The notes below the pieces were generated by a model. It was not told the origin of the DNA. It saw nothing but the letters and a program-made list of their open reading frames with translations, and did not search any database. Shown piece by piece: positions 1 to 64,000 of a DNA stretch of 64,000 bases. The stretch is taken from positions 62,001 to 126,000 of the IMG/VR virus record IMGVR_UViG_3300023174_000045; one strand, written 5' to 3'. Position 1 is the first letter of the stretch. Each line of letters starts with the position of its first letter. A program made the position numbers and the translations under genes.

Positions 1-147
1 TCCTGACATCGAAATGCTGACCAAACACAACATCAACAATGGTGCCAGTATGCAAATAATGGAAAAAGTGGGATTCAAGTCAGTTGGCGAATATGTGTTT
101 GACTCAGTGGCATACAAAATGTATTCCAGCAATCCAAGAGGAGTTGA

Positions 148-390
148 ATGATGATTAGTGCAGTATTATTTGTCGTTGCCTTAATAGGATGGGGGTGGCT
201 GGTGTTTGGAAATCATTTCACATGGCTGGAACGCCGCCGAGAACTATGCAGTATTGGTGACCATTGGTTGACCAATAAGGGATTTACTTGGCATAACAAG
301 CACGGTGAATACTTTAGCGAGCATCATTGCAGAGCTTGCGATTACATGAAGGTACACAATGAGCCCAGAGCAACAGATCCGAGTACATGA
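148..390 (+). CDS. hypothetical protein with N-terminal TM segment
   Basis: ORF with upstream GAGGAG SD; hydrophobic N-terminus. Confidence 0.7.
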   Translation: MMISAVLFVVALIGWGWLVFGNHFTWLERRRELCSIGDHWLTNKGFTWHNKHGEYFSEHHCRACDYMKVHNEPRATDPST

Positions 391-592
391 AGAATGGTGC
401 CGACTGCGAGTAGAGGCCGCTGAGGCTGATCGTGACTATGCACTGGGCTTGGCCGGTGCCGCACATTTGGAATTGATGCAAGCCTTGAAATATGGATTCA
501 ATCCTGCCTCAGCACACAGCACACTGATCAGCATTGGCAAGTTGAGTCCAAGACTAAATCAAATAAGAGAAGAATATGAACGAAAAGTTTAA
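359..592 (+). CDS. hypothetical protein
   Basis: ORF in tightly packed + strand run. Confidence 0.6.
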   Translation: MSPEQQIRVHEEWCRLRVEAAEADRDYALGLAGAAHLELMQALKYGFNPASAHSTLISIGKLSPRLNQIREEYERKV

Positions 593-815
593 ACAGTTGG
601 CCCTCGAGGCCAAGATGGCGACTGCGGACTTTGATGTAGGCAGTTACTATGTGGCCACACCAGATCGGATGCAGAAACTTTGCGAATTGATTGTGCGGGA
701 ATGTGCCAAAGCCTGTATCAATATGGGCAATGACTATGAAATAAAATCTGCTGGTCAGTATCAAGCAGAAATGTTTGCTTTTGCGATTAAAAAACATTTT
801 GGAGTTGAACAATGA
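576..815 (+). CDS. hypothetical phage protein
   Basis: ORF overlapping neighbours; ATGA coupling to next gene. Confidence 0.7.
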   Translation: MNEKFKQLALEAKMATADFDVGSYYVATPDRMQKLCELIVRECAKACINMGNDYEIKSAGQYQAEMFAFAIKKHFGVEQ

Positions 816-1537
816 AAATTTACATCAGCGGATATAGAGATCATTGGATCTCACCTTACACCATGCTGGACTATGTGTTCTTCTGGACTGACTGGTCCAA
901 GTGTGCTCGTTGGACTGTGGAACAAAGTCTTGAAGATCATCGTAGAGAAAAATCTCAGTTTGTGGAACGTCCAGACTGGTGTGAAAAGTGGAGTGACCGT
1001 CTTACACCCATCAGCCGGGGCATCATGTGGGTACTGGATCGTGTGCATCCGCCCATCAACTACATCAAGATTGACCGCTACGATACCTGGAGCATGGACC
1101 ATACATTGAGTCCAATTATCTTGCCCATGCTGAAACAACTCAAAGAAAAAAAGCATGGCGCACCGTTTGTGGATGACGAGGATGTGCCTGAAGAACTGAA
1201 GTCAACATCTGCACCGCCCAAAGAAAATGACTGGGACACTGATGCCAATCACTTTGCTCGTTGGGACTGGGTCATGGATGAAATGATCTTTGCGTTTGAG
1301 TGCAAGGTAGATGACTCCTGGGAAGAAGCGTTTCGTTCAGGCGAACATGACCTGCTTTGGATACCAGTAGACAAAGAAGGCAATGAAGTGCCCAAAGGTG
1401 AACACAAATACTATCAAATGGGCAAAGGTCCCAAAGATACCTACCAGTGCGATTACGAAGGAATGAAAGTGGTAGAAACTCGCATCCAAAACGGCTTCCG
1501 CTTGTTTGGAAAATATTTTTCTTCGCTCTGGGACTGA
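812..1537 (+). CDS. hypothetical phage protein (Trp/Asp-rich)
   Basis: 241-aa ORF coupled to both neighbours. Confidence 0.8.
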   Translation: MKIYISGYRDHWISPYTMLDYVFFWTDWSKCARWTVEQSLEDHRREKSQFVERPDWCEKWSDRLTPISRGIMWVLDRVHPPINYIKIDRYDTWSMDHTLSPIILPMLKQLKEKKHGAPFVDDEDVPEELKSTSAPPKENDWDTDANHFARWDWVMDEMIFAFECKVDDSWEEAFRSGEHDLLWIPVDKEGNEVPKGEHKYYQMGKGPKDTYQCDYEGMKVVETRIQNGFRLFGKYFSSLWD

Positions 1538-1809
1538 TGCTCGGTCACAACTACAACGATCACAGAGCCAGTTTAGGCTATTCAATTAAAAGTCTAAAAG
1601 AAGCGGATCAGGCATTTCATTCTCGAGCTAAGTGGGCCGTGGAGTTTGCATGGTGGCCACACCGCTGTGAAATCACTAGAAAAATTATTTGGTTGCAACA
1701 TGCTTACCGTGGTTGTGTTAGGTGGTCTGATGGCTGGGCCACACCTGATTATCGTTGGCATGATCGCCATGAACATTTGATTTGGGTATTAAAAGGACCA
1801 TATGGGTAA
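1537..1809 (+). CDS. hypothetical protein
   Basis: TGATG coupling at 1535-1539 gives likely start MLGHNY within the 1447..1809 ORF. Confidence 0.6.
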   Translation: MLGHNYNDHRASLGYSIKSLKEADQAFHSRAKWAVEFAWWPHRCEITRKIIWLQHAYRGCVRWSDGWATPDYRWHDRHEHLIWVLKGPYG

Positions 1810-2056
1810 TGATGCGTTTGAAAACATGACAGCAGACTTGATGAACATGGCCGAAGGAGTAGAACGTCAGCACAGCATTACTGAAGCAGCCTACGAGGCT
1901 TGGCGACTGGAATTCACGTTTGATGGCATTCGAGGTCTTAGATACGGACAGAGTTTTTGCAATCATTTCGACATAACAGATTACGTGCTGTTTTACAAAA
2001 TGGACTGGGAAAGTGCTGATCAACACATAAGGACAGTGTATCTTGTACAGCCCTGA
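1802..2056 (+). CDS. hypothetical protein
   Basis: ORF with AGGA SD. Confidence 0.65.
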   Translation: MGNDAFENMTADLMNMAEGVERQHSITEAAYEAWRLEFTFDGIRGLRYGQSFCNHFDITDYVLFYKMDWESADQHIRTVYLVQP

Positions 2057-2270
2057 ACACACACATGGCCTGACCCTGCACTGGGCTCGGGACGACTACA
2101 TGGAACTGTGGAACATGCGCATGGCCAACATAGTAGAACTGTTTGGCCTGCCCGGTGACAGATACATCACAGAAATCACCCAAGATTACATGACCTTTTG
2201 GTTCCGTGATCACCGCGATGCCTTGCTATTTCGACTATGCCATGGACACAGTGAACTACGTACGGCTTGA
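2043..2270 (+). CDS. small hypothetical protein (FxF...DA..F.L family)
   Basis: C-terminal MTFWFRDHRDALLFRL motif shared with other small ORFs; start uncertain. Confidence 0.6.
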   Translation: MYSPEHTHGLTLHWARDDYMELWNMRMANIVELFGLPGDRYITEITQDYMTFWFRDHRDALLFRLCHGHSELRTA

Positions 2271-2469
2271 TTGTGGTTCTCAACAGGCCTTGGCCTACAA
2301 GCATCAACTGGATGCAGACGGACTTGTAGTGAATCAAGACTATGTCTGGCGCTATCAAAAGCCGGTGTATGATGAATTTGCCTGGACCGAATCAGAAGTC
2401 AGCCACGTCACATTCACATTCCGAAATCCCGCACTGGCCACATTCTATCAGTTAAAGTGGAGTAAATAA
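2206..2469 (+). CDS. small hypothetical protein (same family)
   Basis: C-terminal VTFTFRNPALATFYQLKW; start uncertain. Confidence 0.6.
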   Translation: MITAMPCYFDYAMDTVNYVRLDCGSQQALAYKHQLDADGLVVNQDYVWRYQKPVYDEFAWTESEVSHVTFTFRNPALATFYQLKWSK

Positions 2470-2473
2470 TTTA

Positions 2474-3085
2474 ATGTACAAACACCAACTCACTACACCA
2501 GACTGGTTGTGCCATCCAGCTAATATTTCTCCCGACCTTGTTCCAGCCTTAAGCAAAGAATTACTTGCACTTTATCACCATGTTGCAAATTCTGATGGAG
2601 TGTTAAATTTACCCGGTTTTTTGGTTTCTAATGAAACCGAAGAATTTCATAATAGCACCTGTCCAACTGTTATGTCTATGTTGGCACAACTAAAGATACG
2701 AGATTTTTTTCAACATTTTTGTTTTATCATCGAAGTCGCTGATCAGAATTCGGAGGTGCATGTTGACACTTTTTTTGATTTTGGACTCAATATTCCAATA
2801 TTAAATTGTCATGATAGTTATACTGTATGGTATGACAGTGAACCAGTTGGAAAAAATGTCAGCACAGGATATCAACTTAATTTTAAGTTAAATGTTGTAT
2901 CATGCCAAACTGAGGACATGAAAGAAATTGGTCGTTGTGATGCAAATGTCCCACATTGGATCAATGTCAATGTACCACATCGCCCAGTGGTCATGCATGA
3001 TAAATTAAGAATCAATGCCAGCTTGAGATTCAGCAATGATTTATTAATAGATAAACAGTTACCTTATTGGGTATATACAAAATGA
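2474..3085 (+). CDS. hypothetical protein, possible cupin/2OG-Fe(II) oxygenase-like fold
   Basis: HVD motif, distal His (VPHRP) and RINASLR; AT-rich. Confidence 0.45.
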   Translation: MYKHQLTTPDWLCHPANISPDLVPALSKELLALYHHVANSDGVLNLPGFLVSNETEEFHNSTCPTVMSMLAQLKIRDFFQHFCFIIEVADQNSEVHVDTFFDFGLNIPILNCHDSYTVWYDSEPVGKNVSTGYQLNFKLNVVSCQTEDMKEIGRCDANVPHWINVNVPHRPVVMHDKLRINASLRFSNDLLIDKQLPYWVYTK

Positions 3086-3879
3086 TTCGCGGTCTTATTG
3101 TAATCATTTTATTTTTTTATATCGGAACTGTGCATGGTCGTGAGCCCAGTGTTTACGTTTACAACGAAACCGCGGACCGTGTGGAATACCAACGCAACTC
3201 AACGGAGTATCGTCCCATAGCCAGTATCACCAAGTTAATGACTGCCATGGTGGCCTTGGACCACAGCAAGGACCTATTCCGTCAACTGCCACTCAACACC
3301 ACTGTCAAAAGCAACTTGCCACGTGGCACATACACACGCCAAGAACTGTTCAATGCCATGCTGGTACGTAGTGACAATGCTGCCGCGGAAACACTGGCCA
3401 ATGATTACCCAGGCGGACGTAAAGAGTTTATTTGGAAGATGAATCAACAGGCCCGAGAGTGGGGCATCAATGCTGTGTTTCGTGATCCCACAGGCTTGGA
3501 TCGCGGCAACATGGCCACTGCTGGTGACATAGGAACCATGGCTAGTTACGCCGCGGGATACTGGGTCATACGTGATGCCAGTGTGAAAAAAACAGTGGCA
3601 TTTGAAACCAAATTCAAAAAGAAACTGCGTAAAATTCAACTCAACAATACCAACCGTCCCATCTTGATAGAGTTTGACAACATCATCACTTCAAAAACAG
3701 GATTTACCAATCCAGCAGGTTACTGTGTTGCCCTGGTGGTAGAACATCAAAAGCAACGCAGAGTGATAGTTGTGTTGGGTGAGAAAAACAAAACACGCAG
3801 AATAGACACAGTACAGGACATCATGTACAATCATGTGCTGGATCAAAATTTGCAGGACACCCGGTACATCAATAACTAA
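3082..3879 (+). CDS. D-alanyl-D-alanine carboxy/endopeptidase (peptidase S11, PBP7-like)
   Basis: Signal peptide; SxxK (ASITKLM), SxN (SDN) and KTG (SKTGFT) motifs in order. Confidence 0.9.
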   Translation: MIRGLIVIILFFYIGTVHGREPSVYVYNETADRVEYQRNSTEYRPIASITKLMTAMVALDHSKDLFRQLPLNTTVKSNLPRGTYTRQELFNAMLVRSDNAAAETLANDYPGGRKEFIWKMNQQAREWGINAVFRDPTGLDRGNMATAGDIGTMASYAAGYWVIRDASVKKTVAFETKFKKKLRKIQLNNTNRPILIEFDNIITSKTGFTNPAGYCVALVVEHQKQRRVIVVLGEKNKTRRIDTVQDIMYNHVLDQNLQDTRYINN

Positions 3880-4121
3880 TGTTGATGCAACTGCAACAAC
3901 CCATCGGCTCCATACGTCTCGGCGAAAGTTTCAATCACGCACGGGAAATTGCTAGACCTTTTGGGCAAATTGATCGAATCATAGAGTGGTGCAAAACCGA
4001 ACTTGTGGGCGACTGGCGTTGGCAGGTAGTGGCCACCAGCTCAGACCGTGCTCCGGGACGCTACATTTTCTACTTTGACTCAGACCGTGACGCTGCCGCG
4101 TTTGCACTGTTCTGGGCATAA
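3879..4121 (+). CDS. small hypothetical protein (same family as 2043)
   Basis: C-terminal YIFYFDSDRDAAAFALFW. Confidence 0.65.
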   Translation: MLMQLQQPIGSIRLGESFNHAREIARPFGQIDRIIEWCKTELVGDWRWQVVATSSDRAPGRYIFYFDSDRDAAAFALFWA

Positions 4122-4142
4122 AAAACTAATACTTTTTACTAC

Positions 4143-4171
4143 TTGACTAGATATTCCTGATCTGCTATACT
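4143..4171 (+). promoter_or_regulatory. sigma70-type early promoter
   Basis: TTGACT-N17-TATACT. Confidence 0.75.
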
Positions 4172-4198
4172 ACGGGTATTGTATTGCAAAGGATTGAC

Positions 4199-4435
4199 AT
4201 GAATGACTGGGACCGTAACAACCTGCATTTCATCTTGGATTCAGATGAGGCCACGCTAGAGGACTTTTATAGTTGGGCCACAGAAGATGACTTGACCTAT
4301 GCCTTGAGTCTTGTGCGGCAAGCCAAAACAGAATTACTGATACAAGAAGCCGACATCTTGGACGAAATCTTGACCAATGCCACAGCAGATGATGTGTCAG
4401 ATGCTGCCACCATGTTAAAGCAATTTCAACTATGA
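4199..4435 (+). CDS. hypothetical acidic protein
   Basis: ATG at 4199 after AAAGGA. Confidence 0.7.
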   Translation: MNDWDRNNLHFILDSDEATLEDFYSWATEDDLTYALSLVRQAKTELLIQEADILDEILTNATADDVSDAATMLKQFQL

Positions 4436-4764
4436 GTCATCAGTTTTTGATCATGTGGTGCAATGAAGGCCTTGAGTGTTGCATAGATCTCACTGAGGAT
4501 GAGCAACGGCGCATGTGGCAACAGTTAAAGGGCGAGCCGGTGAGTGAGAGTGCGATTCCCAACTACAATCATCTCCTGCTACGTGCTAGATACAACAGTC
4601 AACGCCACTATGAGATCTACACTTGTGAAGCCACAGATGGCATCACTGCTGAGGATATCAAGGAAATGTTTGAAGCCAGTCCGCAGACTGCGGCTGACAC
4701 GATTCGACGCCTGGGTCACCGCATTCACAGTGACCGGGCCACAAACAAGGTGTTGATCACCTAA
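4432..4764 (+). CDS. hypothetical protein
   Basis: ATGA-coupled ORF. Confidence 0.7.
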   Translation: MSHQFLIMWCNEGLECCIDLTEDEQRRMWQQLKGEPVSESAIPNYNHLLLRARYNSQRHYEIYTCEATDGITAEDIKEMFEASPQTAADTIRRLGHRIHSDRATNKVLIT

Positions 4765-4988
4765 CTGGACGTTCCGGGTGTCTCCGGATACTGTGACCCA
4801 CAGGATGAGAAGTACAATGACATGTACGGGTGGTACACTTCGAACCGAAAGTGCGCTGGCAATGCGAGAACGGACCCTGTCGGGAAGCGGGTGGAAGGTG
4901 TGTGTTACAAGGCATTGAACCAAACGGGGAGCCAAAGTAACAACGGTGCGAGCTGACACACTAAATTACCGCCGGGGGTTGCAGAGCA
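4765..4988 (+). ncRNA. candidate structured ncRNA, class unknown
   Basis: GC-rich intergenic segment with multiple nested helices, 5'/3' long-range pairing and a possible pseudoknot (see findings). Confidence 0.55.
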
Positions 4989-4994
4989 TTTTGG

Positions 4995-5023
4995 TTGACA
5001 CAAATGAATTTTTGTGTTATATT
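4995..5023 (+). promoter_or_regulatory. sigma70-type promoter
   Basis: TTGACA-N17-TATATT with TG extension. Confidence 0.7.
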
Positions 5024-5078
5024 ATGAGCGTCTTGTTTAAGTTATAGGACAAACTCATTTTTTTAAAGGAAACAAATC

Positions 5079-6248
5079 ATGGCAACAACAGTAGCAACTC
5101 GCACAGTAAATCGCGGAGCAAATCCCTTTGCACCCATTGTCAAACAACAAAATCAACGTTTGACTCCCACTCACAACAACAGTGTATATCAGCCCATCAC
5201 ACAACGTGCTGGCGCCATACACAACAATCCTGCAATACAACAAGCACTAAAAATCCTTGCCGCCAACATGGCCGGGCAGAAATTTTCCAATGCTCATTGT
5301 GGAGAACTGGTATTAGTACCATTCCACTTGTTGGACATCAATATTGAAATTCAACGCGATGCTGAACCTGAACATCAGGCCAAAATCATTGTGCGTTTTG
5401 ATCCACGCATTTACATGCCTGTGATGGCTACCAAGTTAGCCAATGGTAGATACTCAGCGTGGGAGGGTCAGCAAACTGCTTGTACCTTGTATCACTTGTA
5501 TCAAGCTGGACTGTTAGAAGATGATTTCTTGGTCCAAGTCAAATGCTTTGACGAAACACTCACAGTACCGGGTTCTGCACTGGTAGGCGAAGCAGATGGC
5601 AATTATGGTTTCCGTCAAATCAATGGCGGCATGCGCAAACCCATTGATGCATTCCACTTGCACCGCAGTCGTGTCAACGGCGCTCGTTTATACAATTCTG
5701 TGTTTGACGAAGACGTACAAAGTGAAATGATTCAGTGTGTGCTGGAACGCAACAACATGTTTCCAGCCAAGTCCAGTGCGGCCAAGTACAACCAAGCCAC
5801 TCCAGGCATGGTCACTTACATTCATGGTTTGAATTTGATTGCTGGACATGGCACTGACATGAAGAAATTCAACGAAACCATCAAAGACCTAGAGTGGGCA
5901 CTGAAGTGGCACAACACCTACTTCCCCAATGAAAAGGGCGTGGATGGTGGTTTTATTCTTGCATTTGGTCGACTGCACGCCGCGGCACGTACCAACAAGC
6001 CTGAGATCAAATTGGATCATGCTGTGGAACTGGACCTGTACAAATTGTTCCAACACAAATACGGCAGTCCCAAGAGCTTCCACAATGACTGCAAACAACG
6101 CTGGGGTACATTCACTGCTGCCAACAACATGCCTGAATCTTGGAGCGACGGTTGCTTGACTCCCATCTTGGTCATGGACTATATAAACTGGGGCGGGCAG
6201 TGTGCTTTGCCGCAAGTGCCACACATGACAACTTACGCAGGTATCTAA
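5079..6248 (+). CDS. ParB/Srx-superfamily (DGQHR-like) domain protein
   Basis: IQRD...FDP...GRYSAWEGQQT resembles the ParB-like QR...DGQHR pattern. Confidence 0.5.
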   Translation: MATTVATRTVNRGANPFAPIVKQQNQRLTPTHNNSVYQPITQRAGAIHNNPAIQQALKILAANMAGQKFSNAHCGELVLVPFHLLDINIEIQRDAEPEHQAKIIVRFDPRIYMPVMATKLANGRYSAWEGQQTACTLYHLYQAGLLEDDFLVQVKCFDETLTVPGSALVGEADGNYGFRQINGGMRKPIDAFHLHRSRVNGARLYNSVFDEDVQSEMIQCVLERNNMFPAKSSAAKYNQATPGMVTYIHGLNLIAGHGTDMKKFNETIKDLEWALKWHNTYFPNEKGVDGGFILAFGRLHAAARTNKPEIKLDHAVELDLYKLFQHKYGSPKSFHNDCKQRWGTFTAANNMPESWSDGCLTPILVMDYINWGGQCALPQVPHMTTYAGI

Positions 6249-6249
6249 A

Positions 6250-6618
6250 ATGGAAGAAGCCAAACAATACTACTTCTATCTGTGGCGGCATCGTTACATT
6301 GATGATGCAACCGACCAGCCAGTCACACGCACATGCCTTGGCATCACCAGCAATCCCACATCAAGGATTCAGGGATATGAAGGTCATGTGGGACACACAG
6401 TAAAATTTACAACACTGTGGACTGGTCCTGAAAGATTGATCCGTGACCTTGAAGACAAAATCAAACGCGAGTTCTACGACTACTTGTTTGTGGGCACTGG
6501 CAATTTTAGATATGAATGGATTGACGAAAATGTTGATCATCACTCAGTGGTCAACTGGGTCACATGGGAAGTTGAAAACAGCTATATTGGCATTACCAAA
6601 GTTGAGGACACACAATGA
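6250..6618 (+). CDS. GIY-YIG-like nuclease domain protein
   Basis: YFYL...LGITSNPTSRIQGY...LE pattern. Confidence 0.5.
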   Translation: MEEAKQYYFYLWRHRYIDDATDQPVTRTCLGITSNPTSRIQGYEGHVGHTVKFTTLWTGPERLIRDLEDKIKREFYDYLFVGTGNFRYEWIDENVDHHSVVNWVTWEVENSYIGITKVEDTQ

Positions 6619-6857
6619 GCTCACTATATCTCAATTCAAGAACTTGGACTGTGTTTGACCCAAACAACGCAGACCACAGACGCTACTACTATGAGTTTAT
6701 CAAAACAAATACCTGGGGCCGCTGTCCTGTGAGGTTCGTGGTGCCGGATCGTCAAGGCGATTTGATCTCCATGATCCGTCGCAGTTTAATTGATTGGTAT
6801 GTGATGAACGAGTTTGATTCTAAAGGCAAACCTGGCAGGAAAAAAGTCAATGCCTGA
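6615..6857 (+). CDS. hypothetical protein
   Basis: Coupled ORF with GAGGA SD. Confidence 0.7.
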   Translation: MSSLYLNSRTWTVFDPNNADHRRYYYEFIKTNTWGRCPVRFVVPDRQGDLISMIRRSLIDWYVMNEFDSKGKPGRKKVNA

Positions 6858-8214
6858 CTTTACTGTTTGCACAGCCGCAGAGCTGGTTGATCTCTATCAA
6901 AAAGGGTCAGCCAGTCCTGTGACAGTGACTGAACAACTATTAAACAAGATTGACCAACTCAATCCTGTGTTAAATGCATTTTGTTATTTAGATCCTGATA
7001 CTACACTGCAACAGGCCCGGAACAGTGAACAACGCTGGCAACAGCACAGTCCATTGAGTAAATTGGATGGAGTGCCATTTGCTGTCAAAGATTCAATATT
7101 AACTCAAGGTTGGCCTACTTTGCAAGGAAGTCTAACTGTTGATCCTGTACAAGACTGGCCGGAGGACGCACCAGTGACTGCTCGATTACGAGCAGCCGGT
7201 GCAATTTTAATTGGCAAAACCACCATGCCTGAATTTGGAGTTGACAACCACAGTTCAAATTCGCAGTTGTATGGCATCACCCGAAATCCTTGGAATACCA
7301 AACACACACCTGGAGGCAGCTCCGGCGGATCGGCGGTGGCGGTGGCTGCCGGCATGGTACCAGTGGCCTTGGGCAGTGATTTTGGAGGAAGCATTGCTGT
7401 GCCCGCGGCATTCTGTGGCGTGTATGGTATGAAACCCAGTTTTGGACATGTTGCAAGATATCCCAGTGACACAGTTGATTTGACCACCATAGGACCAATG
7501 GCCAGATCGGTGCAGGATTTGACCACTGCACTTGAAGTAATTTCAGGTCCTGATGTTCGAGATTGGGCATCACTGCCTGATGGTCGGGTAGATCATAATT
7601 TTTCAACAAACCAATTACGAGTGGCATATTGTCAAGACTCAGTGACCACGTCTAAAATAGCACAAAGGTTGTCAGATCAAGGAGCAATGATTGGCCCCGT
7701 AGACTTTGACGTTGACATTGATGACGCAATGCAAATTATGAAAAACATCAATATTCCAGAACTATTTCAAAAATGGCAAAGTATACCTGAAGATCGTCGA
7801 CCACTGACCAGCAACAACATACAAAGATGGGCCATACTGTCCCATTCCAAAATTGATTTGTATCATTGGATTGATCGACGCAAAAAATTAATAGTTAAAT
7901 TTCGTGAATTCATGCAACACTATGACGCAATAATTTGTCCAGTCACTGCAATGTCTGCTGACGAATTTTTGGTTGATAATATGGTATCTCATAAAAAAGA
8001 TTTATTTCTTTCACAATTTTCTGTTTTGGCCTGCATTACAAAACAACCCACAGTCACAGTGCCAACAGGATTAAACAGTAATTCAATGCCTGAGGCTGTG
8101 CAAATTATTGGACCCATGCATGGCGATACATTGACATTACAAATAGCAAGTGCAATAGAATCCGCTTTCCCAATGCCTGCTGGTCCACTGTTATACGGCA
8201 AGTCAACACAGTAA
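6850..8214 (+). CDS. amidase signature family enzyme (GatA-like)
   Basis: AVKD Lys, GKTTMPEFG, PGGSSGGSA and GSDFGGSI motifs (Ser-cisSer-Lys triad). Confidence 0.9.
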   Translation: MPDFTVCTAAELVDLYQKGSASPVTVTEQLLNKIDQLNPVLNAFCYLDPDTTLQQARNSEQRWQQHSPLSKLDGVPFAVKDSILTQGWPTLQGSLTVDPVQDWPEDAPVTARLRAAGAILIGKTTMPEFGVDNHSSNSQLYGITRNPWNTKHTPGGSSGGSAVAVAAGMVPVALGSDFGGSIAVPAAFCGVYGMKPSFGHVARYPSDTVDLTTIGPMARSVQDLTTALEVISGPDVRDWASLPDGRVDHNFSTNQLRVAYCQDSVTTSKIAQRLSDQGAMIGPVDFDVDIDDAMQIMKNINIPELFQKWQSIPEDRRPLTSNNIQRWAILSHSKIDLYHWIDRRKKLIVKFREFMQHYDAIICPVTAMSADEFLVDNMVSHKKDLFLSQFSVLACITKQPTVTVPTGLNSNSMPEAVQIIGPMHGDTLTLQIASAIESAFPMPAGPLLYGKSTQ

Positions 8215-8313
8215 TACTCAAGTATTACTTTTTTGCCCCTATAATTTGTAGGGTTTCTCTTGACCGAATATTCCCAAAATGCTATAATATAGACATATTG
8301 TAACAAAAAGGAG
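8210..8313 (+). repeat. stem-loop + sigma70 promoter + SD cassette, copy 1
   Basis: AGTAATAC-tcaa-GTATTACT hairpin; TTGACC(8260)-N17-TATAAT(8283); AAATGCTATAATATxxACATATTGTAACAAAA(A)GGAG core. Confidence 0.85.
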
Positions 8314-8319
8314 CCAGTA

Positions 8320-8592
8320 ATGAAAGCACTCAACGCACTGATCAAACAAGAGAACGCTTGGTCCAGCATGTTCAACGGCAGTTTTGTGGCCTACGAAGTT
8401 GCCACAGCACCGGGTCGTGAGCGTGTGGCAAAAATGATTGACGCCAAGCTCAGTCCTGAGAATTTGAGCTGTGACGGCGAACTGCCCCGTGCTCAAGTAC
8501 AAGCTCGCTATCGCGCACTGACCAGTGCCGCACAAGATCTTGTCCGACTGGACCCCACAATGGCTCAGTTCATGTACGAGTTTGGAGAATAA
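8320..8592 (+). CDS. hypothetical early protein
   Basis: Follows promoter and AGGAG SD. Confidence 0.8.
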   Translation: MKALNALIKQENAWSSMFNGSFVAYEVATAPGRERVAKMIDAKLSPENLSCDGELPRAQVQARYRALTSAAQDLVRLDPTMAQFMYEFGE

Positions 8593-8593
8593 C

Positions 8594-8794
8594 ATGTGGA
8601 CCATTGCTGTAATCTTTGCCAGCTCTGTGCAGAACATAGGGCAGTTCACAAATCAGTCAGAATGTGAACGTGTCCTGGCACAGTTCCAAAAGCCCGGTGT
8701 GGTAGCAGGTTGTGTGCAACACCCCACACCTGAACAAAGCCTAGCACAGGCACAACGCATGATGAATGCCTTTATCAACAGCATGGAAAAGTAA
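8594..8794 (+). CDS. hypothetical protein
   Basis: ATG at 8594 after GGAG. Confidence 0.65.
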   Translation: MWTIAVIFASSVQNIGQFTNQSECERVLAQFQKPGVVAGCVQHPTPEQSLAQAQRMMNAFINSMEK

Positions 8795-8872
8795 TACTTT
8801 TTTAGTACTACTTTTCTGGTTGACCAGAAATAGCCGAAATGCTATAATATGAACATATTGTAACAAAAGGAG
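8788..8872 (+). repeat. stem-loop + sigma70 promoter + SD cassette, copy 2
   Basis: AAAGTAATACT...AGTACTACTTT hairpin; TTGACC(8820)-N17-TATAAT(8843); same core. Confidence 0.85.
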
Positions 8873-8878
8873 TTGTAA

Positions 8879-9355
8879 ATGGGAACACGCAGTCGAATTG
8901 GTGTCATGCACGGTGACAAGGTCAAAAGCATTTACTGCCATTGGGATGGCTACATAGAACACAACGGTCGTATCTTGCAAAATCACTATGACAGTGCCCG
9001 AGCCAACCACCTGGTGGCCCTGGGCGATATGTCAAGCCTGCAACCTGACATTGGTGAGAAGCACGCCTTCAGCAAGCATGACGTTCTTGGCATTGAGCAC
9101 CGTGAGCACAACGAAGAATGGTGTACCTTTTACGGACGTGATCGCGGTGAAAAGGACGTGGAGCACAAAGTGGCTCACACGTTTGACGAGTTCTTGGAAC
9201 AATGCGAGCTCTGTGGCGCCGAGTACTACTACATCATGAAAGATGGTGTGTGGTACATGGGCGACACTTACAGCTCTACCCCGTTAAGCAAAAAGTTAAC
9301 AGTTTTGACTGAAGCTTTGGAACAGTTTGCAGACGCTGAAGAGGTTGACCAATAA
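8879..9355 (+). CDS. hypothetical early phage protein (MGTRS..I...YCHWDGY type)
   Basis: ORF after promoter and SD. Confidence 0.8.
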   Translation: MGTRSRIGVMHGDKVKSIYCHWDGYIEHNGRILQNHYDSARANHLVALGDMSSLQPDIGEKHAFSKHDVLGIEHREHNEEWCTFYGRDRGEKDVEHKVAHTFDEFLEQCELCGAEYYYIMKDGVWYMGDTYSSTPLSKKLTVLTEALEQFADAEEVDQ

Positions 9356-9397
9356 TTGCCAAAATGCTATAATATGAACATATTGTAACAAAAGGAG
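9345..9397 (+). repeat. sigma70 promoter + SD cassette, copy 3
   Basis: TTGACC(9345)-N17-TATAAT(9368); same core. Confidence 0.85.
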
Positions 9398-9403
9398 CCC
9401 ACA

Positions 9404-9628
9404 ATGCAAGACACAAAAGAGATCTATTACGGCATGTTTACAGATGCAGGCAACCAGGCTGTGCATGCCATTGTTGAACACGCTCAAGCCAGCAGTCTGA
9501 CTTGGTTGGAAGTGTATCAAGAACTGTGCCGCTTGGCTGAAGTCAAGGCATTTGGTGAAGCCACTGACACCATGGTGCGTGAGATTGTTTATGACGCATT
9601 AGGTTTCAATTCTGATTTTTACGTTTAA
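9404..9628 (+). CDS. hypothetical early protein
   Basis: ORF after promoter and SD. Confidence 0.8.
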   Translation: MQDTKEIYYGMFTDAGNQAVHAIVEHAQASSLTWLEVYQELCRLAEVKAFGEATDTMVREIVYDALGFNSDFYV

Positions 9629-9638
9629 GGAGTCGGAG

Positions 9639-9827
9639 ATGACAATACGTAACGAATATTTGTGGCTTGTGTTGATTGTGGCCATCATCATTGTTGGCCC
9701 GCTGTTGAGCATCTGGGCCTTGAACACTTTGTTCCCTGTGTTGGCAATCCCTTACACCTTTGAAACATGGTTGGCTGTGATGTTGGTAGGCGGTATGTTC
9801 CGTGGCAGTTTTGTTCGGAAAGACTGA
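9639..9827 (+). CDS. small membrane protein
   Basis: Two hydrophobic segments; AAGGAG SD. Confidence 0.7.
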   Translation: MTIRNEYLWLVLIVAIIIVGPLLSIWALNTLFPVLAIPYTFETWLAVMLVGGMFRGSFVRKD

Positions 9828-9828
9828 T

Positions 9829-10596
9829 ATGTTTGTAGACGTAACCAACATGACAGCCCGTGACGTGCAACGTCTGGGTCACGAGGACGATGAGGGTCCT
9901 GTGCAACGCCAGTGGACATCACGCCGCAGTGCCGGTGGTGGACATCGTGGCTACAGTATCAGTGATGTGTGGGGTGCGGCATGCCATGCACAACGCATCA
10001 ATGGTGCCTACATCAAACAAGATGAGTGGGAACTGCCTTCAGAGTCGGCAACTGCTGTGCAACTCAAACGCAAGAGCAATCGCAACATCATGATGGAAGC
10101 CTTGGAAAATCCTTTCATGATCACTGACGAAGATCGTGTGGCAGGTGGGGAGTGCCTGAAATTCATTCAAAATGACATGACCTTCCGAGCACTGAAAAAT
10201 CAGCTCACAGACTTTGACCGTAGTGTAATGAAGATCACTGCTGTGACAGATAGATTCTTTCCGCAGGCGCATAAATTAGAATTAGCCACTGTGGCTTGTT
10301 TGCCCAACAGCTATCAACGTGCTTTGCAACGCATTGCGGAACAGGACCGGATCAATCAAACTGTTGGCTACATAGGCACAGTGGGCGACAAGGTCACAGT
10401 CACAGTGGACATTGTTCGTTGCAACTTCAGTCAGAAGTGGAACACCTATTATGCCACTGGCATCACAGCCAACAATGAAACAGTGTTCTTTTCCATCCGT
10501 GAACCCTTGAACACAGGCACAACATTGTCAATCCGTGGTACCGTCAAAGCTCACCGTGACGGACAAACCCAACTCAACCGTGTGAGCGTTTTATAA
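9829..10596 (+). CDS. hypothetical protein with C-terminal OB-fold-like domain
   Basis: C-terminal beta-rich region ending IRGTVKAH..QTQLNRV. Confidence 0.6.
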   Translation: MFVDVTNMTARDVQRLGHEDDEGPVQRQWTSRRSAGGGHRGYSISDVWGAACHAQRINGAYIKQDEWELPSESATAVQLKRKSNRNIMMEALENPFMITDEDRVAGGECLKFIQNDMTFRALKNQLTDFDRSVMKITAVTDRFFPQAHKLELATVACLPNSYQRALQRIAEQDRINQTVGYIGTVGDKVTVTVDIVRCNFSQKWNTYYATGITANNETVFFSIREPLNTGTTLSIRGTVKAHRDGQTQLNRVSVL

Positions 10597-10606
10597 GGGA
10601 ATCGCA

Positions 10607-10735
10607 ATGAAAAATATCTTTATTGGTTTTGTATTAGGCTTGGTTGTTGCGTCAGTGGGCTTTTCGGGCATTGCTCGAATTGCTGACCGAGGCGTCCAAA
10701 CCATCCAAACCCAAAGCAAAGAATTGGCCCAGTAA
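10607..10735 (+). CDS. small membrane protein, 42 aa (not in ORF track)
   Basis: MKNIFIGFVLGLVVASVGFSGIARIADRGVQTIQTQSKELAQ after AAGGGA. Confidence 0.6.
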   Translation: MKNIFIGFVLGLVVASVGFSGIARIADRGVQTIQTQSKELAQ

Positions 10736-10771
10736 TTCGGGCAAATCAAATCTAGATTGTGCAAAAAATGG

Positions 10772-10800
10772 TTGACACCAATATCGTTTTTGTGTATAAT
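10772..10800 (+). promoter_or_regulatory. sigma70-type promoter
   Basis: TTGACA-N17-TATAAT, perfect consensus. Confidence 0.85.
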
Positions 10801-10865
10801 TTGGATATGCTGACAAACAGCATGTTTCGTAACTTAACTTTAGGCAACTTTTGAAAGGCAACATC

Positions 10866-11219
10866 ATGTCAAACGACAAAACTTTTACCGTAGCAGGCAC
10901 CGCAACCAACAAAGATGGCACCGTCAAGGTCCGCTTTGCAAACGATCTTGTGGCTCGTATCAAGATCTTGAACAAGGCAGGTTGCAACAACATCAACTTG
11001 GTTGAACTGCCCCAGGCAATGACCAAGTTAGAAGCCCTGCAATACCTGCAGGCGCAAGGCATCACCACTGGTGATGAAGGCTTTGCAGTAGCAAACAAGC
11101 TGGCTGAGAAGAGCAAAGTGGCCAAGAAAGGCGAAGTCAAGGTCTCTGCAAAGAGTGCCAAGGCCAAGTCTGCTCCTGCAACTGTCAAGTCAGATGCAGT
11201 TGAAAGCACCAACGCCTAA
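10866..11219 (+). CDS. hypothetical basic protein with Lys/Ala-rich tail
   Basis: ORF between promoter and terminator. Confidence 0.75.
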   Translation: MSNDKTFTVAGTATNKDGTVKVRFANDLVARIKILNKAGCNNINLVELPQAMTKLEALQYLQAQGITTGDEGFAVANKLAEKSKVAKKGEVKVSAKSAKAKSAPATVKSDAVESTNA

Positions 11220-11237
11220 TACAAATAGGCTCCCAAC

Positions 11238-11262
11238 AACGCCGTCATTGACGGCGTTTTTT
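11238..11262 (+). terminator. intrinsic terminator
   Basis: AACGCCGTC-att-GACGGCGTT followed by T-run. Confidence 0.75.
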
Positions 11263-11291
11263 ATTGACGGCGCAAAAGAGATAATTACTGT

Positions 11292-11552
11292 ATGCACGAA
11301 TTCGAAAATGATCCCATCTACAACTACGCTAAAAATGTCATGTTTCAAATCATGACAGTGTTATACATAAACGGCCGCACAGAAGCGCACGTGGGTGCCA
11401 TTATGCGACTGTTAGGTGTAGATGAAGACCATGCCCGATTGCACGACGATGAGAGAATCGAACTGGATGAAAATTTTGCTCGGATGGCAGCTGAATTAAA
11501 TATGAATGAGCTTGTATCTGCTCAAGTCCCCCAAGGAACCACAATCCATTAA
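11292..11552 (+). CDS. hypothetical protein
   Basis: ORF coupled to next gene. Confidence 0.7.
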   Translation: MHEFENDPIYNYAKNVMFQIMTVLYINGRTEAHVGAIMRLLGVDEDHARLHDDERIELDENFARMAAELNMNELVSAQVPQGTTIH

Positions 11553-11800
11553 TGTCTATTCCCACGTACCGTGCAGTTGAACCACTGTACATTGTGATGT
11601 TGCGTAACAACAACCAAGCAGAACCCATGTTCAAAACTTGGATACGCCGACATCAAATTGAACATGCCACAGTCTCAGGCAACCGGATGATGCTTCATCA
11701 CCAACAAGCATTTGATCGATTTCTTGTGACTTGGACACATGAGTGGACTGCCATCACTGTGTGGGATACTTGGAACCGCAGACACATCTACGTGGACTAG
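11552..11800 (+). CDS. hypothetical protein
   Basis: TAATG-coupled ORF. Confidence 0.7.
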   Translation: MSIPTYRAVEPLYIVMLRNNNQAEPMFKTWIRRHQIEHATVSGNRMMLHHQQAFDRFLVTWTHEWTAITVWDTWNRRHIYVD

Positions 11801-11828
11801 GCAAGAGTGCCAAATTCATGCTTTTTTC

Positions 11829-11857
11829 TTGACATGCTGTTGAAAGGCATGTATAAT
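11829..11857 (+). promoter_or_regulatory. sigma70-type promoter
   Basis: TTGACA-N17-TATAAT. Confidence 0.85.
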
Positions 11858-11882
11858 TACTATTCACAACAAAGGAGTCTAC

Positions 11883-12071
11883 ATGACCAATCATGAACAA
11901 ATCGTAGCCGCTTACGACACATACATTGCGGAAAATGAAAAATTCACAGCCAAAGGCGTCAAAGCCGCCGCGGCTCGTGCTAGAAAAGCCTTGCAAGAAA
12001 TGAGCAAAGGCATCAAAGAACGCAGAAAAGAAATCACAGCAGAGAAGGAAGCTCTTGCGGCAGCCAAGTAA
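11883..12071 (+). CDS. histone H1-like Hc1-family small basic protein
   Basis: EKF..KGVKAAAARARKAL.E...KE.RK pattern; AAGGAG SD. Confidence 0.65.
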   Translation: MTNHEQIVAAYDTYIAENEKFTAKGVKAAAARARKALQEMSKGIKERRKEITAEKEALAAAK

Positions 12072-12084
12072 CACCCAGCCTGAG

Positions 12085-12264
12085 ATGCAAGAACTACATT
12101 CGTGGCCCTTGCACCTCACTGCCGACCTACGGCAGAAACTGTTGGATGACAAACTGCGTCGAGCCCAAAATTACTGGGAGGCGCAGAAAAAATCCGCAGT
12201 GCCAAAAATCGCAAATTCCCATGTCAATATCAGCAACACCGATACCCACGCTAACATTAGATGA
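12085..12264 (+). CDS. hypothetical protein
   Basis: Short ORF filling the gap. Confidence 0.45.
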   Translation: MQELHSWPLHLTADLRQKLLDDKLRRAQNYWEAQKKSAVPKIANSHVNISNTDTHANIR

Positions 12265-12700
12265 AGTCAATGAGTTGACCACTCACATAACCAGTGGTAC
12301 AGGAACTGACACCATCAACTGGGGCACTTCGGCCGGTTGGACCACAACAGGAACCACTATATCAGCCATTGGTGGCGGAACTGGATACACTTATACCTCA
12401 CCCAACACAGTGCCTTGGATCAGTACTGGTACTGGTACTGGTACTTTAAGTGTTGAACAAAGTGGCAGCATAGAAATCCAAGGTGAAAATGCTGACATCA
12501 AGATGAACGGTAAAAGCATGAAAGCCTGGATGGAAGCGGTAGAGGAACGACTGAACATACTCACACCCAATCCTGAACTGGAAAAAGATTGGGATGACCT
12601 GCGCAGACTGGGCCAACGCTACCGAGCCTTGGAAAAGAAGTGCCGAGAAAAAGCAAAAATGTGGGAAGCCTTGAAAAAAGTACAACCTAAACAACCATGA
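12221..12700 (+). CDS. hypothetical protein (Thr/Gly-rich N-terminus, coiled C-terminus)
   Basis: ORF; EERLNIL.PNPELE..W..L region. Confidence 0.7.
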   Translation: MSISATPIPTLTLDEVNELTTHITSGTGTDTINWGTSAGWTTTGTTISAIGGGTGYTYTSPNTVPWISTGTGTGTLSVEQSGSIEIQGENADIKMNGKSMKAWMEAVEERLNILTPNPELEKDWDDLRRLGQRYRALEKKCREKAKMWEALKKVQPKQP

Positions 12701-12784
12701 TATTAACGGCATAGTTAATGACAAAAACACACCTTTTTGACAGTTTTTTGACAGGTACACAGCAAAATCAAATAAGTAAAAGTG

Positions 12785-13087
12785 GTGGTAGAACAACACA
12801 TTGCAATCAAATAGGATCTTCTACTGCTAATTGGTACCTTGTCCAATCCAAAAAAACAAGTACCCGTGACACCGACCGATGTTTGTCCAAGCAGGCGCTG
12901 GTGTTCGAAAGAGACTCTCGGAAAGTCTCTTCGTTGACAACTAGAATTGGACAGGCTCATTTCTCAGGACGCGAGCTTGTCTTAAACGAGTATGCCAAGG
13001 AGGCCCGAGGTCTATCTATGCTCATCTCAACCCATCTTCTGTCAATGTGATCTACTCGGGACTCCGCGTATAGCCACGTATTGGCTT
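12785..13087 (+). ncRNA. candidate structured leader/ncRNA upstream of the cell wall hydrolase gene
   Basis: Seven consecutive stem-loops in a 400-nt gap. Confidence 0.45.
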
Positions 13088-13102
13088 TTTAAAGGAAATT
13101 GA

Positions 13103-13678
13103 ATGAAATTAAGTGCGAAACGACCCAATGCCCTGGCATCATGGTCTTCAAAAGTTATCAAGTTATTGGGACTGTTTTTGGTGGTCTCAATTGTGTGGAA
13201 CGTGTGTCAAGCACGTTTGAATGTGTTAAAACAAGACCGAGCAGCCGGCATGGTGGGCTATGTGTCAGCAGAAGACAAGTTGAAACAACTGGATTGCTTA
13301 ACACGCAATATCTACTGGGAAGCCGCCTCAGAGCCGTTTGAAGGCAAAGTAGCAGTGGCCCAGGTCACTATAAACCGTGTAGAATCGGGCCGCTTTGCTG
13401 ACACAGTATGCGGTGTGGTTTATCAAAAGAACGTGTTCTACGAAAAGGTAGTTTGCCAATTCTCATGGTTGTGCGAAGGCAACCACAAGATACGAGCTGT
13501 GTATCAGCCCATGTGGCAAGAAAGCGAACTAGTGGCCAAAAAAGTATTATTGGAAAACTTCCGATTACCCGGCATGAAAAATGCGTTATATTATCATGCT
13601 GATTATGTAAACCCCAACTGGCGCAAACCCCGAATTGAAAAAATCGGTCGTCACATCTTTTATGGAGAACATTCATGA
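13103..13678 (+). CDS. SleB-like cell wall hydrolase (Hydrolase_2)
   Basis: CL..NIYWEA.SEP..GKVAVAQVTINRV, CQFSW, ALYYHADYVNPNW, IGRHIFY; N-terminal TM. Confidence 0.9.
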   Translation: MKLSAKRPNALASWSSKVIKLLGLFLVVSIVWNVCQARLNVLKQDRAAGMVGYVSAEDKLKQLDCLTRNIYWEAASEPFEGKVAVAQVTINRVESGRFADTVCGVVYQKNVFYEKVVCQFSWLCEGNHKIRAVYQPMWQESELVAKKVLLENFRLPGMKNALYYHADYVNPNWRKPRIEKIGRHIFYGEHS

Positions 13679-13986
13679 ACAACTGGCCCTTTAACCTGCA
13701 AACAATCCGTGACTTCTTGACCAATCATCTGAGTAGAATTTCGGCAGATACCTTGGGTTGGTTGGCAGCCATTGTGTTGCACTGTGCTACCTTTCCCACC
13801 CTGCTGGCCTTGATGACTGGACTGAGTGATCGGGTGCCCAGCCTGGATGTGGTGGCGTTTCTTTGGTCAGGGCTTGTATTGCTGTTCTTGCGAGCCATTG
13901 TGCTCAAAGACACCCTAAACATCATCACAATTGGCGTGGGCTTTATAGTACAAGCCGGGCTCATGGCCTTAATACTTTTTCGCTAA
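13675..13986 (+). CDS. three-TM membrane protein
   Basis: Three hydrophobic helices; coupled to the hydrolase gene. Confidence 0.75.
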   Translation: MNNWPFNLQTIRDFLTNHLSRISADTLGWLAAIVLHCATFPTLLALMTGLSDRVPSLDVVAFLWSGLVLLFLRAIVLKDTLNIITIGVGFIVQAGLMALILFR

Positions 13987-14015
13987 TTGACCAATAAACT
14001 GGATTGTGCTATAAT
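13987..14015 (+). promoter_or_regulatory. sigma70-type promoter
   Basis: TTGACC-N17-TATAAT; ATG only 6 nt downstream. Confidence 0.8.
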
Positions 14016-14021
14016 AACAGC

Positions 14022-14252
14022 ATGATCCAGCACAAAACACCACCCAAAAACTATCGAACGATTTGCGCAGACGAGCCTGATTTTGCATTCATAGATGGGA
14101 TCATGTTGGTTAGTCGTGCGGCTATTGAAGTATCTGACAGATGCCCTGACTACTTGAAATCGGCAATCCGCCGTGCATTCAACGAAGGGCACATCAAACT
14201 GGTAGCAAACATTCCTGAACGAGAATACATGTGGGAGAAACTGCAATCATGA
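14022..14252 (+). CDS. hypothetical protein
   Basis: ORF after promoter. Confidence 0.7.
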   Translation: MIQHKTPPKNYRTICADEPDFAFIDGIMLVSRAAIEVSDRCPDYLKSAIRRAFNEGHIKLVANIPEREYMWEKLQS

Positions 14253-14641
14253 CTATGCATCTTGAAGGCCCTTGGCTCAGCATGGGCGGCAAAAAGCGCG
14301 GCAAAGTAAAGTTTCGCAACGCCGAAGAGGCACGGCGTGCCAGAGAACTAGAACAGTCGTGGAAAGAATTACTCAAGCGCCAAGGCGTTGAAGACGAGGC
14401 TAAGAAACGTGCTAGAGCCATGAAGGCACCTGCCTTGGATTACAAATTGAGTACCCCTCCAGGTCGCACAACCAGCACACACATTCCGTCACGCAACACA
14501 GGTGGCAATGCCACATTGGCCGCGCCCAAAGTGTACACAGGTACCAAGGTCAAGGGCATTGCCACCATGCACAAGTCAAACGCCGTGCCTGTGTTCTCAG
14601 ATGAAGAGGCCGTGGAAATCAGTCGCATGCGCCGTGGCTAA
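14249..14641 (+). CDS. hypothetical basic phage protein (GIATMHKSNAVPVF motif)
   Basis: ATGA coupling; motif I recognise from myovirus hypotheticals. Confidence 0.75.
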   Translation: MTMHLEGPWLSMGGKKRGKVKFRNAEEARRARELEQSWKELLKRQGVEDEAKKRARAMKAPALDYKLSTPPGRTTSTHIPSRNTGGNATLAAPKVYTGTKVKGIATMHKSNAVPVFSDEEAVEISRMRRG

Positions 14642-14642
14642 C

Positions 14643-14906
14643 ATGTACTACGGCGTCAAGGGCGACTATGCATGGAAACTCAAATGGAATCGCCCAAATT
14701 ATCTGGAGTGGTACAATGAACCCTGGCTCATGCGTGAAAGTGAACAGGTATGGTATCAAGGCCCACGTGGTGGTGTGAGAATGATCAAGAACGGCAAGTA
14801 TGCCAATCACATAGACCACTCAGCACCGTATCTGCGCCGGGATTCTGAAGCGATGAAACAGTTCGCCTGGATCAAACTTCAAGCACGGGCGTTGAAGCAA
14901 TCATGA
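14643..14906 (+). CDS. hypothetical protein
   Basis: ATG at 14643 in frame with the 14502 ORF. Confidence 0.6.
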   Translation: MYYGVKGDYAWKLKWNRPNYLEWYNEPWLMRESEQVWYQGPRGGVRMIKNGKYANHIDHSAPYLRRDSEAMKQFAWIKLQARALKQS

Positions 14907-15145
14907 TGCTACTTGGGCATGGCACAGTGTTTGGTGAACAGTATTATACTGTGGCTCTGCCCATGGGGTTGATGCCATGGAGTGATATGGAAGAATGGTG
15001 TACGGAAACTTTTGGTGCCAGCACTGGCAGTATTTGGTTCAAGGCCAATATACAGGCACCTAATGAACGTTGGTATCAAAACAACAGCAAGTTTTGGTTT
15101 CAGTCGGAAGCAGATAGAACTTGGTTTGTATTGAGATGGAGTTAG
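14903..15145 (+). CDS. small hypothetical protein (same family as 2043)
   Basis: C-terminal KFWFQSEADRTWFVLRW. Confidence 0.7.
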   Translation: MMLLGHGTVFGEQYYTVALPMGLMPWSDMEEWCTETFGASTGSIWFKANIQAPNERWYQNNSKFWFQSEADRTWFVLRWS

Positions 15146-15146
15146 A

Positions 15147-15302
15147 ATGAAATTAGCATTGATTGTAGTGTTATGTTTGCAGGGTTGTGCCACAGCATTT
15201 GCAGTGGCCGACGTGGCTGGTGCCACTGTGGTGTATGCAGGAAAAACTGTGGTCAATACCATTGACGCCATCACCCCGGACATTGTGAACAAAAAGAAAT
15301 GA
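15147..15302 (+). CDS. small lipoprotein, 51 aa (not in ORF track)
   Basis: MKLALIVVLCLQGC lipobox; GGAG SD. Confidence 0.65.
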   Translation: MKLALIVVLCLQGCATAFAVADVAGATVVYAGKTVVNTIDAITPDIVNKKK

Positions 15303-15337
15303 GAAAGAAACGTTTATTAACCAGCAGAGGAGAAATC

Positions 15338-15757
15338 ATGGAACAAACATTGACTTGGGAACAGCAAGAAGTATTTCGCTTGTTGAAAGCACAACCAGGC
15401 ACCGCCTATCAAGAATCAGACGAGACAGGTCGCATTATTTTTAGAGACTGGATGCGCAGTTTATTGAATGTGAGCGAAGTCACAGTGACCTTTGTCAAAG
15501 CAGATGGCAGCATACGTGACATGCGATGCACATTAGATGGTGATCGAATTCCGCCCCAGCCACCACGTGCAGAAAAGCCTGCCAAGGAAGCACCAGTGGA
15601 TGGACTTAGGCAACATGGCTTCTTGGGAGAGGCCAAAGAAGTCTCCAAACCTGAAGAATCGCACACCCAAAAAGTGTTTGACCTGGATGCAGGTGCCTGG
15701 CGCAGTTTCCGTTACGACAGACTCAAAAAGGTCACAGCCACCGTGAGTTTTGAATAA
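15338..15757 (+). CDS. WYL_2/Sm-like SH3 beta-barrel protein
   Basis: VTFVKADGS.R.M.CTL...VFDLD..AWRSFR motif; AGGAGA SD. Confidence 0.7.
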   Translation: MEQTLTWEQQEVFRLLKAQPGTAYQESDETGRIIFRDWMRSLLNVSEVTVTFVKADGSIRDMRCTLDGDRIPPQPPRAEKPAKEAPVDGLRQHGFLGEAKEVSKPEESHTQKVFDLDAGAWRSFRYDRLKKVTATVSFE

Positions 15758-15764
15758 GTAACGC

Positions 15765-15983
15765 ATGGCCAAAGAAGAAACAATCAGCATGGAGGGCAAG
15801 GTACAAGAAATCCTGCCCAACGCCATGTTTAGGGTATTGCTGGACGATGTCAACACAGAAGTAATTGCATATCTATCAGGCAAAATGCGCACCCACAACA
15901 TCAAAGTGTTGTTGGGCGATAGAGTTGCCATGGAGTTCAGCCCCTACGATTTAACTCGTGGCCGCATTACCCGACGCAGATAA
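15765..15983 (+). CDS. infA: translation initiation factor IF-1
   Basis: [19 protein letters not shown]...SGKMR...[17 protein letters not shown], full-length 72 aa. Confidence 0.97.
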
Positions 15984-15991
15984 ATATTGTT

Positions 15992-16534
15992 ATGCGTGAA
16001 CATATCGACCTAGTAGAAGCCAGCACAAGACCGGCCAAGTTAGAAACTACCCCTTTGCCTTATGGTCCCAAGGATCTAGCACCTGTTATGAGTGCTGAAA
16101 CCATTGATTATCACTACGAACACTTGGCCAAAGGTTATGCCCGGCGTTACAATGCTGGAGAAGGCAATGCAGATTTCAATCGTGCTGGCAGTTTTTTACA
16201 CAACAAATTTTTCCCACAACTGAGGCCGGTCAAAGGTGCCAACAGGCCGCGTGGTGCTGTGCTGGCCTTGATTGAAGAAAAGTTCAAGACTTACGAAGAT
16301 TTCAAAGCGGCAGTGAAAGAAACTGCCATGAAGATACAGGGCTCGGGTTGGGTTTATTTGAGCACTGGTGGCGACATCAAGACCATTGCCAACCATGCTG
16401 TGCGCACAGATATATGCGTGTTGATTGACTGGTGGGAACATGCCTGGGCATTGGACTACCAAAGTGACAAAGAACGTTACCTAGACAATATTTGGAAAAT
16501 TATTGACTGGGACGTTTGCAACGAAAGATTATGA
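15992..16534 (+). CDS. Fe/Mn superoxide dismutase
   Basis: LPY...LAP.MS.ETI.YH, LH, QGSGW, DWWEHAW.LDY. Confidence 0.9.
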
Positions 16535-16854
16535 TGAATTTACAACCAGCGGCCATTAGTAAACTGCAAGAACTTGTTGCTGAAGAAGGCAATCCCAACT
16601 TGATGTTGCGTGTGTTTGTGCAGGGCGGCGGATGTTCGGGATTTCAATATGGCTTTACATTTGACGAAGCACAAAACGAAGATGACTTTGACTTTGTTTA
16701 CGACTCAGTGAAAGTTGTAGTGGATGCCATGAGCATGCAATACTTACAAGACTCTGCAATTGATTACCGAGAAGATGCCATGGGCGCCAGCTTTGTGATC
16801 AACAATCCACAAGCAGTCAGCACCTGTGGATGTGGTTCAAGTTTTTCAGTCTAA
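16531..16854 (+). CDS. erpA: iron-sulfur cluster insertion protein (ErpA/IscA, HesB family)
   Basis: [20 protein letters not shown] ... TCGCGSSF. Confidence 0.92.
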
Positions 16855-19551
16855 ACAAACACACTGATCAGCCATGGTCATTTCAAAGTTGATCTTGTTG
16901 TAATCCACTGAGTAGAATCCATTGGCTTCCAATGTGACTGCGTGAGCAAATTGTGGCTGTTGCAACAAGTCTTGCGCCATGACTCCTGTCCATGTAATAT
17001 CACTCCAGACGTAATTAAAGTTGTAGATCTTTAATCCGTCATCTCGTGTTTGAATCAATTCAATATGATATTTCAGTCTACGATCTGAATAAGCAGAACC
17101 TGCTGAGCTTCCGCCGGCACTTGATGCGCCACTACCATTGCCAGCAGAACTGCCAGCTGATCCTACACCGCCGCTGTTTTTGTTATGCACAATCATGTTG
17201 TTTGCAACATACGTGTGATTGCCGTCAAGAACAAAATTGTAAAGCTGAGTGTCAGGATCTTCGGCATGTTCAGACATGGTGTTTATTGCAATTCCTATTC
17301 CGTCGGCAGTTTCAATTATGTCGCCAACTGACAATTTACCAATATTCCAATCTTGAAATAGTTCATATTTTGCTCGAGTTGCATCTGGGTTGGCTGATTT
17401 CCACTCACCATCTTTGCAATACACAGGATGATCATTGGTCATAAAAGCACTGCTTCCATTGATGGAAACAAGAGTTCTATTGCCCAGTACAGGTCTAATA
17501 TACGCAACAACTGTGTTTGAAACGCTGTCTTTGCCTAGTACTGTTTCTCCAATGCTGACATTTTCAATTGCTTTGCATGATCCATCGGCCATGGTTATTT
17601 GTGTGCCGGCTACAAAACAGCTAATACGCACACTGTCATATACCTTGGGCGGTGGTGGTGGCGCTGCTCTACGGTCCGACGGTCTTGATAATCTTCCAAA
17701 ATCATCAGTTTGTCCGGTGAAGTTTAATGCTGCACCACCAATCAACATTTGCCATGAATTATTGTAATATACATAGGTAGCTGTGGTTTGTTTCCAGGTA
17801 CCATTTACATAGACAAACGCATTCTTGACATCGTGCCAGGCACTGTCAACTGCATCATCTCTAATTTGAGTACCATACGCATCAAAAACTATTACAGCCG
17901 CACCATGCCGTGCTTGCAATTGACCTGCTGATGCTCCGGTGCCTGCCGATCCCACCAAAGAATAATATTGAGAATTTGCTCCAGCAGAAGCAATGCCAGT
18001 GGAATCAATTACCATGCCACCAATGGTAGCAGGTTCATTTCTGTAGCTAATGCCTACCGAGCCAGCTTGTGCATAACTGTCGCCCACACTGCTGTAACCA
18101 TTATTGCCGGCACCACCAGGTCCACCAGGTCCACCAGCACCACCTCCGCCACCGTCTTTGTAGAAGTCACCTTGATTTTGACCAACTTGGCCACTGCTAA
18201 TACCTCCCGCGGTTTGTCCACGCGGCCCGGGGGCATTTGATTCTGATCGACCAGTGGTGCTGTTGCCAGCACCACCACCACCTGCTCCGCCCACGGCCAC
18301 GGCCAACAATGTTTCATTTGTGGTTTTGGGATTCAGCACCAGTGTGGTGCAACCTCCAGAACCGCCACCGCCACCAGAACTACCTTGTGGCCCAGCCAGA
18401 CCACCTGTGGCACCTGACCAGCTTTTGCTGATTACCAGAGCAATACCTGCCGCAGGCAGTGTGGTGTCAGTAAAACTGGCTGTAAATGACAAAGTATGAT
18501 ACCCTTGGTTCACATAGACGTCTGTGACATAAGCAGTGGCGTATGAATCAGTGCCAGGAGTGGTGGCCACCACGGTGCCGTCAATGCTGACAGTGGCTGA
18601 GTTGGCAGCGGCCAGTTGTATTTGGTATATTCCATAATAGGGAAAATAGATATTGTTATAGGTACGAGAACACGATGCCGCTTTGATGTCTTGTTCCCAT
18701 ACCCCATGATCCACTATCAAATTACTGTAGGTTTGAAAAGAAGCGGCTGCTGGAGCAACTGGCGTATACAAAGGTGGACTGGCTGTGGTGGTCCTACTGT
18801 CAAATATTTGTCTTACCAGTCCACTACCACCCAATCCTGCGTTACCAGCAGCAGCTATGGTGAGCCCTACCCCAAAAGTTCCATAAGTTGCTCCAGGATT
18901 GGCTGTGGCAGTGATGCGTATGGTATGCTGTCCGGGTGTTATGGTACGTACAAAGTCCACGCCTGTGCTAACTTGATTGTTCCAACTGTCCAGACCAGAT
19001 TCAATGAATACTTCGCCATCAAGATACACTGTGGCCTGATAATAGGCAGCCAATGTAAACACATAGTTGATAGAATACTGAAACCACACTGTATATGATT
19101 GATCAAAGGTCAAAGTGTTGGCCTGACTGGTCACGCTGCCATTAAACGATGTGCCAGTATTCCATACACCAGTGTCATTTAAAAATTTTGACCATTTGGC
19201 AACATAGGTATTGCTGGCTCGAGGCAGTGTGGTACTACCTGGGCTGTTTGGCACAGCAGTGCGAGTGTTAAAAATGGGTGTTAGATAAGCATTTGCTGGT
19301 GTGCTGTTGACCCCACTGCTGCCAGCAGACCCCACTGTGACTTCAATGGTGTCCCCAGGAACTGCGGTAAACTCTGCTCGAACATAGCCCCCACCAGATC
19401 CTGTGCCTCCGCGATTCTGTCCGTCACTGCCGCCAGCGCCGCCGCCAGCGCCCCACAAGTAAGCAGTCACAGTGGGTGCGTAACCAATGGACGGAAAAGT
19501 TAAAAGTTGACGTGTTTGGGTATTGCCCAACGGTCTAGTTAATGTTGTCAT
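16846..19551 (-). CDS. Gly-rich tail fibre/virion protein with C-terminal Hint domain and S74 intramolecular chaperone domain
   Basis: LWGAGGG Gly-rich regions; CFVAGT...T.DHP...LYNF...HTY.AN..IVHN; YSDRRLK...GVMAQD...VDY. Confidence 0.8.
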
Positions 19552-19557
19552 TGCGCT

Positions 19558-21318
19558 TTATATAATTTGATACCAAATATCTCCAGTGACCCCGGGTAAA
19601 TTGGGGGCCGATGTGCTTACATAACGTGTGCCATACCCGTTGGAATTACTGGCGATTGTGATAGTTCGATCTTCACTGAGATCACCACCACCAGTCAGTC
19701 CACCTGATGCTGTAATGGTTCGAGCGTTTGGCGGAACTCCAAGTTCAAATTGAGCACCAGCTATGGTATTTGCATTGGTACCACCACTGGCAATGGGTAT
19801 GGCAGTGGTCAGGCCACTGATGTTGCCACCAATTATAGACACCGAGTTGGCATTTTGTGTGGAGATTGTGCCCAGGTTGGTGATTGAACCTCTTACAAAT
19901 TCTGTGGTAGCAATTTGCGTGGTGTTAGTGCCTGCTGGGGCAGTGGGGGCTGTGGGTGTGCCAGAGAATTCAGGGCTGACTTTGTTGTTTTGTACAAATT
20001 CTGTACTAGCAACTTGTGTGGTATTTGTTGTAACAGATGCAGTGGGCGCTGTGGGTGTGCCAGCAAATGCAGGGCTGTTGGTAACAAATGCTGTGGTAGC
20101 AAGTTGTGTGGTCGCTGTGCCAACACTGGCTGTGGGGGCTGTGGCATTGCCAGAAAACGCCGGACTGTTGGTCACAAATTCTGTGGTGGCAATTTGCAAG
20201 GTAGCTGTGCCAACGCTGGCTGTGGGGGCTGTGGGAACACCGGCAAATTGGGGGCTGTTGGTCACAAATTCTGTGGTGGCAATTTGTGTGTTTGCTGTGC
20301 CAGTGGATGCTGTAGGGGCTCTGGGTATGCCTGAAAACACCGGACTGATCTTGCTGTTTTGCACAAACGCTGTGGTAGCCAGTTGTGCGCTGTTTGTTGA
20401 TGTATCAGCAGTAGGAGCTTCTGGAATACCAGTAAATGTTGGGCTATTTTTTTCTCCTTGCACAAATGCTGTGGTAGCAATTCGTTCAGTGTTTGATCCA
20501 AATGCAGCAGTGGGTGCAGTGGGTGTGCCAGAAAATTGCGGACTGGTGAGCACAAATTCTGTGGTGGCAATTTGTGCAGTGCTTGTTCCTGGTGCGGCAG
20601 TGGGAGCCTGCGGCACACCAGTGAACACTGGACTGACCATGTTGTTTTGCACAAATGCTGTGGTGGCAATTTGCGTGGTGTTTGTTGACGCAGAAGCGGT
20701 GGGGGCAGTAGGAATACCACTTAATATAACACTGCTGGTCACAAATTCTGTGGTGGCAATTTGTGTGGTGTTGGTACCTGGCGAAGCAGTGGGGGCAGTA
20801 GGTGCGCCAGTGAATTCAGGACTGACCTTGTTGTTTTGCACAAATGCAGTGGTGGCCAGCTGTCCAGTGTTGGTTGTTACTGTGGCAGTGGGTGCTGTGG
20901 GGGTGCCGGTAAATGCAGGACTGACTTTGTTGTTTTGCACAAATGCAGTGGTAGCAATTTGTGTGGTGTTTGTTAGGTCAGATGCTGTGGGTGCCGTGGG
21001 AGTGCCAGATAATGCAGGCGAAATGGTCTGTGCATCTACATAAGTTTGGCTGGCCAATGCTGTCCAAGTGTTGGCTGTGCTGTATGCGCTGATGGTGTCA
21101 GTTGAGGAATTGTACCAAAGTTGTCCTAAAATAGGTTGTACTGGTGCAGAACCATTGGCAAAATTCTCCAACAAATATACGTAGTTTTCGTTTTGATATT
21201 CTCCGTAATTGACCACCGCGCGGCCAACCAATGCAAGATCTGTTGCAGTGGTGTTCACTGTGCCGTCGTCGACTACTGCAACAATATTGCCGCGACTGTT
21301 ATTGATGATGTATGACAT
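19558..21318 (-). CDS. tail fibre-like protein with tandem SP.F.G.PTAPTA..GT.T.QIATT.FV repeats
   Basis: 12 repeats of 26-29 aa; N-terminal L.LVGR...YGE..NEN...LLENFA domain. Confidence 0.8.
   Translation of the reverse strand: MSYIINNSRGNIVAVVDDGTVNTTATDLALVGRAVVNYGEYQNENYVYLLENFANGSAPVQPILGQLWYNSSTDTISAYSTANTWTALASQTYVDAQTISPALSGTPTAPTASDLTNTTQIATTAFVQNNKVSPAFTGTPTAPTATVTTNTGQLATTAFVQNNKVSPEFTGAPTAPTASPGTNTTQIATTEFVTSSVILSGIPTAPTASASTNTTQIATTAFVQNNMVSPVFTGVPQAPTAAPGTSTAQIATTEFVLTSPQFSGTPTAPTAAFGSNTERIATTAFVQGEKNSPTFTGIPEAPTADTSTNSAQLATTAFVQNSKISPVFSGIPRAPTASTGTANTQIATTEFVTNSPQFAGVPTAPTASVGTATLQIATTEFVTNSPAFSGNATAPTASVGTATTQLATTAFVTNSPAFAGTPTAPTASVTTNTTQVASTEFVQNNKVSPEFSGTPTAPTAPAGTNTTQIATTEFVRGSITNLGTISTQNANSVSIIGGNISGLTTAIPIASGGTNANTIAGAQFELGVPPNARTITASGGLTGGGDLSEDRTITIASNSNGYGTRYVSTSAPNLPGVTGDIWYQII
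19890..21025 (-). repeat. intragenic tandem repeat array, 12 units of 78-87 bp
   Basis: Recurring ACAAAT(T/G)CTGTGGT(A/G)GCAATTTG on the + strand. Confidence 0.9.
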
Positions 21319-21337
21319 TGATCACTCCGATTGCTAC

Positions 21338-21368
21338 TATTTAGCGGTACACAACGTTTTGGTAAATA
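21338..21368. promoter_or_regulatory. back-to-back TAAATA late promoters
   Basis: TATTTA at 21338 (minus) and TAAATA at 21363 (plus) between divergent fibre genes. Confidence 0.7.
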
Positions 21369-21387
21369 CTCAACTGGAACACTAAAC

Positions 21388-23691
21388 ATGGCACAAGAAA
21401 TTATCAACGTTGGAACCGCACCCAATGATGGCGCAGGGGATCCTTTACGAACAGCATTTACCAAAACCAACAACAACTTCAGTCAGTTGTTTGCAACAGG
21501 TGGTATATCGGGTATTTCCAACGGTACCAGCAACATCAGCATAGTTTACAACGGATCCATATTAATGGGCGCAACAGGCACAGCCAATGTGGTTGCGATC
21601 ACTGCTGGGGGTATGACAGTGACTGGCACACTGATTGGAAATTCAGCAATTTCGGCCACAGGAAATATCACAGCCGGCAACTTTTTTATTGGCAACGGAT
21701 CACAGTTAACTGGTGTTGTTTCTTCTCCAGCGGCTTCGTTGCTGACAGGTACTACGTTAAGCAGTAATGTGGTCACCAGCAGTTTGACCACCTTGGGCAC
21801 CTTGGGCAGTTTGGATGTCACTGCCAACGTACAAGCTGGAAATTTACGCACCAGCGGCCAAGTTTCTACTGCCGGCAATGTCAATGCTTCTAATTTCAAT
21901 GCAACCACTGCCATCAGTGCCGCAGGCAATATCAGTGGTGCTAATATATCAACTGGTGGACTGATTTCAGCCACAGGCAACATAACTGGAAATTATTTCC
22001 TGGGCAATGGCAGCCAATTAACTGGTATCGCACCCAGTGCAAATGCCGCACTGCTCACAGGCAGTGTGTTGAGTTCCAATGTGGTCACATCAAGTATTAC
22101 CACAGTGGGAACATTGGGCAGTTTGGCAGTCACGGCCAACATTGATGGTGGTAACTTGCGCACAGCAGGATTGATCTCAGCTGCTGGAAATATCACTGGC
22201 GGCAATGTTGATGCCATCAGTTTGACTGGTACCATAGTTAGTGCGTCAGGCAATATCACGGGTGGCAATGTCAATGCCACCAGTTTAACTGGCACCACAG
22301 TCAGTGCAAGTGGCAATATCACCGGTGGCAATGTGTTAGGTGGTGCCAATGTCAATGCTACCTTGTTCACAGGTACCACGGTGTCAGTGTCAGGCAATGT
22401 AACCGGAGGTAATGTCAATGGTGGGGCCAACGTCAATGCCACATTGATCTTGGGAACAACCGTAAGCGCCACAGGCAATGTGATTGGTGGCAACTTAATT
22501 ACGTCTGCGGCTGTTTCTGCCAGCTCAATTAGTGCCAGTGGCAATATCACAGGTGGCAACATCTTGGGCGGCGCCAACGTCAATGCCACAACTCACACAG
22601 GTACCACAGTATCAGTTTCAGGCAATATCACCGGTGGCAATGTGTTAGGTGGAGCCAATGTCAATGCCACAACTCACACAGGAACAACTGTTTCAGTAAC
22701 AGGCAATATCACCGGTGGTAACATTTCAGCTACCAATCACACAGGTACCACAGTGAGCGTAACTGGAAATGTTGATGCAAATAATTTTATTTCAGTAAAT
22801 GCATTCAAAGGTGTGTCATTGTCTGTGTCAGGAAACATCGAAGGTGCCAATATCAATGTCACAACCGCCAATGTCACAACCGCCAATGCTACTAGTTTGA
22901 TAGGTACTACGGTCAGTGTAACTGGAAATATCAATGCAAATAATTTTATTTCAGTTAATGCATTAAACGGTGTGTCATTGTCTGTGTCGGGAAATATCCA
23001 AGGCGCAAATGTTGATGCTGCCAACCATACAGGCGCCACAGTTAGTGTCACTGGCAACATCACCGGTGGCAATTTGAATGCTGCTGGATTGAGCTTGAGT
23101 TCAAATGTTGTATCAGCACTGAATGTAACGTCAAACATTGCCGGTGGAAATATCAACACCAGCGGATCTGTAAGTGCTACTGGCAATATCACCGGCGGCA
23201 ACATTTTAGGTGGTGCCAACGTCAATGCTACTACACATACAGGAACCACAGTTAGTGTGTCAGGTAATATCACCGGTGGTAACATTTCAGCTACCAATCA
23301 CACAGGTACCGCAGTCAGTGTAAGCGGCAACATCACTGGTGGTAATGTACTAGCAGGTTCGGGCATTGTCAGTACTTCAGGCAACATCACTGGTGGTAAT
23401 GTACTAGCAGGTTCGGGCATTATTAGTACTTCAGGCAATATCACAGGCGGCAATGTACTAGGTGGCGCCAACGTTAATGCCACAAGTTTGACCGGTACTA
23501 CAGTCAGCGTAACTGGTAATATCACTGGTGGAAATATCACAACTGGTGGTGTGGGCACATTCAACGGCACCTACATGGTGGTTCCAACTGGCACTACAGA
23601 TCCTGCGGTGACAACTGTAGGAGCATTTTATTATAATACTCTTACCAATGTGTTCAGGATTTACAGCGGTGGTATCTGGAGAAATGCATAA
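21388..23691 (+). CDS. virion fibre/adhesin-like protein with GNITGGN repeats
   Basis: N-terminal INVG.APNDG.GD.LR.AF.K.N.NF domain typical of T4-like fibre/baseplate proteins; many S(A/V)(T/S)GNITGGN repeats. Confidence 0.8.
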   Translation: MAQEIINVGTAPNDGAGDPLRTAFTKTNNNFSQLFATGGISGISNGTSNISIVYNGSILMGATGTANVVAITAGGMTVTGTLIGNSAISATGNITAGNFFIGNGSQLTGVVSSPAASLLTGTTLSSNVVTSSLTTLGTLGSLDVTANVQAGNLRTSGQVSTAGNVNASNFNATTAISAAGNISGANISTGGLISATGNITGNYFLGNGSQLTGIAPSANAALLTGSVLSSNVVTSSITTVGTLGSLAVTANIDGGNLRTAGLISAAGNITGGNVDAISLTGTIVSASGNITGGNVNATSLTGTTVSASGNITGGNVLGGANVNATLFTGTTVSVSGNVTGGNVNGGANVNATLILGTTVSATGNVIGGNLITSAAVSASSISASGNITGGNILGGANVNATTHTGTTVSVSGNITGGNVLGGANVNATTHTGTTVSVTGNITGGNISATNHTGTTVSVTGNVDANNFISVNAFKGVSLSVSGNIEGANINVTTANVTTANATSLIGTTVSVTGNINANNFISVNALNGVSLSVSGNIQGANVDAANHTGATVSVTGNITGGNLNAAGLSLSSNVVSALNVTSNIAGGNINTSGSVSATGNITGGNILGGANVNATTHTGTTVSVSGNITGGNISATNHTGTAVSVSGNITGGNVLAGSGIVSTSGNITGGNVLAGSGIISTSGNITGGNVLGGANVNATSLTGTTVSVTGNITGGNITTGGVGTFNGTYMVVPTGTTDPAVTTVGAFYYNTLTNVFRIYSGGIWRNA

Positions 23692-23697
23692 TTTAAT

Positions 23698-26600
23698 ATG
23701 TCACAACCTGTATGGATCACCCCCGCTGGCCCGCTAGGAGTAATTCCTGAAGGCATATTCTACCGACAAACAATGTTGGCAGACTCTGACCCGTTGTTTA
23801 ATATTGAATGCACAGCAACATCAGCAGTGACCAACCGTATCACTTGTGCAAGCACAGCAGGCATGTACACTGACTTGAACATCATGTTTACTGGCAATAT
23901 ATTTGGCGGAGTCAGTGACCAAATAAGATATTTTGTATTAGATGTTGTCAGCGACACTGAGTTCACTATTACACAAACTGAATTCAGTACCACACCGGTT
24001 GAATTGACCACAGCCACTGGCAACATGACCGGTGTGATCAAACAACATATCTATTATAAATTGATATCTGGCACATTGCCACTGGGCATTCAATGCAGTG
24101 ACAACGGATTGATCATAGGTGTGCCCAAAGCTGTGGCCAGTTTGCAAGGTGTGCCTTTTCCGGTGAATCGAAATGTTACCAGCAAATTTACAATCAGGGC
24201 GTACACACAAAATTTGGTCAACAATGCATTGGTGTTGGATCGAATCAGAGATCGCACATTTGAACTCACTGTCACGGGCAACAATGTTCCAGTATTTCTT
24301 GCCCCTACAGGATCTTTTGCCAGCAACAACTCAGCCACATTTACTGGTGCTATAAATGGCACACAGTTGATAGTGTCTGAAATACAATCGGGCACAGTGC
24401 AAAACGGCATGGTCATACGCGGTACCAACATAGTTCCTGGTACTACCATTGTCAGCACAGGAACAGCCAGTGGAGGCATTGGTACCTACACTGTGAACAT
24501 CAGTCAACAAAACACCGGCGCTGCCATCACAGGCTGGGTGGGAGTTTATTATGATGGCGACCTAGTGGATTTACAATTTGCATACACTGATGTTGACCCC
24601 AGTGAAAATGTAATAGTGAGATTGGCCGCTGGTGCTTTTCCTGCTGGGCTGACACTGAGTCCCAAAGGACGGCTGTATGGTTACATTGAACCTGCTGCCA
24701 ATGTTGATGTTCCAGTGGGATATGATGAAACTCCATTGAGTGGTCCACCTTATGATTTTTTAACCTCGGCCATCAGCAAAAGCTATCAATTTACCTTGGA
24801 AGTCACTGATGGCAAGCTGGGCACATTGAGACAATTTTCAATCTTTGTTTACAATCGTGCAGACCTCACAGCCGACACTACCACAATCACCAGTGACAAC
24901 ACATTTGTCACTGCTGATGAAAACACTGAACGTTCTCCATTCTTGCTGAATGCATATCCCACCAGCCTTGGTACAGTACGCAGTGACAATTATTTTGCTT
25001 ATCAATTCCGCGGCGACGACTATGACACAGTGGATATTACATACGCTATTTCAGTCAACGAAGGGGTGGGATTGCCACCTGGACTTGTACTGGATCCCAA
25101 ATCTGGTTGGTACTATGGATTCATTCCAGACCAAGGGCTCACAGAAATCACCTACAGTTTCAACATACAGGTAAGTCAGACTGACAACCCATTGATTGCC
25201 AGCCAGTTGTATCCATTCACACTGACCATCACTGGAGTCACAGATTCAGAAGTGACCTGGATCACTCCCAGCAATCTTGGTGTCATAGAAAATGGCAGTA
25301 CCAGCATACTAAATGTAGAAGCTGTGAATCGCGGTGGTGCCACAATGAAATATCGACTGGCCAGCGGCGCTTACAATCAACTACCACAAGGATTGACCCT
25401 GTTGCCCACAGGAGAGATTGCCGGACGAACCACATTCAATACATTTGCGGTAGATCTAGGATTTACCACATTTGATGCCACACAAAGCAACATAACTGGA
25501 ATCTCTGAAACCAATTTTGACACTGAGTTTACATTTACTGTCAATGCCTATGCTGAAGACACAGGGCAACTGTTGTACAATGTGGCCAGTGTGGACATCA
25601 CCGATGGCGGATCAGGTTACAGCAGCATTAACTTGCCTACTCTGCAATTCAGCAGTCCTGTTGGAGCCGCTGCTGTGACTGCGGTTGGTGAAGCTGTGGT
25701 CACAGGATCAGCAATCACCGCTGTGACTTTGACCGAGCAAGGTGCAGGCTATACATCAGCACCTACCATAACTGTCACTCAAGGTTTTGGCGGATCAGGT
25801 GCGGTACTAACTCCCATCATGCAGGTCACCGGACAACGTGATGCCATCAGTGTGTTCAAAACATTCACAGTCAAAGTTTATAGGGCATACAACTATCCTT
25901 ATCAAAATTTGTTTTGTTTGGCCATGCCACCGGCCAATGATCGACTGTTGATCAACGAGTTGTTGGACAACCAAGAAATTTTTGTGCCCAGTTACATCTA
26001 CAGACCTGATGACGCCAACTTTGGAAAAAGCACTCAAGTCAAATACGAACATGCATACGGACTTGCTCCTGATACCTTGGATCAGTATGTCAGCAGTTTG
26101 TACGAAAATCATTATTGGAAAAATCTTGTGCTGGGAGAAATCAACACAGCACAGGCCTTGGATGCTGCCGGAAACATAATTTATGAAGTTGTGTACAGCA
26201 AGATCATTGACAACTTGGTCAACGATGCAGGACAAAGTGTTGCAAAAATTGTAAACTTGCCATATGCCATAACTGACCCTGACGGCAGCACCATAGACAC
26301 ACAAGTGTATCCCAACAGTTTGATCAACATGCGAGATCAAGTGATAGATGTTGTGGGTCAAATTTCAACCAAGTTGCCAATTTGGATGACATCAAAACAA
26401 ACCAATGGTCGTGTGTTGGGCTTTACACCAAGCTGGGTAATTTGTTATACCCAGCCTGGCAGGTCTGCTCAAATTGCCTATTACATACAGCAATATTTTG
26501 CAAAGCAATTGAACAGTGTGGATTTCAAGGTGGACAGATATGTGCTGGATCGCACTTTGAGTAAAAATTGGGACACCATAGACCAAAAATGGACTCCCAA

Positions 26601-27558
26601 AGGCAGCCTGACCACATTTGATTTTTACAACACCGCTGGTTATGTAAACATTGGTCAGGTAAACTGCGCCACAAATTTGGCCTATGTTGATATTAATTTT
26701 AGAACTCAAGAAGAAATAAATGCTCTTGGGGGTATCGACGGCGCAACTTGGTTTGAAGTAGAAGGACAAGCACCTCCTGTGGGAACCAAGGTTGTGCTCA
26801 CAACTGGTACCAAAATTATTTTTGTTCAACAAGAAAACTATCAGAACTATACAGTAACTCAGGCCTGGCAGAATTATATACAAAGATTTGACGATCCTGG
26901 GTCTTATGATGAAACTGGCACACTGTTTGACGAATCTTATACCATTCCTGGCGGATACACAGTGACATGTACTGCTACTTCATCATCCAACAATCGCATT
27001 ACTTGCACAAGTACCACAGGCATGACAGCAGGCGATATGATTTGGTTCACTGGTGACACATTTGGTGATGTGACTGCATTTGCTAACAACAATCAAATTT
27101 ACTATATTTTGGCCGTGGTCAATGGTACACAATTTACCATCACAGATACTGTAGATGGAACCACTGAGGTAACGTTGAATACAGACACAGGATCAATGAC
27201 TGCCAATTGGGGCAATTATCGCATGGACATTTATGAAGTCACAGTTAACGCAGGATTGACTGAGTCAGATCCTGCATACATCACACTGAGCCCATTGCAA
27301 CAAATTGCCCCTAACGACTATGTGACAGTGACTCAGGGTGCGTACTACAACACTGCTCAGTTGTATAGACCCACTGCTCCTGGACCAGGATTCACATTGA
27401 TCAGTTGGTTGCCACTGATTACCACCATCACTGTGGTGGGAGATCAGACCACATTTGATCAGGACAGCATGCAGTTTATTGCTCCAGTTGATATGTACAC
27501 TACAAGTACTGCACTGGATAAATATCTGGTATTTCCCAAAGCAAATATTTTGGTATAA
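23698..27558 (+). CDS. large virion structural protein with Ig-like repeats (baseplate/tail)
   Basis: 1286 aa; repeated G.LP.GL.L...G.I.G Ig-like motifs; GGSGY/GAGYTSAPT motifs. Confidence 0.7.
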   Translation: MSQPVWITPAGPLGVIPEGIFYRQTMLADSDPLFNIECTATSAVTNRITCASTAGMYTDLNIMFTGNIFGGVSDQIRYFVLDVVSDTEFTITQTEFSTTPVELTTATGNMTGVIKQHIYYKLISGTLPLGIQCSDNGLIIGVPKAVASLQGVPFPVNRNVTSKFTIRAYTQNLVNNALVLDRIRDRTFELTVTGNNVPVFLAPTGSFASNNSATFTGAINGTQLIVSEIQSGTVQNGMVIRGTNIVPGTTIVSTGTASGGIGTYTVNISQQNTGAAITGWVGVYYDGDLVDLQFAYTDVDPSENVIVRLAAGAFPAGLTLSPKGRLYGYIEPAANVDVPVGYDETPLSGPPYDFLTSAISKSYQFTLEVTDGKLGTLRQFSIFVYNRADLTADTTTITSDNTFVTADENTERSPFLLNAYPTSLGTVRSDNYFAYQFRGDDYDTVDITYAISVNEGVGLPPGLVLDPKSGWYYGFIPDQGLTEITYSFNIQVSQTDNPLIASQLYPFTLTITGVTDSEVTWITPSNLGVIENGSTSILNVEAVNRGGATMKYRLASGAYNQLPQGLTLLPTGEIAGRTTFNTFAVDLGFTTFDATQSNITGISETNFDTEFTFTVNAYAEDTGQLLYNVASVDITDGGSGYSSINLPTLQFSSPVGAAAVTAVGEAVVTGSAITAVTLTEQGAGYTSAPTITVTQGFGGSGAVLTPIMQVTGQRDAISVFKTFTVKVYRAYNYPYQNLFCLAMPPANDRLLINELLDNQEIFVPSYIYRPDDANFGKSTQVKYEHAYGLAPDTLDQYVSSLYENHYWKNLVLGEINTAQALDAAGNIIYEVVYSKIIDNLVNDAGQSVAKIVNLPYAITDPDGSTIDTQVYPNSLINMRDQVIDVVGQISTKLPIWMTSKQTNGRVLGFTPSWVICYTQPGRSAQIAYYIQQYFAKQLNSVDFKVDRYVLDRTLSKNWDTIDQKWTPKGSLTTFDFYNTAGYVNIGQVNCATNLAYVDINFRTQEEINALGGIDGATWFEVEGQAPPVGTKVVLTTGTKIIFVQQENYQNYTVTQAWQNYIQRFDDPGSYDETGTLFDESYTIPGGYTVTCTATSSSNNRITCTSTTGMTAGDMIWFTGDTFGDVTAFANNNQIYYILAVVNGTQFTITDTVDGTTEVTLNTDTGSMTANWGNYRMDIYEVTVNAGLTESDPAYITLSPLQQIAPNDYVTVTQGAYYNTAQLYRPTAPGPGFTLISWLPLITTITVVGDQTTFDQDSMQFIAPVDMYTTSTALDKYLVFPKANILV

Positions 27559-27570
27559 CAAGGATGACAA

Positions 27571-28479
27571 ATGTCAAGTAATATTAACCCCAACAACATC
27601 GACGGCACGTATCCAATTGCCGGACAAGACAACAATTCACAAGGTTTCCGTGACAACTTCACGCAGACCAAAGTTAACTTTCAATATGCCGCGTCAGAAA
27701 TCACTGACCTGCAAAACAACGCAGTGTTAAAATCAGCGCTCACAGGCGGCACACTAGACAACAACATGGGCGGTGCATTGTTGTATGATGCTACCATCCA
27801 GGATTTTGCAGCCACAGTGGTAGCAATATCATTGAGTGGAACTACTTGCACAGTTAACTACGCATCGGGACACTATCAAACAGTGACCATTGGATCTGCG
27901 ATAACTGTGGCATTTACCAATTTTCCCGCCAGCGGCTATCAAGGCTGGGTGATTCTACGAGTTACAGCCACCGCAGGTCAGACCATGACGTTGCCGGCGG
28001 CCGTAGGTGCAGGTGTCAGTGCAGCCAGTGTTCTGGGCATTCAAGGCATTGCAAGCAATGTGATCACATTCAAAGAATCTGGAACTTATGAATTTTTGTT
28101 TCATACCATTGATGGTGGATCATCTATATTCATCAGCGAACTAACACGCCCAAGAAATCGTTGGGTCAACCCACTGTTCATTGCAAGCAGTGAAGACCTG
28201 GCACCCAGTGCTGCTGCGAGCTTGACCACTTACAACAGTTACTTTACCACAGACAGTGCTGAAACTGCCACCCTGGCCGCAGGCACAGAAGGCCAAATCA
28301 AAGTGTTCAGTGCGTCCAGTGTCACTGCCGGCAACATGGTCATAACCGTGGCCAACGCTGGATGGCAAAGTTCGGGCACAGGAACTATTACCTTTGCTTC
28401 TCGCGGAGTCGGTTGTACATTACAATACATCAATTCCAAATGGTATTGTATTGGCAACAACGGCTGTACGTTTGGCTAA
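27571..28479 (+). CDS. virion structural protein
   Basis: YPIAGQDN.SQGFRDNF N-terminus; beta-rich; in structural operon. Confidence 0.65.
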   Translation: MSSNINPNNIDGTYPIAGQDNNSQGFRDNFTQTKVNFQYAASEITDLQNNAVLKSALTGGTLDNNMGGALLYDATIQDFAATVVAISLSGTTCTVNYASGHYQTVTIGSAITVAFTNFPASGYQGWVILRVTATAGQTMTLPAAVGAGVSAASVLGIQGIASNVITFKESGTYEFLFHTIDGGSSIFISELTRPRNRWVNPLFIASSEDLAPSAAASLTTYNSYFTTDSAETATLAAGTEGQIKVFSASSVTAGNMVITVANAGWQSSGTGTITFASRGVGCTLQYINSKWYCIGNNGCTFG

Positions 28480-28488
28480 TCAAATGCC

Positions 28489-28517
28489 TTGACTTTGTCG
28501 GCAACATGCCATATAAT
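28489..28517 (+). promoter_or_regulatory. sigma70-type promoter
   Basis: TTGACT-N17-TATAAT; ATG 5 nt downstream. Confidence 0.8.
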
Positions 28518-28522
28518 ACACT

Positions 28523-28759
28523 ATGGAACATCCGCTGATAGGCTCACTTGAAGAATTAACGCTGGAAGAACTTGGCGCCAAAGTCAACGAACTGGGCAAA
28601 AAATTGGGCATTGCGGCCCGAACAGGAAATGGACATTTGTGTAATCAAATACGCATGGCCATGGAAAACTATCAAAACATGTATCAAACCAAATTGCAAG
28701 AGAGCTACAAAAAGGCTCAGGACGACAACAACTTTGATGACAAGATCAACATCCAATGA
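28523..28759 (+). CDS. hypothetical protein
   Basis: ORF after promoter. Confidence 0.7.
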   Translation: MEHPLIGSLEELTLEELGAKVNELGKKLGIAARTGNGHLCNQIRMAMENYQNMYQTKLQESYKKAQDDNNFDDKINIQ

Positions 28760-29355
28760 ACGTTAGACTACAATACGACTTAGAATTCATGGCTGGCATC
28801 TACTACGATGACCGACTGCAACTAAACAGTTATTCAGTTAATCTGGGCTTGTTGACCAAGACTACAGACGCTGCCAGCACCAACATTGCCATGGACCGAC
28901 TCAAGTACTTTGTGCATGGCGAACTAGCCAACACTGTGTTTGTGAATCAAGATTCACAAGAACGTGCTGAAATGATGCAGATAATGGGTATCAATGTCAC
29001 GACCTTGCCTGAAGAACCAGTAGACCAAATTGTGGGCATGATGTTATACTACAAGCTCAATGCCATCATGGAAGGGCGCATGACTGTGACCAGATTGGAT
29101 TTAAGCAGTATACTAGGTGATTCAGTTTGGTATCAACACGACGAAGATGATGCCTGGGGGCCTTTCCGTGAGGATGGATGGTGGCATGCGCCCACGGTAC
29201 AACATGACAGTATTTTAGAATCTGTCACAGCCGACAATGTAGTGCGTGTGATACCCAATGCCTGGCACGAGCTGGGATTGATTTGGCCCGAAGAGGAAAC
29301 TGAACCCACTGCCAACACTGTGGTGTTTGCCAACTTCACAAAAAATGAGAACTGA
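28756..29355 (+). CDS. hypothetical protein
   Basis: ATGA-coupled 199-aa ORF. Confidence 0.75.
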   Translation: MNVRLQYDLEFMAGIYYDDRLQLNSYSVNLGLLTKTTDAASTNIAMDRLKYFVHGELANTVFVNQDSQERAEMMQIMGINVTTLPEEPVDQIVGMMLYYKLNAIMEGRMTVTRLDLSSILGDSVWYQHDEDDAWGPFREDGWWHAPTVQHDSILESVTADNVVRVIPNAWHELGLIWPEEETEPTANTVVFANFTKNEN

Positions 29356-29857
29356 TCAATACGGACAAATGATCTACAACGAAGACGATCTTGTGGACAT
29401 GATCATGCGTGGTATCACTTTGGATCATTTGTCCGCGGTCATTGTGGAACCTGGAGTGAGCTTGGAACGTGCCAGTGCATACTTGCAACAGGTTCCCGAA
29501 CTGGTAGAATATGCATTCACTGTGATGCCAGTGGAGGAATTTGATCAGTTCAAACAAAACATCTGGCACATGCCCGAAGAATACCGACAACTAGACATTG
29601 CTGAATATATTTTGAGCCTGTGTGATTCAGACGCCAAACTGCAACGATGTGGTCAAGAACTGTTGTTGTTTCAAGAACGCAACTTGTTTGACCTGTTGCG
29701 TTATCTCAAATATCTTGTGGATACCATGCGCAGTCACAACATGATTTGGGGTGTAGGGCGTGGCAGTTCAGTGGCCAGCTATGTGTTGTATCTATTGGGA
29801 GTACACAGAATTGATTCAATTTACTACGATTTAGAACCCACTGAGTTCTTGCGTTAA
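29345..29857 (+). CDS. stand-alone fragment of DNA polymerase III alpha (DnaE)
   Basis: R...EL......YL.YLVD.MR...I.WGVGRGSSVASYVLYLLGVHRID.I.YDL...FL matches the DnaE GRGS region; only 170 aa. Confidence 0.8.
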   Translation: MRTDQYGQMIYNEDDLVDMIMRGITLDHLSAVIVEPGVSLERASAYLQQVPELVEYAFTVMPVEEFDQFKQNIWHMPEEYRQLDIAEYILSLCDSDAKLQRCGQELLLFQERNLFDLLRYLKYLVDTMRSHNMIWGVGRGSSVASYVLYLLGVHRIDSIYYDLEPTEFLR

Positions 29858-29878
29858 ATAATATTTTAGGAGAAAGAA

Positions 29879-30106
29879 ATGACCAAAGATGTATACAAAA
29901 GTTCTAGAGGCAAAGCCGTGGACATGGGCGCACTGCGTTTAAAAAACGAAAATGAACGTGCAGTAGGCAACATGAAAGTCAATGCTCGTGGAGATGCTGT
30001 AGATGATAAAAATGTTGCAATTCAAAGCAAGCCACAACAGGCACACAAACAGTATCAACAGCAGGTTCAGGCAAAAACAACATCACACAAATGGGATCTA
30101 GACTAA
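29879..30106 (+). CDS. hypothetical protein
   Basis: After TAAATA (29855) and AGGAG. Confidence 0.75.
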   Translation: MTKDVYKSSRGKAVDMGALRLKNENERAVGNMKVNARGDAVDDKNVAIQSKPQQAHKQYQQQVQAKTTSHKWDLD

Positions 30107-30483
30107 TGAAGGCAGCATATTCAGCACACCGAGTCAGCAAATTACAAGCACTGAGTGATTCAGTCTTGGTAGAAGACATGACATTTGACGAACGCTTATC
30201 CAATGGCGGTATTGTGTTGTTGAACGACAATGGCAAGAGCTCAGGTATCCGTCCACGGTGGGGTCGGGTATATGCCATCGGACCTGCTCAGCAAGATGTG
30301 CGTGTAGGCGAGTGGATACTGGTGGCACACGGACGTTGGACACGAGGACTGGACATTGAAGATGATGCAGGCAAACGTACCATTCGTAAAATTGATCCCA
30401 AAGACATATTGATGAGTGCAGATGAACGCCCAGCTGATGTCACATTCTCTGATGCCATTCACGTGGAAAAGAAAGAACGATGA
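30106..30483 (+). CDS. co-chaperonin GroES family protein
   Basis: L.AL.D.VLV...GGIVL...GRVYAIGP...VRVGE.IL...DIL. Confidence 0.8.
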   Translation: MKAAYSAHRVSKLQALSDSVLVEDMTFDERLSNGGIVLLNDNGKSSGIRPRWGRVYAIGPAQQDVRVGEWILVAHGRWTRGLDIEDDAGKRTIRKIDPKDILMSADERPADVTFSDAIHVEKKER

Positions 30484-30713
30484 TCAAAAATTGGAATGTG
30501 AATCAGGTCATTGGCCAATGCCAACAGATGTATTTTGGTGCCACTGATCCACACATGACGGGCTTTGTCAATTGGCCTTGTAAACAAGACTTATATCGTG
30601 TAAAATTTGCTGTAGACGAAATGTTGGCAAAAACCAGCCGGTTCTCCGGAGAAGATGAATGGCTGTTGGAGCAAGAGCAACAACAGATGTGGAAAGTTTT
30701 AAAATCAAGGTAA
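30480..30713 (+). CDS. hypothetical protein
   Basis: Coupled ORF. Confidence 0.7.
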   Translation: MIKNWNVNQVIGQCQQMYFGATDPHMTGFVNWPCKQDLYRVKFAVDEMLAKTSRFSGEDEWLLEQEQQQMWKVLKSR

Positions 30714-30717
30714 CAAA

Positions 30718-31641
30718 ATGCAAGAGCTATGGGTAGAAAAATATCGTCCCCGAACAGTGGATGGTTATGTGTTTGTTGATCAAGCACAACGTGAACAAGT
30801 AGACAGTTGGATTCAAGCCAGATCAATTCCGCATTTGTTGTTGAGTGGTGCCGCCGGAACAGGTAAGACCACCTTGGCCAAGATGTTGATCAATGAGCTG
30901 GGCGTGGATGAATATGATGTCATGTACGTGAATGGGTCCAAGGAAGGCCGCAAAATTGAATGGGTCGACAAGCTGATTAGTTTTTGTCAAACCATGCCAT
31001 TTGGTGATTTCAAAGTGGTGCTGATTGACGAAGCTGATTACATGAACAATCATTCGGTGCAACCAGCCTTGCGCAACTTGATGGAAGATTATTCACGAAC
31101 TGTGCGATTCATAATGACTTGTAACTACCCGCACAAGATCATTGCACCATTGCACAGTAGATTGCAAGGTTTTCATATTACCAAAACAGATCACACTGAA
31201 TTCACAGCCCGGGCAGCCACGGTGTTGGTCACAGAAAATATACAATTTGATCTGGATGTGTTAGATACCTATGTCAAAGCCACCTATCCCGACTTGAGAA
31301 AATGTTTGAATTTGTTGCAACAAAACAGCACCAATGGCACGTTGATTGCTCCTGGTGCCACAGACAAAAGCGCAGGTGACTGGAAGCTGGACTGTGTGGA
31401 TTTGTTCAAACGTGGTCAAACTAGACAGGCTCGAGCACTGATTTGTCAAAGCAGTGCGCCGGAGGAATCTGAAGACGTATTTCGTTGGATGTATGATAAT
31501 TTAGAACTGTGGGGTAAAACTCCCGAACGCCAAGATCAAGCAATCATGATCATACGGCAAGGCCTAGTAAATCACAACTCGGTTGCTGACGCAGAGATCA
31601 ACTTGAGTGCAACCATTGTGGAATTGTGTAACATCGAATGA
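30718..31641 (+). CDS. sliding clamp loader AAA+ subunit (RFC small/T4 gp44-like)
   Basis: LWVEKYRP, GAAGTGKTT, LIDEADY, CNYPHKII.PL.SR. Confidence 0.93.
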   Translation: MQELWVEKYRPRTVDGYVFVDQAQREQVDSWIQARSIPHLLLSGAAGTGKTTLAKMLINELGVDEYDVMYVNGSKEGRKIEWVDKLISFCQTMPFGDFKVVLIDEADYMNNHSVQPALRNLMEDYSRTVRFIMTCNYPHKIIAPLHSRLQGFHITKTDHTEFTARAATVLVTENIQFDLDVLDTYVKATYPDLRKCLNLLQQNSTNGTLIAPGATDKSAGDWKLDCVDLFKRGQTRQARALICQSSAPEESEDVFRWMYDNLELWGKTPERQDQAIMIIRQGLVNHNSVADAEINLSATIVELCNIE

Positions 31642-31919
31642 GATATTTACTTTTAACTTACTACAAAAAGCCTGATGGCAAAATTGACGAAGTCATGGCC
31701 GTGGCCAAGAACTTGAAAATGCGTGATCATCAAACTTGCAATGTGATTTTGGACTTTAAGAAATTACAAGTGATCAAAGCCAACATGTCAGGCACAGACG
31801 TACTAAAAGATTTTGACCGAATTGCGGGTTATTATCATCAACACTATGCTTCTACCATTGAACGTTTGTTCAAAGAAAATGGCTACGAAGTTGAAGTAAA
31901 TCCCGAAGTTCAGGGATAA
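31638..31919 (+). CDS. hypothetical protein
   Basis: Coupled ORF. Confidence 0.7.
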   Translation: MRYLLLTYYKKPDGKIDEVMAVAKNLKMRDHQTCNVILDFKKLQVIKANMSGTDVLKDFDRIAGYYHQHYASTIERLFKENGYEVEVNPEVQG

Positions 31920-33904
31920 GTTAATTTTCTAAAGAAATCAACCAACTGCTCAATACTTTGTTGATTTTGTTCGGTATGATTTGAAAAGAATCCTTTTCTT
32001 GGTTTCAAGAAAAAAGCAATAGCAGGGTTTTCAAAATAAAATTTAAACACACTGTCAGCATGATACAATCCTGCTGACTTTGTCTTGACTGCGTCATTGA
32101 TCACAAAGCCCTGTTGATACAAGTCACTGTGTCGCACACGCACGTCTCCAAACACAATTTCATTTATTACCACAGTTTTGTCTCGAACAATCACGCCATT
32201 TTCCACAACAGTGTCATGCTGTGTTTTATTCTTCAAGTGAATTGACAGCATGTTGCGCTTTTTCAAGCCCGGTACTGTGATTTTTATAACTTGATTGTTT
32301 TCAACCACAACAGATTGTGCAACAATTTGTGAATTTATCATGATGTCAATTTCAGGCCAGTCGGTGCTACAAGTACCAGTTAATGAAATAGATATTGTCA
32401 TCGGCTCAGGATCAACTGGCAGTTGATAATTTTTTGACACAGTGTTGAACATGTCATTTTGCCATTCAACACTGTCACGGTTTTGCGGTGAAACAGATTT
32501 CAACGAAATCAGCAAACTAGACAATTCATACAGCACATTGTTTGCCGGCCATTTCAAACTTTCAATAACCTGCTGTGCCATGATACGTCTTCTGATACTT
32601 TCCACATAATCAACTGTGGTCACAAGGCTGGTCCATTGAGTGGCATTGTCTTGTTCTATTTTCCATATTTTGTTTTTTTCTTTGGCCAACGGCGTGTTGG
32701 GAAGAATTTGAAATCCACCGCCCAGGATCAATCCCACCAGGGTGCCATCAGCCACGTACTTGATGTATCGTTTGAACATGTCCAAGGTGTCCACAAAGTC
32801 CTGTTCAGTTTCTGTGGGATAGCCAATGATGATGTAAAAACTGCAAGTTATACCATGTTGACTGAATTGTTCCATTTCCAAGTCAAGGTCGTGGTTGGTA
32901 AAGCCTTTTTTCATGTGAGCTCTCACTGCATCACTGCCGGTTTCCACTCCAATGGTGAGATTGTGTGCGCCACTGGCCTTGATCAGTTGATAGTAATTTT
33001 TAGGCAGTCCTTGTTGTTTTCTAGATATCCATTGGCCGCCCCAGGTAAAGTCAGCGCCAGTGGCCTGTTTGTAATCAGCTAGAGTCTGCATCATGATCAT
33101 GAGTTCTTTGACATTGCCATTGATCAAACTGTCAGTGAAAAAGTAATTCTTTATGCCAGTCTGAGCATGCATGTCAATGATGTCTTGTGCAATCTTTGCC
33201 CCTGATCGAGACTTGAATTTTGGCCAAAAATGTGCAACGTCACAGAACGAACAACTTCTTACACAGCCGCGACTGCCTGTGATTTGCACAGTGATGCCAT
33301 CATAAAAATTGTCATAATCTTTCAATCTGTGATAATCGCTGTAGTCAGGTGGACCCAATGCGTCCAAGTCTTGAATTTGCTCCCCAGCACAATTAATGCC
33401 CGGGTAGGACATGTTTCCAGATAGTAAATTTTCCAAGGCCAATTCGCCTTCGCCGTAGATGGCCACATCAGCAAGGTGTTTGACTTGTTCAAAGAATTTT
33501 TCAGTTACACCATGGCCGCCCAACAGTATTCGGGATTCTGGCAATTTCTTTTTGACCACATATGGCAACAAATCACGACAAAATTTCCTACTGTCTTTGG
33601 TAAAAACACTTATGCCATACCATCGACTGTTGGTGTTGACCAAATCTCTGGACAGGTATTCCAGCACATTGTTGTACACTGCTTGGTCTTGTTGGGACAA
33701 TACCACAGCATCTTCCAACCAGTAGTTGATCAGTCTAGACATCAATTCAGCATCGTTGATGGCCAATTTGGTTTCTAAATTGTATTCTTTGGTAGTGACC
33801 CGATATCCTTGACTTTGCAAATGCCCTTTGAGCACCGCTGGCGCTGCCGGCGGCAGGTTGGTGGGAATGTAGGGTATGGAAACTACACAGAGATCAAAGG
33901 TCAT
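31910..33904 (-). CDS. B12-binding-domain radical SAM protein
   Basis: LLGG..GEGE; GSRGCVRSCSFC (CxxxCxxC); GVETGS; IIGYPTET. Confidence 0.88.
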   Translation of the reverse strand: MTFDLCVVSIPYIPTNLPPAAPAVLKGHLQSQGYRVTTKEYNLETKLAINDAELMSRLINYWLEDAVVLSQQDQAVYNNVLEYLSRDLVNTNSRWYGISVFTKDSRKFCRDLLPYVVKKKLPESRILLGGHGVTEKFFEQVKHLADVAIYGEGELALENLLSGNMSYPGINCAGEQIQDLDALGPPDYSDYHRLKDYDNFYDGITVQITGSRGCVRSCSFCDVAHFWPKFKSRSGAKIAQDIIDMHAQTGIKNYFFTDSLINGNVKELMIMMQTLADYKQATGADFTWGGQWISRKQQGLPKNYYQLIKASGAHNLTIGVETGSDAVRAHMKKGFTNHDLDLEMEQFSQHGITCSFYIIIGYPTETEQDFVDTLDMFKRYIKYVADGTLVGLILGGGFQILPNTPLAKEKNKIWKIEQDNATQWTSLVTTVDYVESIRRRIMAQQVIESLKWPANNVLYELSSLLISLKSVSPQNRDSVEWQNDMFNTVSKNYQLPVDPEPMTISISLTGTCSTDWPEIDIMINSQIVAQSVVVENNQVIKITVPGLKKRNMLSIHLKNKTQHDTVVENGVIVRDKTVVINEIVFGDVRVRHSDLYQQGFVINDAVKTKSAGLYHADSVFKFYFENPAIAFFLKPRKGFFSNHTEQNQQSIEQLVDFFRKLTYP

Positions 33905-33974
33905 ATTTTTGGTGGGAATAAATTATGTATCCTGAACTGGATTATACATTAGTATTTACAGAACCACAACCACA

Positions 33975-34003
33975 TTGACAAACAAACAACGATGTGTTAT
34001 AAT
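33975..34003 (+). promoter_or_regulatory. sigma70-type promoter
   Basis: TTGACA-N17-TATAAT. Confidence 0.85.
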
Positions 34004-34026
34004 TCAACATCAATAACAAGGATGAT

Positions 34027-34620
34027 ATGAAAAAGAATTTAATTTTGGTCGACGCTGATGGCGTGTTACTGGATTGGGAATACGCATTTTCAATCTGGAT
34101 GGAAGAACACGGATTTGTCAAGCGCGAAGGTCACCAATTTGAATACGACATTGGCACACGCTATGGCATTGACTGGGATCAAGGCAAGAAATTAATCACC
34201 ATGTTCAATGAATCGGCCGCAATTGGTTTCTTGCCCCCACTGCGTGATGCCATGTACTATGTAAAGCGACTGCACGAAGAACATGGCTATGTGTTTCACT
34301 GCATCACCAGTTTGAGCACAGACGTCAATGCTGGTCGTCTGCGTGAAATGAATTTGCGCAAACTGTTTGGCAAAACTGCGTTCGAAGGAGTGACTTGTTT
34401 GGCCACCGGTGCCAACAAAGACTCAGCCTTGGAACCCTATGCAGGATCAGGCCTGTGGTGGGTGGAAGACAAACCCGAAAATGCTGACCTAGGCCACCGC
34501 CTGGGTTTGCGGAGCATATTAATGGAACACGGGCACAACATGCATCATGAGTGCCCGTACCCGGTGGTTAAAAATTGGCGAGAAATTTACGCAATCATAA
34601 CTGGTTACCTTACAGAATAA
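34027..34620 (+). CDS. HAD-superfamily hydrolase (5'-nucleotidase-like)
   Basis: LVDADGVLLDW motif I, ITS, WVEDK. Confidence 0.82.
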   Translation: MKKNLILVDADGVLLDWEYAFSIWMEEHGFVKREGHQFEYDIGTRYGIDWDQGKKLITMFNESAAIGFLPPLRDAMYYVKRLHEEHGYVFHCITSLSTDVNAGRLREMNLRKLFGKTAFEGVTCLATGANKDSALEPYAGSGLWWVEDKPENADLGHRLGLRSILMEHGHNMHHECPYPVVKNWREIYAIITGYLTE

Positions 34621-34626
34621 ACACTG

Positions 34627-35322
34627 CTATATAGGTTTAGACAAAAATTCGTAGATGTCGGTGTCATTGCAGTGATTGGCATAAGTGCGATGACTGGCAA
34701 GCATAATTTCTTTAAAGTTTAGTTCAATGTACTCAACTACTTCGTTGTAATTGAGCAATATTTTTTCTTTATTACCGTACACCAATAGATGATTTGTACT
34801 TGCATTTTCCACATGTTGTAAAATATCTTCGTAAAATACTACATAATCACTAGGAAATAATTGACTGCTGTAGTGTCGATGCCAGGCACAATACTGATTG
34901 CATAATAATTTTAAATTATACCATTGATCAAATACAAAAGGATCTAACTGTAGATCAGTTGTTAGTCTACCGTTGTAATGATATACGATATGGTTATCTA
35001 CATCGGTTTTTTTGTGATACACTTTAAATTGATTGACAAATAAATTAGATAATATGGTCTGCACCGGATCTTTCCGTAAACTATATACTCGACAAAATGG
35101 CAAAAGGTCACTTGGCTTGTGCAACCAGTGTGTATGTTGTATTGGGTATAAAGGTAATAACTCATCGGGAGTTTTTACAAATTTAGTCTCAAAAGAATTT
35201 AAATGAATACCAATACGTTGCGCCAGCATTGTCGATGCAGAGCGTCCGTGACTTAGTACAATAAATCTTCTATTGATATCAAACATTGTGGTACTTAGCG
35301 TACCACAATGTTTTAATTGCAT
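34627..35322 (-). CDS. sulfotransferase-like protein
   Basis: SHGRSASTML (5'-PSB-like loop), LRKDPV..ILS (3'-PB-like), FYEDI; AT-rich; start uncertain. Confidence 0.5.
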   Translation of the reverse strand: MQLKHCGTLSTTMFDINRRFIVLSHGRSASTMLAQRIGIHLNSFETKFVKTPDELLPLYPIQHTHWLHKPSDLLPFCRVYSLRKDPVQTILSNLFVNQFKVYHKKTDVDNHIVYHYNGRLTTDLQLDPFVFDQWYNLKLLCNQYCAWHRHYSSQLFPSDYVVFYEDILQHVENASTNHLLVYGNKEKILLNYNEVVEYIELNFKEIMLASHRTYANHCNDTDIYEFLSKPI

Positions 35323-35358
35323 TACAAATTGGCGGGAAATCTACGCAATAATCACCTC

Positions 35359-36093
35359 CTAAACCGCGTAGAGTTTCAACACTGACCCAATAATGCTGTG
35401 GCGTTGCACGTCACGAGTTTGCATTTCGCACACAGCAATTCCTGCGACTGCGGTTTGTTGCAGTTTCGCACATAGATCGTACAGGCCATTGCTGTCCTGG
35501 GCACGATCTGCTTGTTCCACATCTCCTGTGATCACAATCTTAGAGTTCTGTCCAATGCGAGTCATCAGCATTTTTACCTGTGCTGGTGTTGCATTCTGCA
35601 TTTCGTCTGCGATGATCCACGAATTTTTGAAGGTCCGGCCTCTCATGTATGCCAGAGGAGATATTTCCAGAATCTGATCTTCAATCATGGCCAAGATATC
35701 CTGTGGCCTATAGTATTCACGCATGACGTCCAAAAGCGGACGAGTCCAAGGTTCCATTTTGGCAACTAAATTGCCGGGAAGAAAGCCATGACTCTCTCCC
35801 TCTACACCCACTGCGGGTCTTGTCAGCACTATTCGATCGCATACTCCTTCTCTTAAATTCTTAACAGCAGCCAGCATCGCCAGGTACGTTTTACCTGTTC
35901 CAGCGGGTCCTGCTGTGACGACAATGTGTTGATCCGGATCTTGCAAAGCCATGACCAAGCGTTCTTGATTTCGTGTGCGAGGGATCAAGTCAATGCGACG
36001 AGGCTGTGCTCGCGGCGCTGAGTTAAAGGCTATGGTGTTTGCTATTTCCAGGTTCATACGTTTTTGTGCTTTTTGTGCTCTTTGTCTACTCAA
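35359..36093 (-). CDS. phoH: PhoH family ATPase
   Basis: GPAGTGKT, GFLPG, YMRGRTF, DEMQN, GD.EQ.D; likely TTG start at 36093 with AGGAGA SD and TAAATA at 36130-36125. Confidence 0.93.
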   Translation of the reverse strand: MSRQRAQKAQKRMNLEIANTIAFNSAPRAQPRRIDLIPRTRNQERLVMALQDPDQHIVVTAGPAGTGKTYLAMLAAVKNLREGVCDRIVLTRPAVGVEGESHGFLPGNLVAKMEPWTRPLLDVMREYYRPQDILAMIEDQILEISPLAYMRGRTFKNSWIIADEMQNATPAQVKMLMTRIGQNSKIVITGDVEQADRAQDSNGLYDLCAKLQQTAVAGIAVCEMQTRDVQRHSIIGSVLKLYAV

Positions 36094-36260
36094 GTGTGAT
36101 TCTCCTAAGCCCTGTAGGGCCAGGTATTTACGGTGGTAGATTTGACAATAACGGAGTGGTATTTTCAAATACTTGGTCACTAAATACTGACCAGGCTAGA
36201 TAAAAGTACCATGACTCAAGTCTGTTGTGTGTGCTCAACAACTTTGGTAAATAATGCATT

Positions 36261-36872
36261 ATGCAAACCAAGAACATACACGGCACCAACGACAAAGAAC
36301 TGTTCAAAAATCACGAAGATTATTGGCAGGTCTCTGACAACATTCGTGACATTTACATGAGCGATGGCAGCTTGACCACGCTGTTGGACTTTGAGCGTGT
36401 GCTGGACGAAATGGACGTCTACGCATTTAAAAACTGGGAAATCGGCGAACTAGTTGCCGGTCCAGACATTGGCAAATACACAGTGGGCGTGACATTCATG
36501 TGGCCGGAAAAAATGATGCCTGACCCACGTGGCGGCAAACGTCTTCTGCCATTTGATTGCAAAATCACATACAAAAAACAAAAGATCAAAATCCCCATCA
36601 AAATTGATGATCCCAGTGATTACATTCCTGGCACCAAAAAAGCCAAGATTGTTGAGAAACCTGTGTGGCTGGTTGAAATTGTCATGCCCAAGCGACTCAT
36701 GAGTGAGATCCGCACAGGTGCAGTAGAAATGGAAGATCAGGACATTGACCTGAGTGAACTAGATGCAGCCTACGAGCAGGATCTAGACAAAGAAGACACA
36801 CAAAGTGATGCAAAGGCACAAGATGCACAACAAAACCTCGAACAAGACCTCCAGCCCGTTCCCGCTGCTTGA
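36261..36872 (+). CDS. hypothetical late protein
   Basis: TAAATA at 36248; 203-aa ORF. Confidence 0.75.
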   Translation: MQTKNIHGTNDKELFKNHEDYWQVSDNIRDIYMSDGSLTTLLDFERVLDEMDVYAFKNWEIGELVAGPDIGKYTVGVTFMWPEKMMPDPRGGKRLLPFDCKITYKKQKIKIPIKIDDPSDYIPGTKKAKIVEKPVWLVEIVMPKRLMSEIRTGAVEMEDQDIDLSELDAAYEQDLDKEDTQSDAKAQDAQQNLEQDLQPVPAA

Positions 36873-37392
36873 AGGGCTACAGTATCGTGACCTAGAAGGC
36901 ATGATGAAACCCACCATTCACGTGGATGAATTTAGTGGTAAAATGGGCGATGACGAAGACATCATTGTGCTGAGCTTTTTTGTGCGTGACAAACAAGCAG
37001 CCAAAGATCTAGTGGCCTGGTTTGAAAAAGGCTATGACTTTGTGTTGGATGCTGACCGCAGCCCAGGTGAGATCAAACCCAGTCGTTATTTAGTGTATGT
37101 GGAAATGCGTCGTCGCAGTGCCGCACCACAGTATGTGGCAGAACTGATTGATGACTTGGAAACACTCACAGAACATGAGAGTGAAGACTGGACCATGCGC
37201 TATGATGGCCGAACTCAGCCTTTCTCAGAAGAAGCATTTGCTCAAACTGTGCCGTTGACTCCTGATGACTATCGTCGAACGCACGAAACAGATTTGAATG
37301 AATGGCGCACAGCCGCTGGTTTGCCTATTAAAAAGATTCATGAAACCAAATCAGACATACGTGAATTACAATCAGCCGCTGGGCTTATCTAA
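36805..37392 (+). CDS. hypothetical late protein
   Basis: 195-aa ORF; start uncertain. Confidence 0.7.
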   Translation: MMQRHKMHNKTSNKTSSPFPLLEGLQYRDLEGMMKPTIHVDEFSGKMGDDEDIIVLSFFVRDKQAAKDLVAWFEKGYDFVLDADRSPGEIKPSRYLVYVEMRRRSAAPQYVAELIDDLETLTEHESEDWTMRYDGRTQPFSEEAFAQTVPLTPDDYRRTHETDLNEWRTAAGLPIKKIHETKSDIRELQSAAGLI

Positions 37393-37834
37393 GTCAATCA
37401 AACGCATCTTGATCATGGGCCTGCCAGGCTCAGGTAAAACAACACTGGCACAAGAACTAAAAAAACAACTGCAACAAGCTGGCCGAACAGTTGAATGGTT
37501 GAATGCCGATGAAGTTAGAACAACTTACAATGACTGGGATTTCAGTGAATCTGGCCGTATTCGCCAAAGTCGGCGCATGCGAGAACTAGCAGATAAGTTT
37601 GCAACTGACTATGTCATAGCTGATTTTGTGGCACCTTTAACGGAAATGCGTGAAAATTTTGATGCTGATTGTACCATCTGGGTTGATACCATAGAACAAG
37701 GACGCTTTGCTGATACCAACGCCATGTTTCAAGCACCAGATCACTGTGATTTTCGTGTTACAGAACAGGATTGTGAAACGTGGGCTGATGCTATTAAAAA
37801 ATACCTAATCACTGCACACCACGTCAATAGCTAA
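37340..37834 (+). CDS. adenylyl-sulfate kinase-like P-loop kinase
   Basis: IMGLPGSGKTTLA...LNADEVR...DFS..GR...FVAP...R; start uncertain. Confidence 0.75.
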   Translation: MKPNQTYVNYNQPLGLSKSIKRILIMGLPGSGKTTLAQELKKQLQQAGRTVEWLNADEVRTTYNDWDFSESGRIRQSRRMRELADKFATDYVIADFVAPLTEMRENFDADCTIWVDTIEQGRFADTNAMFQAPDHCDFRVTEQDCETWADAIKKYLITAHHVNS

Positions 37835-37842
37835 ATATCAGT

Positions 37843-38289
37843 ATGTGGATCTTGCACTTCTTACCTGAATCTTTAATCTTGTTTGTGACTACTTCGTTGT
37901 TGCTGGCTGGCATAGCCACCACCACAGTTTCTTTTTTACCGGCGTTGGCCCAATATCGAATTCCCACACAAGTCCTGGGCATCGCACTGTTGGTTGCAGG
38001 TGTGTACTTTCGAGGCGGATACAGCATTGAAATGGAATGGCGTGAGCGTGTGGCTGAAGTAGAAGCCCGAGTTGCGGCTGCTGAAGCAAAGAGTAAAGAA
38101 ACCAACACAAAGATTGTCACAAAGGTAGTGACAAAAACACAAGTAGTCAAGACTCGTGGTGAGACCATTACCAAGTACATTGACCGAGAAATTGTCCGAT
38201 ATGACACAAAGTTTGCACCCGGCGGACAGTGCGAAATTCCCCGAGAATTTATCAAAGCCATCAACGATGCAGCAGAGGTACCCAAATGA
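37843..38289 (+). CDS. membrane-anchored protein, i-spanin (Rz)-like candidate
   Basis: N-terminal TM segments, coiled coil, C-terminal Cys; in lysis region. Confidence 0.45.
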   Translation: MWILHFLPESLILFVTTSLLLAGIATTTVSFLPALAQYRIPTQVLGIALLVAGVYFRGGYSIEMEWRERVAEVEARVAAAEAKSKETNTKIVTKVVTKTQVVKTRGETITKYIDREIVRYDTKFAPGGQCEIPREFIKAINDAAEVPK

Positions 38290-39290
38290 AAATAAACGAC
38301 ATTATCACAGAAAACTACAACGGCGAGTATGATGACGAAGCCGGCATGGTACAAGGCAACTTGTACACCATTGCCAAGGCAGCACAAGGCTTGCTGGACA
38401 CCATTGATGATCATGACAACTTGCCTGAGTGGGTGCAAGAAAAGATTGCCAAAGTAGAAGGCATGATGGTCACTGCATGGAATTACTTGCAGAGTCAAGA
38501 AGCACAGGGCATTGATCCCAAAATGTTTGAAGCTGCCAATGCCGCACAACAGGCTGCCATTGCCATCAACATGAAGAAGCATCACAAGAAGCCCAAGCAT
38601 GTAGACGAAAGTTCGGAGTTAGCAGAAGAGTTTGATCTCATTGAATCAATCATTGAACGCCTGGCCAAACACAATGGCGTTGATGCTGAAGTAATCTGGG
38701 CGGATTTAGAAACACTCACAGAAGATGAACTGTATGCTTTTGCTGTGACATCAGAGCCCATTATGGAATCACAAGACATGGCGGAAGGCTCACTAAACGA
38801 ACTCAGTAAAGATACTTTAAAATCTTATGCTAAAAAAGCAGTTCCTGATATGCAAACAAGTCAAAAAAGGTCAGAAATTGAGGCAGGAAAAGCAGCATCA
38901 ACAAAGGACGACAAAACTGCTAAAACGCATTACGATGCTGCAAAACAAGCCAGAGACAGAACAGAAAAAAGAATGGCCGGAATAAGTGGTGCTATTAAAA
39001 GAGTTACCAATCAAGGTATGGCGGAAGATTGGCAAAAGGCCAACAAGCGTGACAAAACAGATGGCATGAGCCGCAAAGCAGTCAACACCTATCGCAGAGA
39101 ACATCCTGGCAGCAAATTGCAAACTGCTGTGACCACCAAGCCCAGCAAGTTAAAGAAGGGCTCAAAGGCGTCAAAGCGTAGAAAAAGTTATTGCAGTCGC
39201 AGTCGTGGACAGATGAAAATGCACAGCATCAGTTGCGCTAAAACTCCTGACAAAGCCATATGCAAAGCACGACGTCGTTGGAACTGCTGA
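38286..39290 (+). CDS. modular putative internal virion protein
   Basis: MKINDIITE N-terminus; xxE linkers; basic C-terminal module ending ARRRWNC. Confidence 0.6.
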   Translation: MKINDIITENYNGEYDDEAGMVQGNLYTIAKAAQGLLDTIDDHDNLPEWVQEKIAKVEGMMVTAWNYLQSQEAQGIDPKMFEAANAAQQAAIAINMKKHHKKPKHVDESSELAEEFDLIESIIERLAKHNGVDAEVIWADLETLTEDELYAFAVTSEPIMESQDMAEGSLNELSKDTLKSYAKKAVPDMQTSQKRSEIEAGKAASTKDDKTAKTHYDAAKQARDRTEKRMAGISGAIKRVTNQGMAEDWQKANKRDKTDGMSRKAVNTYRREHPGSKLQTAVTTKPSKLKKGSKASKRRKSYCSRSRGQMKMHSISCAKTPDKAICKARRRWNC

Positions 39291-39550
39291 TGAGAATTGC
39301 ACTGTTATCATTGCTACTTGTTGGGTGTTCAACTGTGGTACCTGTCACACAGCGGTTTCCTGAAGCACCGGGCAACACGGCAATGACCGCTTGCCCACAA
39401 CTGCAAAAGGTTGCTGAAGATGCCCAACTCAGTGACATCTCAAAAACCATAACTGTAAACTATGGCACCTATTATGAGTGTGCTGTGAAAACAGATGCCT
39501 GGATTGAATGGTATCAAAAACAACAACAAATATTCAACAACATAAAATAA
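39290..39550 (+). CDS. lipoprotein, o-spanin (Rz1)-like candidate
   Basis: Lipobox LVGC; Pro/Cys-containing; adjacent to endolysin. Confidence 0.6.
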   Translation: MRIALLSLLLVGCSTVVPVTQRFPEAPGNTAMTACPQLQKVAEDAQLSDISKTITVNYGTYYECAVKTDAWIEWYQKQQQIFNNIK

Positions 39551-39560
39551 GGAGCCACCT

Positions 39561-40175
39561 ATGGAATTAACAATCAGTCAATTAAAACAAATGGTACCTG
39601 GCATACCCCATGCTGAGCATTGGTATGAAGCCTTGGACCAACTGTTGCCTGACTATGAAATCAACACACCCCATCGCATTGCTGCCTTCATAGCACAGTG
39701 CGCACATGAATCAGGCGGTTTTAAATTCATCAAAGAGAACTTGAACTACAAAGCAGAAAGTCTGCGCAAAATATTTGGCAAGTATTTTCCCACAGACGAA
39801 TTAGCACAGGCCTATGCCAAAAAACCTGAAATGATTGCCAACAGAATCTATGCCAACCGCATGGGCAATGGCGACGAACACTCTGGCGATGGATATCGCT
39901 ACTGTGGACGTGGACTTATCCAGTTAACTGGCCGGAGCAACTATGAAAACTTTGCTGCCAGTTTGGAAATCTCACCAGAAGAAGCTGCCGAATACTTGGC
40001 CACATTTGAAGGTGCCGCACAAAGCGCCTGCTGGTTCTGGGAAAGCAACAATCTAAATGCAGAAGCCGATGCTGGCGACATCAAGAAAATGACCAAGAAA
40101 ATCAATGGCGGTTTTATTGGATTAGAGGATCGTATCAAGCACTACGAACACGCATTACACATTATGGGAGCCTAA
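39561..40175 (+). CDS. GH19 endolysin
   Basis: RIAAFIAQCAHES, ENLNY, GRGLIQLTGR.NY, TKKINGG..GL.DR. Confidence 0.92.
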   Translation: MELTISQLKQMVPGIPHAEHWYEALDQLLPDYEINTPHRIAAFIAQCAHESGGFKFIKENLNYKAESLRKIFGKYFPTDELAQAYAKKPEMIANRIYANRMGNGDEHSGDGYRYCGRGLIQLTGRSNYENFAASLEISPEEAAEYLATFEGAAQSACWFWESNNLNAEADAGDIKKMTKKINGGFIGLEDRIKHYEHALHIMGA

Positions 40176-40176
40176 C

Positions 40177-40716
40177 ATGGCACAAGCAGAAACAAAACCC
40201 TTATCACGTTCAGAACGTGAAGCAGCAATCAAAGACAAAGCAGGCTTAGTGATTGTGATCATGGCCCTGTTCATGGCTGTGACAACTTACTTTTCAAACA
40301 GTTACTCAGGTGCTGTGCTGAAAAACATGCTCAAAGCCACAGACACCTATGCTTTTTATCAAAGCAAAAGTATCAAGCAAAGCATTGCTGAAGGACAACT
40401 GGAACAAACTCAAAACCCTCAACGCCGAGCAGAACTTGAAGCCAAGATTGCTCGCTACGAAAGTGACCCTGCCAAAGGCGAAGGCAAGAAAGAATTGTTG
40501 GCCAAGGCACAGGCCTACGAAGCCGCACGTGATGAGGCTACCCGTCATAGTCCATGGTTGACGTTTGCGTCATTGGCATTTCAACTGGCCATTGTGCTGT
40601 TGAGTGCCAGCATTTTGAGTGTGAACAACACCATGTACCGTATCAGTGAAGTGGTGGCTGTGATTGGCACAGTGTTGTTGAGCCAGGGCATCTGGTTATG
40701 GATACCAGGAGTATAA
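40177..40716 (+). CDS. membrane protein, DUF4337-like
   Basis: TM - YQSKSIKQ coiled region - two TMs. Confidence 0.6.
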   Translation: MAQAETKPLSRSEREAAIKDKAGLVIVIMALFMAVTTYFSNSYSGAVLKNMLKATDTYAFYQSKSIKQSIAEGQLEQTQNPQRRAELEAKIARYESDPAKGEGKKELLAKAQAYEAARDEATRHSPWLTFASLAFQLAIVLLSASILSVNNTMYRISEVVAVIGTVLLSQGIWLWIPGV

Positions 40717-40717
40717 T

Positions 40718-41470
40718 ATGGCATTACCAGGAATAAAAATTGAAGGCGGAATCAGCATTGGCGGCGGTATTTTTATGGGCACTGGCACACCGCCAACACC
40801 GCCCACTACAGGCAGTGTGTTGTTTAACTCCACACCTTCGCAATATCTTTCAGTACCTAACAATGCGGCATTTACACAAAATCAACCGTTCACTATTGAA
40901 ACATGGTTCTACCCAACCGATATCACTGGTGGTTATATTTGGGCAATGCTACAGCCTAACTTTTTGACTGTGGCCTATAGAAGCAGTGGTAAATTTCAGA
41001 TTGACATGAGTTATGTTGGTCTTCCACCAGGTTACTCTACGCTAGACACTACATACCCAATCAACAACTGGTATCACATAGCACTAACATGGGACGGCGC
41101 TATAGGATGTTTGTGGATCAACGGCGGCCAAGAGTCTCAATTTTCTGGTGCGGGCGCAACTGTAGCAGGCGGCAATCCATTCCTTATTGGACAATACCAA
41201 GGTCAAGGTCAACCAACACCCTTGGGCAACTTGTCAAACTTCCGTGTGGTCAAGGGAGTGGCAGTTTACACAGGCCCATTTACTGTGCCCACAGCACCGC
41301 TTGCAACCACACAGAGTGCAGGCACAAACATCTCGGCCATTACAGGTACACAAACTCAACTGTTGTTGAACACTATAAATGATGGAAGCTTCTTGACAGA
41401 CACTTCAGCTAACGCATTTACTGTCACAAACAATGGCAGTGTGACAAGTGCCGCACTAAATCCATTCTAA
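40718..41470 (+). CDS. ConA-like lectin/LamG domain virion protein
   Basis: FTIETWFYP, WYHIALT, LWING, G.LSNFRVVKGVAVY. Confidence 0.8.
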   Translation: MALPGIKIEGGISIGGGIFMGTGTPPTPPTTGSVLFNSTPSQYLSVPNNAAFTQNQPFTIETWFYPTDITGGYIWAMLQPNFLTVAYRSSGKFQIDMSYVGLPPGYSTLDTTYPINNWYHIALTWDGAIGCLWINGGQESQFSGAGATVAGGNPFLIGQYQGQGQPTPLGNLSNFRVVKGVAVYTGPFTVPTAPLATTQSAGTNISAITGTQTQLLLNTINDGSFLTDTSANAFTVTNNGSVTSAALNPF

Positions 41471-41544
41471 TTAACCACTGGTTAATCTAACGCCAAGATC
41501 CGTTAAATACTCTAGCCCCCAGCGTAGGGGCATGAGCAATAACA

Positions 41545-42369
41545 ATGGATCCACTAACACTATTTGCCTTGGCCAACACGGCTGTTGCGGCTGTGAAAAA
41601 AGGATGTCAACTGTACAAGGACATCAAAAGTGCCGCGGGCGATGTAAAAGGCGTACTTAAAGATCTTGACGATCAGTTTCACAAAAAGTACGATGGCAAA
41701 CCACCGCCACCAGCGGCTGTGAAACAACTCAACGAAGAAAAAGCTCGGGTAACTGAACTCAACAAACGCAGTGAAGACAGCACCAATATCTACACAGAGA
41801 TTGGCGATGCCCTGGGAGCCTACTACGACAACTATTTCAAGTGCCTAGCAGTGCTGGAAGACGAAGAGAAACGATCAAAAACTGAAGTGTATTCAGGTGG
41901 TGACAGTCTGGCCAAACGTGCGTTGAAACGTGTGTTGATGCAAAAGCAACTGGAACAAATGGGCAAGGAACTGCGCGAGCTCATGATCTACCAATCACCG
42001 CCCGAACTGGGTGCGTTGTTCACCGAAGTTGAAAGCATGACCAAAGAGCTGGGCAAAGAACAAAAAGTGCTCATGGCTCGTGAACTTGAACGAGCCCATC
42101 GCAAACGCCAACGCATGCAGAAATATCAATTTGAAATTGCCCTGGGCATTGGTGCCATTGTGGTAATATTTGTGATGATGGGCATGTTCATGTACATTGC
42201 CTACGATGCACAACGCCGTTGGGGCGGTGTAACTGACACCAGATACAGAGACACACTAGCGGCAGTGCAAAAACAAGAGTGGTTTGAGCGCCAACAAAGA
42301 CTGCAAGAATACCAAGATTTCTTGGAACAACGTCGACGCCGGGACAAGCAAGATGAATCCAGTAACTAA
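41545..42369 (+). CDS. coiled-coil membrane protein
   Basis: After TAAATA (41504); single C-proximal TM. Confidence 0.75.
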   Translation: MDPLTLFALANTAVAAVKKGCQLYKDIKSAAGDVKGVLKDLDDQFHKKYDGKPPPPAAVKQLNEEKARVTELNKRSEDSTNIYTEIGDALGAYYDNYFKCLAVLEDEEKRSKTEVYSGGDSLAKRALKRVLMQKQLEQMGKELRELMIYQSPPELGALFTEVESMTKELGKEQKVLMARELERAHRKRQRMQKYQFEIALGIGAIVVIFVMMGMFMYIAYDAQRRWGGVTDTRYRDTLAAVQKQEWFERQQRLQEYQDFLEQRRRRDKQDESSN

Positions 42370-42688
42370 GACCTTGTTGTTGACCATGGGCACAATACTT
42401 GCCATGGTTGCAGTACCTGCGGTGCTGATCATATTCCATGTGTACTTGAATGCATTTTTTGCCATTGTGCTGGTGCTGACTTGTTTTGTGCTGTTTGCCT
42501 ATTACACCTATCAAGAGTTTCTGCCAGAGTTTCAACAGGCACAGCTGGAAGAAGAGCAAATCATGCATAGGTTTGCAGGTGATCCTGAAAAAATAAAATT
42601 CTACCGTGGATTCAAAAAACACTTCGACGGGGATTTAAATTTAGACGAGTTAAAACAGTGGTTGATTGACCATCCTAGAAAACATTAA
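42353..42688 (+). CDS. two-TM membrane protein
   Basis: Hydrophobic N-half. Confidence 0.65.
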   Translation: MNPVTKTLLLTMGTILAMVAVPAVLIIFHVYLNAFFAIVLVLTCFVLFAYYTYQEFLPEFQQAQLEEEQIMHRFAGDPEKIKFYRGFKKHFDGDLNLDELKQWLIDHPRKH

Positions 42689-42828
42689 CGACGAACATAA
42701 AACCACACAGCACTCAATACTATGGCAGAGATAACCAGGAACATGCCGAACACTGACACAAGAAACAACCAAGGACGTTTTACCGTGGAAAGATATTCGT
42801 ACAATTGATCAATGGTAGATTGGGCCAT
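42685..42828 (-). CDS. small single-TM protein, 47 aa (not in ORF track)
   Basis: MAQSTIDQLYEYLSTVKRPWLFLVSVFGMFLVISAIVLSAVWFYVRR; minus-strand TAAATA at 42839-42834. Confidence 0.6.
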   Translation of the reverse strand: MAQSTIDQLYEYLSTVKRPWLFLVSVFGMFLVISAIVLSAVWFYVRR

Positions 42829-42912
42829 GTTATTATTTAAAGAAGTGCGGCTTAAATATTACACAGCAGTTATCTTGGCCCGAACTACATAAATATTCAA
42901 AAGGAGCCCACT

Positions 42913-43335
42913 ATGGCAGAACAACAACAACCAGAAAAGAAAGACGAAGATTGGATGCAGAAGAAATGGCGTCCAGCCATGGGATGGATGTACATGGGCA
43001 TCTGTACCTTGGACATGGCAGTGTTCCCAGTGCTGTGGTCAGTGTTGCAAGTGATTCAACACACCACGATCACTCAATGGCAACCACTCACACTGCAAGG
43101 CGCTGGCCTATTCCACGTGGCCATGGGTGCTGTGTTGGGTATTGCCGCATTTGGTCGCACACAAGAAAAGATTGCAGGGGCCGCACAAAACCCTGCACCC
43201 ACAGCATCAGGTACACCGTTGCCAGCACCGGCCCCAGTCCCTGTGGCGGCATCTGCACCAGCTGCGTCCACAGCAGTTACCACAGGCTTTGGCGGTAAGA
43301 AAGCACCACCTGAGCCTGCGTTCCCAGAAATCTAA
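42913..43335 (+). CDS. holin-like protein (GTA 3TM holin type)
   Basis: W..KWRPAMGW.Y ... LGIAAFGRTQEK. Confidence 0.7.
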   Translation: MAEQQQPEKKDEDWMQKKWRPAMGWMYMGICTLDMAVFPVLWSVLQVIQHTTITQWQPLTLQGAGLFHVAMGAVLGIAAFGRTQEKIAGAAQNPAPTASGTPLPAPAPVPVAASAPAASTAVTTGFGGKKAPPEPAFPEI

Positions 43336-43345
43336 AAGGATCAAA

Positions 43346-43549
43346 ATGAAAAAACTAATCACACTCGTATTAATTTCAGCAATGAGCATGTCGGTGTATG
43401 CAGAAGCCGAAGTCAAAGAAGTTTGCAAAGACAAAAAAGACAAAGCAGGCAAAGTAGTCGTAGACAAAGCAGGCAAGGCCAAACAAGAATGTAAAAAGAT
43501 CAAAGTACATAAGAAACTCGAAGGCACCAAAGTTCCTGAAAAGAAATAA
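43346..43549 (+). CDS. small secreted Lys-rich protein
   Basis: Sec signal MKKLITLVLISAMSMSVYA; two Cys. Confidence 0.65.
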   Translation: MKKLITLVLISAMSMSVYAEAEVKEVCKDKKDKAGKVVVDKAGKAKQECKKIKVHKKLEGTKVPEKK

Positions 43550-43593
43550 TTGACAAGCAACCCTGGGTCCTGTATAATTAAACATACAGGACC
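43550..43593 (+). promoter_or_regulatory. sigma70 promoter overlapped by a 10-bp inverted repeat
   Basis: TTGACA(43550)-N17-TATAAT(43573); GGTCCTGTAT-N8-ATACAGGACC. Confidence 0.75.
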
Positions 43594-43599
43594 TTTCTT

Positions 43600-44373
43600 A
43601 TGACCGACTACTACGCCACACTAGGTGTGCCCCGAACTGCCACTGCTGACGAAATCAAACGGGCATTTCGTCGATTGGCCAGCCAGCATCATCCGGACAA
43701 AGGCGGCGATACTCAAAAGTTTCAGGCCATTCAAGAAGCCTATGCCACACTGGGCGACGAACAAAAACGTGCCGAATACAACAATCCCAGGCCACAGTTT
43801 TCAGGATTCAATGGCAGTGTCAACATCAATGACATATTCAACATGTTTGGGCATGGACACGGGTTTGCTCAACAGCCACGGCCACGCAGTCATGTGAGAA
43901 TGACCTTGACCATTACATTGAATGACGTGGCCACAGGTGGCAAACGCACTGTGAGCCTGGGCACAGCACAAGGCATAAGTGCTGTGGAAATTGAAATACC
44001 CATAGGCATCAATGACGGAGACAATGTGCATTATGAAGGCATCGGTCCCGGTGGCTCAGATCTTGTGGTACAGTATCGAGTTCAACCAGACCGAGTTTGG
44101 CAACGTCAGGATCTCAATTTAATTACTGAAACACGAGTGAGCATTTGGGATATAATATTGGGAACCGAATTGCACATTACCACAATTACCGGCAGTGTTT
44201 TGAGTGCCAATATACCTCCCAGAAGTCAACCCGGTGTGACCTTGAGACTGCGAGGAAGAGGATTGACCAACCGAAATGGCAACACTGGTGACATCATGGT
44301 GCGAGTGCAGGCCTTTGTGCCAGATTCCGTCGCACCCGAATTGCTGGCAGCTATTCAAGCACACCACAAATAA
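43600..44373 (+). CDS. DnaJ/CbpA-type chaperone
   Basis: J domain (YYATLGV, HPDKGG, AY.TL) plus DnaJ_C; no zinc finger. Confidence 0.92.
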
Positions 44374-44449
44374 ATATTTTGGCACAGTCAAGGTTGCACC
44401 CAATAACAAAATAGCATATAATAAACCATAGGACAACTCAAGGACCCAC

Positions 44450-46702
44450 ATGCAAAACAATCCCGAAATTGAACACATTGTAGATCAAGCAGTGAAAATT
44501 GCTCGAGACAAACATCACGAATATGTCATAACTGAACACTTGTTGTTGAGTCTGATCAGGCATGCACCGTTCCGTAAAACCTTGGACAATTTTGGTGTGG
44601 AAGTTGATCAAATGGATCAAGAGGTTGATGTGTATCTTGACAGTTTGAAAAACTTGGTCAAGCCCGGTGAAGAAGTGCAACCACGCAAAACACAAACCTT
44701 GGAACGCCTGTTCAATCGTGCCAATGTGCAGGTCATGTTCACAGGACGCAGAACACTGACCACCTTGGATTTGTACTTGAGCATCATGGCCGAAACCAAC
44801 AGCCATGCACACTACTTCTTGCTGAAATATGGCGTGAAGAAAACTGAGTTTTCAGAATTCTACGGCAAAAATTATCATGCCGGTGAAACCAAAATGAATC
44901 CAGTGCAGGCCAACGAAATACTCACTGAGTACTGCACCAACTTGACAGCCTTGGCACAAGCAGACAAACTGGAACCCTTGATCGGGCGTCAAACAGAACT
45001 GCACGAAATGATCACTGTGATGGCTCGACGCTTCAAGGCCAATGTGCTCATGGTAGGCGATCCTGGCGTAGGCAAGACCTGCATTGTGGACGGCTTGGCA
45101 CAGGAAATTGTGGCTGGACGTGTGCCCAAGTTCATACAAAATCATGAAGTATGGGGACTAGAAGTTGGAAGTTTGCTGGCAGGATCAAAGTACCGCGGGG
45201 AGTTTGAAGAAAAATTCAAGGCTGTGATTGCTGCCTTGGAAACCAAAAAAAACTGTATCCTGTTCATTGACGAAGCACACACCATGAAAGGTGCCGGTGC
45301 CGGAAGCCAAAGTTCATTAGACTTTGCCAACATGCTAAAGCCTGCAATCACCAAAGGCAACTTGAAAGTGATTGCGTCAACAACATGGGAAGAGTATTAC
45401 GAATCATTCGAAAAGGATCGTGCGTTGATGCGCAGGTTCTATCGTATTTCAATTGATGAGCCAGATACAGAAACCACAGAAAAGATTCTCATTGGCCTAA
45501 GCCCAAGACTGGAAAAGTTCCATGATGTGCTAATTGACACAGAAGCAATGATGGCTGCTGTGGAACTGGCCAATCGCTACATACACGATCGTAAAAATCC
45601 TGACAAAGCCATTGACTTGTTGGATGCAAGTTGCGCACGTGAACGTGTGAAAGATCAAGGTACCATCACAGTCACCAAAGAAATGATTCAAGCACAGGTG
45701 TCACGTGTGGCAGGTGTGCCTGTGGATCGCTTGCAAAATGAACGATCGGCAAAGATTGTGGATTTGGAAAGCAATATCAAACAGAAGTTATACGGACAGG
45801 ATAGTGCTGTGGATGCGGTGTTAGAACGTGTGTACATCAACTTTGCCGGCATTGGCAATGCCCGACGTCCTATCTCAAGTTTCTTGTTCTTAGGCCCAAC
45901 AGGTACAGGTAAAACTGAACTGGCCAAACTGTTGAGTGACAACTTGGAAATGAAACTGTTGCGATATGACATGAGTGAGTATCAGGAAAAGCACACAGTA
46001 TCAAGCCTGATTGGTGCGCCTCCTGGTTATGTGGGCTTTGAAGATGGCAACATAGGCGGTGGTAAACTGATCAGTGACATCAGCAAGAATCCCTATGCTA
46101 TCATCTTGTTTGACGAGATTGAAAAAGCACACAGTGATGTCACCAACATCCTGTTGCAAATGCTGGACGAAGGACACATTACGTCAGCCAATGGCAAACG
46201 AGTAGACGTCAAGAACTGCATCATTATCATGACGTCCAACTTGGGGGCTCAAGCCAATGATGCCAACAACATTGGCTTTGGTAGCCTGGAAAAGACCGGT
46301 GAAGAAGATCGTGCCATGAAAGAGTTCTTCCGTCCAGAACTGCGCAATCGTATTGATCGTATCTGCAAGTTCAACAAACTAGACACATTGGCCATCAAGA
46401 AAATTGTGGTGAAGTTTGTGGATGAACTCAAAGCCAGCATGACTGACAAGAACATTCGTCTAGTATTGACTGAGCCTGTGATTGACCACTTGGCTGACAA
46501 AGGCTACGACAGCAAAATGGGCGCACGTCCTTTATCACGCAAGATCGACGAGTTGATCCGTGTTCCACTCAGCAAAAAGATCTTGTTTGATCGACTAGAA
46601 AACTGCGTGATCACAGCAGTGATGGCAACGGATGTTGTGGAATTTGAAATTGAACTAGACAAAGTGAGCACGGTAAATGCCGACGGAATCATTGTTGTAT
46701 AA
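44450..46702 (+). CDS. clpA: ATP-dependent Clp protease ATP-binding subunit (ClpA-like)
   Basis: Clp N domain; GDPGVGKT, LFIDEAH; GPTGTGKTE, DMSEYQEKH, GAPPGYVG, FRPE..NR, GARPL. Confidence 0.92.
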   Translation: MQNNPEIEHIVDQAVKIARDKHHEYVITEHLLLSLIRHAPFRKTLDNFGVEVDQMDQEVDVYLDSLKNLVKPGEEVQPRKTQTLERLFNRANVQVMFTGRRTLTTLDLYLSIMAETNSHAHYFLLKYGVKKTEFSEFYGKNYHAGETKMNPVQANEILTEYCTNLTALAQADKLEPLIGRQTELHEMITVMARRFKANVLMVGDPGVGKTCIVDGLAQEIVAGRVPKFIQNHEVWGLEVGSLLAGSKYRGEFEEKFKAVIAALETKKNCILFIDEAHTMKGAGAGSQSSLDFANMLKPAITKGNLKVIASTTWEEYYESFEKDRALMRRFYRISIDEPDTETTEKILIGLSPRLEKFHDVLIDTEAMMAAVELANRYIHDRKNPDKAIDLLDASCARERVKDQGTITVTKEMIQAQVSRVAGVPVDRLQNERSAKIVDLESNIKQKLYGQDSAVDAVLERVYINFAGIGNARRPISSFLFLGPTGTGKTELAKLLSDNLEMKLLRYDMSEYQEKHTVSSLIGAPPGYVGFEDGNIGGGKLISDISKNPYAIILFDEIEKAHSDVTNILLQMLDEGHITSANGKRVDVKNCIIIMTSNLGAQANDANNIGFGSLEKTGEEDRAMKEFFRPELRNRIDRICKFNKLDTLAIKKIVVKFVDELKASMTDKNIRLVLTEPVIDHLADKGYDSKMGARPLSRKIDELIRVPLSKKILFDRLENCVITAVMATDVVEFEIELDKVSTVNADGIIVV

Positions 46703-47372
46703 AGTCGAAACAGACGATCGTAGCAGTCTATACTACAATCAGTATGAGTGGTGCATAACCATCAACATTTCTGAGGCCAGTTGCTTGCGATACTTGGAAA
46801 CTGTGAGATTTGAAGCGGCTGTTCGCAATGCCAAGTACTGGGCCGAAAATGATCGGTGGACAGACCGAGCATGGAGCATGACCAAAGAAACTGCCCTGCG
46901 CGAAACTCGAGATTTGCTGTTGAACGAAACTGCGCCATTCAAAACTGTGGTCAGTTTCAACACTGTGTGCATATACACCAACAATAGACGCATGGCTGAT
47001 CGACTGATTGATCTAGACAACGATGGAGTTCGAGTGCGCCTGGTGCGACAAGCAGTACTTACTCGACCTGCTAATGTGGTTCAACTGCGTGAATCAAAAT
47101 ATGCGTATAGAACTTATTTCAAAGAACGCAAATACAGTCGAGAACAACGGCTCATGCTGGCCAATTTTTTGAACTCAAGAAAAGACACACTGCATCCTTG
47201 TGAATCATTGATGTCGTGGTTGACCGGTCAGTTTCCTGGTTATGTGTTAAATCTCAACTACTCTCGAGCCCATTATTTTGTGGATCATGATCACCCCAAC
47301 GAAGGCACCATGCTGAGCCTGGTGATGCCGGGCATTGTAAGAAAGACCATGCCCATAGAAACGACTAAATAA
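46677..47372 (+). CDS. hypothetical protein
   Basis: 231-aa ORF. Confidence 0.7.
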   Translation: MPTESLLYKVETDDRSSLYYNQYEWCITINISEASCLRYLETVRFEAAVRNAKYWAENDRWTDRAWSMTKETALRETRDLLLNETAPFKTVVSFNTVCIYTNNRRMADRLIDLDNDGVRVRLVRQAVLTRPANVVQLRESKYAYRTYFKERKYSREQRLMLANFLNSRKDTLHPCESLMSWLTGQFPGYVLNLNYSRAHYFVDHDHPNEGTMLSLVMPGIVRKTMPIETTK

Positions 47373-47378
47373 TTGACT

Positions 47379-47543
47379 ATGGCAAAAATTCAGGAAGAAG
47401 TAGTTGTGATCAAACTCTCAAAATTGATCCGAGATACCGATGCTGGCAGCGAAATTGCTACCACAGACATCGTTGCCGCCTTGCAATCAGTGGCTGAAGA
47501 GCTTGCTGGTGCAGGTGTTGTTGTGGAAGCGGACAAGGCTTAA
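47379..47543 (+). CDS. small hypothetical protein, 54 aa (not in ORF track)
   Basis: MAKIQEEVVVIKLSKL...EADKA after TAAATA (47366); TAATG-coupled to next gene. Confidence 0.7.
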   Translation: MAKIQEEVVVIKLSKLIRDTDAGSEIATTDIVAALQSVAEELAGAGVVVEADKA

Positions 47544-47905
47544 TGACCACGCAAACCATTCTTGATACCACTGAATATGGTGTGCCTTCGGGCAACTATG
47601 ACGGTTCTAGTCAAGACTGGTCCAGTGATCCTGTGACTGCGGCCAACTACTATCGCGGGCGCGGCAGTGTGCAAACTGTGTTTTTCTCTGTGGACGCATT
47701 TGAAGGTGACATGTACCTGGAAGCCTGCTTGGATCAAGATCCTGCTGAGGCCAATTGGTTTACCACATACGTCTATGGTGATGGCAGTACTATTCCACTC
47801 ACAGACTATCACCCTGCATCCGTAACAGGTAACTTTACCTGGATGCGTTTACGTATAGCCGGATTCAGCGGCGGTATTATCAATTCTGTGACAATCACCT
47901 ACTGA
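47543..47905 (+). CDS. hypothetical beta-rich (possibly structural) protein
   Basis: 120-aa ORF. Confidence 0.7.
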   Translation: MTTQTILDTTEYGVPSGNYDGSSQDWSSDPVTAANYYRGRGSVQTVFFSVDAFEGDMYLEACLDQDPAEANWFTTYVYGDGSTIPLTDYHPASVTGNFTWMRLRIAGFSGGIINSVTITY

Positions 47906-47921
47906 CATTTTAGGATAAAAA

Positions 47922-48356
47922 TTGGAAACTGTGCAAATTTCATTTGATGTGGAAACGTCTGACGCCGAGTGTCCACTGAGTGTTCAAATTTGGCTGAATG
48001 ATTCTTTGTTGCTGGACAACGCCCATGTAAAAGAAAAGATTGCATTTGTTCACGACATGAGCGATGATGATGGCAAACATCAATTGCGCATTGTGATTTC
48101 AGGCAAAACACCAGATCATACCAAAGTTGACGACAACGGCAATATTATCAAAGATGCCACTTTGCAACTGTCTGCTGTGACCATTGACGGCATTGACGTA
48201 AATCAGTTGTTTTTAGACAGGTGTGTTTACACACATGATTTCAACGGCACACAACCCAAAATTGCTGACACATTTCACAGTGTTGCAGGTTGTAATGGCA
48301 CTATTGTGTTTGAATTTACCACTCCCATTTACCTGTGGTTGTTGGAAAACATGTAA
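47922..48356 (+). CDS. hypothetical protein
   Basis: TTG start after AGGA. Confidence 0.65.
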   Translation: METVQISFDVETSDAECPLSVQIWLNDSLLLDNAHVKEKIAFVHDMSDDDGKHQLRIVISGKTPDHTKVDDNGNIIKDATLQLSAVTIDGIDVNQLFLDRCVYTHDFNGTQPKIADTFHSVAGCNGTIVFEFTTPIYLWLLENM

Positions 48357-48371
48357 CCATAAATACAGGGT

Positions 48372-49418
48372 ATGAAACAAGTTGTTATTATGCCCGGTGG
48401 CTTTCACCCTTTTCACGCAGGACACGCTGAGTTATATCAATCAGCGAAAAAAGCCTTTCCTGGCGCTGACGTGTATGTGGCTGCTACCAACGACACCAGC
48501 AACAGACCTTTCCCCTTTGCACTGAAAGAAAAACTGGCACAGTTGGCCGGAATCCCTGCAGGCCGATTTGTACAAGTCAAGTCACCGTTTGGTGCAGAAG
48601 AAATAACCAGCCGATACGATCCAGAAACCACACAGTTGATCTTTGTCAAGAGTGAAAAAAACAGCCGATCAGGTCCCAGCCCCGAAGGTCCTTTTCCAGC
48701 AGAGCCTGATCCTGCAACAGGCCAATTGCCCTTGGTCACTAGAGGAGCCAGAAAAGGCTTGCCTGTGAGTGATCGATTACAATATTATCAACCAGGTCAG
48801 CCAATGGCGCCCATGAGTCAACACTCTTATCTTGCTTATTTGCCCACTGTGGAATTTGGCCCTGGTATGACATCAGGGTCCGAAATACGCACAGCATGGC
48901 CAAAATTAAATGAAAAACGTAAAACTGCGCTGATAATGAGCTTGTATCCAAAGACACAAGCCAACCCCAAGTTAGCCGCCAATGTTGTGCAAATGCTGGA
49001 CAATGCCATGGGCACAGTGGACGAAGACATCAGCCGCAGAGGATTTTTACGTGGTGCAGGTGCTGCCGCTGGCATGGCTGCCGCAGGCGCTGTGGGTGCA
49101 AAAGAACTTGCCCGGCCAACAATCATAGCCATTGTACGAATTGGCGATCAGACAAAACAATTCAACCTTGGTACTAAATTTGATACTTCAAAACAAGCAG
49201 AAGATTTTGTTGCCAATTTTCTAGACAAACAAGGCATACAAGGATACACCATTGAAATACAACGTGGTTATACCAACGAAAATCAAGGCTGGGCTGCCAC
49301 ATATGAAGCAGACGGACTCACTGCCGGAACCGGTGTCACAGGTGGCATGCATGCCACATACCAAGATCGATACAATCAACCCACTACAGAAGACTATGTG
49401 GAAGAACGTCGGTCGTAA
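48372..49418 (+). CDS. cytidylyltransferase-like (HxGH) protein with C-terminal modules including an internal Tat-like signal
   Basis: MPGGFHPFHAGH, TSGSEIR; VDE-DISRRGFLRG. Confidence 0.7.
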   Translation: MKQVVIMPGGFHPFHAGHAELYQSAKKAFPGADVYVAATNDTSNRPFPFALKEKLAQLAGIPAGRFVQVKSPFGAEEITSRYDPETTQLIFVKSEKNSRSGPSPEGPFPAEPDPATGQLPLVTRGARKGLPVSDRLQYYQPGQPMAPMSQHSYLAYLPTVEFGPGMTSGSEIRTAWPKLNEKRKTALIMSLYPKTQANPKLAANVVQMLDNAMGTVDEDISRRGFLRGAGAAAGMAAAGAVGAKELARPTIIAIVRIGDQTKQFNLGTKFDTSKQAEDFVANFLDKQGIQGYTIEIQRGYTNENQGWAATYEADGLTAGTGVTGGMHATYQDRYNQPTTEDYVEERRS

Positions 49419-49475
49419 AAAATAACACACGCTGTTATAATCTTTAAATACTAGCACATTTTTAACGGAGAACCC

Positions 49476-50390
49476 ATGTCTGAAACCAAAGCCGACGCAG
49501 TGCCTACCACTGTACCCCCAACTGATCCTGTGCAAACAAATCAGAACAATATTCAAGTAAACATTGATTATTTGCGTACCACACGAGTGCATATCTGCAT
49601 GCCTTGTTATGGTGGACAGTTGACAGAACAATGTTTTATGAGTTATATCAAATGGGCCAACATGTGCCGTCAACTCAACATTGACTGGACTGTGGAAACC
49701 ATGACCAATGAATCATTGATCAGTCGCGCACGTAACACACTCACTGCCAAGTTCTTGCACAACAAAGAAAGCACACACTTGATGTTTATTGACGCTGACA
49801 TTGGCTGGGAACCCTGGCATTTGTTGGTCATGCTGGATGCACAAAAAGACGTCATCGGTGGATTGTATCCTATGAAAAGCCTGCCTGTGAAATGGTGTGT
49901 CAACGGTATTCCTGGCTTGGTAGAAGACCCCAACAGCCCACACATCGAAGTCACAAAAACTGGCACAGGTTTCTTGTTGATCAAGCGTGATGTGTTTGAA
50001 AAATTAGATGCACATCCTGCCACTAGACCTTTCAACAACGACATTGGCCTGCCCGCAGAACTCAATCCCTACATGAAAACCTACTTTGACACTGCTGTGC
50101 GTGAAAACCGCTACTATTCAGAAGACTGGACATTCTGTGAAAACTGGCGTGATCTGGGTGGACAAGTGTTTGTGGACAAGCGTATTTTGTTGCGCCACGT
50201 GGGCACATACACATTTGACTACAACACACACGAGCAACTGTACAAGGATCTCAAAGTGATGTTTGAGCCAACTATCACCGTGGCTGCCCCCGAGGCAACA
50301 CATGAATTAATCAGCGATGCCAATCCTGCTGTAGAGCCTGAAGTAATGGCAAGTAGCAAGAAGAGCAAGAAAGCCGCTGCCGCAGTGTAA
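49476..50390 (+). CDS. GT-A fold glycosyltransferase-like protein
   Basis: ESLISRARN, FIDADI, GTGFLLIKR.VF, SEDW.FC, HVG. Confidence 0.7.
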   Translation: MSETKADAVPTTVPPTDPVQTNQNNIQVNIDYLRTTRVHICMPCYGGQLTEQCFMSYIKWANMCRQLNIDWTVETMTNESLISRARNTLTAKFLHNKESTHLMFIDADIGWEPWHLLVMLDAQKDVIGGLYPMKSLPVKWCVNGIPGLVEDPNSPHIEVTKTGTGFLLIKRDVFEKLDAHPATRPFNNDIGLPAELNPYMKTYFDTAVRENRYYSEDWTFCENWRDLGGQVFVDKRILLRHVGTYTFDYNTHEQLYKDLKVMFEPTITVAAPEATHELISDANPAVEPEVMASSKKSKKAAAAV

Positions 50391-50405
50391 CGGTAAATAC
50401 AACTT

Positions 50406-53400
50406 ATGAATATTCATGAGTTGGACTCTTACAATCTTGGCGACGCAGTAAAGTTTCACCGCCGTCTCAATCCCAGAATCTGGGGGCGAGACGAGCATTT
50501 ACTGCCAGAAGTGCGCAACAAACTGCTGGCCATTGCCGCAGACTTTCAAGAATTCTTGGGTGTTGATAATCTCAACGTTGAAGATATCACCATATCAGGC
50601 TCCAACGCAGCCTACTCCTACACAAAAAACTCAGACATTGATCTACACCTTGTTGTAGCAATGCCCGACAATCCTGTGTATCAGGAATTGTTTAATGCTA
50701 AAAAATATCAATACAACGACGAGCACAACATAAAAATTGGCGGTGCTGATGTGGAATTGTATGTGCAACCTGCGGATCAAGCACACCACAGTCAAGGCAT
50801 TTACTCAATCAAAGATTCGGAATGGCGTCAGATACCACAACGCAAACGTGCGCAGATAGATGATTCTTGTGTGCGTGACAAAACAGCTGACTTGGATGCT
50901 AGAATACACGCCGCAATCAAAAGTCGAAATTTAGAATCCATTAGCACACTGTGGGACAAGATCAAAGCCATGCGCAAAAGCGGACTTGAACAGCACGGTG
51001 AATTTGGTTGCGAAAATATCTCTTTCAAACTGTTGCGCAACAAGGGCTGTATTGGTGCGCTAAAAGATGCAATGATGTCCGAAAAAGATCGTGAACTCAG
51101 TTTGCGTGAAGCACCTGCAACGCCATTTCGTTATGGCTATGGTTCTGAAGTTGACGAAGCCAGTTTGGCAGACATGCGAGCTGCCTTTGCCGCAGATGCC
51201 AAACCACAAAAACAAGAAGTATTTCACAGTCATGATGAATACGAAAAAGTTCGAAAACAACGCGAAGCTGAACGCGAAGAAAAAATCAAACAAATAGCAA
51301 GAAAACCAATGAAGCCGTGGTCGGGAGGCTTGGAAGAAGGCCATCAAGGTCAACCTTACAGTAGTGAAGATGGTGTTGCTGCCAGTACCAAAATGTTCTG
51401 TGAAGACAATGATGACACCCTGGTACACGACTTTATTCAACACACTGCCATGGAACTGGGCATTGATCCCATGCCCGAAATTGTGTTGCACACTGATCCT
51501 GAATGGAGCACCAACAATCACAGTTTTGGCCGCTATGACCCCGAAAGCCACACACTCAACGTCAGCATGCCCAATCGTCACATCCTGGATGTGTTGCGTA
51601 CTGTGGCACATGAACTGGTACACTGCTCACAAAATCAACAGCATGGCAACTTGCCTCCAAATGCAGGCGAAACTGGTAGTCGCTGGGAAAATGATGCCAA
51701 TGCCCGAGCTGGCATAATCATGCGTGACTGGGCCAACACACATCCTGAACACTTTGAATTGCCCCCACTGGACGAAAGTGCGTCAGGATACATTCCTAAA
51801 AATAAAAAAGAAGCAGCCATGCCACAGTATGCCATGGCCTTGAGCGTGGATATCAAGCCAGGACAGACTGGCAAAGAAGCCAACAAGCTGGCATTGCAAA
51901 CAGGCCGCAATGGCGAGCCAGGCTTGTTGATGAAAACTGTGAACTTGCGTGAGTATAAGATGCCACAGCCCAGTCAAGGTCCTGGACGATATAGAGACTT
52001 GAATGAACCACTGGGTCCAGAGACTCCGCCCGAAATGCCAGATGGCACAATCAAAGTAGATGTATCGGACATGTACGACTGGTACAAACTGGGTCAAAAG
52101 ATATCAGACTTAGGCAGTATCAAACCTGGTGAACTAGGGTCAGGTCCTCCAAGTACAGTGTTTGCATTTGGCTCAGAAGATTTAGAAAACATGTACAGTC
52201 ATGAACTCACAAAACTGGGTTTAAAAACACACGACTTGGATGAGCCTGGCGAAGAAGACATTGACGAGAGTGCAAGCGATTACCAAATACACAACACTGA
52301 GAAACTGGATCGTGTGCTGGCCAAGTGTTGTGCTATGATTGAGCGAGGGCAACAAACGGATCCTGAGCGTTACGGTATGGTTGCTGCCTGTGTGATTGAT
52401 CCTGACAATAAACAGGTGTACGGCATCAACTTACCCGGCACTGATGGCACACGCAGACATGCTGAACGTGTGGCCATCAACAAGTACCGCAAGCAGCACG
52501 GTGACATTCCTAAAGGCAGCATTGTGGTCACGACACTGAGTCCCTGCAATAGCCCCATGGATGAACGTGCAGGCGAGAGTTGCAAAGACTTACTAAACAG
52601 TGCGGGCATACACAAAGTGTATTGTGGTTACATTGACCCCACACAGCACGATGATGAGGATGCTGACTTTGTTACAGGTGTCACACAAAATGACGACTTG
52701 TGGGACAGTTGCAAAGCATTTGCCGACACATTCTTACATGAAGATGACTTAGAAGAAGGAATAAAGTCTGCATTGGCCACTGCGGCTTTGGCAGGAACAA
52801 TGGCCATGGGGGCTCAAGCAAAAGCACCAACTATGGTTCAACAAATCGTCGAGCCTGGTGATACAATTTACAGCATAGCAAGACAAACTGGTGCAGATCC
52901 CAAAGAGATATACAAACTCAACAAGATGGATCGTAATACCAAGCTAGAGATAGGACAAAAGGTTCTGGTACCCGATTATGCTAGGCCTATTAGTAAAATG
53001 CCTGCCTCTGTAACACCCACAGTCAAACAAGAACCTGTAAAAGTGGCACCTCCTGCACCAACATTAAAAGATAAAATCTCATCAATGCTACCTAAATTTC
53101 CAGATGATGACGAAGGTGTTGTATTATTGAGCGACAATCCTGACGCAGAAGCCGCGCTACAAACTGCTGCCAAAGCCGCAGGACTTAAAGGTTCTGAACT
53201 GGCACAGTTCATGGCACAGACCCGACACGAAAGTGCAAACTTTGCACACATGAAAGAAATTGGCACTAAGAAAAAATTTGATCATTATGAAAAAAATCGT
53301 ACTCTAGCAAGACGATTAGGCAATACAGTCAAAGGTGATGGAGAAAGATTTAAAGGCCGTGGGTTCATTCAGTTGACCGGACGTGACAACTATACCAGAG

Positions 53401-53630
53401 CCAGCCAACAAATCTTTGGCGATGACCGACTGGTAAGAAATCCTGACTTGGCCAGCAAGTTGGATGTGGCAGCAAAAGTTGCACTGTGGTATTGGAAAAA
53501 TCAAGTTAGGCCCAAAGTCAATGATTTTAACAATACCACACAAGTTGTCAAAGCAATCAATGCTGACGAACCAATGAATGTTGTAAAACAACGTCACAAC
53601 AAATTCAAAGAATATTTGGCGGTGTTATGA
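50406..53630 (+). CDS. five-enzyme mosaic protein: nucleotidyltransferase, zincin, deaminase, LysM, GH19
   Basis: GSNA...SDIDLH; AHELVH..E; HAE...TLSPC...C; VEPGDTIYSIA...L.IGQKVLVP; FMAQT.HES...GRGFIQLTGRDNY. Confidence 0.85.
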   Translation: MNIHELDSYNLGDAVKFHRRLNPRIWGRDEHLLPEVRNKLLAIAADFQEFLGVDNLNVEDITISGSNAAYSYTKNSDIDLHLVVAMPDNPVYQELFNAKKYQYNDEHNIKIGGADVELYVQPADQAHHSQGIYSIKDSEWRQIPQRKRAQIDDSCVRDKTADLDARIHAAIKSRNLESISTLWDKIKAMRKSGLEQHGEFGCENISFKLLRNKGCIGALKDAMMSEKDRELSLREAPATPFRYGYGSEVDEASLADMRAAFAADAKPQKQEVFHSHDEYEKVRKQREAEREEKIKQIARKPMKPWSGGLEEGHQGQPYSSEDGVAASTKMFCEDNDDTLVHDFIQHTAMELGIDPMPEIVLHTDPEWSTNNHSFGRYDPESHTLNVSMPNRHILDVLRTVAHELVHCSQNQQHGNLPPNAGETGSRWENDANARAGIIMRDWANTHPEHFELPPLDESASGYIPKNKKEAAMPQYAMALSVDIKPGQTGKEANKLALQTGRNGEPGLLMKTVNLREYKMPQPSQGPGRYRDLNEPLGPETPPEMPDGTIKVDVSDMYDWYKLGQKISDLGSIKPGELGSGPPSTVFAFGSEDLENMYSHELTKLGLKTHDLDEPGEEDIDESASDYQIHNTEKLDRVLAKCCAMIERGQQTDPERYGMVAACVIDPDNKQVYGINLPGTDGTRRHAERVAINKYRKQHGDIPKGSIVVTTLSPCNSPMDERAGESCKDLLNSAGIHKVYCGYIDPTQHDDEDADFVTGVTQNDDLWDSCKAFADTFLHEDDLEEGIKSALATAALAGTMAMGAQAKAPTMVQQIVEPGDTIYSIARQTGADPKEIYKLNKMDRNTKLEIGQKVLVPDYARPISKMPASVTPTVKQEPVKVAPPAPTLKDKISSMLPKFPDDDEGVVLLSDNPDAEAALQTAAKAAGLKGSELAQFMAQTRHESANFAHMKEIGTKKKFDHYEKNRTLARRLGNTVKGDGERFKGRGFIQLTGRDNYTRASQQIFGDDRLVRNPDLASKLDVAAKVALWYWKNQVRPKVNDFNNTTQVVKAINADEPMNVVKQRHNKFKEYLAVL

Positions 53631-54934
53631 GAGCACATGAATTTCTATACAAAAAACCTCTTGATGAAGATGTTGAGAATTTTCCCATTGCCAACGTGCG
53701 CAGACCCAACGGTGCCATTGGTAACCAAGGTGTCAACACCGAACAAGCAGCAGATGTGTTGACTCATGCTGCCGGCATGCAGGTATCGCCAGACATGACC
53801 ATGCGTCAAATGGTGGATGCACTACGAGCAGATCCTGCGGCACAACAACGACTGAGACAATTTGTACAACAAAACCCTGTGACAGTGTATGCACTGCCAG
53901 ATGGTTCATATCATTTGCAAGATGGACATCACAGAACATTTTTGCTGAACTTGCTGGGTGATGAAACAGTGCCAGCCATAGTCAAAGAAGATGTCAAGGA
54001 AGCCAACACTGTGGAGTTTGAAGGGTTGACTTTGAAAGTAATCAAAAGCGGACATGAGTTAGTAGTTGATGCCCTTGATGACTGGGGTAACAAGGTACTA
54101 GGACATGTACGATTCAACATAGGCGACAACAAAGAATTGGATCCGCAAGATCTCTCTGTGGATGAGAAATATCAAGGCCAAGGTATTGCCCGTGTCATGT
54201 ATGATTATATCAAAAGCCAGGGCTATACCATTGTTAGAAGTTGGGATCAAACTGATGCAGGCGCAGGCTTTTGGAACAAGCATCGCGGAGAAGATGTTCG
54301 AGTTTGGGAAACCTTTGACAACCCTTACAAGGGCACGTGGGAAAAAAGCGATTATGGTGACGTTGATCTAAACACAAAATTACCAGACGGCACATATCTC
54401 AACATCATGTTCAATCAAGAATATGACGGAGAAGGCGACGAAGTCGTTCAAGTTGAATTCCACAGAAACAACAGCCAAGAAGTCACGGGCGAGGGCGATG
54501 CACAGCGTATCTTTGCCACAGTGTTGGATGCTATACAAAAATACATTAAAAAATACAAACCCGAAAGACTAAGTTTCTCAGCAAGCAAATCAGTGGACAT
54601 GGACGCAGACGATGTTGAACACTTCAATCCAGAAAGCCGTGCCAAGTTATACACCAGACTGGTACAACGATATGCTGGCACCTGGGGTTATCAGGCTCAG
54701 GTCAGCGACGAAGGCGATGTGGTTATATATCAACTGACTAGAACCATAGCAGAAAACTTTGCAGACGGTAAAAATCCCGGCCGCAAAGGACTCAGTAAGC
54801 GCATGGGTGTGAACACCAAGGCCAGTGTTAGTAGTTTGCGCAACACAGCCAAACATTCATCAGGTGAGAAACAACGCATGGCCCACTGGCTGGCCAACAT
54901 GAAAGCTGGTAGAGCAAAGGCACGAAGAAAATGA
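53627..54934 (+). CDS. mosaic protein: ParB-like, GNAT, unknown domain, basic C-terminal module
   Basis: LQDGHHR; VDEKYQGQGIA..MY..QT.AG..FW. Confidence 0.75.
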   Translation: MRAHEFLYKKPLDEDVENFPIANVRRPNGAIGNQGVNTEQAADVLTHAAGMQVSPDMTMRQMVDALRADPAAQQRLRQFVQQNPVTVYALPDGSYHLQDGHHRTFLLNLLGDETVPAIVKEDVKEANTVEFEGLTLKVIKSGHELVVDALDDWGNKVLGHVRFNIGDNKELDPQDLSVDEKYQGQGIARVMYDYIKSQGYTIVRSWDQTDAGAGFWNKHRGEDVRVWETFDNPYKGTWEKSDYGDVDLNTKLPDGTYLNIMFNQEYDGEGDEVVQVEFHRNNSQEVTGEGDAQRIFATVLDAIQKYIKKYKPERLSFSASKSVDMDADDVEHFNPESRAKLYTRLVQRYAGTWGYQAQVSDEGDVVIYQLTRTIAENFADGKNPGRKGLSKRMGVNTKASVSSLRNTAKHSSGEKQRMAHWLANMKAGRAKARRK

Positions 54935-56094
54935 AAATACGACAAATTGTAGAAGCCGCTGAACGTGGCAAAACACTGGGCGGATTCCCCATCAAAGTAT
55001 TGCATGTGGAACACGGTGCCACAGACGAAGCACTCAAACTGGATGCACCACAACAGTCTTGGAGCAACCAAGACATGCAAGACTACTTGAGTCGTGTTAA
55101 AACTGGTACCAAGACCAAAGCCGACAAGTTCCGACCCATCATACACGGCAGCAATGTCAAAGCCATTACCAAAGATGACGGTGGTACAGAATGGGATTTG
55201 GATGATTTAAAAAGTCAGATCATGCAGCCGCCAAGACAGATCTTGGGTACCAATGCCAAAATGGCCAAGAGCAAACAAGAAGGCGCCATCACATATGACC
55301 TAACACTGCCGGCATTGAGTGGCATTGTGGTGGATGAAGACACAGGCGAATTTGTGGAAGTGATAACCTGCCCTGGTGCTGGCGAGTGCCAAACCTACTG
55401 CTATGCTAGAAAAGGTGGTTATGTGATGTTCCCAGCCAGTTCAATGAGTGCGGCACAGGCCTTGAACTTCTTGGTCAACCACCCTTCGGACTACATGGAG
55501 AAGTTTGACGGCGAAGTCAAAAAAGCCGCTGCATTAGCCAGCAAAAACGGCATCAAGTTGTTGGTGCGCATACATGATGCTGGCGACTTCTTCTCCAAAG
55601 AATACTACAATCTCATGATGGATGTGGCCAAGAACAATCCAGATGTAAAGTTCTATTTCTACACCAAGATGGGACAAATAGTAACAGACCCTGACACACC
55701 CGACAACGTGGTCAAACAGTTCTCACCTGGCGCCAAGAGTCGTGAAGTCAAAACAGTTCAACTGCAACGTGATGCTGGCAAACATGTCAAAGACGCGGTG
55801 ACATTGCCCAAGGACATGTTCCGTGATTTGTTTGTGACAGATGCCAAGGGCAAGTATGTCAAGGACGAAAAGGGACGTACACAGGTTCGCAGTCCCCAGG
55901 CGTGGCAACAGTTCCGTCAAGAACTGGGCGCAAAATACAACATTGACCCCGACACTGTGATCACATACGATGAAATGAACCGCATACCCGAAGGCCCTGC
56001 ACCCAAATGGAACGTTGTAGTGTTTCCTGCAGGGCATGGAGACCTAGGCGCCAGCAGACTGGACGTGGCAAACCAATTCTTGATGTTCCACTAA
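54931..56094 (+). CDS. GP88-like Cys-cluster protein
   Basis: N.KM, LPA, TCPGAGECQTYCYA.KG, RIHDAGDF, YFYTK. Confidence 0.7.
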   Translation: MKIRQIVEAAERGKTLGGFPIKVLHVEHGATDEALKLDAPQQSWSNQDMQDYLSRVKTGTKTKADKFRPIIHGSNVKAITKDDGGTEWDLDDLKSQIMQPPRQILGTNAKMAKSKQEGAITYDLTLPALSGIVVDEDTGEFVEVITCPGAGECQTYCYARKGGYVMFPASSMSAAQALNFLVNHPSDYMEKFDGEVKKAAALASKNGIKLLVRIHDAGDFFSKEYYNLMMDVAKNNPDVKFYFYTKMGQIVTDPDTPDNVVKQFSPGAKSREVKTVQLQRDAGKHVKDAVTLPKDMFRDLFVTDAKGKYVKDEKGRTQVRSPQAWQQFRQELGAKYNIDPDTVITYDEMNRIPEGPAPKWNVVVFPAGHGDLGASRLDVANQFLMFH

Positions 56095-56104
56095 ATATAT
56101 TATC

Positions 56105-57229
56105 ATGAATTTATACGACCTGTTCAACGAAGAAAAAGTGCGCCTTGACCCCAAGTGCTGGAAGGGCAAAAAGATTGGCAATCCCAAGACCAAGATGAAG
56201 GGCGGCGTGCGTGTAAACAACTGTGTGCCTGCTGAGAGCATAGCAGAAAATGCCGGGCAACCACTCACAGTTCAACAATTGGCCGCCATCAGTGATGAGG
56301 CCTTGGATCAAGCATATGGGTATGGACGTAGTACACCCAGCAACAACTTTGGCTGGCAAGCCAATTTGAAGTCAGCTGCCTATGCCAAGCAAATGATTGA
56401 TCAGGGTGTGACAGACATTGAAGCCATCAGTGATGCTATTCACAAAGGATGGAACACTACTGCACAGGCATTTGTACAAGATCCTGAACAGTTTGATGAC
56501 ACAGCAAAACTGGCAGCAGCCGGCAAACTAGAAGCCAAACTTCAACAGCGAGCACAGTTGATGAAACAAAATTATGCTCAGTTACCTGAAGAAGAAAAAG
56601 AAAAAGACCGTGTGGTTGCACGAGCACTGTTACAGGCCATTCGTGGATCACAACAACCAGATGTGGCAGAAGGCGTGATGTACGGTGCAGAAAACTTGCA
56701 CGTAGGCGACGATGTGATCATTAGTGGCGATGTCAATCTCAAAGGTGCCACTGGCGTGATTGACAGCTTTGGCCAAGACAAACGTTTTGTTGTTGTCAAC
56801 CTGTACAATCATGGCAAGCACAGTTTCCACTCTAGTGATGTCAGCATCAACGACCATGATAATGATGAACACGATGACGATGTACTGGATGAAAAGTCTG
56901 TGAGCCAAGCACAGTTCCGTACCATGGCAGCGGCTGCACACAATCCCAAGTTTGCCAAGAAAGTTGGCATCAGTCAAGATGTTGCCAAAGAGTTTCACTC
57001 AGCAGACAAGCACAGCAATTACAAAAAGTTACCAGATCGTACCACTGAAGGCGAGCAACAAAAGGGTGCAGACTATCGTGACCCTAAGGAAGTTGACTAC
57101 GATGACGAATACGATGCCATGGTTGCCAGAGTTAAAAAGTTAGCCGGACTGGGCCCTATGCGAACTGTGTACGATCCCGCCAAGCGACAATATCGCAACA
57201 TGCCCACAGCAGTGCAGCCTAAAAAATGA
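56105..57229 (+). CDS. mosaic protein with RyR-like and KOW-like modules
   Basis: CWKG...NCVP module; AIHKGW...YAQLPEEEKEKDR; VGDDVIISG..KGATGVI. Confidence 0.65.
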   Translation: MNLYDLFNEEKVRLDPKCWKGKKIGNPKTKMKGGVRVNNCVPAESIAENAGQPLTVQQLAAISDEALDQAYGYGRSTPSNNFGWQANLKSAAYAKQMIDQGVTDIEAISDAIHKGWNTTAQAFVQDPEQFDDTAKLAAAGKLEAKLQQRAQLMKQNYAQLPEEEKEKDRVVARALLQAIRGSQQPDVAEGVMYGAENLHVGDDVIISGDVNLKGATGVIDSFGQDKRFVVVNLYNHGKHSFHSSDVSINDHDNDEHDDDVLDEKSVSQAQFRTMAAAAHNPKFAKKVGISQDVAKEFHSADKHSNYKKLPDRTTEGEQQKGADYRDPKEVDYDDEYDAMVARVKKLAGLGPMRTVYDPAKRQYRNMPTAVQPKK

Positions 57230-57723
57230 GAGCCCAAGAGTTTGTTGCTGAAGGCAAACAACCTGGAAAGCCAGTGGTTGATGCCATACAGAAAGTATTA
57301 CCCATGGCACAAGAAATATGGTTTCATGGTAGTCGTGCCACAGGTCGGCATCGTAGAAATAGCGACACTGACATCTTGGTGGTTGTGCCTGACAACCTTG
57401 TGGGTGATCAGTATCTTGCGGTGGTAAGAATACTACAAAAACTTGCTTCTCACTTTGACAACTATGACATACAGCCTACCAAGTCAGGCACTAACATACA
57501 TCGTATAGCACAAGAAGAAGGTCGATTGTTATGGTCCAGCAAGCTAGGTGTGGCAGAAGAACAACTAGACGAACTCAGTTTCCTAGGATCAGAATGCACC
57601 AAAGACTGTTCAGGACATCGCGCTGGATATGAGTGGTCAAAACGCAAGGGCCTGCGTCAAGCCAACAGCCTGTACAGTCCCAGTTTCAACAAAGGTGCCG
57701 CCTTGGCAGTGGCCGGCAAATAG
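57226..57723 (+). CDS. minimal nucleotidyltransferase (MNT-like) with a Cys module
   Basis: IWFHGSRATG...SDTDILVV...DI; CTKDCSGHRAGY.W. Confidence 0.75.
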   Translation: MRAQEFVAEGKQPGKPVVDAIQKVLPMAQEIWFHGSRATGRHRRNSDTDILVVVPDNLVGDQYLAVVRILQKLASHFDNYDIQPTKSGTNIHRIAQEEGRLLWSSKLGVAEEQLDELSFLGSECTKDCSGHRAGYEWSKRKGLRQANSLYSPSFNKGAALAVAGK

Positions 57724-57764
57724 TCCCCAAAAAGTTATCCACGTAGATTTCGCTAAATACTTCT

Positions 57765-58070
57765 ATGCAAACATTTTTTGTTAGAGTAGAATGTGACGTC
57801 ACTGCCAAAGTTCATGAGCAGCCCTTTCGTTACAGAGCCTATGTCAACAACGAACTGTTCACAGAACGAACATGGATTTGGGAAAATTGTTACTTGGAAG
57901 AAAACTTTCAGATATCTGCACCAGCTGGTGTTTACCCCATAAGATTCGAAACTGTGGATAATGCCAATGGTCGGATCAAAGCACGTAATTACAGAGTTGT
58001 TGCAGGCCCTGGAAGAATAATGGAATATCAAGGTGAAATAGCCGTGGAGATATCAAATGAGAGCAAGTGA
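57765..58070 (+). CDS. hypothetical protein
   Basis: After TAAATA (57754). Confidence 0.7.
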   Translation: MQTFFVRVECDVTAKVHEQPFRYRAYVNNELFTERTWIWENCYLEENFQISAPAGVYPIRFETVDNANGRIKARNYRVVAGPGRIMEYQGEIAVEISNESK

Positions 58071-58275
58071 AATTGTGGAATCAGCGTCAGCAGGCGCCTC
58101 AGCCGCAGGTGGCATTGCACCTGTGAGCATGCCCATGGGCGTGGTGTCAAGATCTGGAGGTTCCATGTTGTCAGGTAAATATGTAACTGGATCAGATCCT
58201 ACGCCTAACACGCCCAAGGAATACAAAAGGAATAAAAATGCTCGCGGACAGTTTAAAAACTCTATTAGCAACTGA
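58057..58275 (+). CDS. small putative internal virion protein
   Basis: MRASEIVE-SASAGASAAGGIA. Confidence 0.65.
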   Translation: MRASEIVESASAGASAAGGIAPVSMPMGVVSRSGGSMLSGKYVTGSDPTPNTPKEYKRNKNARGQFKNSISN

Positions 58276-58681
58276 ATATGCTTTCAGTATCAAGGCTCAG
58301 TTATTTCACTGGAACGTGGAAGGCCCTGATTTCGCTCAACTGCATGAGTTTTTTGGCAACCTGTATGAAGAGGTCTACGACGGTTCGATAGACAAAACCG
58401 CAGAATACATACGTGCCATGGGCGACTACGCACCTGGCAGCTTTGAACGTTTTGCTGAACTCAGCATCATTCAAGGACAAACAAAAATCCCACGAGCCAG
58501 ACTCATGATCGAAGAACTGCTGGCCAACAATGGTCAGCTGTTGGAACTACTCAACGAGAATTTCGCCATTGCCGAACAAGAAAATCAACAAGGCATTGCT
58601 AACTTTATTGCAGAACGCATTGATGCACATCAGAAACATGCATGGATGCTGAGAAGTTTCCTGAAAGACAATAGAGCATGA
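58238..58681 (+). CDS. dps: Dps/ferritin-like protein
   Basis: HWNVEGPDF.QLHEFF..LYE...D..AE.IR...H.KHAWML. Confidence 0.93.
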   Translation: MLADSLKTLLATEYAFSIKAQLFHWNVEGPDFAQLHEFFGNLYEEVYDGSIDKTAEYIRAMGDYAPGSFERFAELSIIQGQTKIPRARLMIEELLANNGQLLELLNENFAIAEQENQQGIANFIAERIDAHQKHAWMLRSFLKDNRA

Positions 58682-59610
58682 GCAACGACATTAGATCAAT
58701 ATTAGACCGACTGGCCACAGTGGAAGGTAAGTTGAGTCCAGCGCAACAAAAAGTACCACAACTGCCTGCGCTGTTCAAACCACGACACATTCGTGCCTTG
58801 GATTCAAAAACAGATCCTGCTCATCCCATGGACGGATACATGGTGGGTGATTCAATAGAGCCTAAAAAAACTGCGCTTGAAGAAGCCATGGCAGAAATTG
58901 AAGAAGACATGTTGAGCAAGGTCAAGAAAGACCTAACAACATATTTGGATCGACTGGAAAAGAAGGTACGTGTTGACCGTGACTTAAAAGACAAAGCTCA
59001 GGACGCTGTACAAAAAGGCAAGGCCGAAGAAGAGATTGAAGAGTTTGCACCACCAGGTGGTGATGACCGCGAACCCGACGAAGAAGAAATTCTACGACGC
59101 CTGGCTGCACAGTGGTGGAATGGAACGGAACAACAAATGGCCAAGGCACAAAACACATTGTCTGCAATGGGCTGGGAAATTGGTCAAGACGAAAGTGGTG
59201 ATGACGATGCTGGGGTATTCCTTGTACGTGCCGGCGATGTCAACGGTGATAGTTACATGGCGTTCAATCACAGTGACTTAGATTTAAACGAAGAAATTGA
59301 CACTGATCCTGCTGCCATTCACGGACCGTCAGATCCTGGAGACACTGAAGTAGCACACGCCGCTGAACTAGATGTAGACAACACACTCAGCGCACCACAA
59401 GCACCTGTGGCCACATTTGAAATGGCCGACGGTGCGGCACTGGAATGCTGGGGCGATGACAATTCGGGCTATGAAATTCGACATGGAGAACGTGCATTGC
59501 CCAGTCGCTTTAAGAGCCTGGATGACGCTGGCATGGCAGTGAAGTTGTATCAAGCTCGACAGCGAGCACAGCAACGCAACTCAGATGCAGATTACATAGA
59601 AGAACGATAA
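58678..59610 (+). CDS. acidic modular protein (putative internal head/scaffold-like)
   Basis: Many xxE linkers; ends DYIEER, resembling the DYVEERRS end of the 48372 protein. Confidence 0.6.
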   Translation: MSNDIRSILDRLATVEGKLSPAQQKVPQLPALFKPRHIRALDSKTDPAHPMDGYMVGDSIEPKKTALEEAMAEIEEDMLSKVKKDLTTYLDRLEKKVRVDRDLKDKAQDAVQKGKAEEEIEEFAPPGGDDREPDEEEILRRLAAQWWNGTEQQMAKAQNTLSAMGWEIGQDESGDDDAGVFLVRAGDVNGDSYMAFNHSDLDLNEEIDTDPAAIHGPSDPGDTEVAHAAELDVDNTLSAPQAPVATFEMADGAALECWGDDNSGYEIRHGERALPSRFKSLDDAGMAVKLYQARQRAQQRNSDADYIEER

Positions 59611-59612
59611 TC

Positions 59613-62600
59613 ATGATCACAAGCGATTTATTCACCAACAACTCATCTGCCTTGTTTGAAAACACAGGCCCAGTCACACACCGCGTTGGTCTCACAGTGA
59701 CTGACCCCAACCACCCCATGGTTTCAAAGCGTGGCGAAACTATTCAAAAGACTGTGCGTGTCAAAGGTGACGACCGTGAAAAAGCCATCAACGGTGCCAT
59801 TGCACACCTTCGCCGCAAAGGTTACAAAGTACATGACCATCACTATATTGGCACAGTGGATCAAGGTGTGTCAGAAGGTCAGTTGGAATTAAACACACCA
59901 GATCCTGTTGTAGTGGTACAAGATCAACAAGGTAAAATTCTAGATAAAATAAATTTATCAGTGGCTGCACAAAAATACAAATTGGGTCAACCACAAAACA
60001 TAAAGAATCAGTTGGCGCATCAAAATTATACCAAAATTGGTAGTTACACCATAGTATCTCCCATGAGCGGGCAGCCACAAGATCAAACAACCACTGGACA
60101 GAAAACTACGTTTGCCACGCCTGGCGTGGTGGAAGATATGCCACATGGTCAAGACATAAATGATCCGTTAGACCCTAGCTACGGTGGTAACCGCAATCGT
60201 TCAGTCAAGCAGAATATCCAAGCCCGTTTAGGTCACGATGAACGTGGTGATGCAAGAGAGCGAGCTGGTCAACCACGCAGTACTCATGCACGACACAAAC
60301 CACAACTGCCAGAAAGTTCAATGGATGACGATGCTATTTGGCGTCAATATGGACAGTATAACGCACAAGACTTGATGCAGGAATTTCCAAATCTAAATCC
60401 CAAGGATGCACAGACCATAGTAAATTACGCCGAGTATGGTTGGTCATCTTCCAATCCACAAAAATTTAGAAATGAAGTGGTACAGCGAGTTAAAATGGCC
60501 ATGGGTCAACAAGGTGTGAACGAAGTCAGCCTAGGTGACTATCGTAAAAAAGCACAACTAAGTCAAGCAGGTGCCAAGATAAACAAGTTCTTTGACCGTG
60601 ACGATCCTGCAGCGGTTGCCGCTGCTGATCAAACCATTGCCAAGCGAGAAAAGGGCCTGGCACGTGCTGATGCTAGAATCAAGCCATACACACCTCCTGC
60701 ACAAGATGCTGAAAAACACCAACGTGATTTAACCGCCAAGTATCCCAACATTGACGAATTAGTGGCCGCAGCCGAACAGCGCCGTGACCCCAATTACGAC
60801 TACGCCGAAGGTGATGCTTATTATCGTGGCCGCGAAGCTGAACAAAACTATCAAAAATTAAAACAAATCCAACGTGTGATTCAAGGCTTAAATGAATCTT
60901 GTGCCGCAGTAAAAAAAAATTATCTGTATGAAGGCCTAGACCGTGACAGCGTGAACACAGTCAAGCTGTGGGAAAGTGCTGGCCAACGCATTGTGGAAGC
61001 CCAACTCACAGTTGATCAAATCAATCAATTGTTCAAATCCGCAGAACAAGACGCTACTGCTGCTGGTGGCAACAGAACCATGGTTGGCAAGGGCAAAGAC
61101 GCTGCTGTAGCAGTCAACCGAGCCTGGGAAGATTTAAAGACCAAGGTACAAAATTCTGGTCCTATCAAGAGTGTGGATGCTGCCTATGATTCGGCAGCAG
61201 AAAAATTAAAACAAGCCACTGGTGGTGACCAGGGCGTGATGAAGTACGTGCAAAAGTATCGTGACTTTGCCAAGGCACATCCTGTGGCACAGAGTTTGAT
61301 TTACTCGGCCTTGATTGCTGCCGCAGGTATTTCAGGAGCTGGTGTAGGTGGGGCCGCTGCCTTAGGTCTGTTCAAACTTGTGGACAAACTGTTGCAAGGT
61401 GAAAAGTTCTCCAGTGCCGCCTACTCAGGTGCTAAGACTGGCGCAATGGCCTATGGGGCCAGCAAGGTTGCTGACTACTTTAGAGGACCACAAACACCGC
61501 AAGGTGGCGGTGGTCTTGATCCCAAGGATCCTGATGTTGCAGCATTCCGACGAGATGTAGCCGACATGCGTGGGTACGATAATTACATGACTAAAAATCC
61601 CACATCATCGTTGAGTCCAGAACAGTATGCGGCAAAAATAGGCAAAGCTTCTGCATTGACACCAGATGGTTCTGGATTGACATCGCAGGCCAGCATGATG
61701 AATAATATTGCCAGCAAAATGGGATTGCCACCCGGTGCTCACCAAGCAACATTCCAAGGCGGTGTACCAGTGACCATAGATGGCAAAGCTGTACCATTGA
61801 ATTTGTTGTCAGGAGATCAGCAAAGAAATATCGAAGCCGCTCGTGCTATGCGACAGGCTATGTCCGGATCACAGTCTCTTGCTCAGAAAGCGGCCGCTGC
61901 TGCCGCCGCAGCGGACAAAACTTATGAATCACTCAATGTTCATACCAGTCACAAATTAACTGATGCAGACTTGTATTTCATATTCAGTGCCGCCACACAA
62001 CTCAACGAAGGCATCTGGGACAGCATCAAAGGCACTGCCGGCAAGGCTGCTGGCAAGGCTGCTGACTGGGCCAAAACACAGGGTACCAATCTCACCACCA
62101 AAGTCACTGCTGACAAATTAAAGAGTGCATGGCTCAAGGCTGGTTCACCCACAGACAGTGACCAAGTTTACAATGTGATGACTCAGGCCGGGGTGGCACC
62201 ACAAATATTAGACACTGTGTACAAGACCATGGGCGTCCCCACGTTCAAAGAAAAAGCCCTAGCAAGACCAACAACACCTGCTTTTTCAAGCGCACCAATA
62301 CCTGCTGGACCAGCATCTAAATCAGCAGCAGCCGCTGGGTCAGCACCAGCGACTACAACGCCAGCAAGTCCTGAAGTCACGCCTAACGCCGCTACACCAG
62401 CAACAGCCGATGCCCCCAAGACAAAACAGTTGGGCACTGGTACTGGTCGTATCAATCCTGCCACTGGACGACCCTGGACTCCTAGCGAGCTCAAAGCCAA
62501 GTATGCGCAACCACAGTCAACAGCGCCCACACCAGACTCAGAGCCACCTGCACCAGAACTTACTTCGCCAGAGCCTGCTTTAAAATCTAGCCCAACCGCA

Positions 62601-63056
62601 CCGCAAAGCCCTGAAGAAATTAGAAAAGCCAAACAATCAGCTGCTGCTCTTGCTGCACAACAGGCCATGGGAGATGTTGCTTCACCAGCACCTGCACCTA
62701 CTGTGGCGTCTACCCCGGCTCCAGCATCATCTGCCGCGCCTTCGGGTCCTCCTGGATTCAATGCTGGCAACTTGGCACAACTTCCCGGTATGGCACAATA
62801 CATGCAACAAAAGCCGGCTGCGGCCAAACCTGCACCCAATTTTGCTCGAGGACCTGCTGCATATGGAAAGACCACAATGAATGTTGGACCAACTGCAACC
62901 AAACCAACAGCCACAGCAGCACCAGCTGGCAAAAAGCCCACTGCACAACAGCAACAAGAATATTATAAATCTTTGGGATTGGCAGAGTCTCTGACCTGGA
63001 GCCAAAATTTTGATCCTGGACGCAGTCTGTATCGTAGAATGAAACAGGATATTTAA
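59613..63056 (+). CDS. large modular protein with hydrophobic central segment and Pro/Ala-rich tail
   Basis: 1147 aa; QGVSE, QGVNE, GLNE, QLNE, GLAE linkers. Confidence 0.7.
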   Translation: MITSDLFTNNSSALFENTGPVTHRVGLTVTDPNHPMVSKRGETIQKTVRVKGDDREKAINGAIAHLRRKGYKVHDHHYIGTVDQGVSEGQLELNTPDPVVVVQDQQGKILDKINLSVAAQKYKLGQPQNIKNQLAHQNYTKIGSYTIVSPMSGQPQDQTTTGQKTTFATPGVVEDMPHGQDINDPLDPSYGGNRNRSVKQNIQARLGHDERGDARERAGQPRSTHARHKPQLPESSMDDDAIWRQYGQYNAQDLMQEFPNLNPKDAQTIVNYAEYGWSSSNPQKFRNEVVQRVKMAMGQQGVNEVSLGDYRKKAQLSQAGAKINKFFDRDDPAAVAAADQTIAKREKGLARADARIKPYTPPAQDAEKHQRDLTAKYPNIDELVAAAEQRRDPNYDYAEGDAYYRGREAEQNYQKLKQIQRVIQGLNESCAAVKKNYLYEGLDRDSVNTVKLWESAGQRIVEAQLTVDQINQLFKSAEQDATAAGGNRTMVGKGKDAAVAVNRAWEDLKTKVQNSGPIKSVDAAYDSAAEKLKQATGGDQGVMKYVQKYRDFAKAHPVAQSLIYSALIAAAGISGAGVGGAAALGLFKLVDKLLQGEKFSSAAYSGAKTGAMAYGASKVADYFRGPQTPQGGGGLDPKDPDVAAFRRDVADMRGYDNYMTKNPTSSLSPEQYAAKIGKASALTPDGSGLTSQASMMNNIASKMGLPPGAHQATFQGGVPVTIDGKAVPLNLLSGDQQRNIEAARAMRQAMSGSQSLAQKAAAAAAAADKTYESLNVHTSHKLTDADLYFIFSAATQLNEGIWDSIKGTAGKAAGKAADWAKTQGTNLTTKVTADKLKSAWLKAGSPTDSDQVYNVMTQAGVAPQILDTVYKTMGVPTFKEKALARPTTPAFSSAPIPAGPASKSAAAAGSAPATTTPASPEVTPNAATPATADAPKTKQLGTGTGRINPATGRPWTPSELKAKYAQPQSTAPTPDSEPPAPELTSPEPALKSSPTAPQSPEEIRKAKQSAAALAAQQAMGDVASPAPAPTVASTPAPASSAAPSGPPGFNAGNLAQLPGMAQYMQQKPAAAKPAPNFARGPAAYGKTTMNVGPTATKPTATAAPAGKKPTAQQQQEYYKSLGLAESLTWSQNFDPGRSLYRRMKQDI

Positions 63057-63059
63057 GAA

Positions 63060-63136
63060 CACACCTACCTTAGGACCGTGTGGCCCGGCTGCTGGGTGAC
63101 GTGAGCGATTCGCTACCGTGATCGTCAAAGTGAGCA
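63060..63136 (+). ncRNA. candidate small structured RNA
   Basis: GC-rich; CCCGG-ctg-CTGGG, AGCG-att-CGCT, TGACG/CGTCA stems. Confidence 0.35.
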
Positions 63137-63144
63137 AATTTCCA

Positions 63145-63172
63145 TTGACAATGCCAAAATTTGTGTTATACT
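63145..63172 (+). promoter_or_regulatory. sigma70-type promoter
   Basis: TTGACA-N16-TATACT with TG extension. Confidence 0.7.
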
Positions 63173-63190
63173 AGTGTTTTAGGAGTATAC

Positions 63191-63451
63191 ATGGATACCA
63201 AAACATTCAACGGCGAGCAAAAACTCAAACTCACTCAAATCATCAACGAAGGTATGGCCGTGATGCACGAGATTGATACCCTTCAAGGTGGCCTGACCGA
63301 TACCATCAAGGCTGTGGCAGAAGAATTAGAAATCAAACCAGCTGTGCTGAAAAAAGCCATTAGAGTGGCACACAAGGCCGAATTTGGCAAGACCAAACAA
63401 GATCAAGAGCTGTTGGAAACAATTCTTGAAACCGTAGGCAAGACCTTATAA
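63191..63451 (+). CDS. small dsDNA-binding protein (T4 DsbA/GapR-like)
   Basis: Helical I...AEELEIKP..LKKAIRVAHK pattern; AGGAG SD. Confidence 0.5.
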   Translation: MDTKTFNGEQKLKLTQIINEGMAVMHEIDTLQGGLTDTIKAVAEELEIKPAVLKKAIRVAHKAEFGKTKQDQELLETILETVGKTL

Positions 63452-63526
63452 ATACTGTTTTCAACAACAGCGAGTCGTTCACGTTACGAACATGTATCAT
63501 GGCTTACCGGCCACAAACGGAGAACA

Positions 63527-64000
63527 ATGAGTTATATTGACGCACTATTTGATCGTGAACACGATCGCATTCATGTTGTAGAACGCCGCGACGGCAAACG
63601 GCAGTATCGAGAGTATCCTGCCAATTATGTGTTCTACTACGACGACCCCCGAGGCAAGTTCCAAAGTATCTACGGCACGCCAGTGTCAAGGTTCAGTACC
63701 CGCAACAACAAAGAATTCCGCAAGGAAGTCCGAGCACAAAGCGGGCGACAGATCTACGAATCGGACATAAATCCCATATTCCGTTGCTTTGAAGAAAACT
63801 ACCGAGACCAAGACGCCCCCACATTACACACAGCATTTTTTGACATTGAAGTTGCTTTTGATGCTGTGCGTGGATTCTCGCCTGTGGAGGATCCTTTCAA
63901 TCCCATCACTGCTATATCGGTATATCTGGATTGGCTGGAGCAACTTGTGACACTTGTTGTGGCACCACGCCACATGAGTGCAGAGACTGCTCGTGAGATC
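63527..64000 (+). CDS. family B DNA polymerase, N-terminal part (runs off window)
   Basis: MSYIDALFDRE...YESDINP...AFFDIEV (ExoI motif)...NPITAISV; open to the window end; GGAG SD. Confidence 0.85.
   Translation, partial: MSYIDALFDREHDRIHVVERRDGKRQYREYPANYVFYYDDPRGKFQSIYGTPVSRFSTRNNKEFRKEVRAQSGRQIYESDINPIFRCFEENYRDQDAPTLHTAFFDIEVAFDAVRGFSPVEDPFNPITAISVYLDWLEQLVTLVVAPRHMSAETAREI

What the first reader, a model, noticed from the sequence alone, without database searches (positions are those of the whole stretch)
52749..53630. Cryptic internal Sec-type signal peptide ahead of a LysM-GH19 muramidase module
Seen: LEE|GIKSALATAALAGTMAMGAQA|KAP has a basic residue, a hydrophobic core and an A-x-A signal peptidase site. 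It sits at residue ~785, immediately after an xxE linker and immediately before LysM, a Pro-rich linker and a GH19 domain. Peptidoglycan-acting domains need periplasmic access, whereas the upstream domains look cytoplasmic. Inference: a second, independent example of a signal unmasked by processing, which supports the polyprotein model and implies the products are sorted to different compartments.
Basis: partly seen in the sequence, partly recalled or inferred. Interest (0 to 1): 0.8.

Follow-up and report, generated by a model that had tools for sequence, protein, structure and literature searches.

The report
Hidden export signal inside phage polyprotein
A giant phage's 1,074-residue multi-enzyme protein carries, at residue 785, what looks like a genuine bacterial export signal, placed just behind a protease-type cut site and ahead of a cell-wall-cutting enzyme, so the phage probably cuts the protein into pieces and lets the host's export machinery move some of them to the periplasm.

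Summary
ORF 50406-53630 (+) encodes 1,074 aa. Residues 782-805 read LEE|GIKSALATAALAGTMAMGAQA|K, followed by LysM, a Pro-rich linker and a GH19 domain with both catalytic Glu.

It is not chance. Every non-truncated relative with the LysM anchor (107 of 111) has this Ala/Gly-rich segment directly behind a (L/I/V)-(D/E)-E site, whatever lies upstream. Some relatives have a twin-arginine (Tat) signal there instead, scoring above the curated TIGR01409 cut-off. The window's neighbour gene (49026-49100) has one too. Some relatives carry two signal-bearing modules, or a cytoplasmic deaminase between two of them, which only works if the modules are cut apart before export. AlphaFold gives a lone low-confidence helix, not part of a folded domain.

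Context:
- Five consecutive genes start with leaders like the T4 capsid-targeting sequence MKTYQEFIAE|A.
- Homology breakpoints coincide with h-x-E sites.
- The phage has a separate holin/endolysin/spanin cassette.
- Its closest cultured relative, PA5oct, has a T4 gp21-type prohead protease.

Best reading: this is a capsid-targeted polyvalent polyprotein, cut at h-x-E sites to expose Sec/Tat signals, probably after ejection into the next host. Cleavage, packaging and export are inferred, not shown. The protease was not found on this contig.

The parts
50406..53630 (+). One ORF of 1,074 aa: a mosaic 'polyvalent' polyprotein (NTase-like / small zincin / unknown module / deaminase / signal-LysM-GH19)
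   Evidence: more than 1,400 mosaic relatives in metagenomes
50406..51104 (+). N-terminal nucleotidyltransferase-like module (residues 1-233), starting MNIHEL (a degenerate CTS-like start shared with stand-alone relatives)
   Evidence: phrog_36119 E=3e-41; stand-alone homologues in cyanophages and Maribacter phages; their N-termini
51150..51158 (+). VDE251 junction site (h-x-E)
   Evidence: HSP ends cluster at 245-260
51330..51338 (+). LEE311 junction site
51408..51755 (+). Small zincin-type metallopeptidase module (HELVH at 51609-51623)
   Evidence: invariant H-E-x-x-H in A2; AlphaFold pLDDT above 90 in the core; weak fold matches to abylysin, selecase, jannalysin and IrrE
51768..51776 (+). 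LDE457 junction site
   Evidence: HSP ends at 456-462
52236..52268 (+). LDE613 and IDE621 double junction site
   Evidence: HSP ends at 612 and 621-635
52305..52628 (+). dCMP/cytidine deaminase zinc-binding module (residues 634-741)
   Evidence: PF00383 E=4.6e-10, above cut-off
52749..52757 (+). LEE784: the h-x-E site directly ahead of the signal (inferred cut after E784)
   Evidence: 69 HSP starts at 773-787; P1 Glu at least 90% conserved
52758..52820 (+). Sec-type signal-like segment GIKSALATAALAGTMAMGAQA (K787 n-region, Ala/Gly-rich h-region, AQA805 c-region)
52848..52973 (+). LysM peptidoglycan-binding domain (815-856)
   Evidence: PF01476 E=4.5e-10; AlphaFold pLDDT about 90
52974..53183 (+). 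Pro-rich, low-confidence linker (857-926)
   Evidence: pLDDT below 50
53184..53627 (+). GH19 catalytic domain; Glu942 (53229-53231) and Glu951 (53256-53258) invariant
   Evidence: PF00182; solved GH19 phage endolysins hit; invariant E173/E182 of A1
49017..49100 (+). Neighbour gene 48372-49418: VDE218 followed by an internal twin-arginine signal DISRRGFLRGAGAAAGMAAAGAVGA
   Evidence: TIGR01409 22.4 bits against cut-off 16.7, with the match starting at the residue after the site; Pfam TAT_signal weak; sequence
53627..53668 (+). CTS-like leader MRAHEFLYKKPLDE of the next gene (ParB-like/GNAT protein, 53627-54934)
   Evidence: compare T4 IPII/IPIII MKTYQEFIAE
54931..54954 (+). CTS-like leader MKIRQIVE of gene 54931-56094
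56105..56131 (+). CTS-like leader MNLYDLFNE of gene 56105-57229
57226..57252 (+). CTS-like leader MRAQEFVAE of gene 57226-57723 (Pol-beta type NTase)
39260..40175 (+). Separate lysis genes: Rz-like spanin lipoprotein (39260-39550) and a signal-less GH19 endolysin (39561-40175)
   Evidence: phrog_456 and phrog_181 E=5e-78
42913..43335 (+). Holin-like gene
   Evidence: phrog_3427 E=4e-8

Best explanation
Residues 785-805 are a genuine Sec-type export signal. They open a self-contained module (signal + LysM + GH19 peptidoglycan hydrolase).

The module is one cassette of a mosaic 'polyvalent' polyprotein. Its cassettes (nucleotidyltransferase-like, small zincin, unknown module, deaminase, hydrolase) are separated by (L/I/V)-(D/E/S)-Glu sites, the kind cut by T4 gp21-family prohead proteases. 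The protein belongs to a cluster of genes with N-terminal leaders like the T4 capsid-targeting sequence.

Proposed sequence of events:
1. The precursor is made in the cytoplasm. Its signal is buried in the chain behind an acidic flank, so it is not exported.
2. It is taken into the prohead.
3. The prohead protease (or, less likely, the built-in zincin) cuts after E784 and at the other sites.
4. [quoted passage not shown]
5. There the piece that now starts at G785 is taken by SecA/SecYEG, cut by signal peptidase after AQA805, and the LysM-GH19 enzyme ends up in the periplasm. The enzyme modules without a signal stay in the cytoplasm.

Shown: the sequence features, their conservation, the Sec/Tat interchange, the modular breakpoints, and the separate lysis cassette.
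Inferred: every cleavage, the packaging, the ejection and the export.
For: (1) The segment is conserved in kind, not in sequence. It has K/R, then 13-20 uncharged Ala/Gly-rich residues, then A-x-A/G, in every non-truncated relative with the LysM anchor (107 of 111), down to 40% identity.

(2) It is interchangeable with Tat signals.
- P0231 has IDRRGFLRGLGAAALAGVGGQALA|KAP in front of LysM-GH19.
- P0036, P0003, P0012, P0013, P0046 and P0081 have S/T-R-R-x-F-L/V signals after h-x-E.
- Four of the six Tat-type fragments tested pass the curated TIGR01409 cut-off, with the match starting at the first or second residue after the site.
- The small domain behind the window's own Tat signal (48372-49418) is homologous to a domain that sits behind a Sec-type signal in P0214.

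(3) Topology argument. P0214 and P0036 have two signal modules in tandem. P0003 has a deaminase between a Tat module and the Sec-LysM-GH19 module. Uncut, these would put the hydrolase on the wrong side of the membrane.

(4) The six [LIV][DES]E sites of the query (251, 311, 457, 613, 621, 784) all lie between domains. Four locations (251, 457, 613/621, 784) coincide with strong clusters of homology breakpoints; 311 has little such support.

(5) Leaders.
- T4 IPII/IPIII start MKTYQEFIAE|A. The first 10 residues target the capsid and are removed by gp21 (PMC9026906).
- Related loci start MRA[YRSTN]EFI[TV]E|A/D.
- In the window, five consecutive genes (50406-57723) plus 38286 match the leader pattern, 6 of 125 ORFs in all.
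- Even the stand-alone 305-aa form starts MRFREFTPKKDVDE|GWKS, never with the signal itself. It occupies the syntenic position in L278.

(6) The closest cultured phage is PA5oct (clamp loader 52% identical). Its gp152 is a PF03420 (T4 gp21 family) head maturation protease. Its virion protein gp150, detected by mass spectrometry, starts MKINDIITE|G, as does window ORF 38286.

(7) No conserved start codon lies upstream of the signal, so internal initiation cannot expose it.

(8) In AlphaFold, residues 770-805 have pLDDT below 50 and form a lone helix, while LysM and GH19 score above 90.

(9) The 11 residues up to P1 carry a mean net charge of -3.6. This fits masking of the signal until the cut is made.

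(10) The phage has a separate signal-less endolysin, a spanin and a holin. It also has an ordinary N-terminal signal on another periplasmic enzyme. The masked arrangement is therefore special to this cluster.
Against: - No protein-level data exist for this uncultivated phage. Cleavage at E784 or A805, virion association and export are all inferred.
- A gp21-family protease was not found in the window, in four related loci, or in 10 kb upstream. I could not reach the rest of the 225-kb contig.
- The query's own N-terminus (MNIHEL) is a weak CTS match and is shared with stand-alone NTase-like proteins of other phages.
- The h-region is weakly hydrophobic (KD 1.45). The conserved G-W-K-D-W start in distant relatives is unusual for a signal n-region.
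- No signal-peptide predictor was available.
- A peptidoglycan hydrolase exported early in a new infection has no obvious benefit.
- The built-in zincin could be the processing enzyme instead.
Confidence: 0.55

Rival explanations
1. Same signal and same polyprotein, but processing and export happen in the producing cell. The built-in zincin or another cytoplasmic protease cuts at the h-x-E sites, and the LysM-GH19 piece is exported late in infection as an auxiliary, secreted lysis enzyme. Nothing is packaged.
For: A zincin-like module with an invariant HExxH is present in about half of the retrieved relatives. Iyer et al. 2017 propose such peptidase domains as the processing enzyme of polyvalent proteins (PMC5512222). 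Secreted endolysins exist (own knowledge: Lys44 of phage fOg44). No prohead protease was found near the gene.
Against: Many leader-bearing proteins with h-x-E sites and signals have no zincin: the 305-aa stand-alone form and the 348-aa neighbour. The leaders resemble the T4 capsid-targeting sequence, and the site specificity is that of gp21-type proteases. The phage already has a complete holin/endolysin/spanin set. A stand-alone secreted enzyme would not need a 14-residue leader ahead of its signal.
Confidence: 0.2
2. The segment is a membrane-insertion ('fusion-peptide-like') N-terminus of an ejection protein. After prohead cleavage, the Gly/Ala-rich end inserts into the inner membrane from the periplasmic side during ejection. 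This anchors the hydrolase at the entry site, without Sec or signal peptidase.
For: The composition is Ala/Gly-rich with small-xxx-small spacing, and the conserved W-K-D-W could sit at a membrane interface. Virion-borne peptidoglycan hydrolases that act during entry are well known (own knowledge: T7 gp16, T4 gp5). Capsid targeting and h-x-E sites fit equally well.
Against: In some relatives the same position is occupied by twin-arginine signals that pass a curated Tat model. Small residues at -3 and -1, with a variable -2, recur before the mature domain. Both features matter only for recognition from the cytoplasmic side, by Tat/Sec and signal peptidase.
Confidence: 0.1
3. There is no upstream cleavage. 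The segment is an internal signal-anchor of a bitopic membrane protein, with about 785 cytoplasmic residues and a periplasmic LysM-GH19 that is possibly released by signal peptidase.
For: Internal signal-anchors with large cytoplasmic N-domains are common in bacteria. N-terminal extensions do not always block Tat or Sec signals (own knowledge). No cleavage has been observed.
Against: Architectures with two signal modules in tandem, or with a deaminase between two signal modules, give impossible topologies if uncut. An h-x-E site always lies 1-9 residues before the signal. The hydrophobicity is too low for a stable anchor. Stand-alone forms still carry a leader plus a site.
Confidence: 0.1
4. 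The segment has no targeting role. It is a structural helix, a low-complexity linker, or an assembly or gene-fusion artefact.
For: It is Ala/Gly-rich and only weakly hydrophobic. Metagenome assemblies can contain chimeras.
Against: The same fusion type is seen in hundreds of independent assemblies from JGI, ENA and Logan. AlphaFold does not pack it into a domain. Its n-h-c organisation and its Sec/Tat interchange are conserved.
Confidence: 0.03

Closest known systems
T4 internal proteins IPI-III and Alt with their capsid-targeting sequence (CTS), cut by prohead protease gp21
   Same: A short N-terminal leader of the same kind (T4 MKTYQEFIAE|A; here MRAxEFITE|A and variants). The cut is after Glu with an aliphatic residue at P3. 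The cargo is diverse and fast-evolving, and the genes lie side by side.
   Different: Here several unrelated enzyme modules hang on one leader and are separated by further sites, and some modules begin with Sec or Tat signals. T4 internal proteins have neither feature, to my knowledge. Packaging was not shown here.
Polyvalent proteins of phages and conjugative elements (Iyer, Burroughs, Anand, de Souza, Aravind 2017, PMC5512222)
   Same: Many unrelated effector-type domains in one polypeptide, a zincin-like peptidase domain, and highly variable architectures. The paper also proposes that the domains have different subcellular targets and are separated by proteolysis after delivery.
   Different: That paper never uses the terms signal peptide, transmembrane, LysM or chitinase. 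Here the junctions carry a defined h-x-E motif and explicit Sec/Tat signals. No MuF-type packaging domain was seen; a T4-like leader is present instead.
Ejection or inner-body proteins of giant phages (phiKZ, 201phi2-1, SPN3US) processed by gp175/gp245-type prohead proteases
   Same: Head-internal proteins are cut after Glu in a three-residue motif, with multiple sites per precursor, and are ejected into the host (PMC5694885).
   Different: Those phages use the motif S/A/G-x-E or A-x-E, and they belong to a different phage lineage. No export signals have been reported for them.
Secreted and SAR endolysins (own knowledge: Lys44 of fOg44; P1 Lyz, phage 21 R)
   Same: A peptidoglycan hydrolase that reaches the periplasm through the host Sec system. 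SAR domains have the same Gly/Ala-rich, weakly hydrophobic composition.
   Different: Their signals sit at the true N-terminus, and they are the phage's lysis enzyme. Here the signal is internal or behind a leader, an A-x-A site is conserved, Tat variants exist, and a separate canonical endolysin is present.
Virion-associated peptidoglycan hydrolases (own knowledge: T7 gp16, T4 gp5, phiKZ gp181)
   Same: A second, non-lysis wall hydrolase carried by the particle.
   Different: Those enzymes act from outside during penetration and need no export signal.
Polyproteins of eukaryotic RNA viruses with internal signal sequences (own knowledge: flaviviruses)
   Same: A viral protease and host signal peptidase cooperate to send parts of one precursor to different sides of a membrane.
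   Different: Those work co-translationally at the ER. There is no homology. To my knowledge, nothing comparable has been described for tailed phages.

Membership tests
Sec-type (signal peptidase I) signal peptide | Located at the N-terminus of the species that is exported | tested here: not met
   In the primary product it starts at residue 785. Stand-alone forms still have a 14-18-residue leader. The feature is met only after the inferred cut at E784.
Sec-type (signal peptidase I) signal peptide | Basic n-region, uncharged hydrophobic h-region, c-region with small residues at -3 and -1 | tested here: met
   K787; ALATAALAGTMAMG; AQA805. The same layout occurs in 99 distinct junction strings. 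The h-region is weak (KD 1.45). The regex forced small residues at -3 and -1, but searches show them without it.
Sec-type (signal peptidase I) signal peptide | SecA-dependent export and cleavage by signal peptidase | not testable with these tools
   No predictor or experiment was available.
Twin-arginine (Tat) signal (neighbour gene and relatives) | S/T-R-R-x-F-L-K motif plus h-region, scoring above the curated model cut-off | tested here: met
   TIGR01409 scores: window 49026.. 22.4 bits, P0003 21.2, P0036 17.5, P0231 17.1, against cut-off 16.7. P0012 scored 15.9 and P0081 had no hit.
T4-type capsid-targeted internal head protein | N-terminal propeptide of about 10-20 residues resembling the CTS and ending in an h-x-E site | tested here: inconclusive
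   Strong for the neighbours and relatives (MRAHEF...LDE|, MRAQEFVAE|, MRAxEFITE|) against T4 MKTYQEFIAE|. The query's own MNIHE|L is weak and is shared with stand-alone NTase-like proteins.
T4-type capsid-targeted internal head protein | A gp21-family (PF03420) prohead protease in the same genome | tested here: inconclusive
   Absent from the window, from L002-L005 and from 10 kb upstream. About 160 kb of the contig is unseen. The nearest cultured relative, PA5oct, has one.
T4-type capsid-targeted internal head protein | Presence of the processed protein in virions | not testable with these tools
   The phage is uncultivated. The only evidence is indirect: PA5oct virion protein gp150 shares the leader MKINDIITE.
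Polyvalent protein (Iyer et al. 2017) | Several unrelated effector or enzyme domains in one phage polypeptide, with architectures that vary between relatives | tested here: met
   NTase-like, zincin, deaminase and LysM-GH19 here. Relatives swap in Amidoligase_2, GNAT, NUDIX and ParB.
Polyvalent protein (Iyer et al. 2017) | Zincin-like metallopeptidase domain | tested here: inconclusive
   Invariant HExxH and a confident model. Fold matches to minigluzincins and IrrE are weak (best E=3e-3, TM 0.42-0.58). There is no sequence hit.
GH19 phage peptidoglycan hydrolase | GH19 fold with the two catalytic Glu | tested here: met
   PF00182 40.9 bits against cut-off 25.5. Solved GH19 endolysins are hit. 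E942 and E951 are invariant. Bond specificity (muramidase or other) was not tested.
SAR endolysin | N-terminal, uncleaved, weakly hydrophobic anchor on the phage's lysis enzyme | tested here: not met
   Only the composition fits. The segment is not N-terminal, a conserved A-x-A site is present, Tat variants exist, and the phage has a separate endolysin with holin and spanin.

The most novel reading that the evidence does not exclude
A clade of PA5oct-related giant phages packs 'pre-proteins' into the capsid. The prohead protease cuts polyvalent precursors so that some pieces acquire a free Sec or Tat signal. After ejection, the host's own translocases carry these pieces (a peptidoglycan hydrolase and several unknown small domains) into the periplasm within minutes of infection, with no phage gene expression needed. 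The other pieces act in the cytoplasm. This would be a new delivery route for phage effectors to the cell envelope.
Probability: 0.35. Interest if true: 0.9.

Novelty: new variant of a known kind. Interest (0 to 1): 0.72.

Why it matters
Capsid-internal and polyvalent phage proteins are thought of as cytoplasmic weapons injected with the DNA. Export signals hidden behind protease sites would mean that one precursor supplies effectors to both the cytoplasm and the periplasm, with a protease cut serving as the sorting switch. That has not been described for tailed phages.

It also turns an open question (how the domains of polyvalent proteins reach different targets) into something testable with simple reporter fusions and virion N-terminomics.

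In practice, the (L/I/V)-(D/E)-E plus signal grammar gives a way to split hundreds of unannotated giant-phage polyproteins into modules, and to pick out those aimed at the cell envelope.

Tried and rejected
- **Internal translation start.** No ATG/GTG/TTG is conserved upstream of the signal. The Leu codon at 790 is TTG, CTA or TTA in relatives. The only ATGs lie inside the h-region. Rejected.
- **Assembly or fusion artefact.** Rejected: there are hundreds of independent assemblies.
- **Structural helix.** Rejected by AlphaFold.
- **This module as the phage's lysis endolysin.** Rejected: a separate cassette exists.
- **Near-identical or full-length relatives among 50,697 cultured phage records.** None were found. 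Only single domains match.
- **Finding the prohead protease or major capsid protein on the same contig.** All attempts failed:
  - T4 head proteins and a PF03420 profile against the window and loci found nothing.
  - The PA5oct capsid protein in IMG/VR gave 151 relatives, but not our contigs among the 80 shown.
  - The module alignment in IMG/VR was swamped by generic GH19 hits.
  - PA5oct protease against the protein database gave more than 8,000 relatives, none on a contig of matching length among the 120 shown.
  - One 10-kb walk to the left found no head genes.
- **Host clue from species genomes.** No relative was found.
- **Protein-language-model atlas.** It returned only generic LysM/GH19 clusters.
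- **Sequence search of the zincin module against solved structures.** Nothing significant.
- **Not used.** Sequencing-run and read-laying tools were not used, because the architecture is already replicated across assemblies.


Full report
**What is there.** They are the last 294 codons of a single uninterrupted ORF, 50406-53630 (+), 1,074 aa. Family scans give these parts:
- a nucleotidyltransferase-like module at 1-233 (phrog_36119, E=3e-41);
- an HExxH module around 335-450;
- a dCMP/cytidine deaminase at 634-741;
- LysM at 815-856;
- GH19 at 927-1074.

The last three score above Pfam's curated cut-offs. Solved GH19 phage endolysins are hit, and both catalytic Glu (942, 951) are invariant in 41 diverse relatives. 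LEE is 782-784. GIKSALATAALAGTMAMGAQA is 785-805.

**Is it more than chance?** The protein has more than 1,400 relatives in public metagenomes, on contigs up to 360 kb, and none among 50,697 cultured phage records beyond single domains. Of the 240 sequences retrieved, 111 carry the LysM anchor. All of those not truncated by a gene call (107) show an Ala/Gly-rich, uncharged stretch of 13-20 residues. It follows a K/R, ends in A-x-A/G, and comes directly after an aliphatic-(D/E/S)-Glu site. The sequence further upstream belongs to many unrelated modules: deaminase, Amidoligase_2, zincin, unknown domains, or just a short leader.
- Over more distant relatives the letters change (VAGAALGAAALGAQA, KAAGLALGALSLGAQA, GIAGAAIATGAMGAQA) but the layout does not. 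This is how signal peptides evolve.
- AlphaFold, run on an alignment of the module, gives pLDDT below 50 and a lone helix for 770-805, while LysM and GH19 score above 90.

**Is it an export signal?** Three results bear on this.
- In some relatives the same position holds a twin-arginine signal instead. P0231 has IDRRGFLRGLGAAALAGVGGQALA|KAP ahead of LysM-GH19. P0036, P0003, P0012, P0013, P0046 and P0081 have S/T-R-R-x-F-L/V segments after an h-x-E site.
- The curated NCBIfam model TIGR01409 scores four of the six Tat-type fragments tested above its cut-off. Among them is the window's own neighbour gene (49026-49100: 22.4 bits against 16.7). Each match begins at the first or second residue after the presumed cut.
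- The small domain behind the window's Tat signal is homologous to one that sits behind a Sec-type signal in P0214 (46% identity, pairwise E=1e-12).

Two different cargo domains thus each appear with either kind of signal. This is hard to explain unless both are export signals read from the cytoplasmic side.

**Must the chain be cut first?**
- P0214 and P0036 carry two signal-bearing modules in tandem.
- P0003 has a deaminase between a Tat module and the Sec-LysM-GH19 module.
- If uncut, the second signal would cross the membrane in the wrong direction and leave the wall hydrolase in the cytoplasm.
- No start codon is conserved upstream of the signal, so internal initiation cannot expose it.
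- The six [LIV][DES]E sites of the query (251, 311, 457, 613, 621, 784) all lie between domains. Four locations (251, 457, 613/621, 784) coincide with strong clusters of homology breakpoints against 239 relatives, for example 69 alignment starts at 773-787. Site 311 has little such support.
- The 11 residues up to P1 are strongly acidic (mean net charge -3.6). I infer that this would blunt the signal until the cut is made.

**Which protease, and where?**
- The five consecutive genes 50406-57723, plus ORF 38286, begin with M-(R/K/N)-x-x-(E/D/Q)-(F/I/L/V). That is 6 of 125 ORFs in the window.
- In related loci the leader is MRA[YRSTN]EFI[TV]E followed by A or D, repeated on adjacent unrelated genes.
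- T4 IPII and IPIII begin MKTYQEFIAE|A. These ten residues are the capsid-targeting sequence, removed by prohead protease gp21 (PMC9026906). T4-type and giant-phage prohead proteases all cut after Glu in a three-residue motif (PMC5694885).
- Even the stand-alone 305-aa form of the module starts with a leader plus VDE (MRFREFTPKKDVDE|GWKS), never with the signal itself.
- In the syntenic scaffold L278 that stand-alone gene sits where the window has the 1,074-aa fusion.
- The closest cultured phage is the jumbo myovirus PA5oct (clamp loader 52% identical). It has a PF03420 (gp21 family) head maturation protease. Its virion protein gp150, detected by mass spectrometry, starts MKINDIITE|G, identical over nine residues to window ORF 38286.

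I therefore think the precursors are taken into proheads and cut there. The exposed signals could then act only after ejection into the next host.

This step is inference. I did not find the protease in the window, in related loci or in 10 kb upstream, and I could not reach the rest of the contig.

The HExxH module folds like small zincins, though the matches are weak. It is an alternative processing enzyme, as proposed in general for polyvalent proteins (PMC5512222).

**Context that bears on function.**
- The phage has its own spanin lipoprotein (39260-39550), a signal-less GH19 endolysin (39561-40175; phrog_181, E=5e-78) and a holin-like gene (42913-43335). The LysM-GH19 module is therefore a second wall hydrolase.
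- The phage also encodes a DD-carboxypeptidase-like protein with an ordinary, strongly hydrophobic N-terminal signal (3067-3879). The masked, weakly hydrophobic signals (KD 1.2-1.45 against 2.3) are thus peculiar to the leader-bearing cluster. I infer that low hydrophobicity would also keep the nascent precursor away from co-translational membrane targeting.
- What a few exported hydrolase molecules would do early in infection is unknown.

**Comparison with what is known.** The parts are known: T4 capsid-targeting leaders, Glu-specific prohead proteases, polyvalent proteins, secreted and SAR endolysins, and virion-borne wall hydrolases. The combination is not.
- The polyvalent-protein paper never uses the terms signal peptide or transmembrane.
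- A 2026 preprint on envelope proteins of huge phages deals only with N-terminal signals.
- Literature searches for ejection proteins with signals found nothing pertinent.

I rate the finding a new variant of a known kind.

Noticed in passing
window 48372-49418 (signal at 49026-49100): A cytidylyltransferase-like protein carries an internal twin-arginine signal directly after TVDE. It passes the TIGR01409 cut-off (22.4 against 16.7 bits). The roughly 65-residue domain behind it has no family, but it recurs behind a Sec-type signal in P0214.
   Followed up: yes
window 39260-40175 and 42913-43335: A canonical lysis set: Rz-like spanin lipoprotein, signal-less GH19 endolysin and a holin-like gene. 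A DUF4337 membrane protein lies at 40177-40716.
   Followed up: partly
window 3067-3879: A phage-borne Peptidase_S11 / beta-lactamase-fold (DD-carboxypeptidase-like) protein with an ordinary, strongly hydrophobic N-terminal signal.
   Followed up: partly
window 59613-63056: A 1,147-aa ORF with no family hit. It has a central Gly/Ala-rich hydrophobic stretch (about residues 558-590) similar in composition to the masked signals.
   Followed up: no
window 19763-21043 (+), opposite 19558-21318 (-): A 426-aa ORF made of hydrophobic repeats lies antisense to a tail-fibre gene. It is most likely the mirror image of the fibre's repeats and not a gene. Similar antisense ORFs lie at 21993-23570.
   Followed up: no
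window 43600-46702 and 58238-58681; L282 1382-1966: The phage carries DnaJ, a ClpB-like ATPase and a Dps/ferritin-like protein, plus ClpP just left of the window. That amounts to a small proteostasis kit.
   Followed up: no
window 54870-54934; P0208, L092, L093: The basic C-terminal tail of gene 53627-54934 (…MAHWLANMKAGRAKARRK) recurs in other phages as the module immediately upstream of the signal-LysM-GH19 cassette. This is another sign of cassette shuffling.
   Followed up: partly
L281 301-420 (Synechococcus phage DSL-LC02): The stand-alone NTase-like homologue in a T4-like cyanophage starts MNLQEFV, which also resembles the T4 capsid-targeting sequence. This enzyme family may be head-internal in cultured T4-like phages.
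   Followed up: no
L009 24619-25134 (PA5oct gp173): The virion-detected lysozyme of PA5oct has a Gly/Ala-rich N-terminal segment (…LIAMGLSGAIALGGALLAP…) resembling a SAR or signal domain.
   Followed up: no

What the first reader, a model, noticed from the sequence alone, without database searches (positions are those of the whole stretch)
50406..53630. One ORF with five unrelated catalytic/binding domains
Seen: Pol-beta-type nucleotidyltransferase (~50406-51100), HExxH zincin (HELVH at 51609), two small unknown modules, a CDA/RibD-type deaminase (HAE at 52458, then PC...C), LysM and GH19. The catalytic motifs look intact. I know of no single pathway using this combination. The nucleotidyltransferase and deaminase could modify tRNA or nucleotides, or counter nucleotide-signalling defences (inference).
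Basis: partly seen in the sequence, partly recalled or inferred. Interest (0 to 1): 0.75.

Follow-up and report, generated by a model that had tools for sequence, protein, structure and literature searches.

The report
Modular multi-effector polyprotein of jumbo phage
This 1074-residue gene of an uncultured freshwater T4-like giant phage is a "polyvalent protein": unrelated enzyme modules strung together, swapped freely between related phages and probably cut apart at protease sites, which is a known phage counter-host strategy seen here in a large, undescribed family.

Summary
ORF 50406-53630 (+) encodes one 1074-aa protein. It contains a Pol-beta-type nucleotidyltransferase, an HExxH zincin, a RibD-like deaminase, LysM and a GH19 muramidase/chitinase module, plus two short modules that match nothing. 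All catalytic motifs are intact.

It is not an assembly chimera and not a single-pathway enzyme. Among the 120 closest protein clusters there are about 75 different architectures. The NTase-zincin head is constant. The cargo varies: deaminase, GH19, amidoligase, GNAT, NUDIX, ParB and a second NTase.

New here:
- Module borders coincide with hydrophobic-x-Glu sites, the cleavage motif of the T4 gp21 prohead protease. Close relatives of this phage encode that protease.
- Every GH19 module is preceded by such a site followed by a Sec-signal-like segment. Some other modules are preceded by Tat-like signals.
- The next ORFs downstream belong to the same shuffling module pool.

My best reading is an effector polyprotein cut into separate enzymes, some of them re-routed to the periplasm. 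Whether it is packed in the capsid and injected, or made and self-cut in the cell, is unresolved. Substrates are unknown.

The parts
50406..53630 (+). Whole ORF, 1074 aa. Its stop overlaps the start of the next ORF (ATGA at 53627-53630).
50406..51110 (+). Module 1, aa 1-235: Pol-beta-fold nucleotidyltransferase with a helical C-terminal half. G65-S66, D77-x-D79 and E117 are invariant. It ends at L233-R-E235|A. This is the constant 'head' of the family.
51111..51338 (+). Optional insert/linker, aa 236-311. It is helical, Lys/Glu-rich and bracketed by V-D-E251|A and L-E-E311|G. It is present in 38 of 120 relatives and absent as a block in the rest.
51339..51776 (+). Module 2, aa 312-457: zincin metallopeptidase with H402-E-x-x-H406 and E428. 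The fold resembles SprT/Wss1, minigluzincins and anthrax LF. It ends at L-D-E457|S. Present in 120 of 120 relatives.
51777..51953 (+). Conserved 58-aa peptide, aa 458-516 (starts SASGYIP). It ends at L-R-E516|Y, the main point where relatives diverge into different cargo. It may be a C-terminal extension or propeptide of the zincin (inference).
51954..52268 (+). Module C, aa 517-621. Function unknown, low model confidence, no fold or feature match. Present in 80 of 120 relatives. It ends at L-D-E613|P and I-D-E621|S.
52269..52757 (+). Module D, aa 622-784: zinc-dependent deaminase, RibD-like, with H685-A-E687, P713-C714 and C726. It ends at L-E-E784|G. Present in 26 of 120 relatives.
52758..52826 (+). 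Signal-peptide-like segment, aa 785-807. It has a short n-region with Lys, a 16-residue Ala/Gly/Leu-rich h-region, then A-Q-A|K. It lies directly after the L-E-E784 site.
52848..52973 (+). LysM peptidoglycan-binding domain, aa 815-856.
53121..53627 (+). GH19 glycoside hydrolase (phage endolysin/chitinase type), aa 906-1074, with H941-E942, E951 and the F-K-G-R-G-F-I-Q-L-T-G-R-D-N-Y signature.
53627..54934 (+). Next ORF ('dn1', 435 aa), itself polyvalent: ParB-like nuclease, GNAT, DUF6934 and a basic C-terminal tail. Its V-K-E126|A and I-A-E377|N sites coincide with module borders. Its modules are fused to the main protein in relatives.
54931..57723 (+). Three further ORFs of the same variable island. 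'dn2' is GP88-family. 'dn3' has I-A-E49|N and V-A-E190|G at its piece borders, and its C-terminal motif resembles the N-termini of PHROG 'virion structural proteins'. 'dn4' is a minimal Pol-beta NTase that is fused into the main protein in relatives P0078 and P0079.

Best explanation
The gene encodes a polyvalent effector polyprotein of a T4-like jumbo phage.

Shown:
- Several autonomous, catalytically intact modules are joined by disordered linkers.
- The NTase-zincin head is constant and the cargo modules are exchanged between related phages.
- Module borders coincide with hydrophobic-x-Glu sites.
- Each GH19 module carries a signal-peptide-like segment directly after such a site.

Inferred:
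- The chain is cut after those Glu residues into separate proteins: NTase, zincin, a small peptide, module C, deaminase, and signal-LysM-GH19.
- The most likely protease is the phage's T4 gp21-type prohead protease, whose known specificity is L/I-x-E. That would place the protein in the prohead core, so that it is ejected into the cell with the DNA, like T4 Alt and the internal proteins.
- The embedded zincin is the alternative or additional processing enzyme.
- Once freed, the LysM-GH19 fragment would have an N-terminal Sec-type signal and could reach the peptidoglycan. The NTase and deaminase would act in the cytoplasm on nucleotides, nucleic acids or host proteins, to help take-over or blunt defence. 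Their substrates are unknown.

Confidence by step: about 0.85 that it is a polyvalent, modular multi-effector protein. About 0.6 that it is cut at the hydrophobic-x-Glu sites. About 0.4 that the cutting is done by the prohead protease in the capsid, followed by injection. The overall figure given refers to the chain as a whole.
For: Domains and motifs.

Folds, and disorder exactly at the candidate sites (pLDDT below 50 at aa 242-247, 301-332, 454-461 and 511-520).

Module shuffling:
- More than 1400 relatives were found.
- There are about 75 architectures among the 120 closest clusters.
- Module counts: zincin 120/120, NTase 118/120, deaminase 26/120, GH19 65/120, amidoligase 65/120.
- 5167 50%-identity cluster representatives match the head.
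- The NTase family is virus-only. It occurs alone or fused to Zeta toxin, M23 peptidase, NUDIX or PAP2.

Junction logic:
- Relatives diverge exactly after N-L-R-E516, and the deaminase is joined directly after A-L-R-E in P0053.
- Breakpoints in the query cluster at 516/517, 612, 621-625 and 777-787.
- 77% of 357 hot junction windows hold [LIVMF]-x-E against 29% of random windows.
- Control motifs show no enrichment: x-D 26 vs 37%, x-K 23 vs 21%, x-Q 28 vs 28%, polar-x-E 20 vs 20%.
- The sites in the neighbouring ORFs dn1 and dn3 coincide with their piece borders. These ORFs were not used to form the idea.
- A 907-aa homologue in the cultured Flavobacterium phage immuto has L-A-E|A, V-K-E|G and M-A-E|G between its domains.

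Protease:
- The window's DNA polymerase is 86% identical to that of G002, a complete 364-kb genome with terminal repeats.
- G001, G002, G004 and G005 encode Peptidase_S77 (T4 gp21; E about 1e-23) and T4 gp23-type capsid protein (E about 1e-97).
- The putative scaffold next to gp21 has 24 [LIVM]-x-E sites in 364 aa.
- Three cultured phages carrying NTase or zincin homologues also encode gp21.
- gp21 cuts after L/I-x-E and Asp blocks processing. Alt and the internal proteins are packed, trimmed by gp21 and ejected (PMC9026906).

Export signals:
- 65/65 GH19 modules are preceded by a hydrophobic stretch with the site within the 8 aa before it (background 10%).
- 62/65 have Lys/Arg between the cut and the hydrophobic core.
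- 8/8 Tat-like S/T-R-R-x-F segments follow [IVM]-x-E-D. Pfam TAT_signal scores 22 bits.
- A separate signal-less GH19 at 39561-40175 looks like the ordinary endolysin.

Concept: PMC5512222.
Against: No direct evidence of cleavage, packaging or injection exists, because the phage is uncultured.

The gene is not in a virion-gene block. It lies on the same strand as the DNA polymerase and about 10 kb upstream of it. Solo NTase homologues in cyanophages sit among replication genes. Iyer et al. found phage polyvalent genes mostly near late genes.

The window's own record is about 65% complete and lacks gp21 and gp23. One near-complete relative, G003, gave no hit either.

Hydrophobic-x-Glu is short. 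The ORF holds no more copies than the genome average (5.6 against 4.0 per 1000 aa). Only their position is unusual.

The first site, L-x-E235, is the end of a conserved helix and may be conserved for structural reasons.

Junction statistics rest on related sequences and fuzzy BLAST ends.

The signal-like segments could instead be membrane anchors. No signal-peptide predictor was available.

The full-length model was too poor to judge inter-domain contacts (pLDDT 54, pTM 0.28).
Confidence: 0.5

Rival explanations
1. It is the same modular effector polyprotein, but it is not packaged. It is synthesised in the infected cell from the early/middle gene block. It is cut in cis, and cuts its neighbours in trans, using its own constant zincin domain. 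The fragments then act in the cytoplasm or are exported through Sec or Tat.
For: The zincin is present in 120/120 relatives with intact H-E-x-x-H and E. Iyer et al. predict that such metallopeptidases process polyvalent proteins. The fold resembles the self-cleaving SprT/Wss1 proteases and the minigluzincin zymogens. The genomic context is replication-type and co-oriented with the DNA polymerase. Tat export needs a folded cytoplasmic precursor.
Against: The junction motif equals the known specificity of T4 gp21, including the exclusion of Asp at P1. Every genome checked that carries the family is T4-like with gp21, except one. Exporting a muramidase early would be risky for the phage. No zincin with this specificity is known to me (own knowledge).
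Confidence: 0.3
2. It is an elaborate lysis protein. The working part is the C-terminal signal-LysM-GH19 unit, a secreted or signal-anchored endolysin. The upstream modules only regulate or delay it.
For: GH19 and LysM are the strongest family matches and hit endolysin PHROGs. A signal-like segment precedes GH19 in 65/65 cases.
Against: 55 of 120 relatives lack GH19 altogether but keep the head. A separate, signal-less GH19 sits at 39561-40175 next to a DUF4337 protein and is the more ordinary endolysin candidate. The catalytic residues of the NTase, zincin and deaminase are strictly conserved, which a mere regulatory appendage would not require.
Confidence: 0.08
3. It is one uncleaved multifunctional enzyme whose domains cooperate on one substrate or pathway.
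For: All domains are in one reading frame and are intact.
Against: The architecture is not invariant: about 75 architectures occur among 120 relatives. The same modules occur fused, separate or absent. Linkers are predicted to be disordered. The activities act in different compartments, on cytoplasmic nucleotides and on periplasmic peptidoglycan.
Confidence: 0.04
4. It is an assembly chimera or a gene-calling artefact that joins unrelated genes.
For: It comes from a metagenome-assembled, incomplete record.
Against: Exact unitigs at uniform depth span every border in X1, and a second study (X2) also covers them. Independent contigs from other sources share each joint and the whole colinear architecture.
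Confidence: 0.01

Closest known systems
Polyvalent proteins of phages and conjugative elements (Iyer, Burroughs, Anand, de Souza, Aravind 2017, PMC5512222)
   Same: It is phage-encoded. It carries 2-15 domains of disparate biochemistry in one chain. A zincin-like metallopeptidase acts as the hub domain, and its fold matches anthrax LF 4dv8, the same template they report. A peptidoglycan hydrolase is present, along with nucleotide-directed enzymes, GNAT and ParB-like modules. The same domains occur alone or in other combinations.
   Different: The 2017 text does not mention RibD-like deaminase, GH19, LysM or amidoligase modules, nor internal export signals. Their Pol-beta NTases are minimal versions from firmicute conjugative elements fused to ArdC-N. 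Here the NTase is a two-part, virus-only family forming the constant N-terminus. The gene is not next to virion genes. The junctions carry a prohead-protease-type motif.
T4 Alt and internal proteins IPI-III (head-packaged, gp21-trimmed, ejected effectors)
   Same: The lineage is T4-like and encodes gp21. L/I-x-E sites are present. In T4 the packaged effectors include an enzyme (Alt) and an anti-restriction factor (IPI). The capsid-targeting sequence is thought to let T4-like phages pack varied proteins.
   Different: The T4 proteins are single-function and lose only short terminal propeptides. Here a whole chain would be cut into about six to eight pieces. There is no demonstrated capsid-targeting sequence. 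The N-termini M-N-I-H-E-L (this ORF) and M-K-I-R-Q-I-V-E-A (dn2) only loosely recall the T4 capsid-targeting sequence M-K-T-Y-Q-E-F-I-A-E. Packaging was not tested.
phiKZ / 201phi2-1 / SPN3US ejection and inner-body proteins
   Same: These are giant phages with many head-internal proteins. The proteins are cut by a gp21-related protease after Glu at a three-residue motif and are ejected into the cell.
   Different: Their motif is S/A-x-E, not L/I-x-E. Those proteins are mostly non-enzymatic structural or ejection proteins. No sequence relationship was found.
P1 DdrB/DarB and N4 virion RNA polymerase
   Same: These are large virion-delivered proteins containing a zincin metallopeptidase. DdrB is proteolytically processed before packaging.
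   Different: The domain sets differ: methylase-helicase, ParB and RNAP. They belong to different phage groups. No homology was detected beyond the zincin fold.
Signal-peptide and signal-anchor-release (SAR) endolysins
   Same: A muramidase-type enzyme is preceded by a weakly hydrophobic Ala/Gly-rich segment and a small-x-small site (own knowledge of the class; sequence).
   Different: In known cases the signal is at the true N-terminus of a separate gene. Here it is internal, 784 residues into a polyprotein, and would work as a signal only after cleavage.

Membership tests
Polyvalent proteins (Iyer et al. 2017) | Encoded by a phage, plasmid or conjugative element | tested here: met
   The record is an IMG/VR virus contig. 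Its DNA polymerase is 86% identical to that of a complete 364-kb T4-like phage genome. Tail-fibre and baseplate genes lie on the same contig.
Polyvalent proteins (Iyer et al. 2017) | Two or more domains of unrelated biochemical activity in one polypeptide | tested here: met
   NTase, zincin peptidase, deaminase, LysM and GH19 are all present.
Polyvalent proteins (Iyer et al. 2017) | The same domains recur alone or in other combinations in related elements (variable architecture network, zincin as hub) | tested here: met
   About 75 architectures occur among 120 relatives. The zincin is present in all. Modules also occur as separate neighbouring ORFs.
Polyvalent proteins (Iyer et al. 2017) | Phage versions lie near late/virion genes | tested here: not met
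   The flanks are a Lon-like protease, a cytidylyltransferase-like gene, a glycosyltransferase-like gene and, 10 kb downstream, the DNA polymerase. Synteny is conserved in 49 loci. T4's own internal-protein genes are also outside the head cluster (own knowledge), so this weakens the packaging inference but does not exclude it.
Polyvalent proteins (Iyer et al. 2017) | Delivered into the host with the DNA at the start of infection | not testable with these tools
   This needs virion proteomics or an injection assay. The phage is uncultured.
Substrates of T4-type prohead protease gp21 (head-internal proteins) | The phage encodes a gp21 (Peptidase_S77) protease | tested here: inconclusive
   It is absent from the window's 65%-complete record. 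It is present above cut-off in 4 of 5 near-complete relatives and in 3 of 3 cultured phages with homologous modules.
Substrates of T4-type prohead protease gp21 (head-internal proteins) | L/I-x-E sites in exposed positions | tested here: met
   Eight sites lie in predicted disordered linkers at module borders. Enrichment at junctions is specific to hydrophobic-x-Glu.
Substrates of T4-type prohead protease gp21 (head-internal proteins) | Incorporation into the prohead core through a targeting sequence, and cleavage observed | not testable with these tools
   There is only a loose N-terminal resemblance among four consecutive ORFs, and the pattern was derived from them.
Zincin (gluzincin-type) metallopeptidase | HExxH helix plus a downstream Glu ligand on the zincin fold | tested here: met
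   H402, E403, H406 and E428 are at least 90% conserved. The model has pLDDT 94-98. VIA Z-scores are 7.3-9.0 to SprT/Wss1, minigluzincins and LF. Pfam gives only a weak DUF6055 hit.
CDA-superfamily deaminase, RibD-like | H(C)AE and PC..C zinc-binding motifs on the deaminase fold | tested here: met
   Pfam PF00383 scores 39.7 bits against a cut-off of 25. The best solved match is the RibD deaminase 2hxv, with the long PC-x(n)-C spacing. The motifs are invariant in 26/26. The fold itself was not confirmed, because model confidence there is low. RibD-type substrate use was not tested.
GH19 phage endolysin / chitinase | GH19 signature and two catalytic Glu | tested here: met
   Pfam PF00182 scores 40.9 bits against a cut-off of 25.5. 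PHROG 181 (endolysin) matches at 1e-30. E942, E951 and the signature are invariant in 65/65. Assigning these Glu as catalytic rests on my own knowledge of GH19.
Pol-beta superfamily nucleotidyltransferase | G-S, D-x-D and a third carboxylate on the Pol-beta fold | tested here: met
   These residues are invariant in 73 sequences. The fold matches ANT(9)/AadA, CD-NTases and MNT with Foldseek probability 0.95-0.98. Pfam is below threshold. Which NTase subfamily it belongs to, and its substrate, are unresolved.

The most novel reading that the evidence does not exclude
T4-like jumbo phages of fresh water pack a hypervariable 'effector polyprotein' into the capsid. The prohead protease cuts it at L/I/V-x-E linkers into a set of enzymes. 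Some fragments are thereby given new N-terminal Sec or Tat signals, so that after ejection they are sent back across the inner membrane to act in the periplasm. This would be protease-unmasked, compartment-specific targeting of injected phage effectors, with the linker motif doubling as the joint for module exchange.
Probability: 0.25. Interest if true: 0.8.

Novelty: new variant of a known kind. Interest (0 to 1): 0.6.

Why it matters
The family is very large: 5167 50%-identity clusters match its head. It is virus-only and unannotated; source names are 'putative chitinase' or 'hypothetical protein'.

If the cleavage-and-routing model holds, it gives a simple rule for reading such giant ORFs, by cutting at hydrophobic-x-Glu. 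It also gives a catalogue of ready-made phage effector modules to screen for counter-defence activities: NTases, RibD-like deaminase, amidoligase, NUDIX, GNAT and ParB-like nuclease. It would add a new principle as well, namely export signals that become active only after proteolysis.

It would also extend the T4 'internal protein' idea from small single proteins to multi-enzyme chains. And it would test the 2017 prediction that polyvalent proteins are processed.

Tried and rejected
- Near-identity DNA search in cultured phages found no match. Protein search there found only single-module hits, with none covering more than 22% of the query.
- The T4 late-promoter consensus TATAAATA occurs once in the window, which is chance level. 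A related enriched upstream word, TAAATAC, lies 5 nt before this ORF's ATG and before its two upstream neighbours. It also precedes the DNA polymerase, radical-SAM genes and a GTP cyclohydrolase gene, so it does not tell early from late.
- The generic sigma-70 and terminator scan gave no more sites than shuffles.
- The full-length AF2 model was too poor to judge inter-domain contacts or to identify module C and the deaminase fold (mean pLDDT 54, pTM 0.28).
- The protein-atlas search for module C gave scores of 0.69 or less, which is no lead.
- PDB sequence searches with the NTase and zincin regions alone gave nothing significant.
- The exact 'D-E-S-A-S' repeat seen twice in the query is not conserved as such. 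Only the hydrophobic-x-Glu core is.
- The N-terminal pattern shared by four consecutive ORFs was derived from those ORFs, so its rarity elsewhere (1 of 251) is only suggestive.
- Solo NTase homologues in S-CRM01 and DSL-LC02 carry no virion annotation.
- G003, rated 99% complete, gave no gp21 or gp23 hit, for reasons I did not resolve.


Full report
THE OBSERVATION

Window 50406-53630 (+) is a single open frame of 1074 codons. Pfam places three domains above their curated cut-offs: GH19 at aa 927-1042, LysM at 815-856 and a cytidine/dCMP-deaminase zinc-binding region at 634-741. A sub-threshold Pol-beta nucleotidyltransferase hit lies at 56-106. PHROGs adds a strong match of aa 14-233 to an uncharacterised phage family, and endolysin families for the C-terminus.

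An alignment of 73 diverse relatives shows G65, S66, D77, D79 and E117 invariant. These are the G-S, D-x-D and third-carboxylate set of Pol-beta NTases. H402, E403, H406 and E428 (HExxH plus the downstream Glu of gluzincins) are at least 90% conserved. HAE, PC and C are invariant in all 26 deaminase-bearing relatives. The GH19 signature with E942 and E951 is invariant in all 65 GH19-bearing relatives.

An AlphaFold model of aa 1-520 has two confident domains. Foldseek and VIA-align match the first to aminoglycoside nucleotidyltransferases ANT(9)/AadA, CD-NTases and minimal MNT-type NTases. They match the second to SprT/Wss1/Spartan, minigluzincins and anthrax lethal factor. The deaminase's best solved relative is the RibD deaminase domain, sharing its long PC-x(n)-C spacing.

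NOT A CHIMERA

Public runs from lake, river and freshwater metagenomes hold this stretch. In run X1, exact unitigs at even depth (42-54) tile the ORF and span every module border. Run X2, from another study, covers the same borders. X1 may be the source sample, so it is not independent. However, the protein search found independent contigs from other sources with the same joints. One of them, P0004, has the whole colinear architecture at 71% identity.

Contigs in the same samples run along the window and then diverge at nt 52258-52267, which is the border in front of the deaminase. They also diverge at 51886. This shows co-existing variants that differ from these points onward.

WHAT KIND OF GENOME

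The window is part of a 225-kb IMG/VR virus record estimated to be 65% complete. It carries tail-fibre and baseplate-like genes and a T4-type family B DNA polymerase just downstream of the window. That polymerase is 86% identical to the one in G002, a complete 364-kb genome with terminal repeats, and 79-80% identical to those of two other genomes of about 345 kb.

Four of five near-complete relatives that carry a homologue of this ORF encode a T4 gp21-type prohead protease (Peptidase_S77, E about 1e-23). The same four encode a T4 gp23-type capsid protein (E about 1e-97). A fifth relative shares the capsid protein at 94% identity. The window's own record lacks both, presumably in its missing third. 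One relative, G003, gave no hit, which I did not resolve. The phage is therefore a T4-like jumbo myovirus of fresh water.

MODULE SHUFFLING

The word-indexed search returned more than 1400 relatives, on contigs up to 360 kb. The exhaustive profile-free search with aa 1-520 found 5167 50%-identity cluster representatives, 939 of them at E of 1e-30 or lower, with lengths from about 400 to 2288 aa.

Mapping the query's segments on the 120 closest clusters shows a constant head: NTase in 118, zincin in 120 and a 58-aa peptide in 118. The cargo varies: module C in 80, GH19 in 65, an amidoligase block in 65, a basic C-terminal tail in 45, deaminase in 26, and a helical insert between NTase and zincin in 38. 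With length-binned gaps this gives about 75 distinct architectures.

Pfam scans of the non-matching parts add Amidoligase_2, GNAT, NUDIX, a second Pol-beta NTase, DUF6934 and internal TAT_signal hits. Precomputed annotations add ParB. The NTase head belongs to a virus-only family. It occurs alone, or at the N-terminus of proteins carrying Zeta toxin, M23 peptidase, NUDIX or cytidylyltransferase-PAP2.

Synteny around the gene (Lon-like protease, cytidylyltransferase-like gene, glycosyltransferase-like gene, this ORF) is conserved in 49 IMG/VR loci. The ORFs that follow it belong to the same module pool:
- dn1 (53627-54934) is itself ParB-like nuclease plus GNAT plus DUF6934 plus a basic tail.
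- dn4 (57226-57723) is a minimal Pol-beta NTase.
- In relatives these pieces are fused to the main protein. In L011, for example, the ParB-like piece follows residue 516 directly.

THE NAME FOR THIS

Iyer et al. 2017 (PMC5512222) described 'polyvalent proteins'. These are phage and conjugative-element proteins with 2-15 domains of disparate activity. A zincin-like metallopeptidase is the commonest hub, peptidoglycan hydrolases are frequent, and nucleotide-directed enzymes, GNAT and ParB-like nucleases also occur. The authors predicted that these proteins travel with the DNA into the new host and are processed by the metallopeptidase. They linked their metallopeptidase to anthrax lethal factor 4dv8, and the same entry appears among the fold matches here.

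The present protein meets the architectural criteria. It does not meet their usual context, the vicinity of late genes, because it lies next to replication genes. Solo NTase homologues in cyanophages S-CRM01 and DSL-LC02 also sit near the primase, clamp loader and polymerase.

Their text mentions no RibD-like deaminase, GH19, LysM, amidoligase or signal peptide. Their Pol-beta NTases are minimal forms from firmicute conjugative elements. The 2021 jumbo-phage survey from the same group notes SprT-like metallopeptidases in T4-like 'group 2.2' jumbo phages but does not describe this family.

JUNCTION LOGIC (NEW HERE)

All six [LIVM]-x-E-[SAG] matches in the protein lie between modules: after E235, E251, E311, E457, E621 and E784. 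Two further sites are L-R-E516|Y and L-D-E613|P. The model's segments with pLDDT below 50 are 242-247, 301-332, 454-461 and 511-520, which are the same places.

In the alignment of relatives, the sequences are near-identical up to N-L-R-E516. They then continue into at least five unrelated modules. In P0053 the deaminase is joined straight after A-L-R-E at the end of the zincin. Homology breakpoints in the query pile up at 516/517 (67 events), 612, 621-625 and 777-787.

Over the family, 77% of 357 distinct hot junction windows contain [LIVMF]-x-E, against 29% of random windows of equal size. The control motifs are not enriched: hydrophobic-x-Asp 26 vs 37%, x-Lys 23 vs 21%, x-Gln 28 vs 28%, and polar-x-Glu 20 vs 20%. 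So the signal is not just acidic linkers.

As a check on data not used to form the idea, the only such sites in dn1 (E126, E377) and dn3 (E49, E190) coincide with the borders of the pieces that tblastn finds separately in other loci. In 73 diverse sequences, P3 is Leu/Ile in 73, P2 is variable and P1 is Glu in 70 at the first site. The pattern is weaker but the same at E457 and E516. The first site ends a conserved helix, so its conservation may be structural.

A 907-aa homologue in the cultured Flavobacterium phage vB_FspM_immuto has the order NTase, cytidylyltransferase-like, zincin, second HExxH. It has L-A-E|A, V-K-E|G and M-A-E|G between its domains.

WHICH PROTEASE

T4 gp21 cuts after Glu in L/I-x-E, and Asp at that position blocks processing. 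Its substrates include the head-internal proteins IPI-III and the ADP-ribosyltransferase Alt, which are packed through a short N-terminal targeting sequence, trimmed and ejected into the host. The review's authors suggest that T4-like phages use this route to pack varied proteins (PMC9026906; the capsid-targeting sequence M-K-T-Y-Q-E-F-I-A-E is in PMC8442874).

The relatives' gp21 gene is followed by a 364-aa coiled-coil-like protein with 24 [LIVM]-x-E sites, and then by the capsid gene, whose product has three such sites in its first 42 residues. This is the T4 pattern. All three cultured phages that carry NTase or zincin homologues also encode gp21.

This makes the prohead protease the leading candidate, and with it capsid packaging and injection. 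The constant zincin is the obvious alternative, as Iyer et al. proposed. It could cut in cis and cut the zincin-less neighbours in trans. I cannot separate the two with sequence data.

Four consecutive ORFs (this one, dn1, dn2, dn3) begin M-N-I-H-E-L, M-R-A-H-E-F, M-K-I-R-Q-I-V-E-A and M-N-L-Y-D-L. Only one other of 251 ORFs fits the pattern drawn from them. The resemblance to the T4 targeting sequence is loose and the test is circular, so I treat this as a lead only.

EXPORT SIGNALS AFTER CUT SITES (NEW HERE)

Directly after L-E-E784 the chain reads G-I-K, then a 16-residue Ala/Gly/Leu/Thr/Met stretch, then Q-A|K-A-P, then LysM and GH19. In all 65 GH19-bearing relatives a hydrophobic stretch of 13 or more residues precedes the GH19 module. 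A [LIVMF]-x-E site lies within the 8 residues before it in 65/65 (background 10%). Lys or Arg lies between site and stretch in 62/65, and a small-x-small motif lies at its end in 58/65. This holds whichever module lies upstream: deaminase, module C or at least three others.

Eight relatives carry S/T-R-R-x-F-[VL] followed by an Ala/Gly-rich stretch, each time just after [IVM]-x-E-D. Pfam scores these at 20-22 bits for TAT_signal, against a cut-off of 22.7. The same element sits inside the upstream ORF 48372-49418 at aa 219-239, after a cytidylyltransferase-like domain.

Such segments work as signals only at a free N-terminus. Their fixed position after the putative cut site is therefore the strongest indirect argument that cutting happens, and that some fragments act in the periplasm. 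They could instead be membrane anchors, and I had no signal-peptide predictor.

The genome has another GH19 gene without any signal at 39561-40175, followed by a DUF4337 protein. This is the more ordinary endolysin candidate.

MECHANISM AND CONFIDENCE

Shown:
- The modules are autonomous and intact.
- The head is constant and the cargo is exchangeable.
- Linkers are predicted to be disordered.
- Hydrophobic-x-Glu sites lie at the borders.
- Signal-like segments follow such sites.
- The lineage is T4-like and encodes gp21.

Inferred:
- Cleavage at those sites.
- The identity of the protease.
- Packaging and injection.
- Export of the LysM-GH19 fragment.
- Cytoplasmic action of the NTase and deaminase on nucleotides, nucleic acids or proteins.

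My estimates are about 0.85 for 'polyvalent modular multi-effector protein', 0.6 for cleavage at the sites, 0.4 for the gp21/capsid route and 0.3 for the self-processing cytoplasmic route. The substrates of the NTase, the deaminase and module C are unknown.

NOVELTY AND VERDICT

Three things are not in the literature I could search. The first is this very large virus-only family with an NTase-zincin head. The second is its module set. The third is the pairing of a prohead-protease-type junction motif with Sec- or Tat-like signals. I rate it a new variant of a known kind, of moderate to good interest. The tests are clear and cheap, and cultured relatives exist in which to run them.

Noticed in passing
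window 48372-49418 (+): This 348-aa ORF has an N-terminal cytidylyltransferase-like domain with an H-x-G-H-type motif. A Tat-signal-like segment (D-I-S-R-R-G-F-L-R-G plus an Ala/Gly-rich stretch, aa 219-243) sits in the middle of the protein, after T-V-D-E. A roughly 100-aa unknown C-terminal part follows. In relatives the C-terminal part varies while aa 1-215 stay.
   Followed up: partly
window 53627-54934 (+): This second polyvalent protein contains a ParB-like nuclease, GNAT, DUF6934 and a strongly basic 58-aa tail. In 45 of 120 relatives that tail ends the main polyvalent protein. Its start overlaps the stop of the main ORF (ATGA).
   Followed up: partly
window 56105-57229 (+), aa 265-334: A short motif in this ORF matches the extreme N-termini of PHROG families annotated as 'virion structural protein' (E 1e-9 to 7e-17). 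It is the only hint of virion association in the island.
   Followed up: no
window 44450-46702 (+): This 750-aa Lon-like ATP-dependent protease (PHROG 4871, E 4e-237) is conserved in synteny four genes upstream of the polyvalent gene in nearly all 49 related loci. Whether it plays any role in processing is unknown.
   Followed up: no
window 39561-41470 (+): This looks like a lysis region. A stand-alone 204-aa GH19 without a signal peptide is followed by a DUF4337 protein and a concanavalin/laminin-G-like protein.
   Followed up: partly
G000 genome-wide; in the window e.g. 21363, 48360, 49445, 50394, 57754, 63449: The word TAAATAC occurs 24 times in 225 kb. 18 of these are within 150 nt upstream of a gene on the same strand, and some are only 5 nt before the ATG. 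It resembles the core of the T4 late promoter, but it also precedes the DNA polymerase and metabolic genes.
   Followed up: partly
window 59613-63056 (+): This 1147-aa ORF has no PHROG or Pfam match at all. It lies between the variable island and the DNA polymerase.
   Followed up: no
G000 203085-212171 (-) and 154768-156183 (+), outside the window: A cluster of at least four radical-SAM-domain proteins is present. A GTP cyclohydrolase lies at 136025-136765. Together they suggest a nucleotide or cofactor modification pathway, for example 7-deazaguanine-type.
   Followed up: no
window 16846-27558: Tail-fibre genes lie on the minus strand: a 586-aa protein with many tail-fibre PHROG hits and a 901-aa virion protein. 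Large + strand ORFs of 767 and 1286 aa follow, one with a weak head-closure/baseplate-hub-like match.
   Followed up: no
G003 (locus L039, 342,865 bp, rated 99% complete): This relative has the polyvalent gene and a 79%-identical DNA polymerase. It gave no hit to gp21 or gp23, either by Pfam profile or by protein query.
   Followed up: partly
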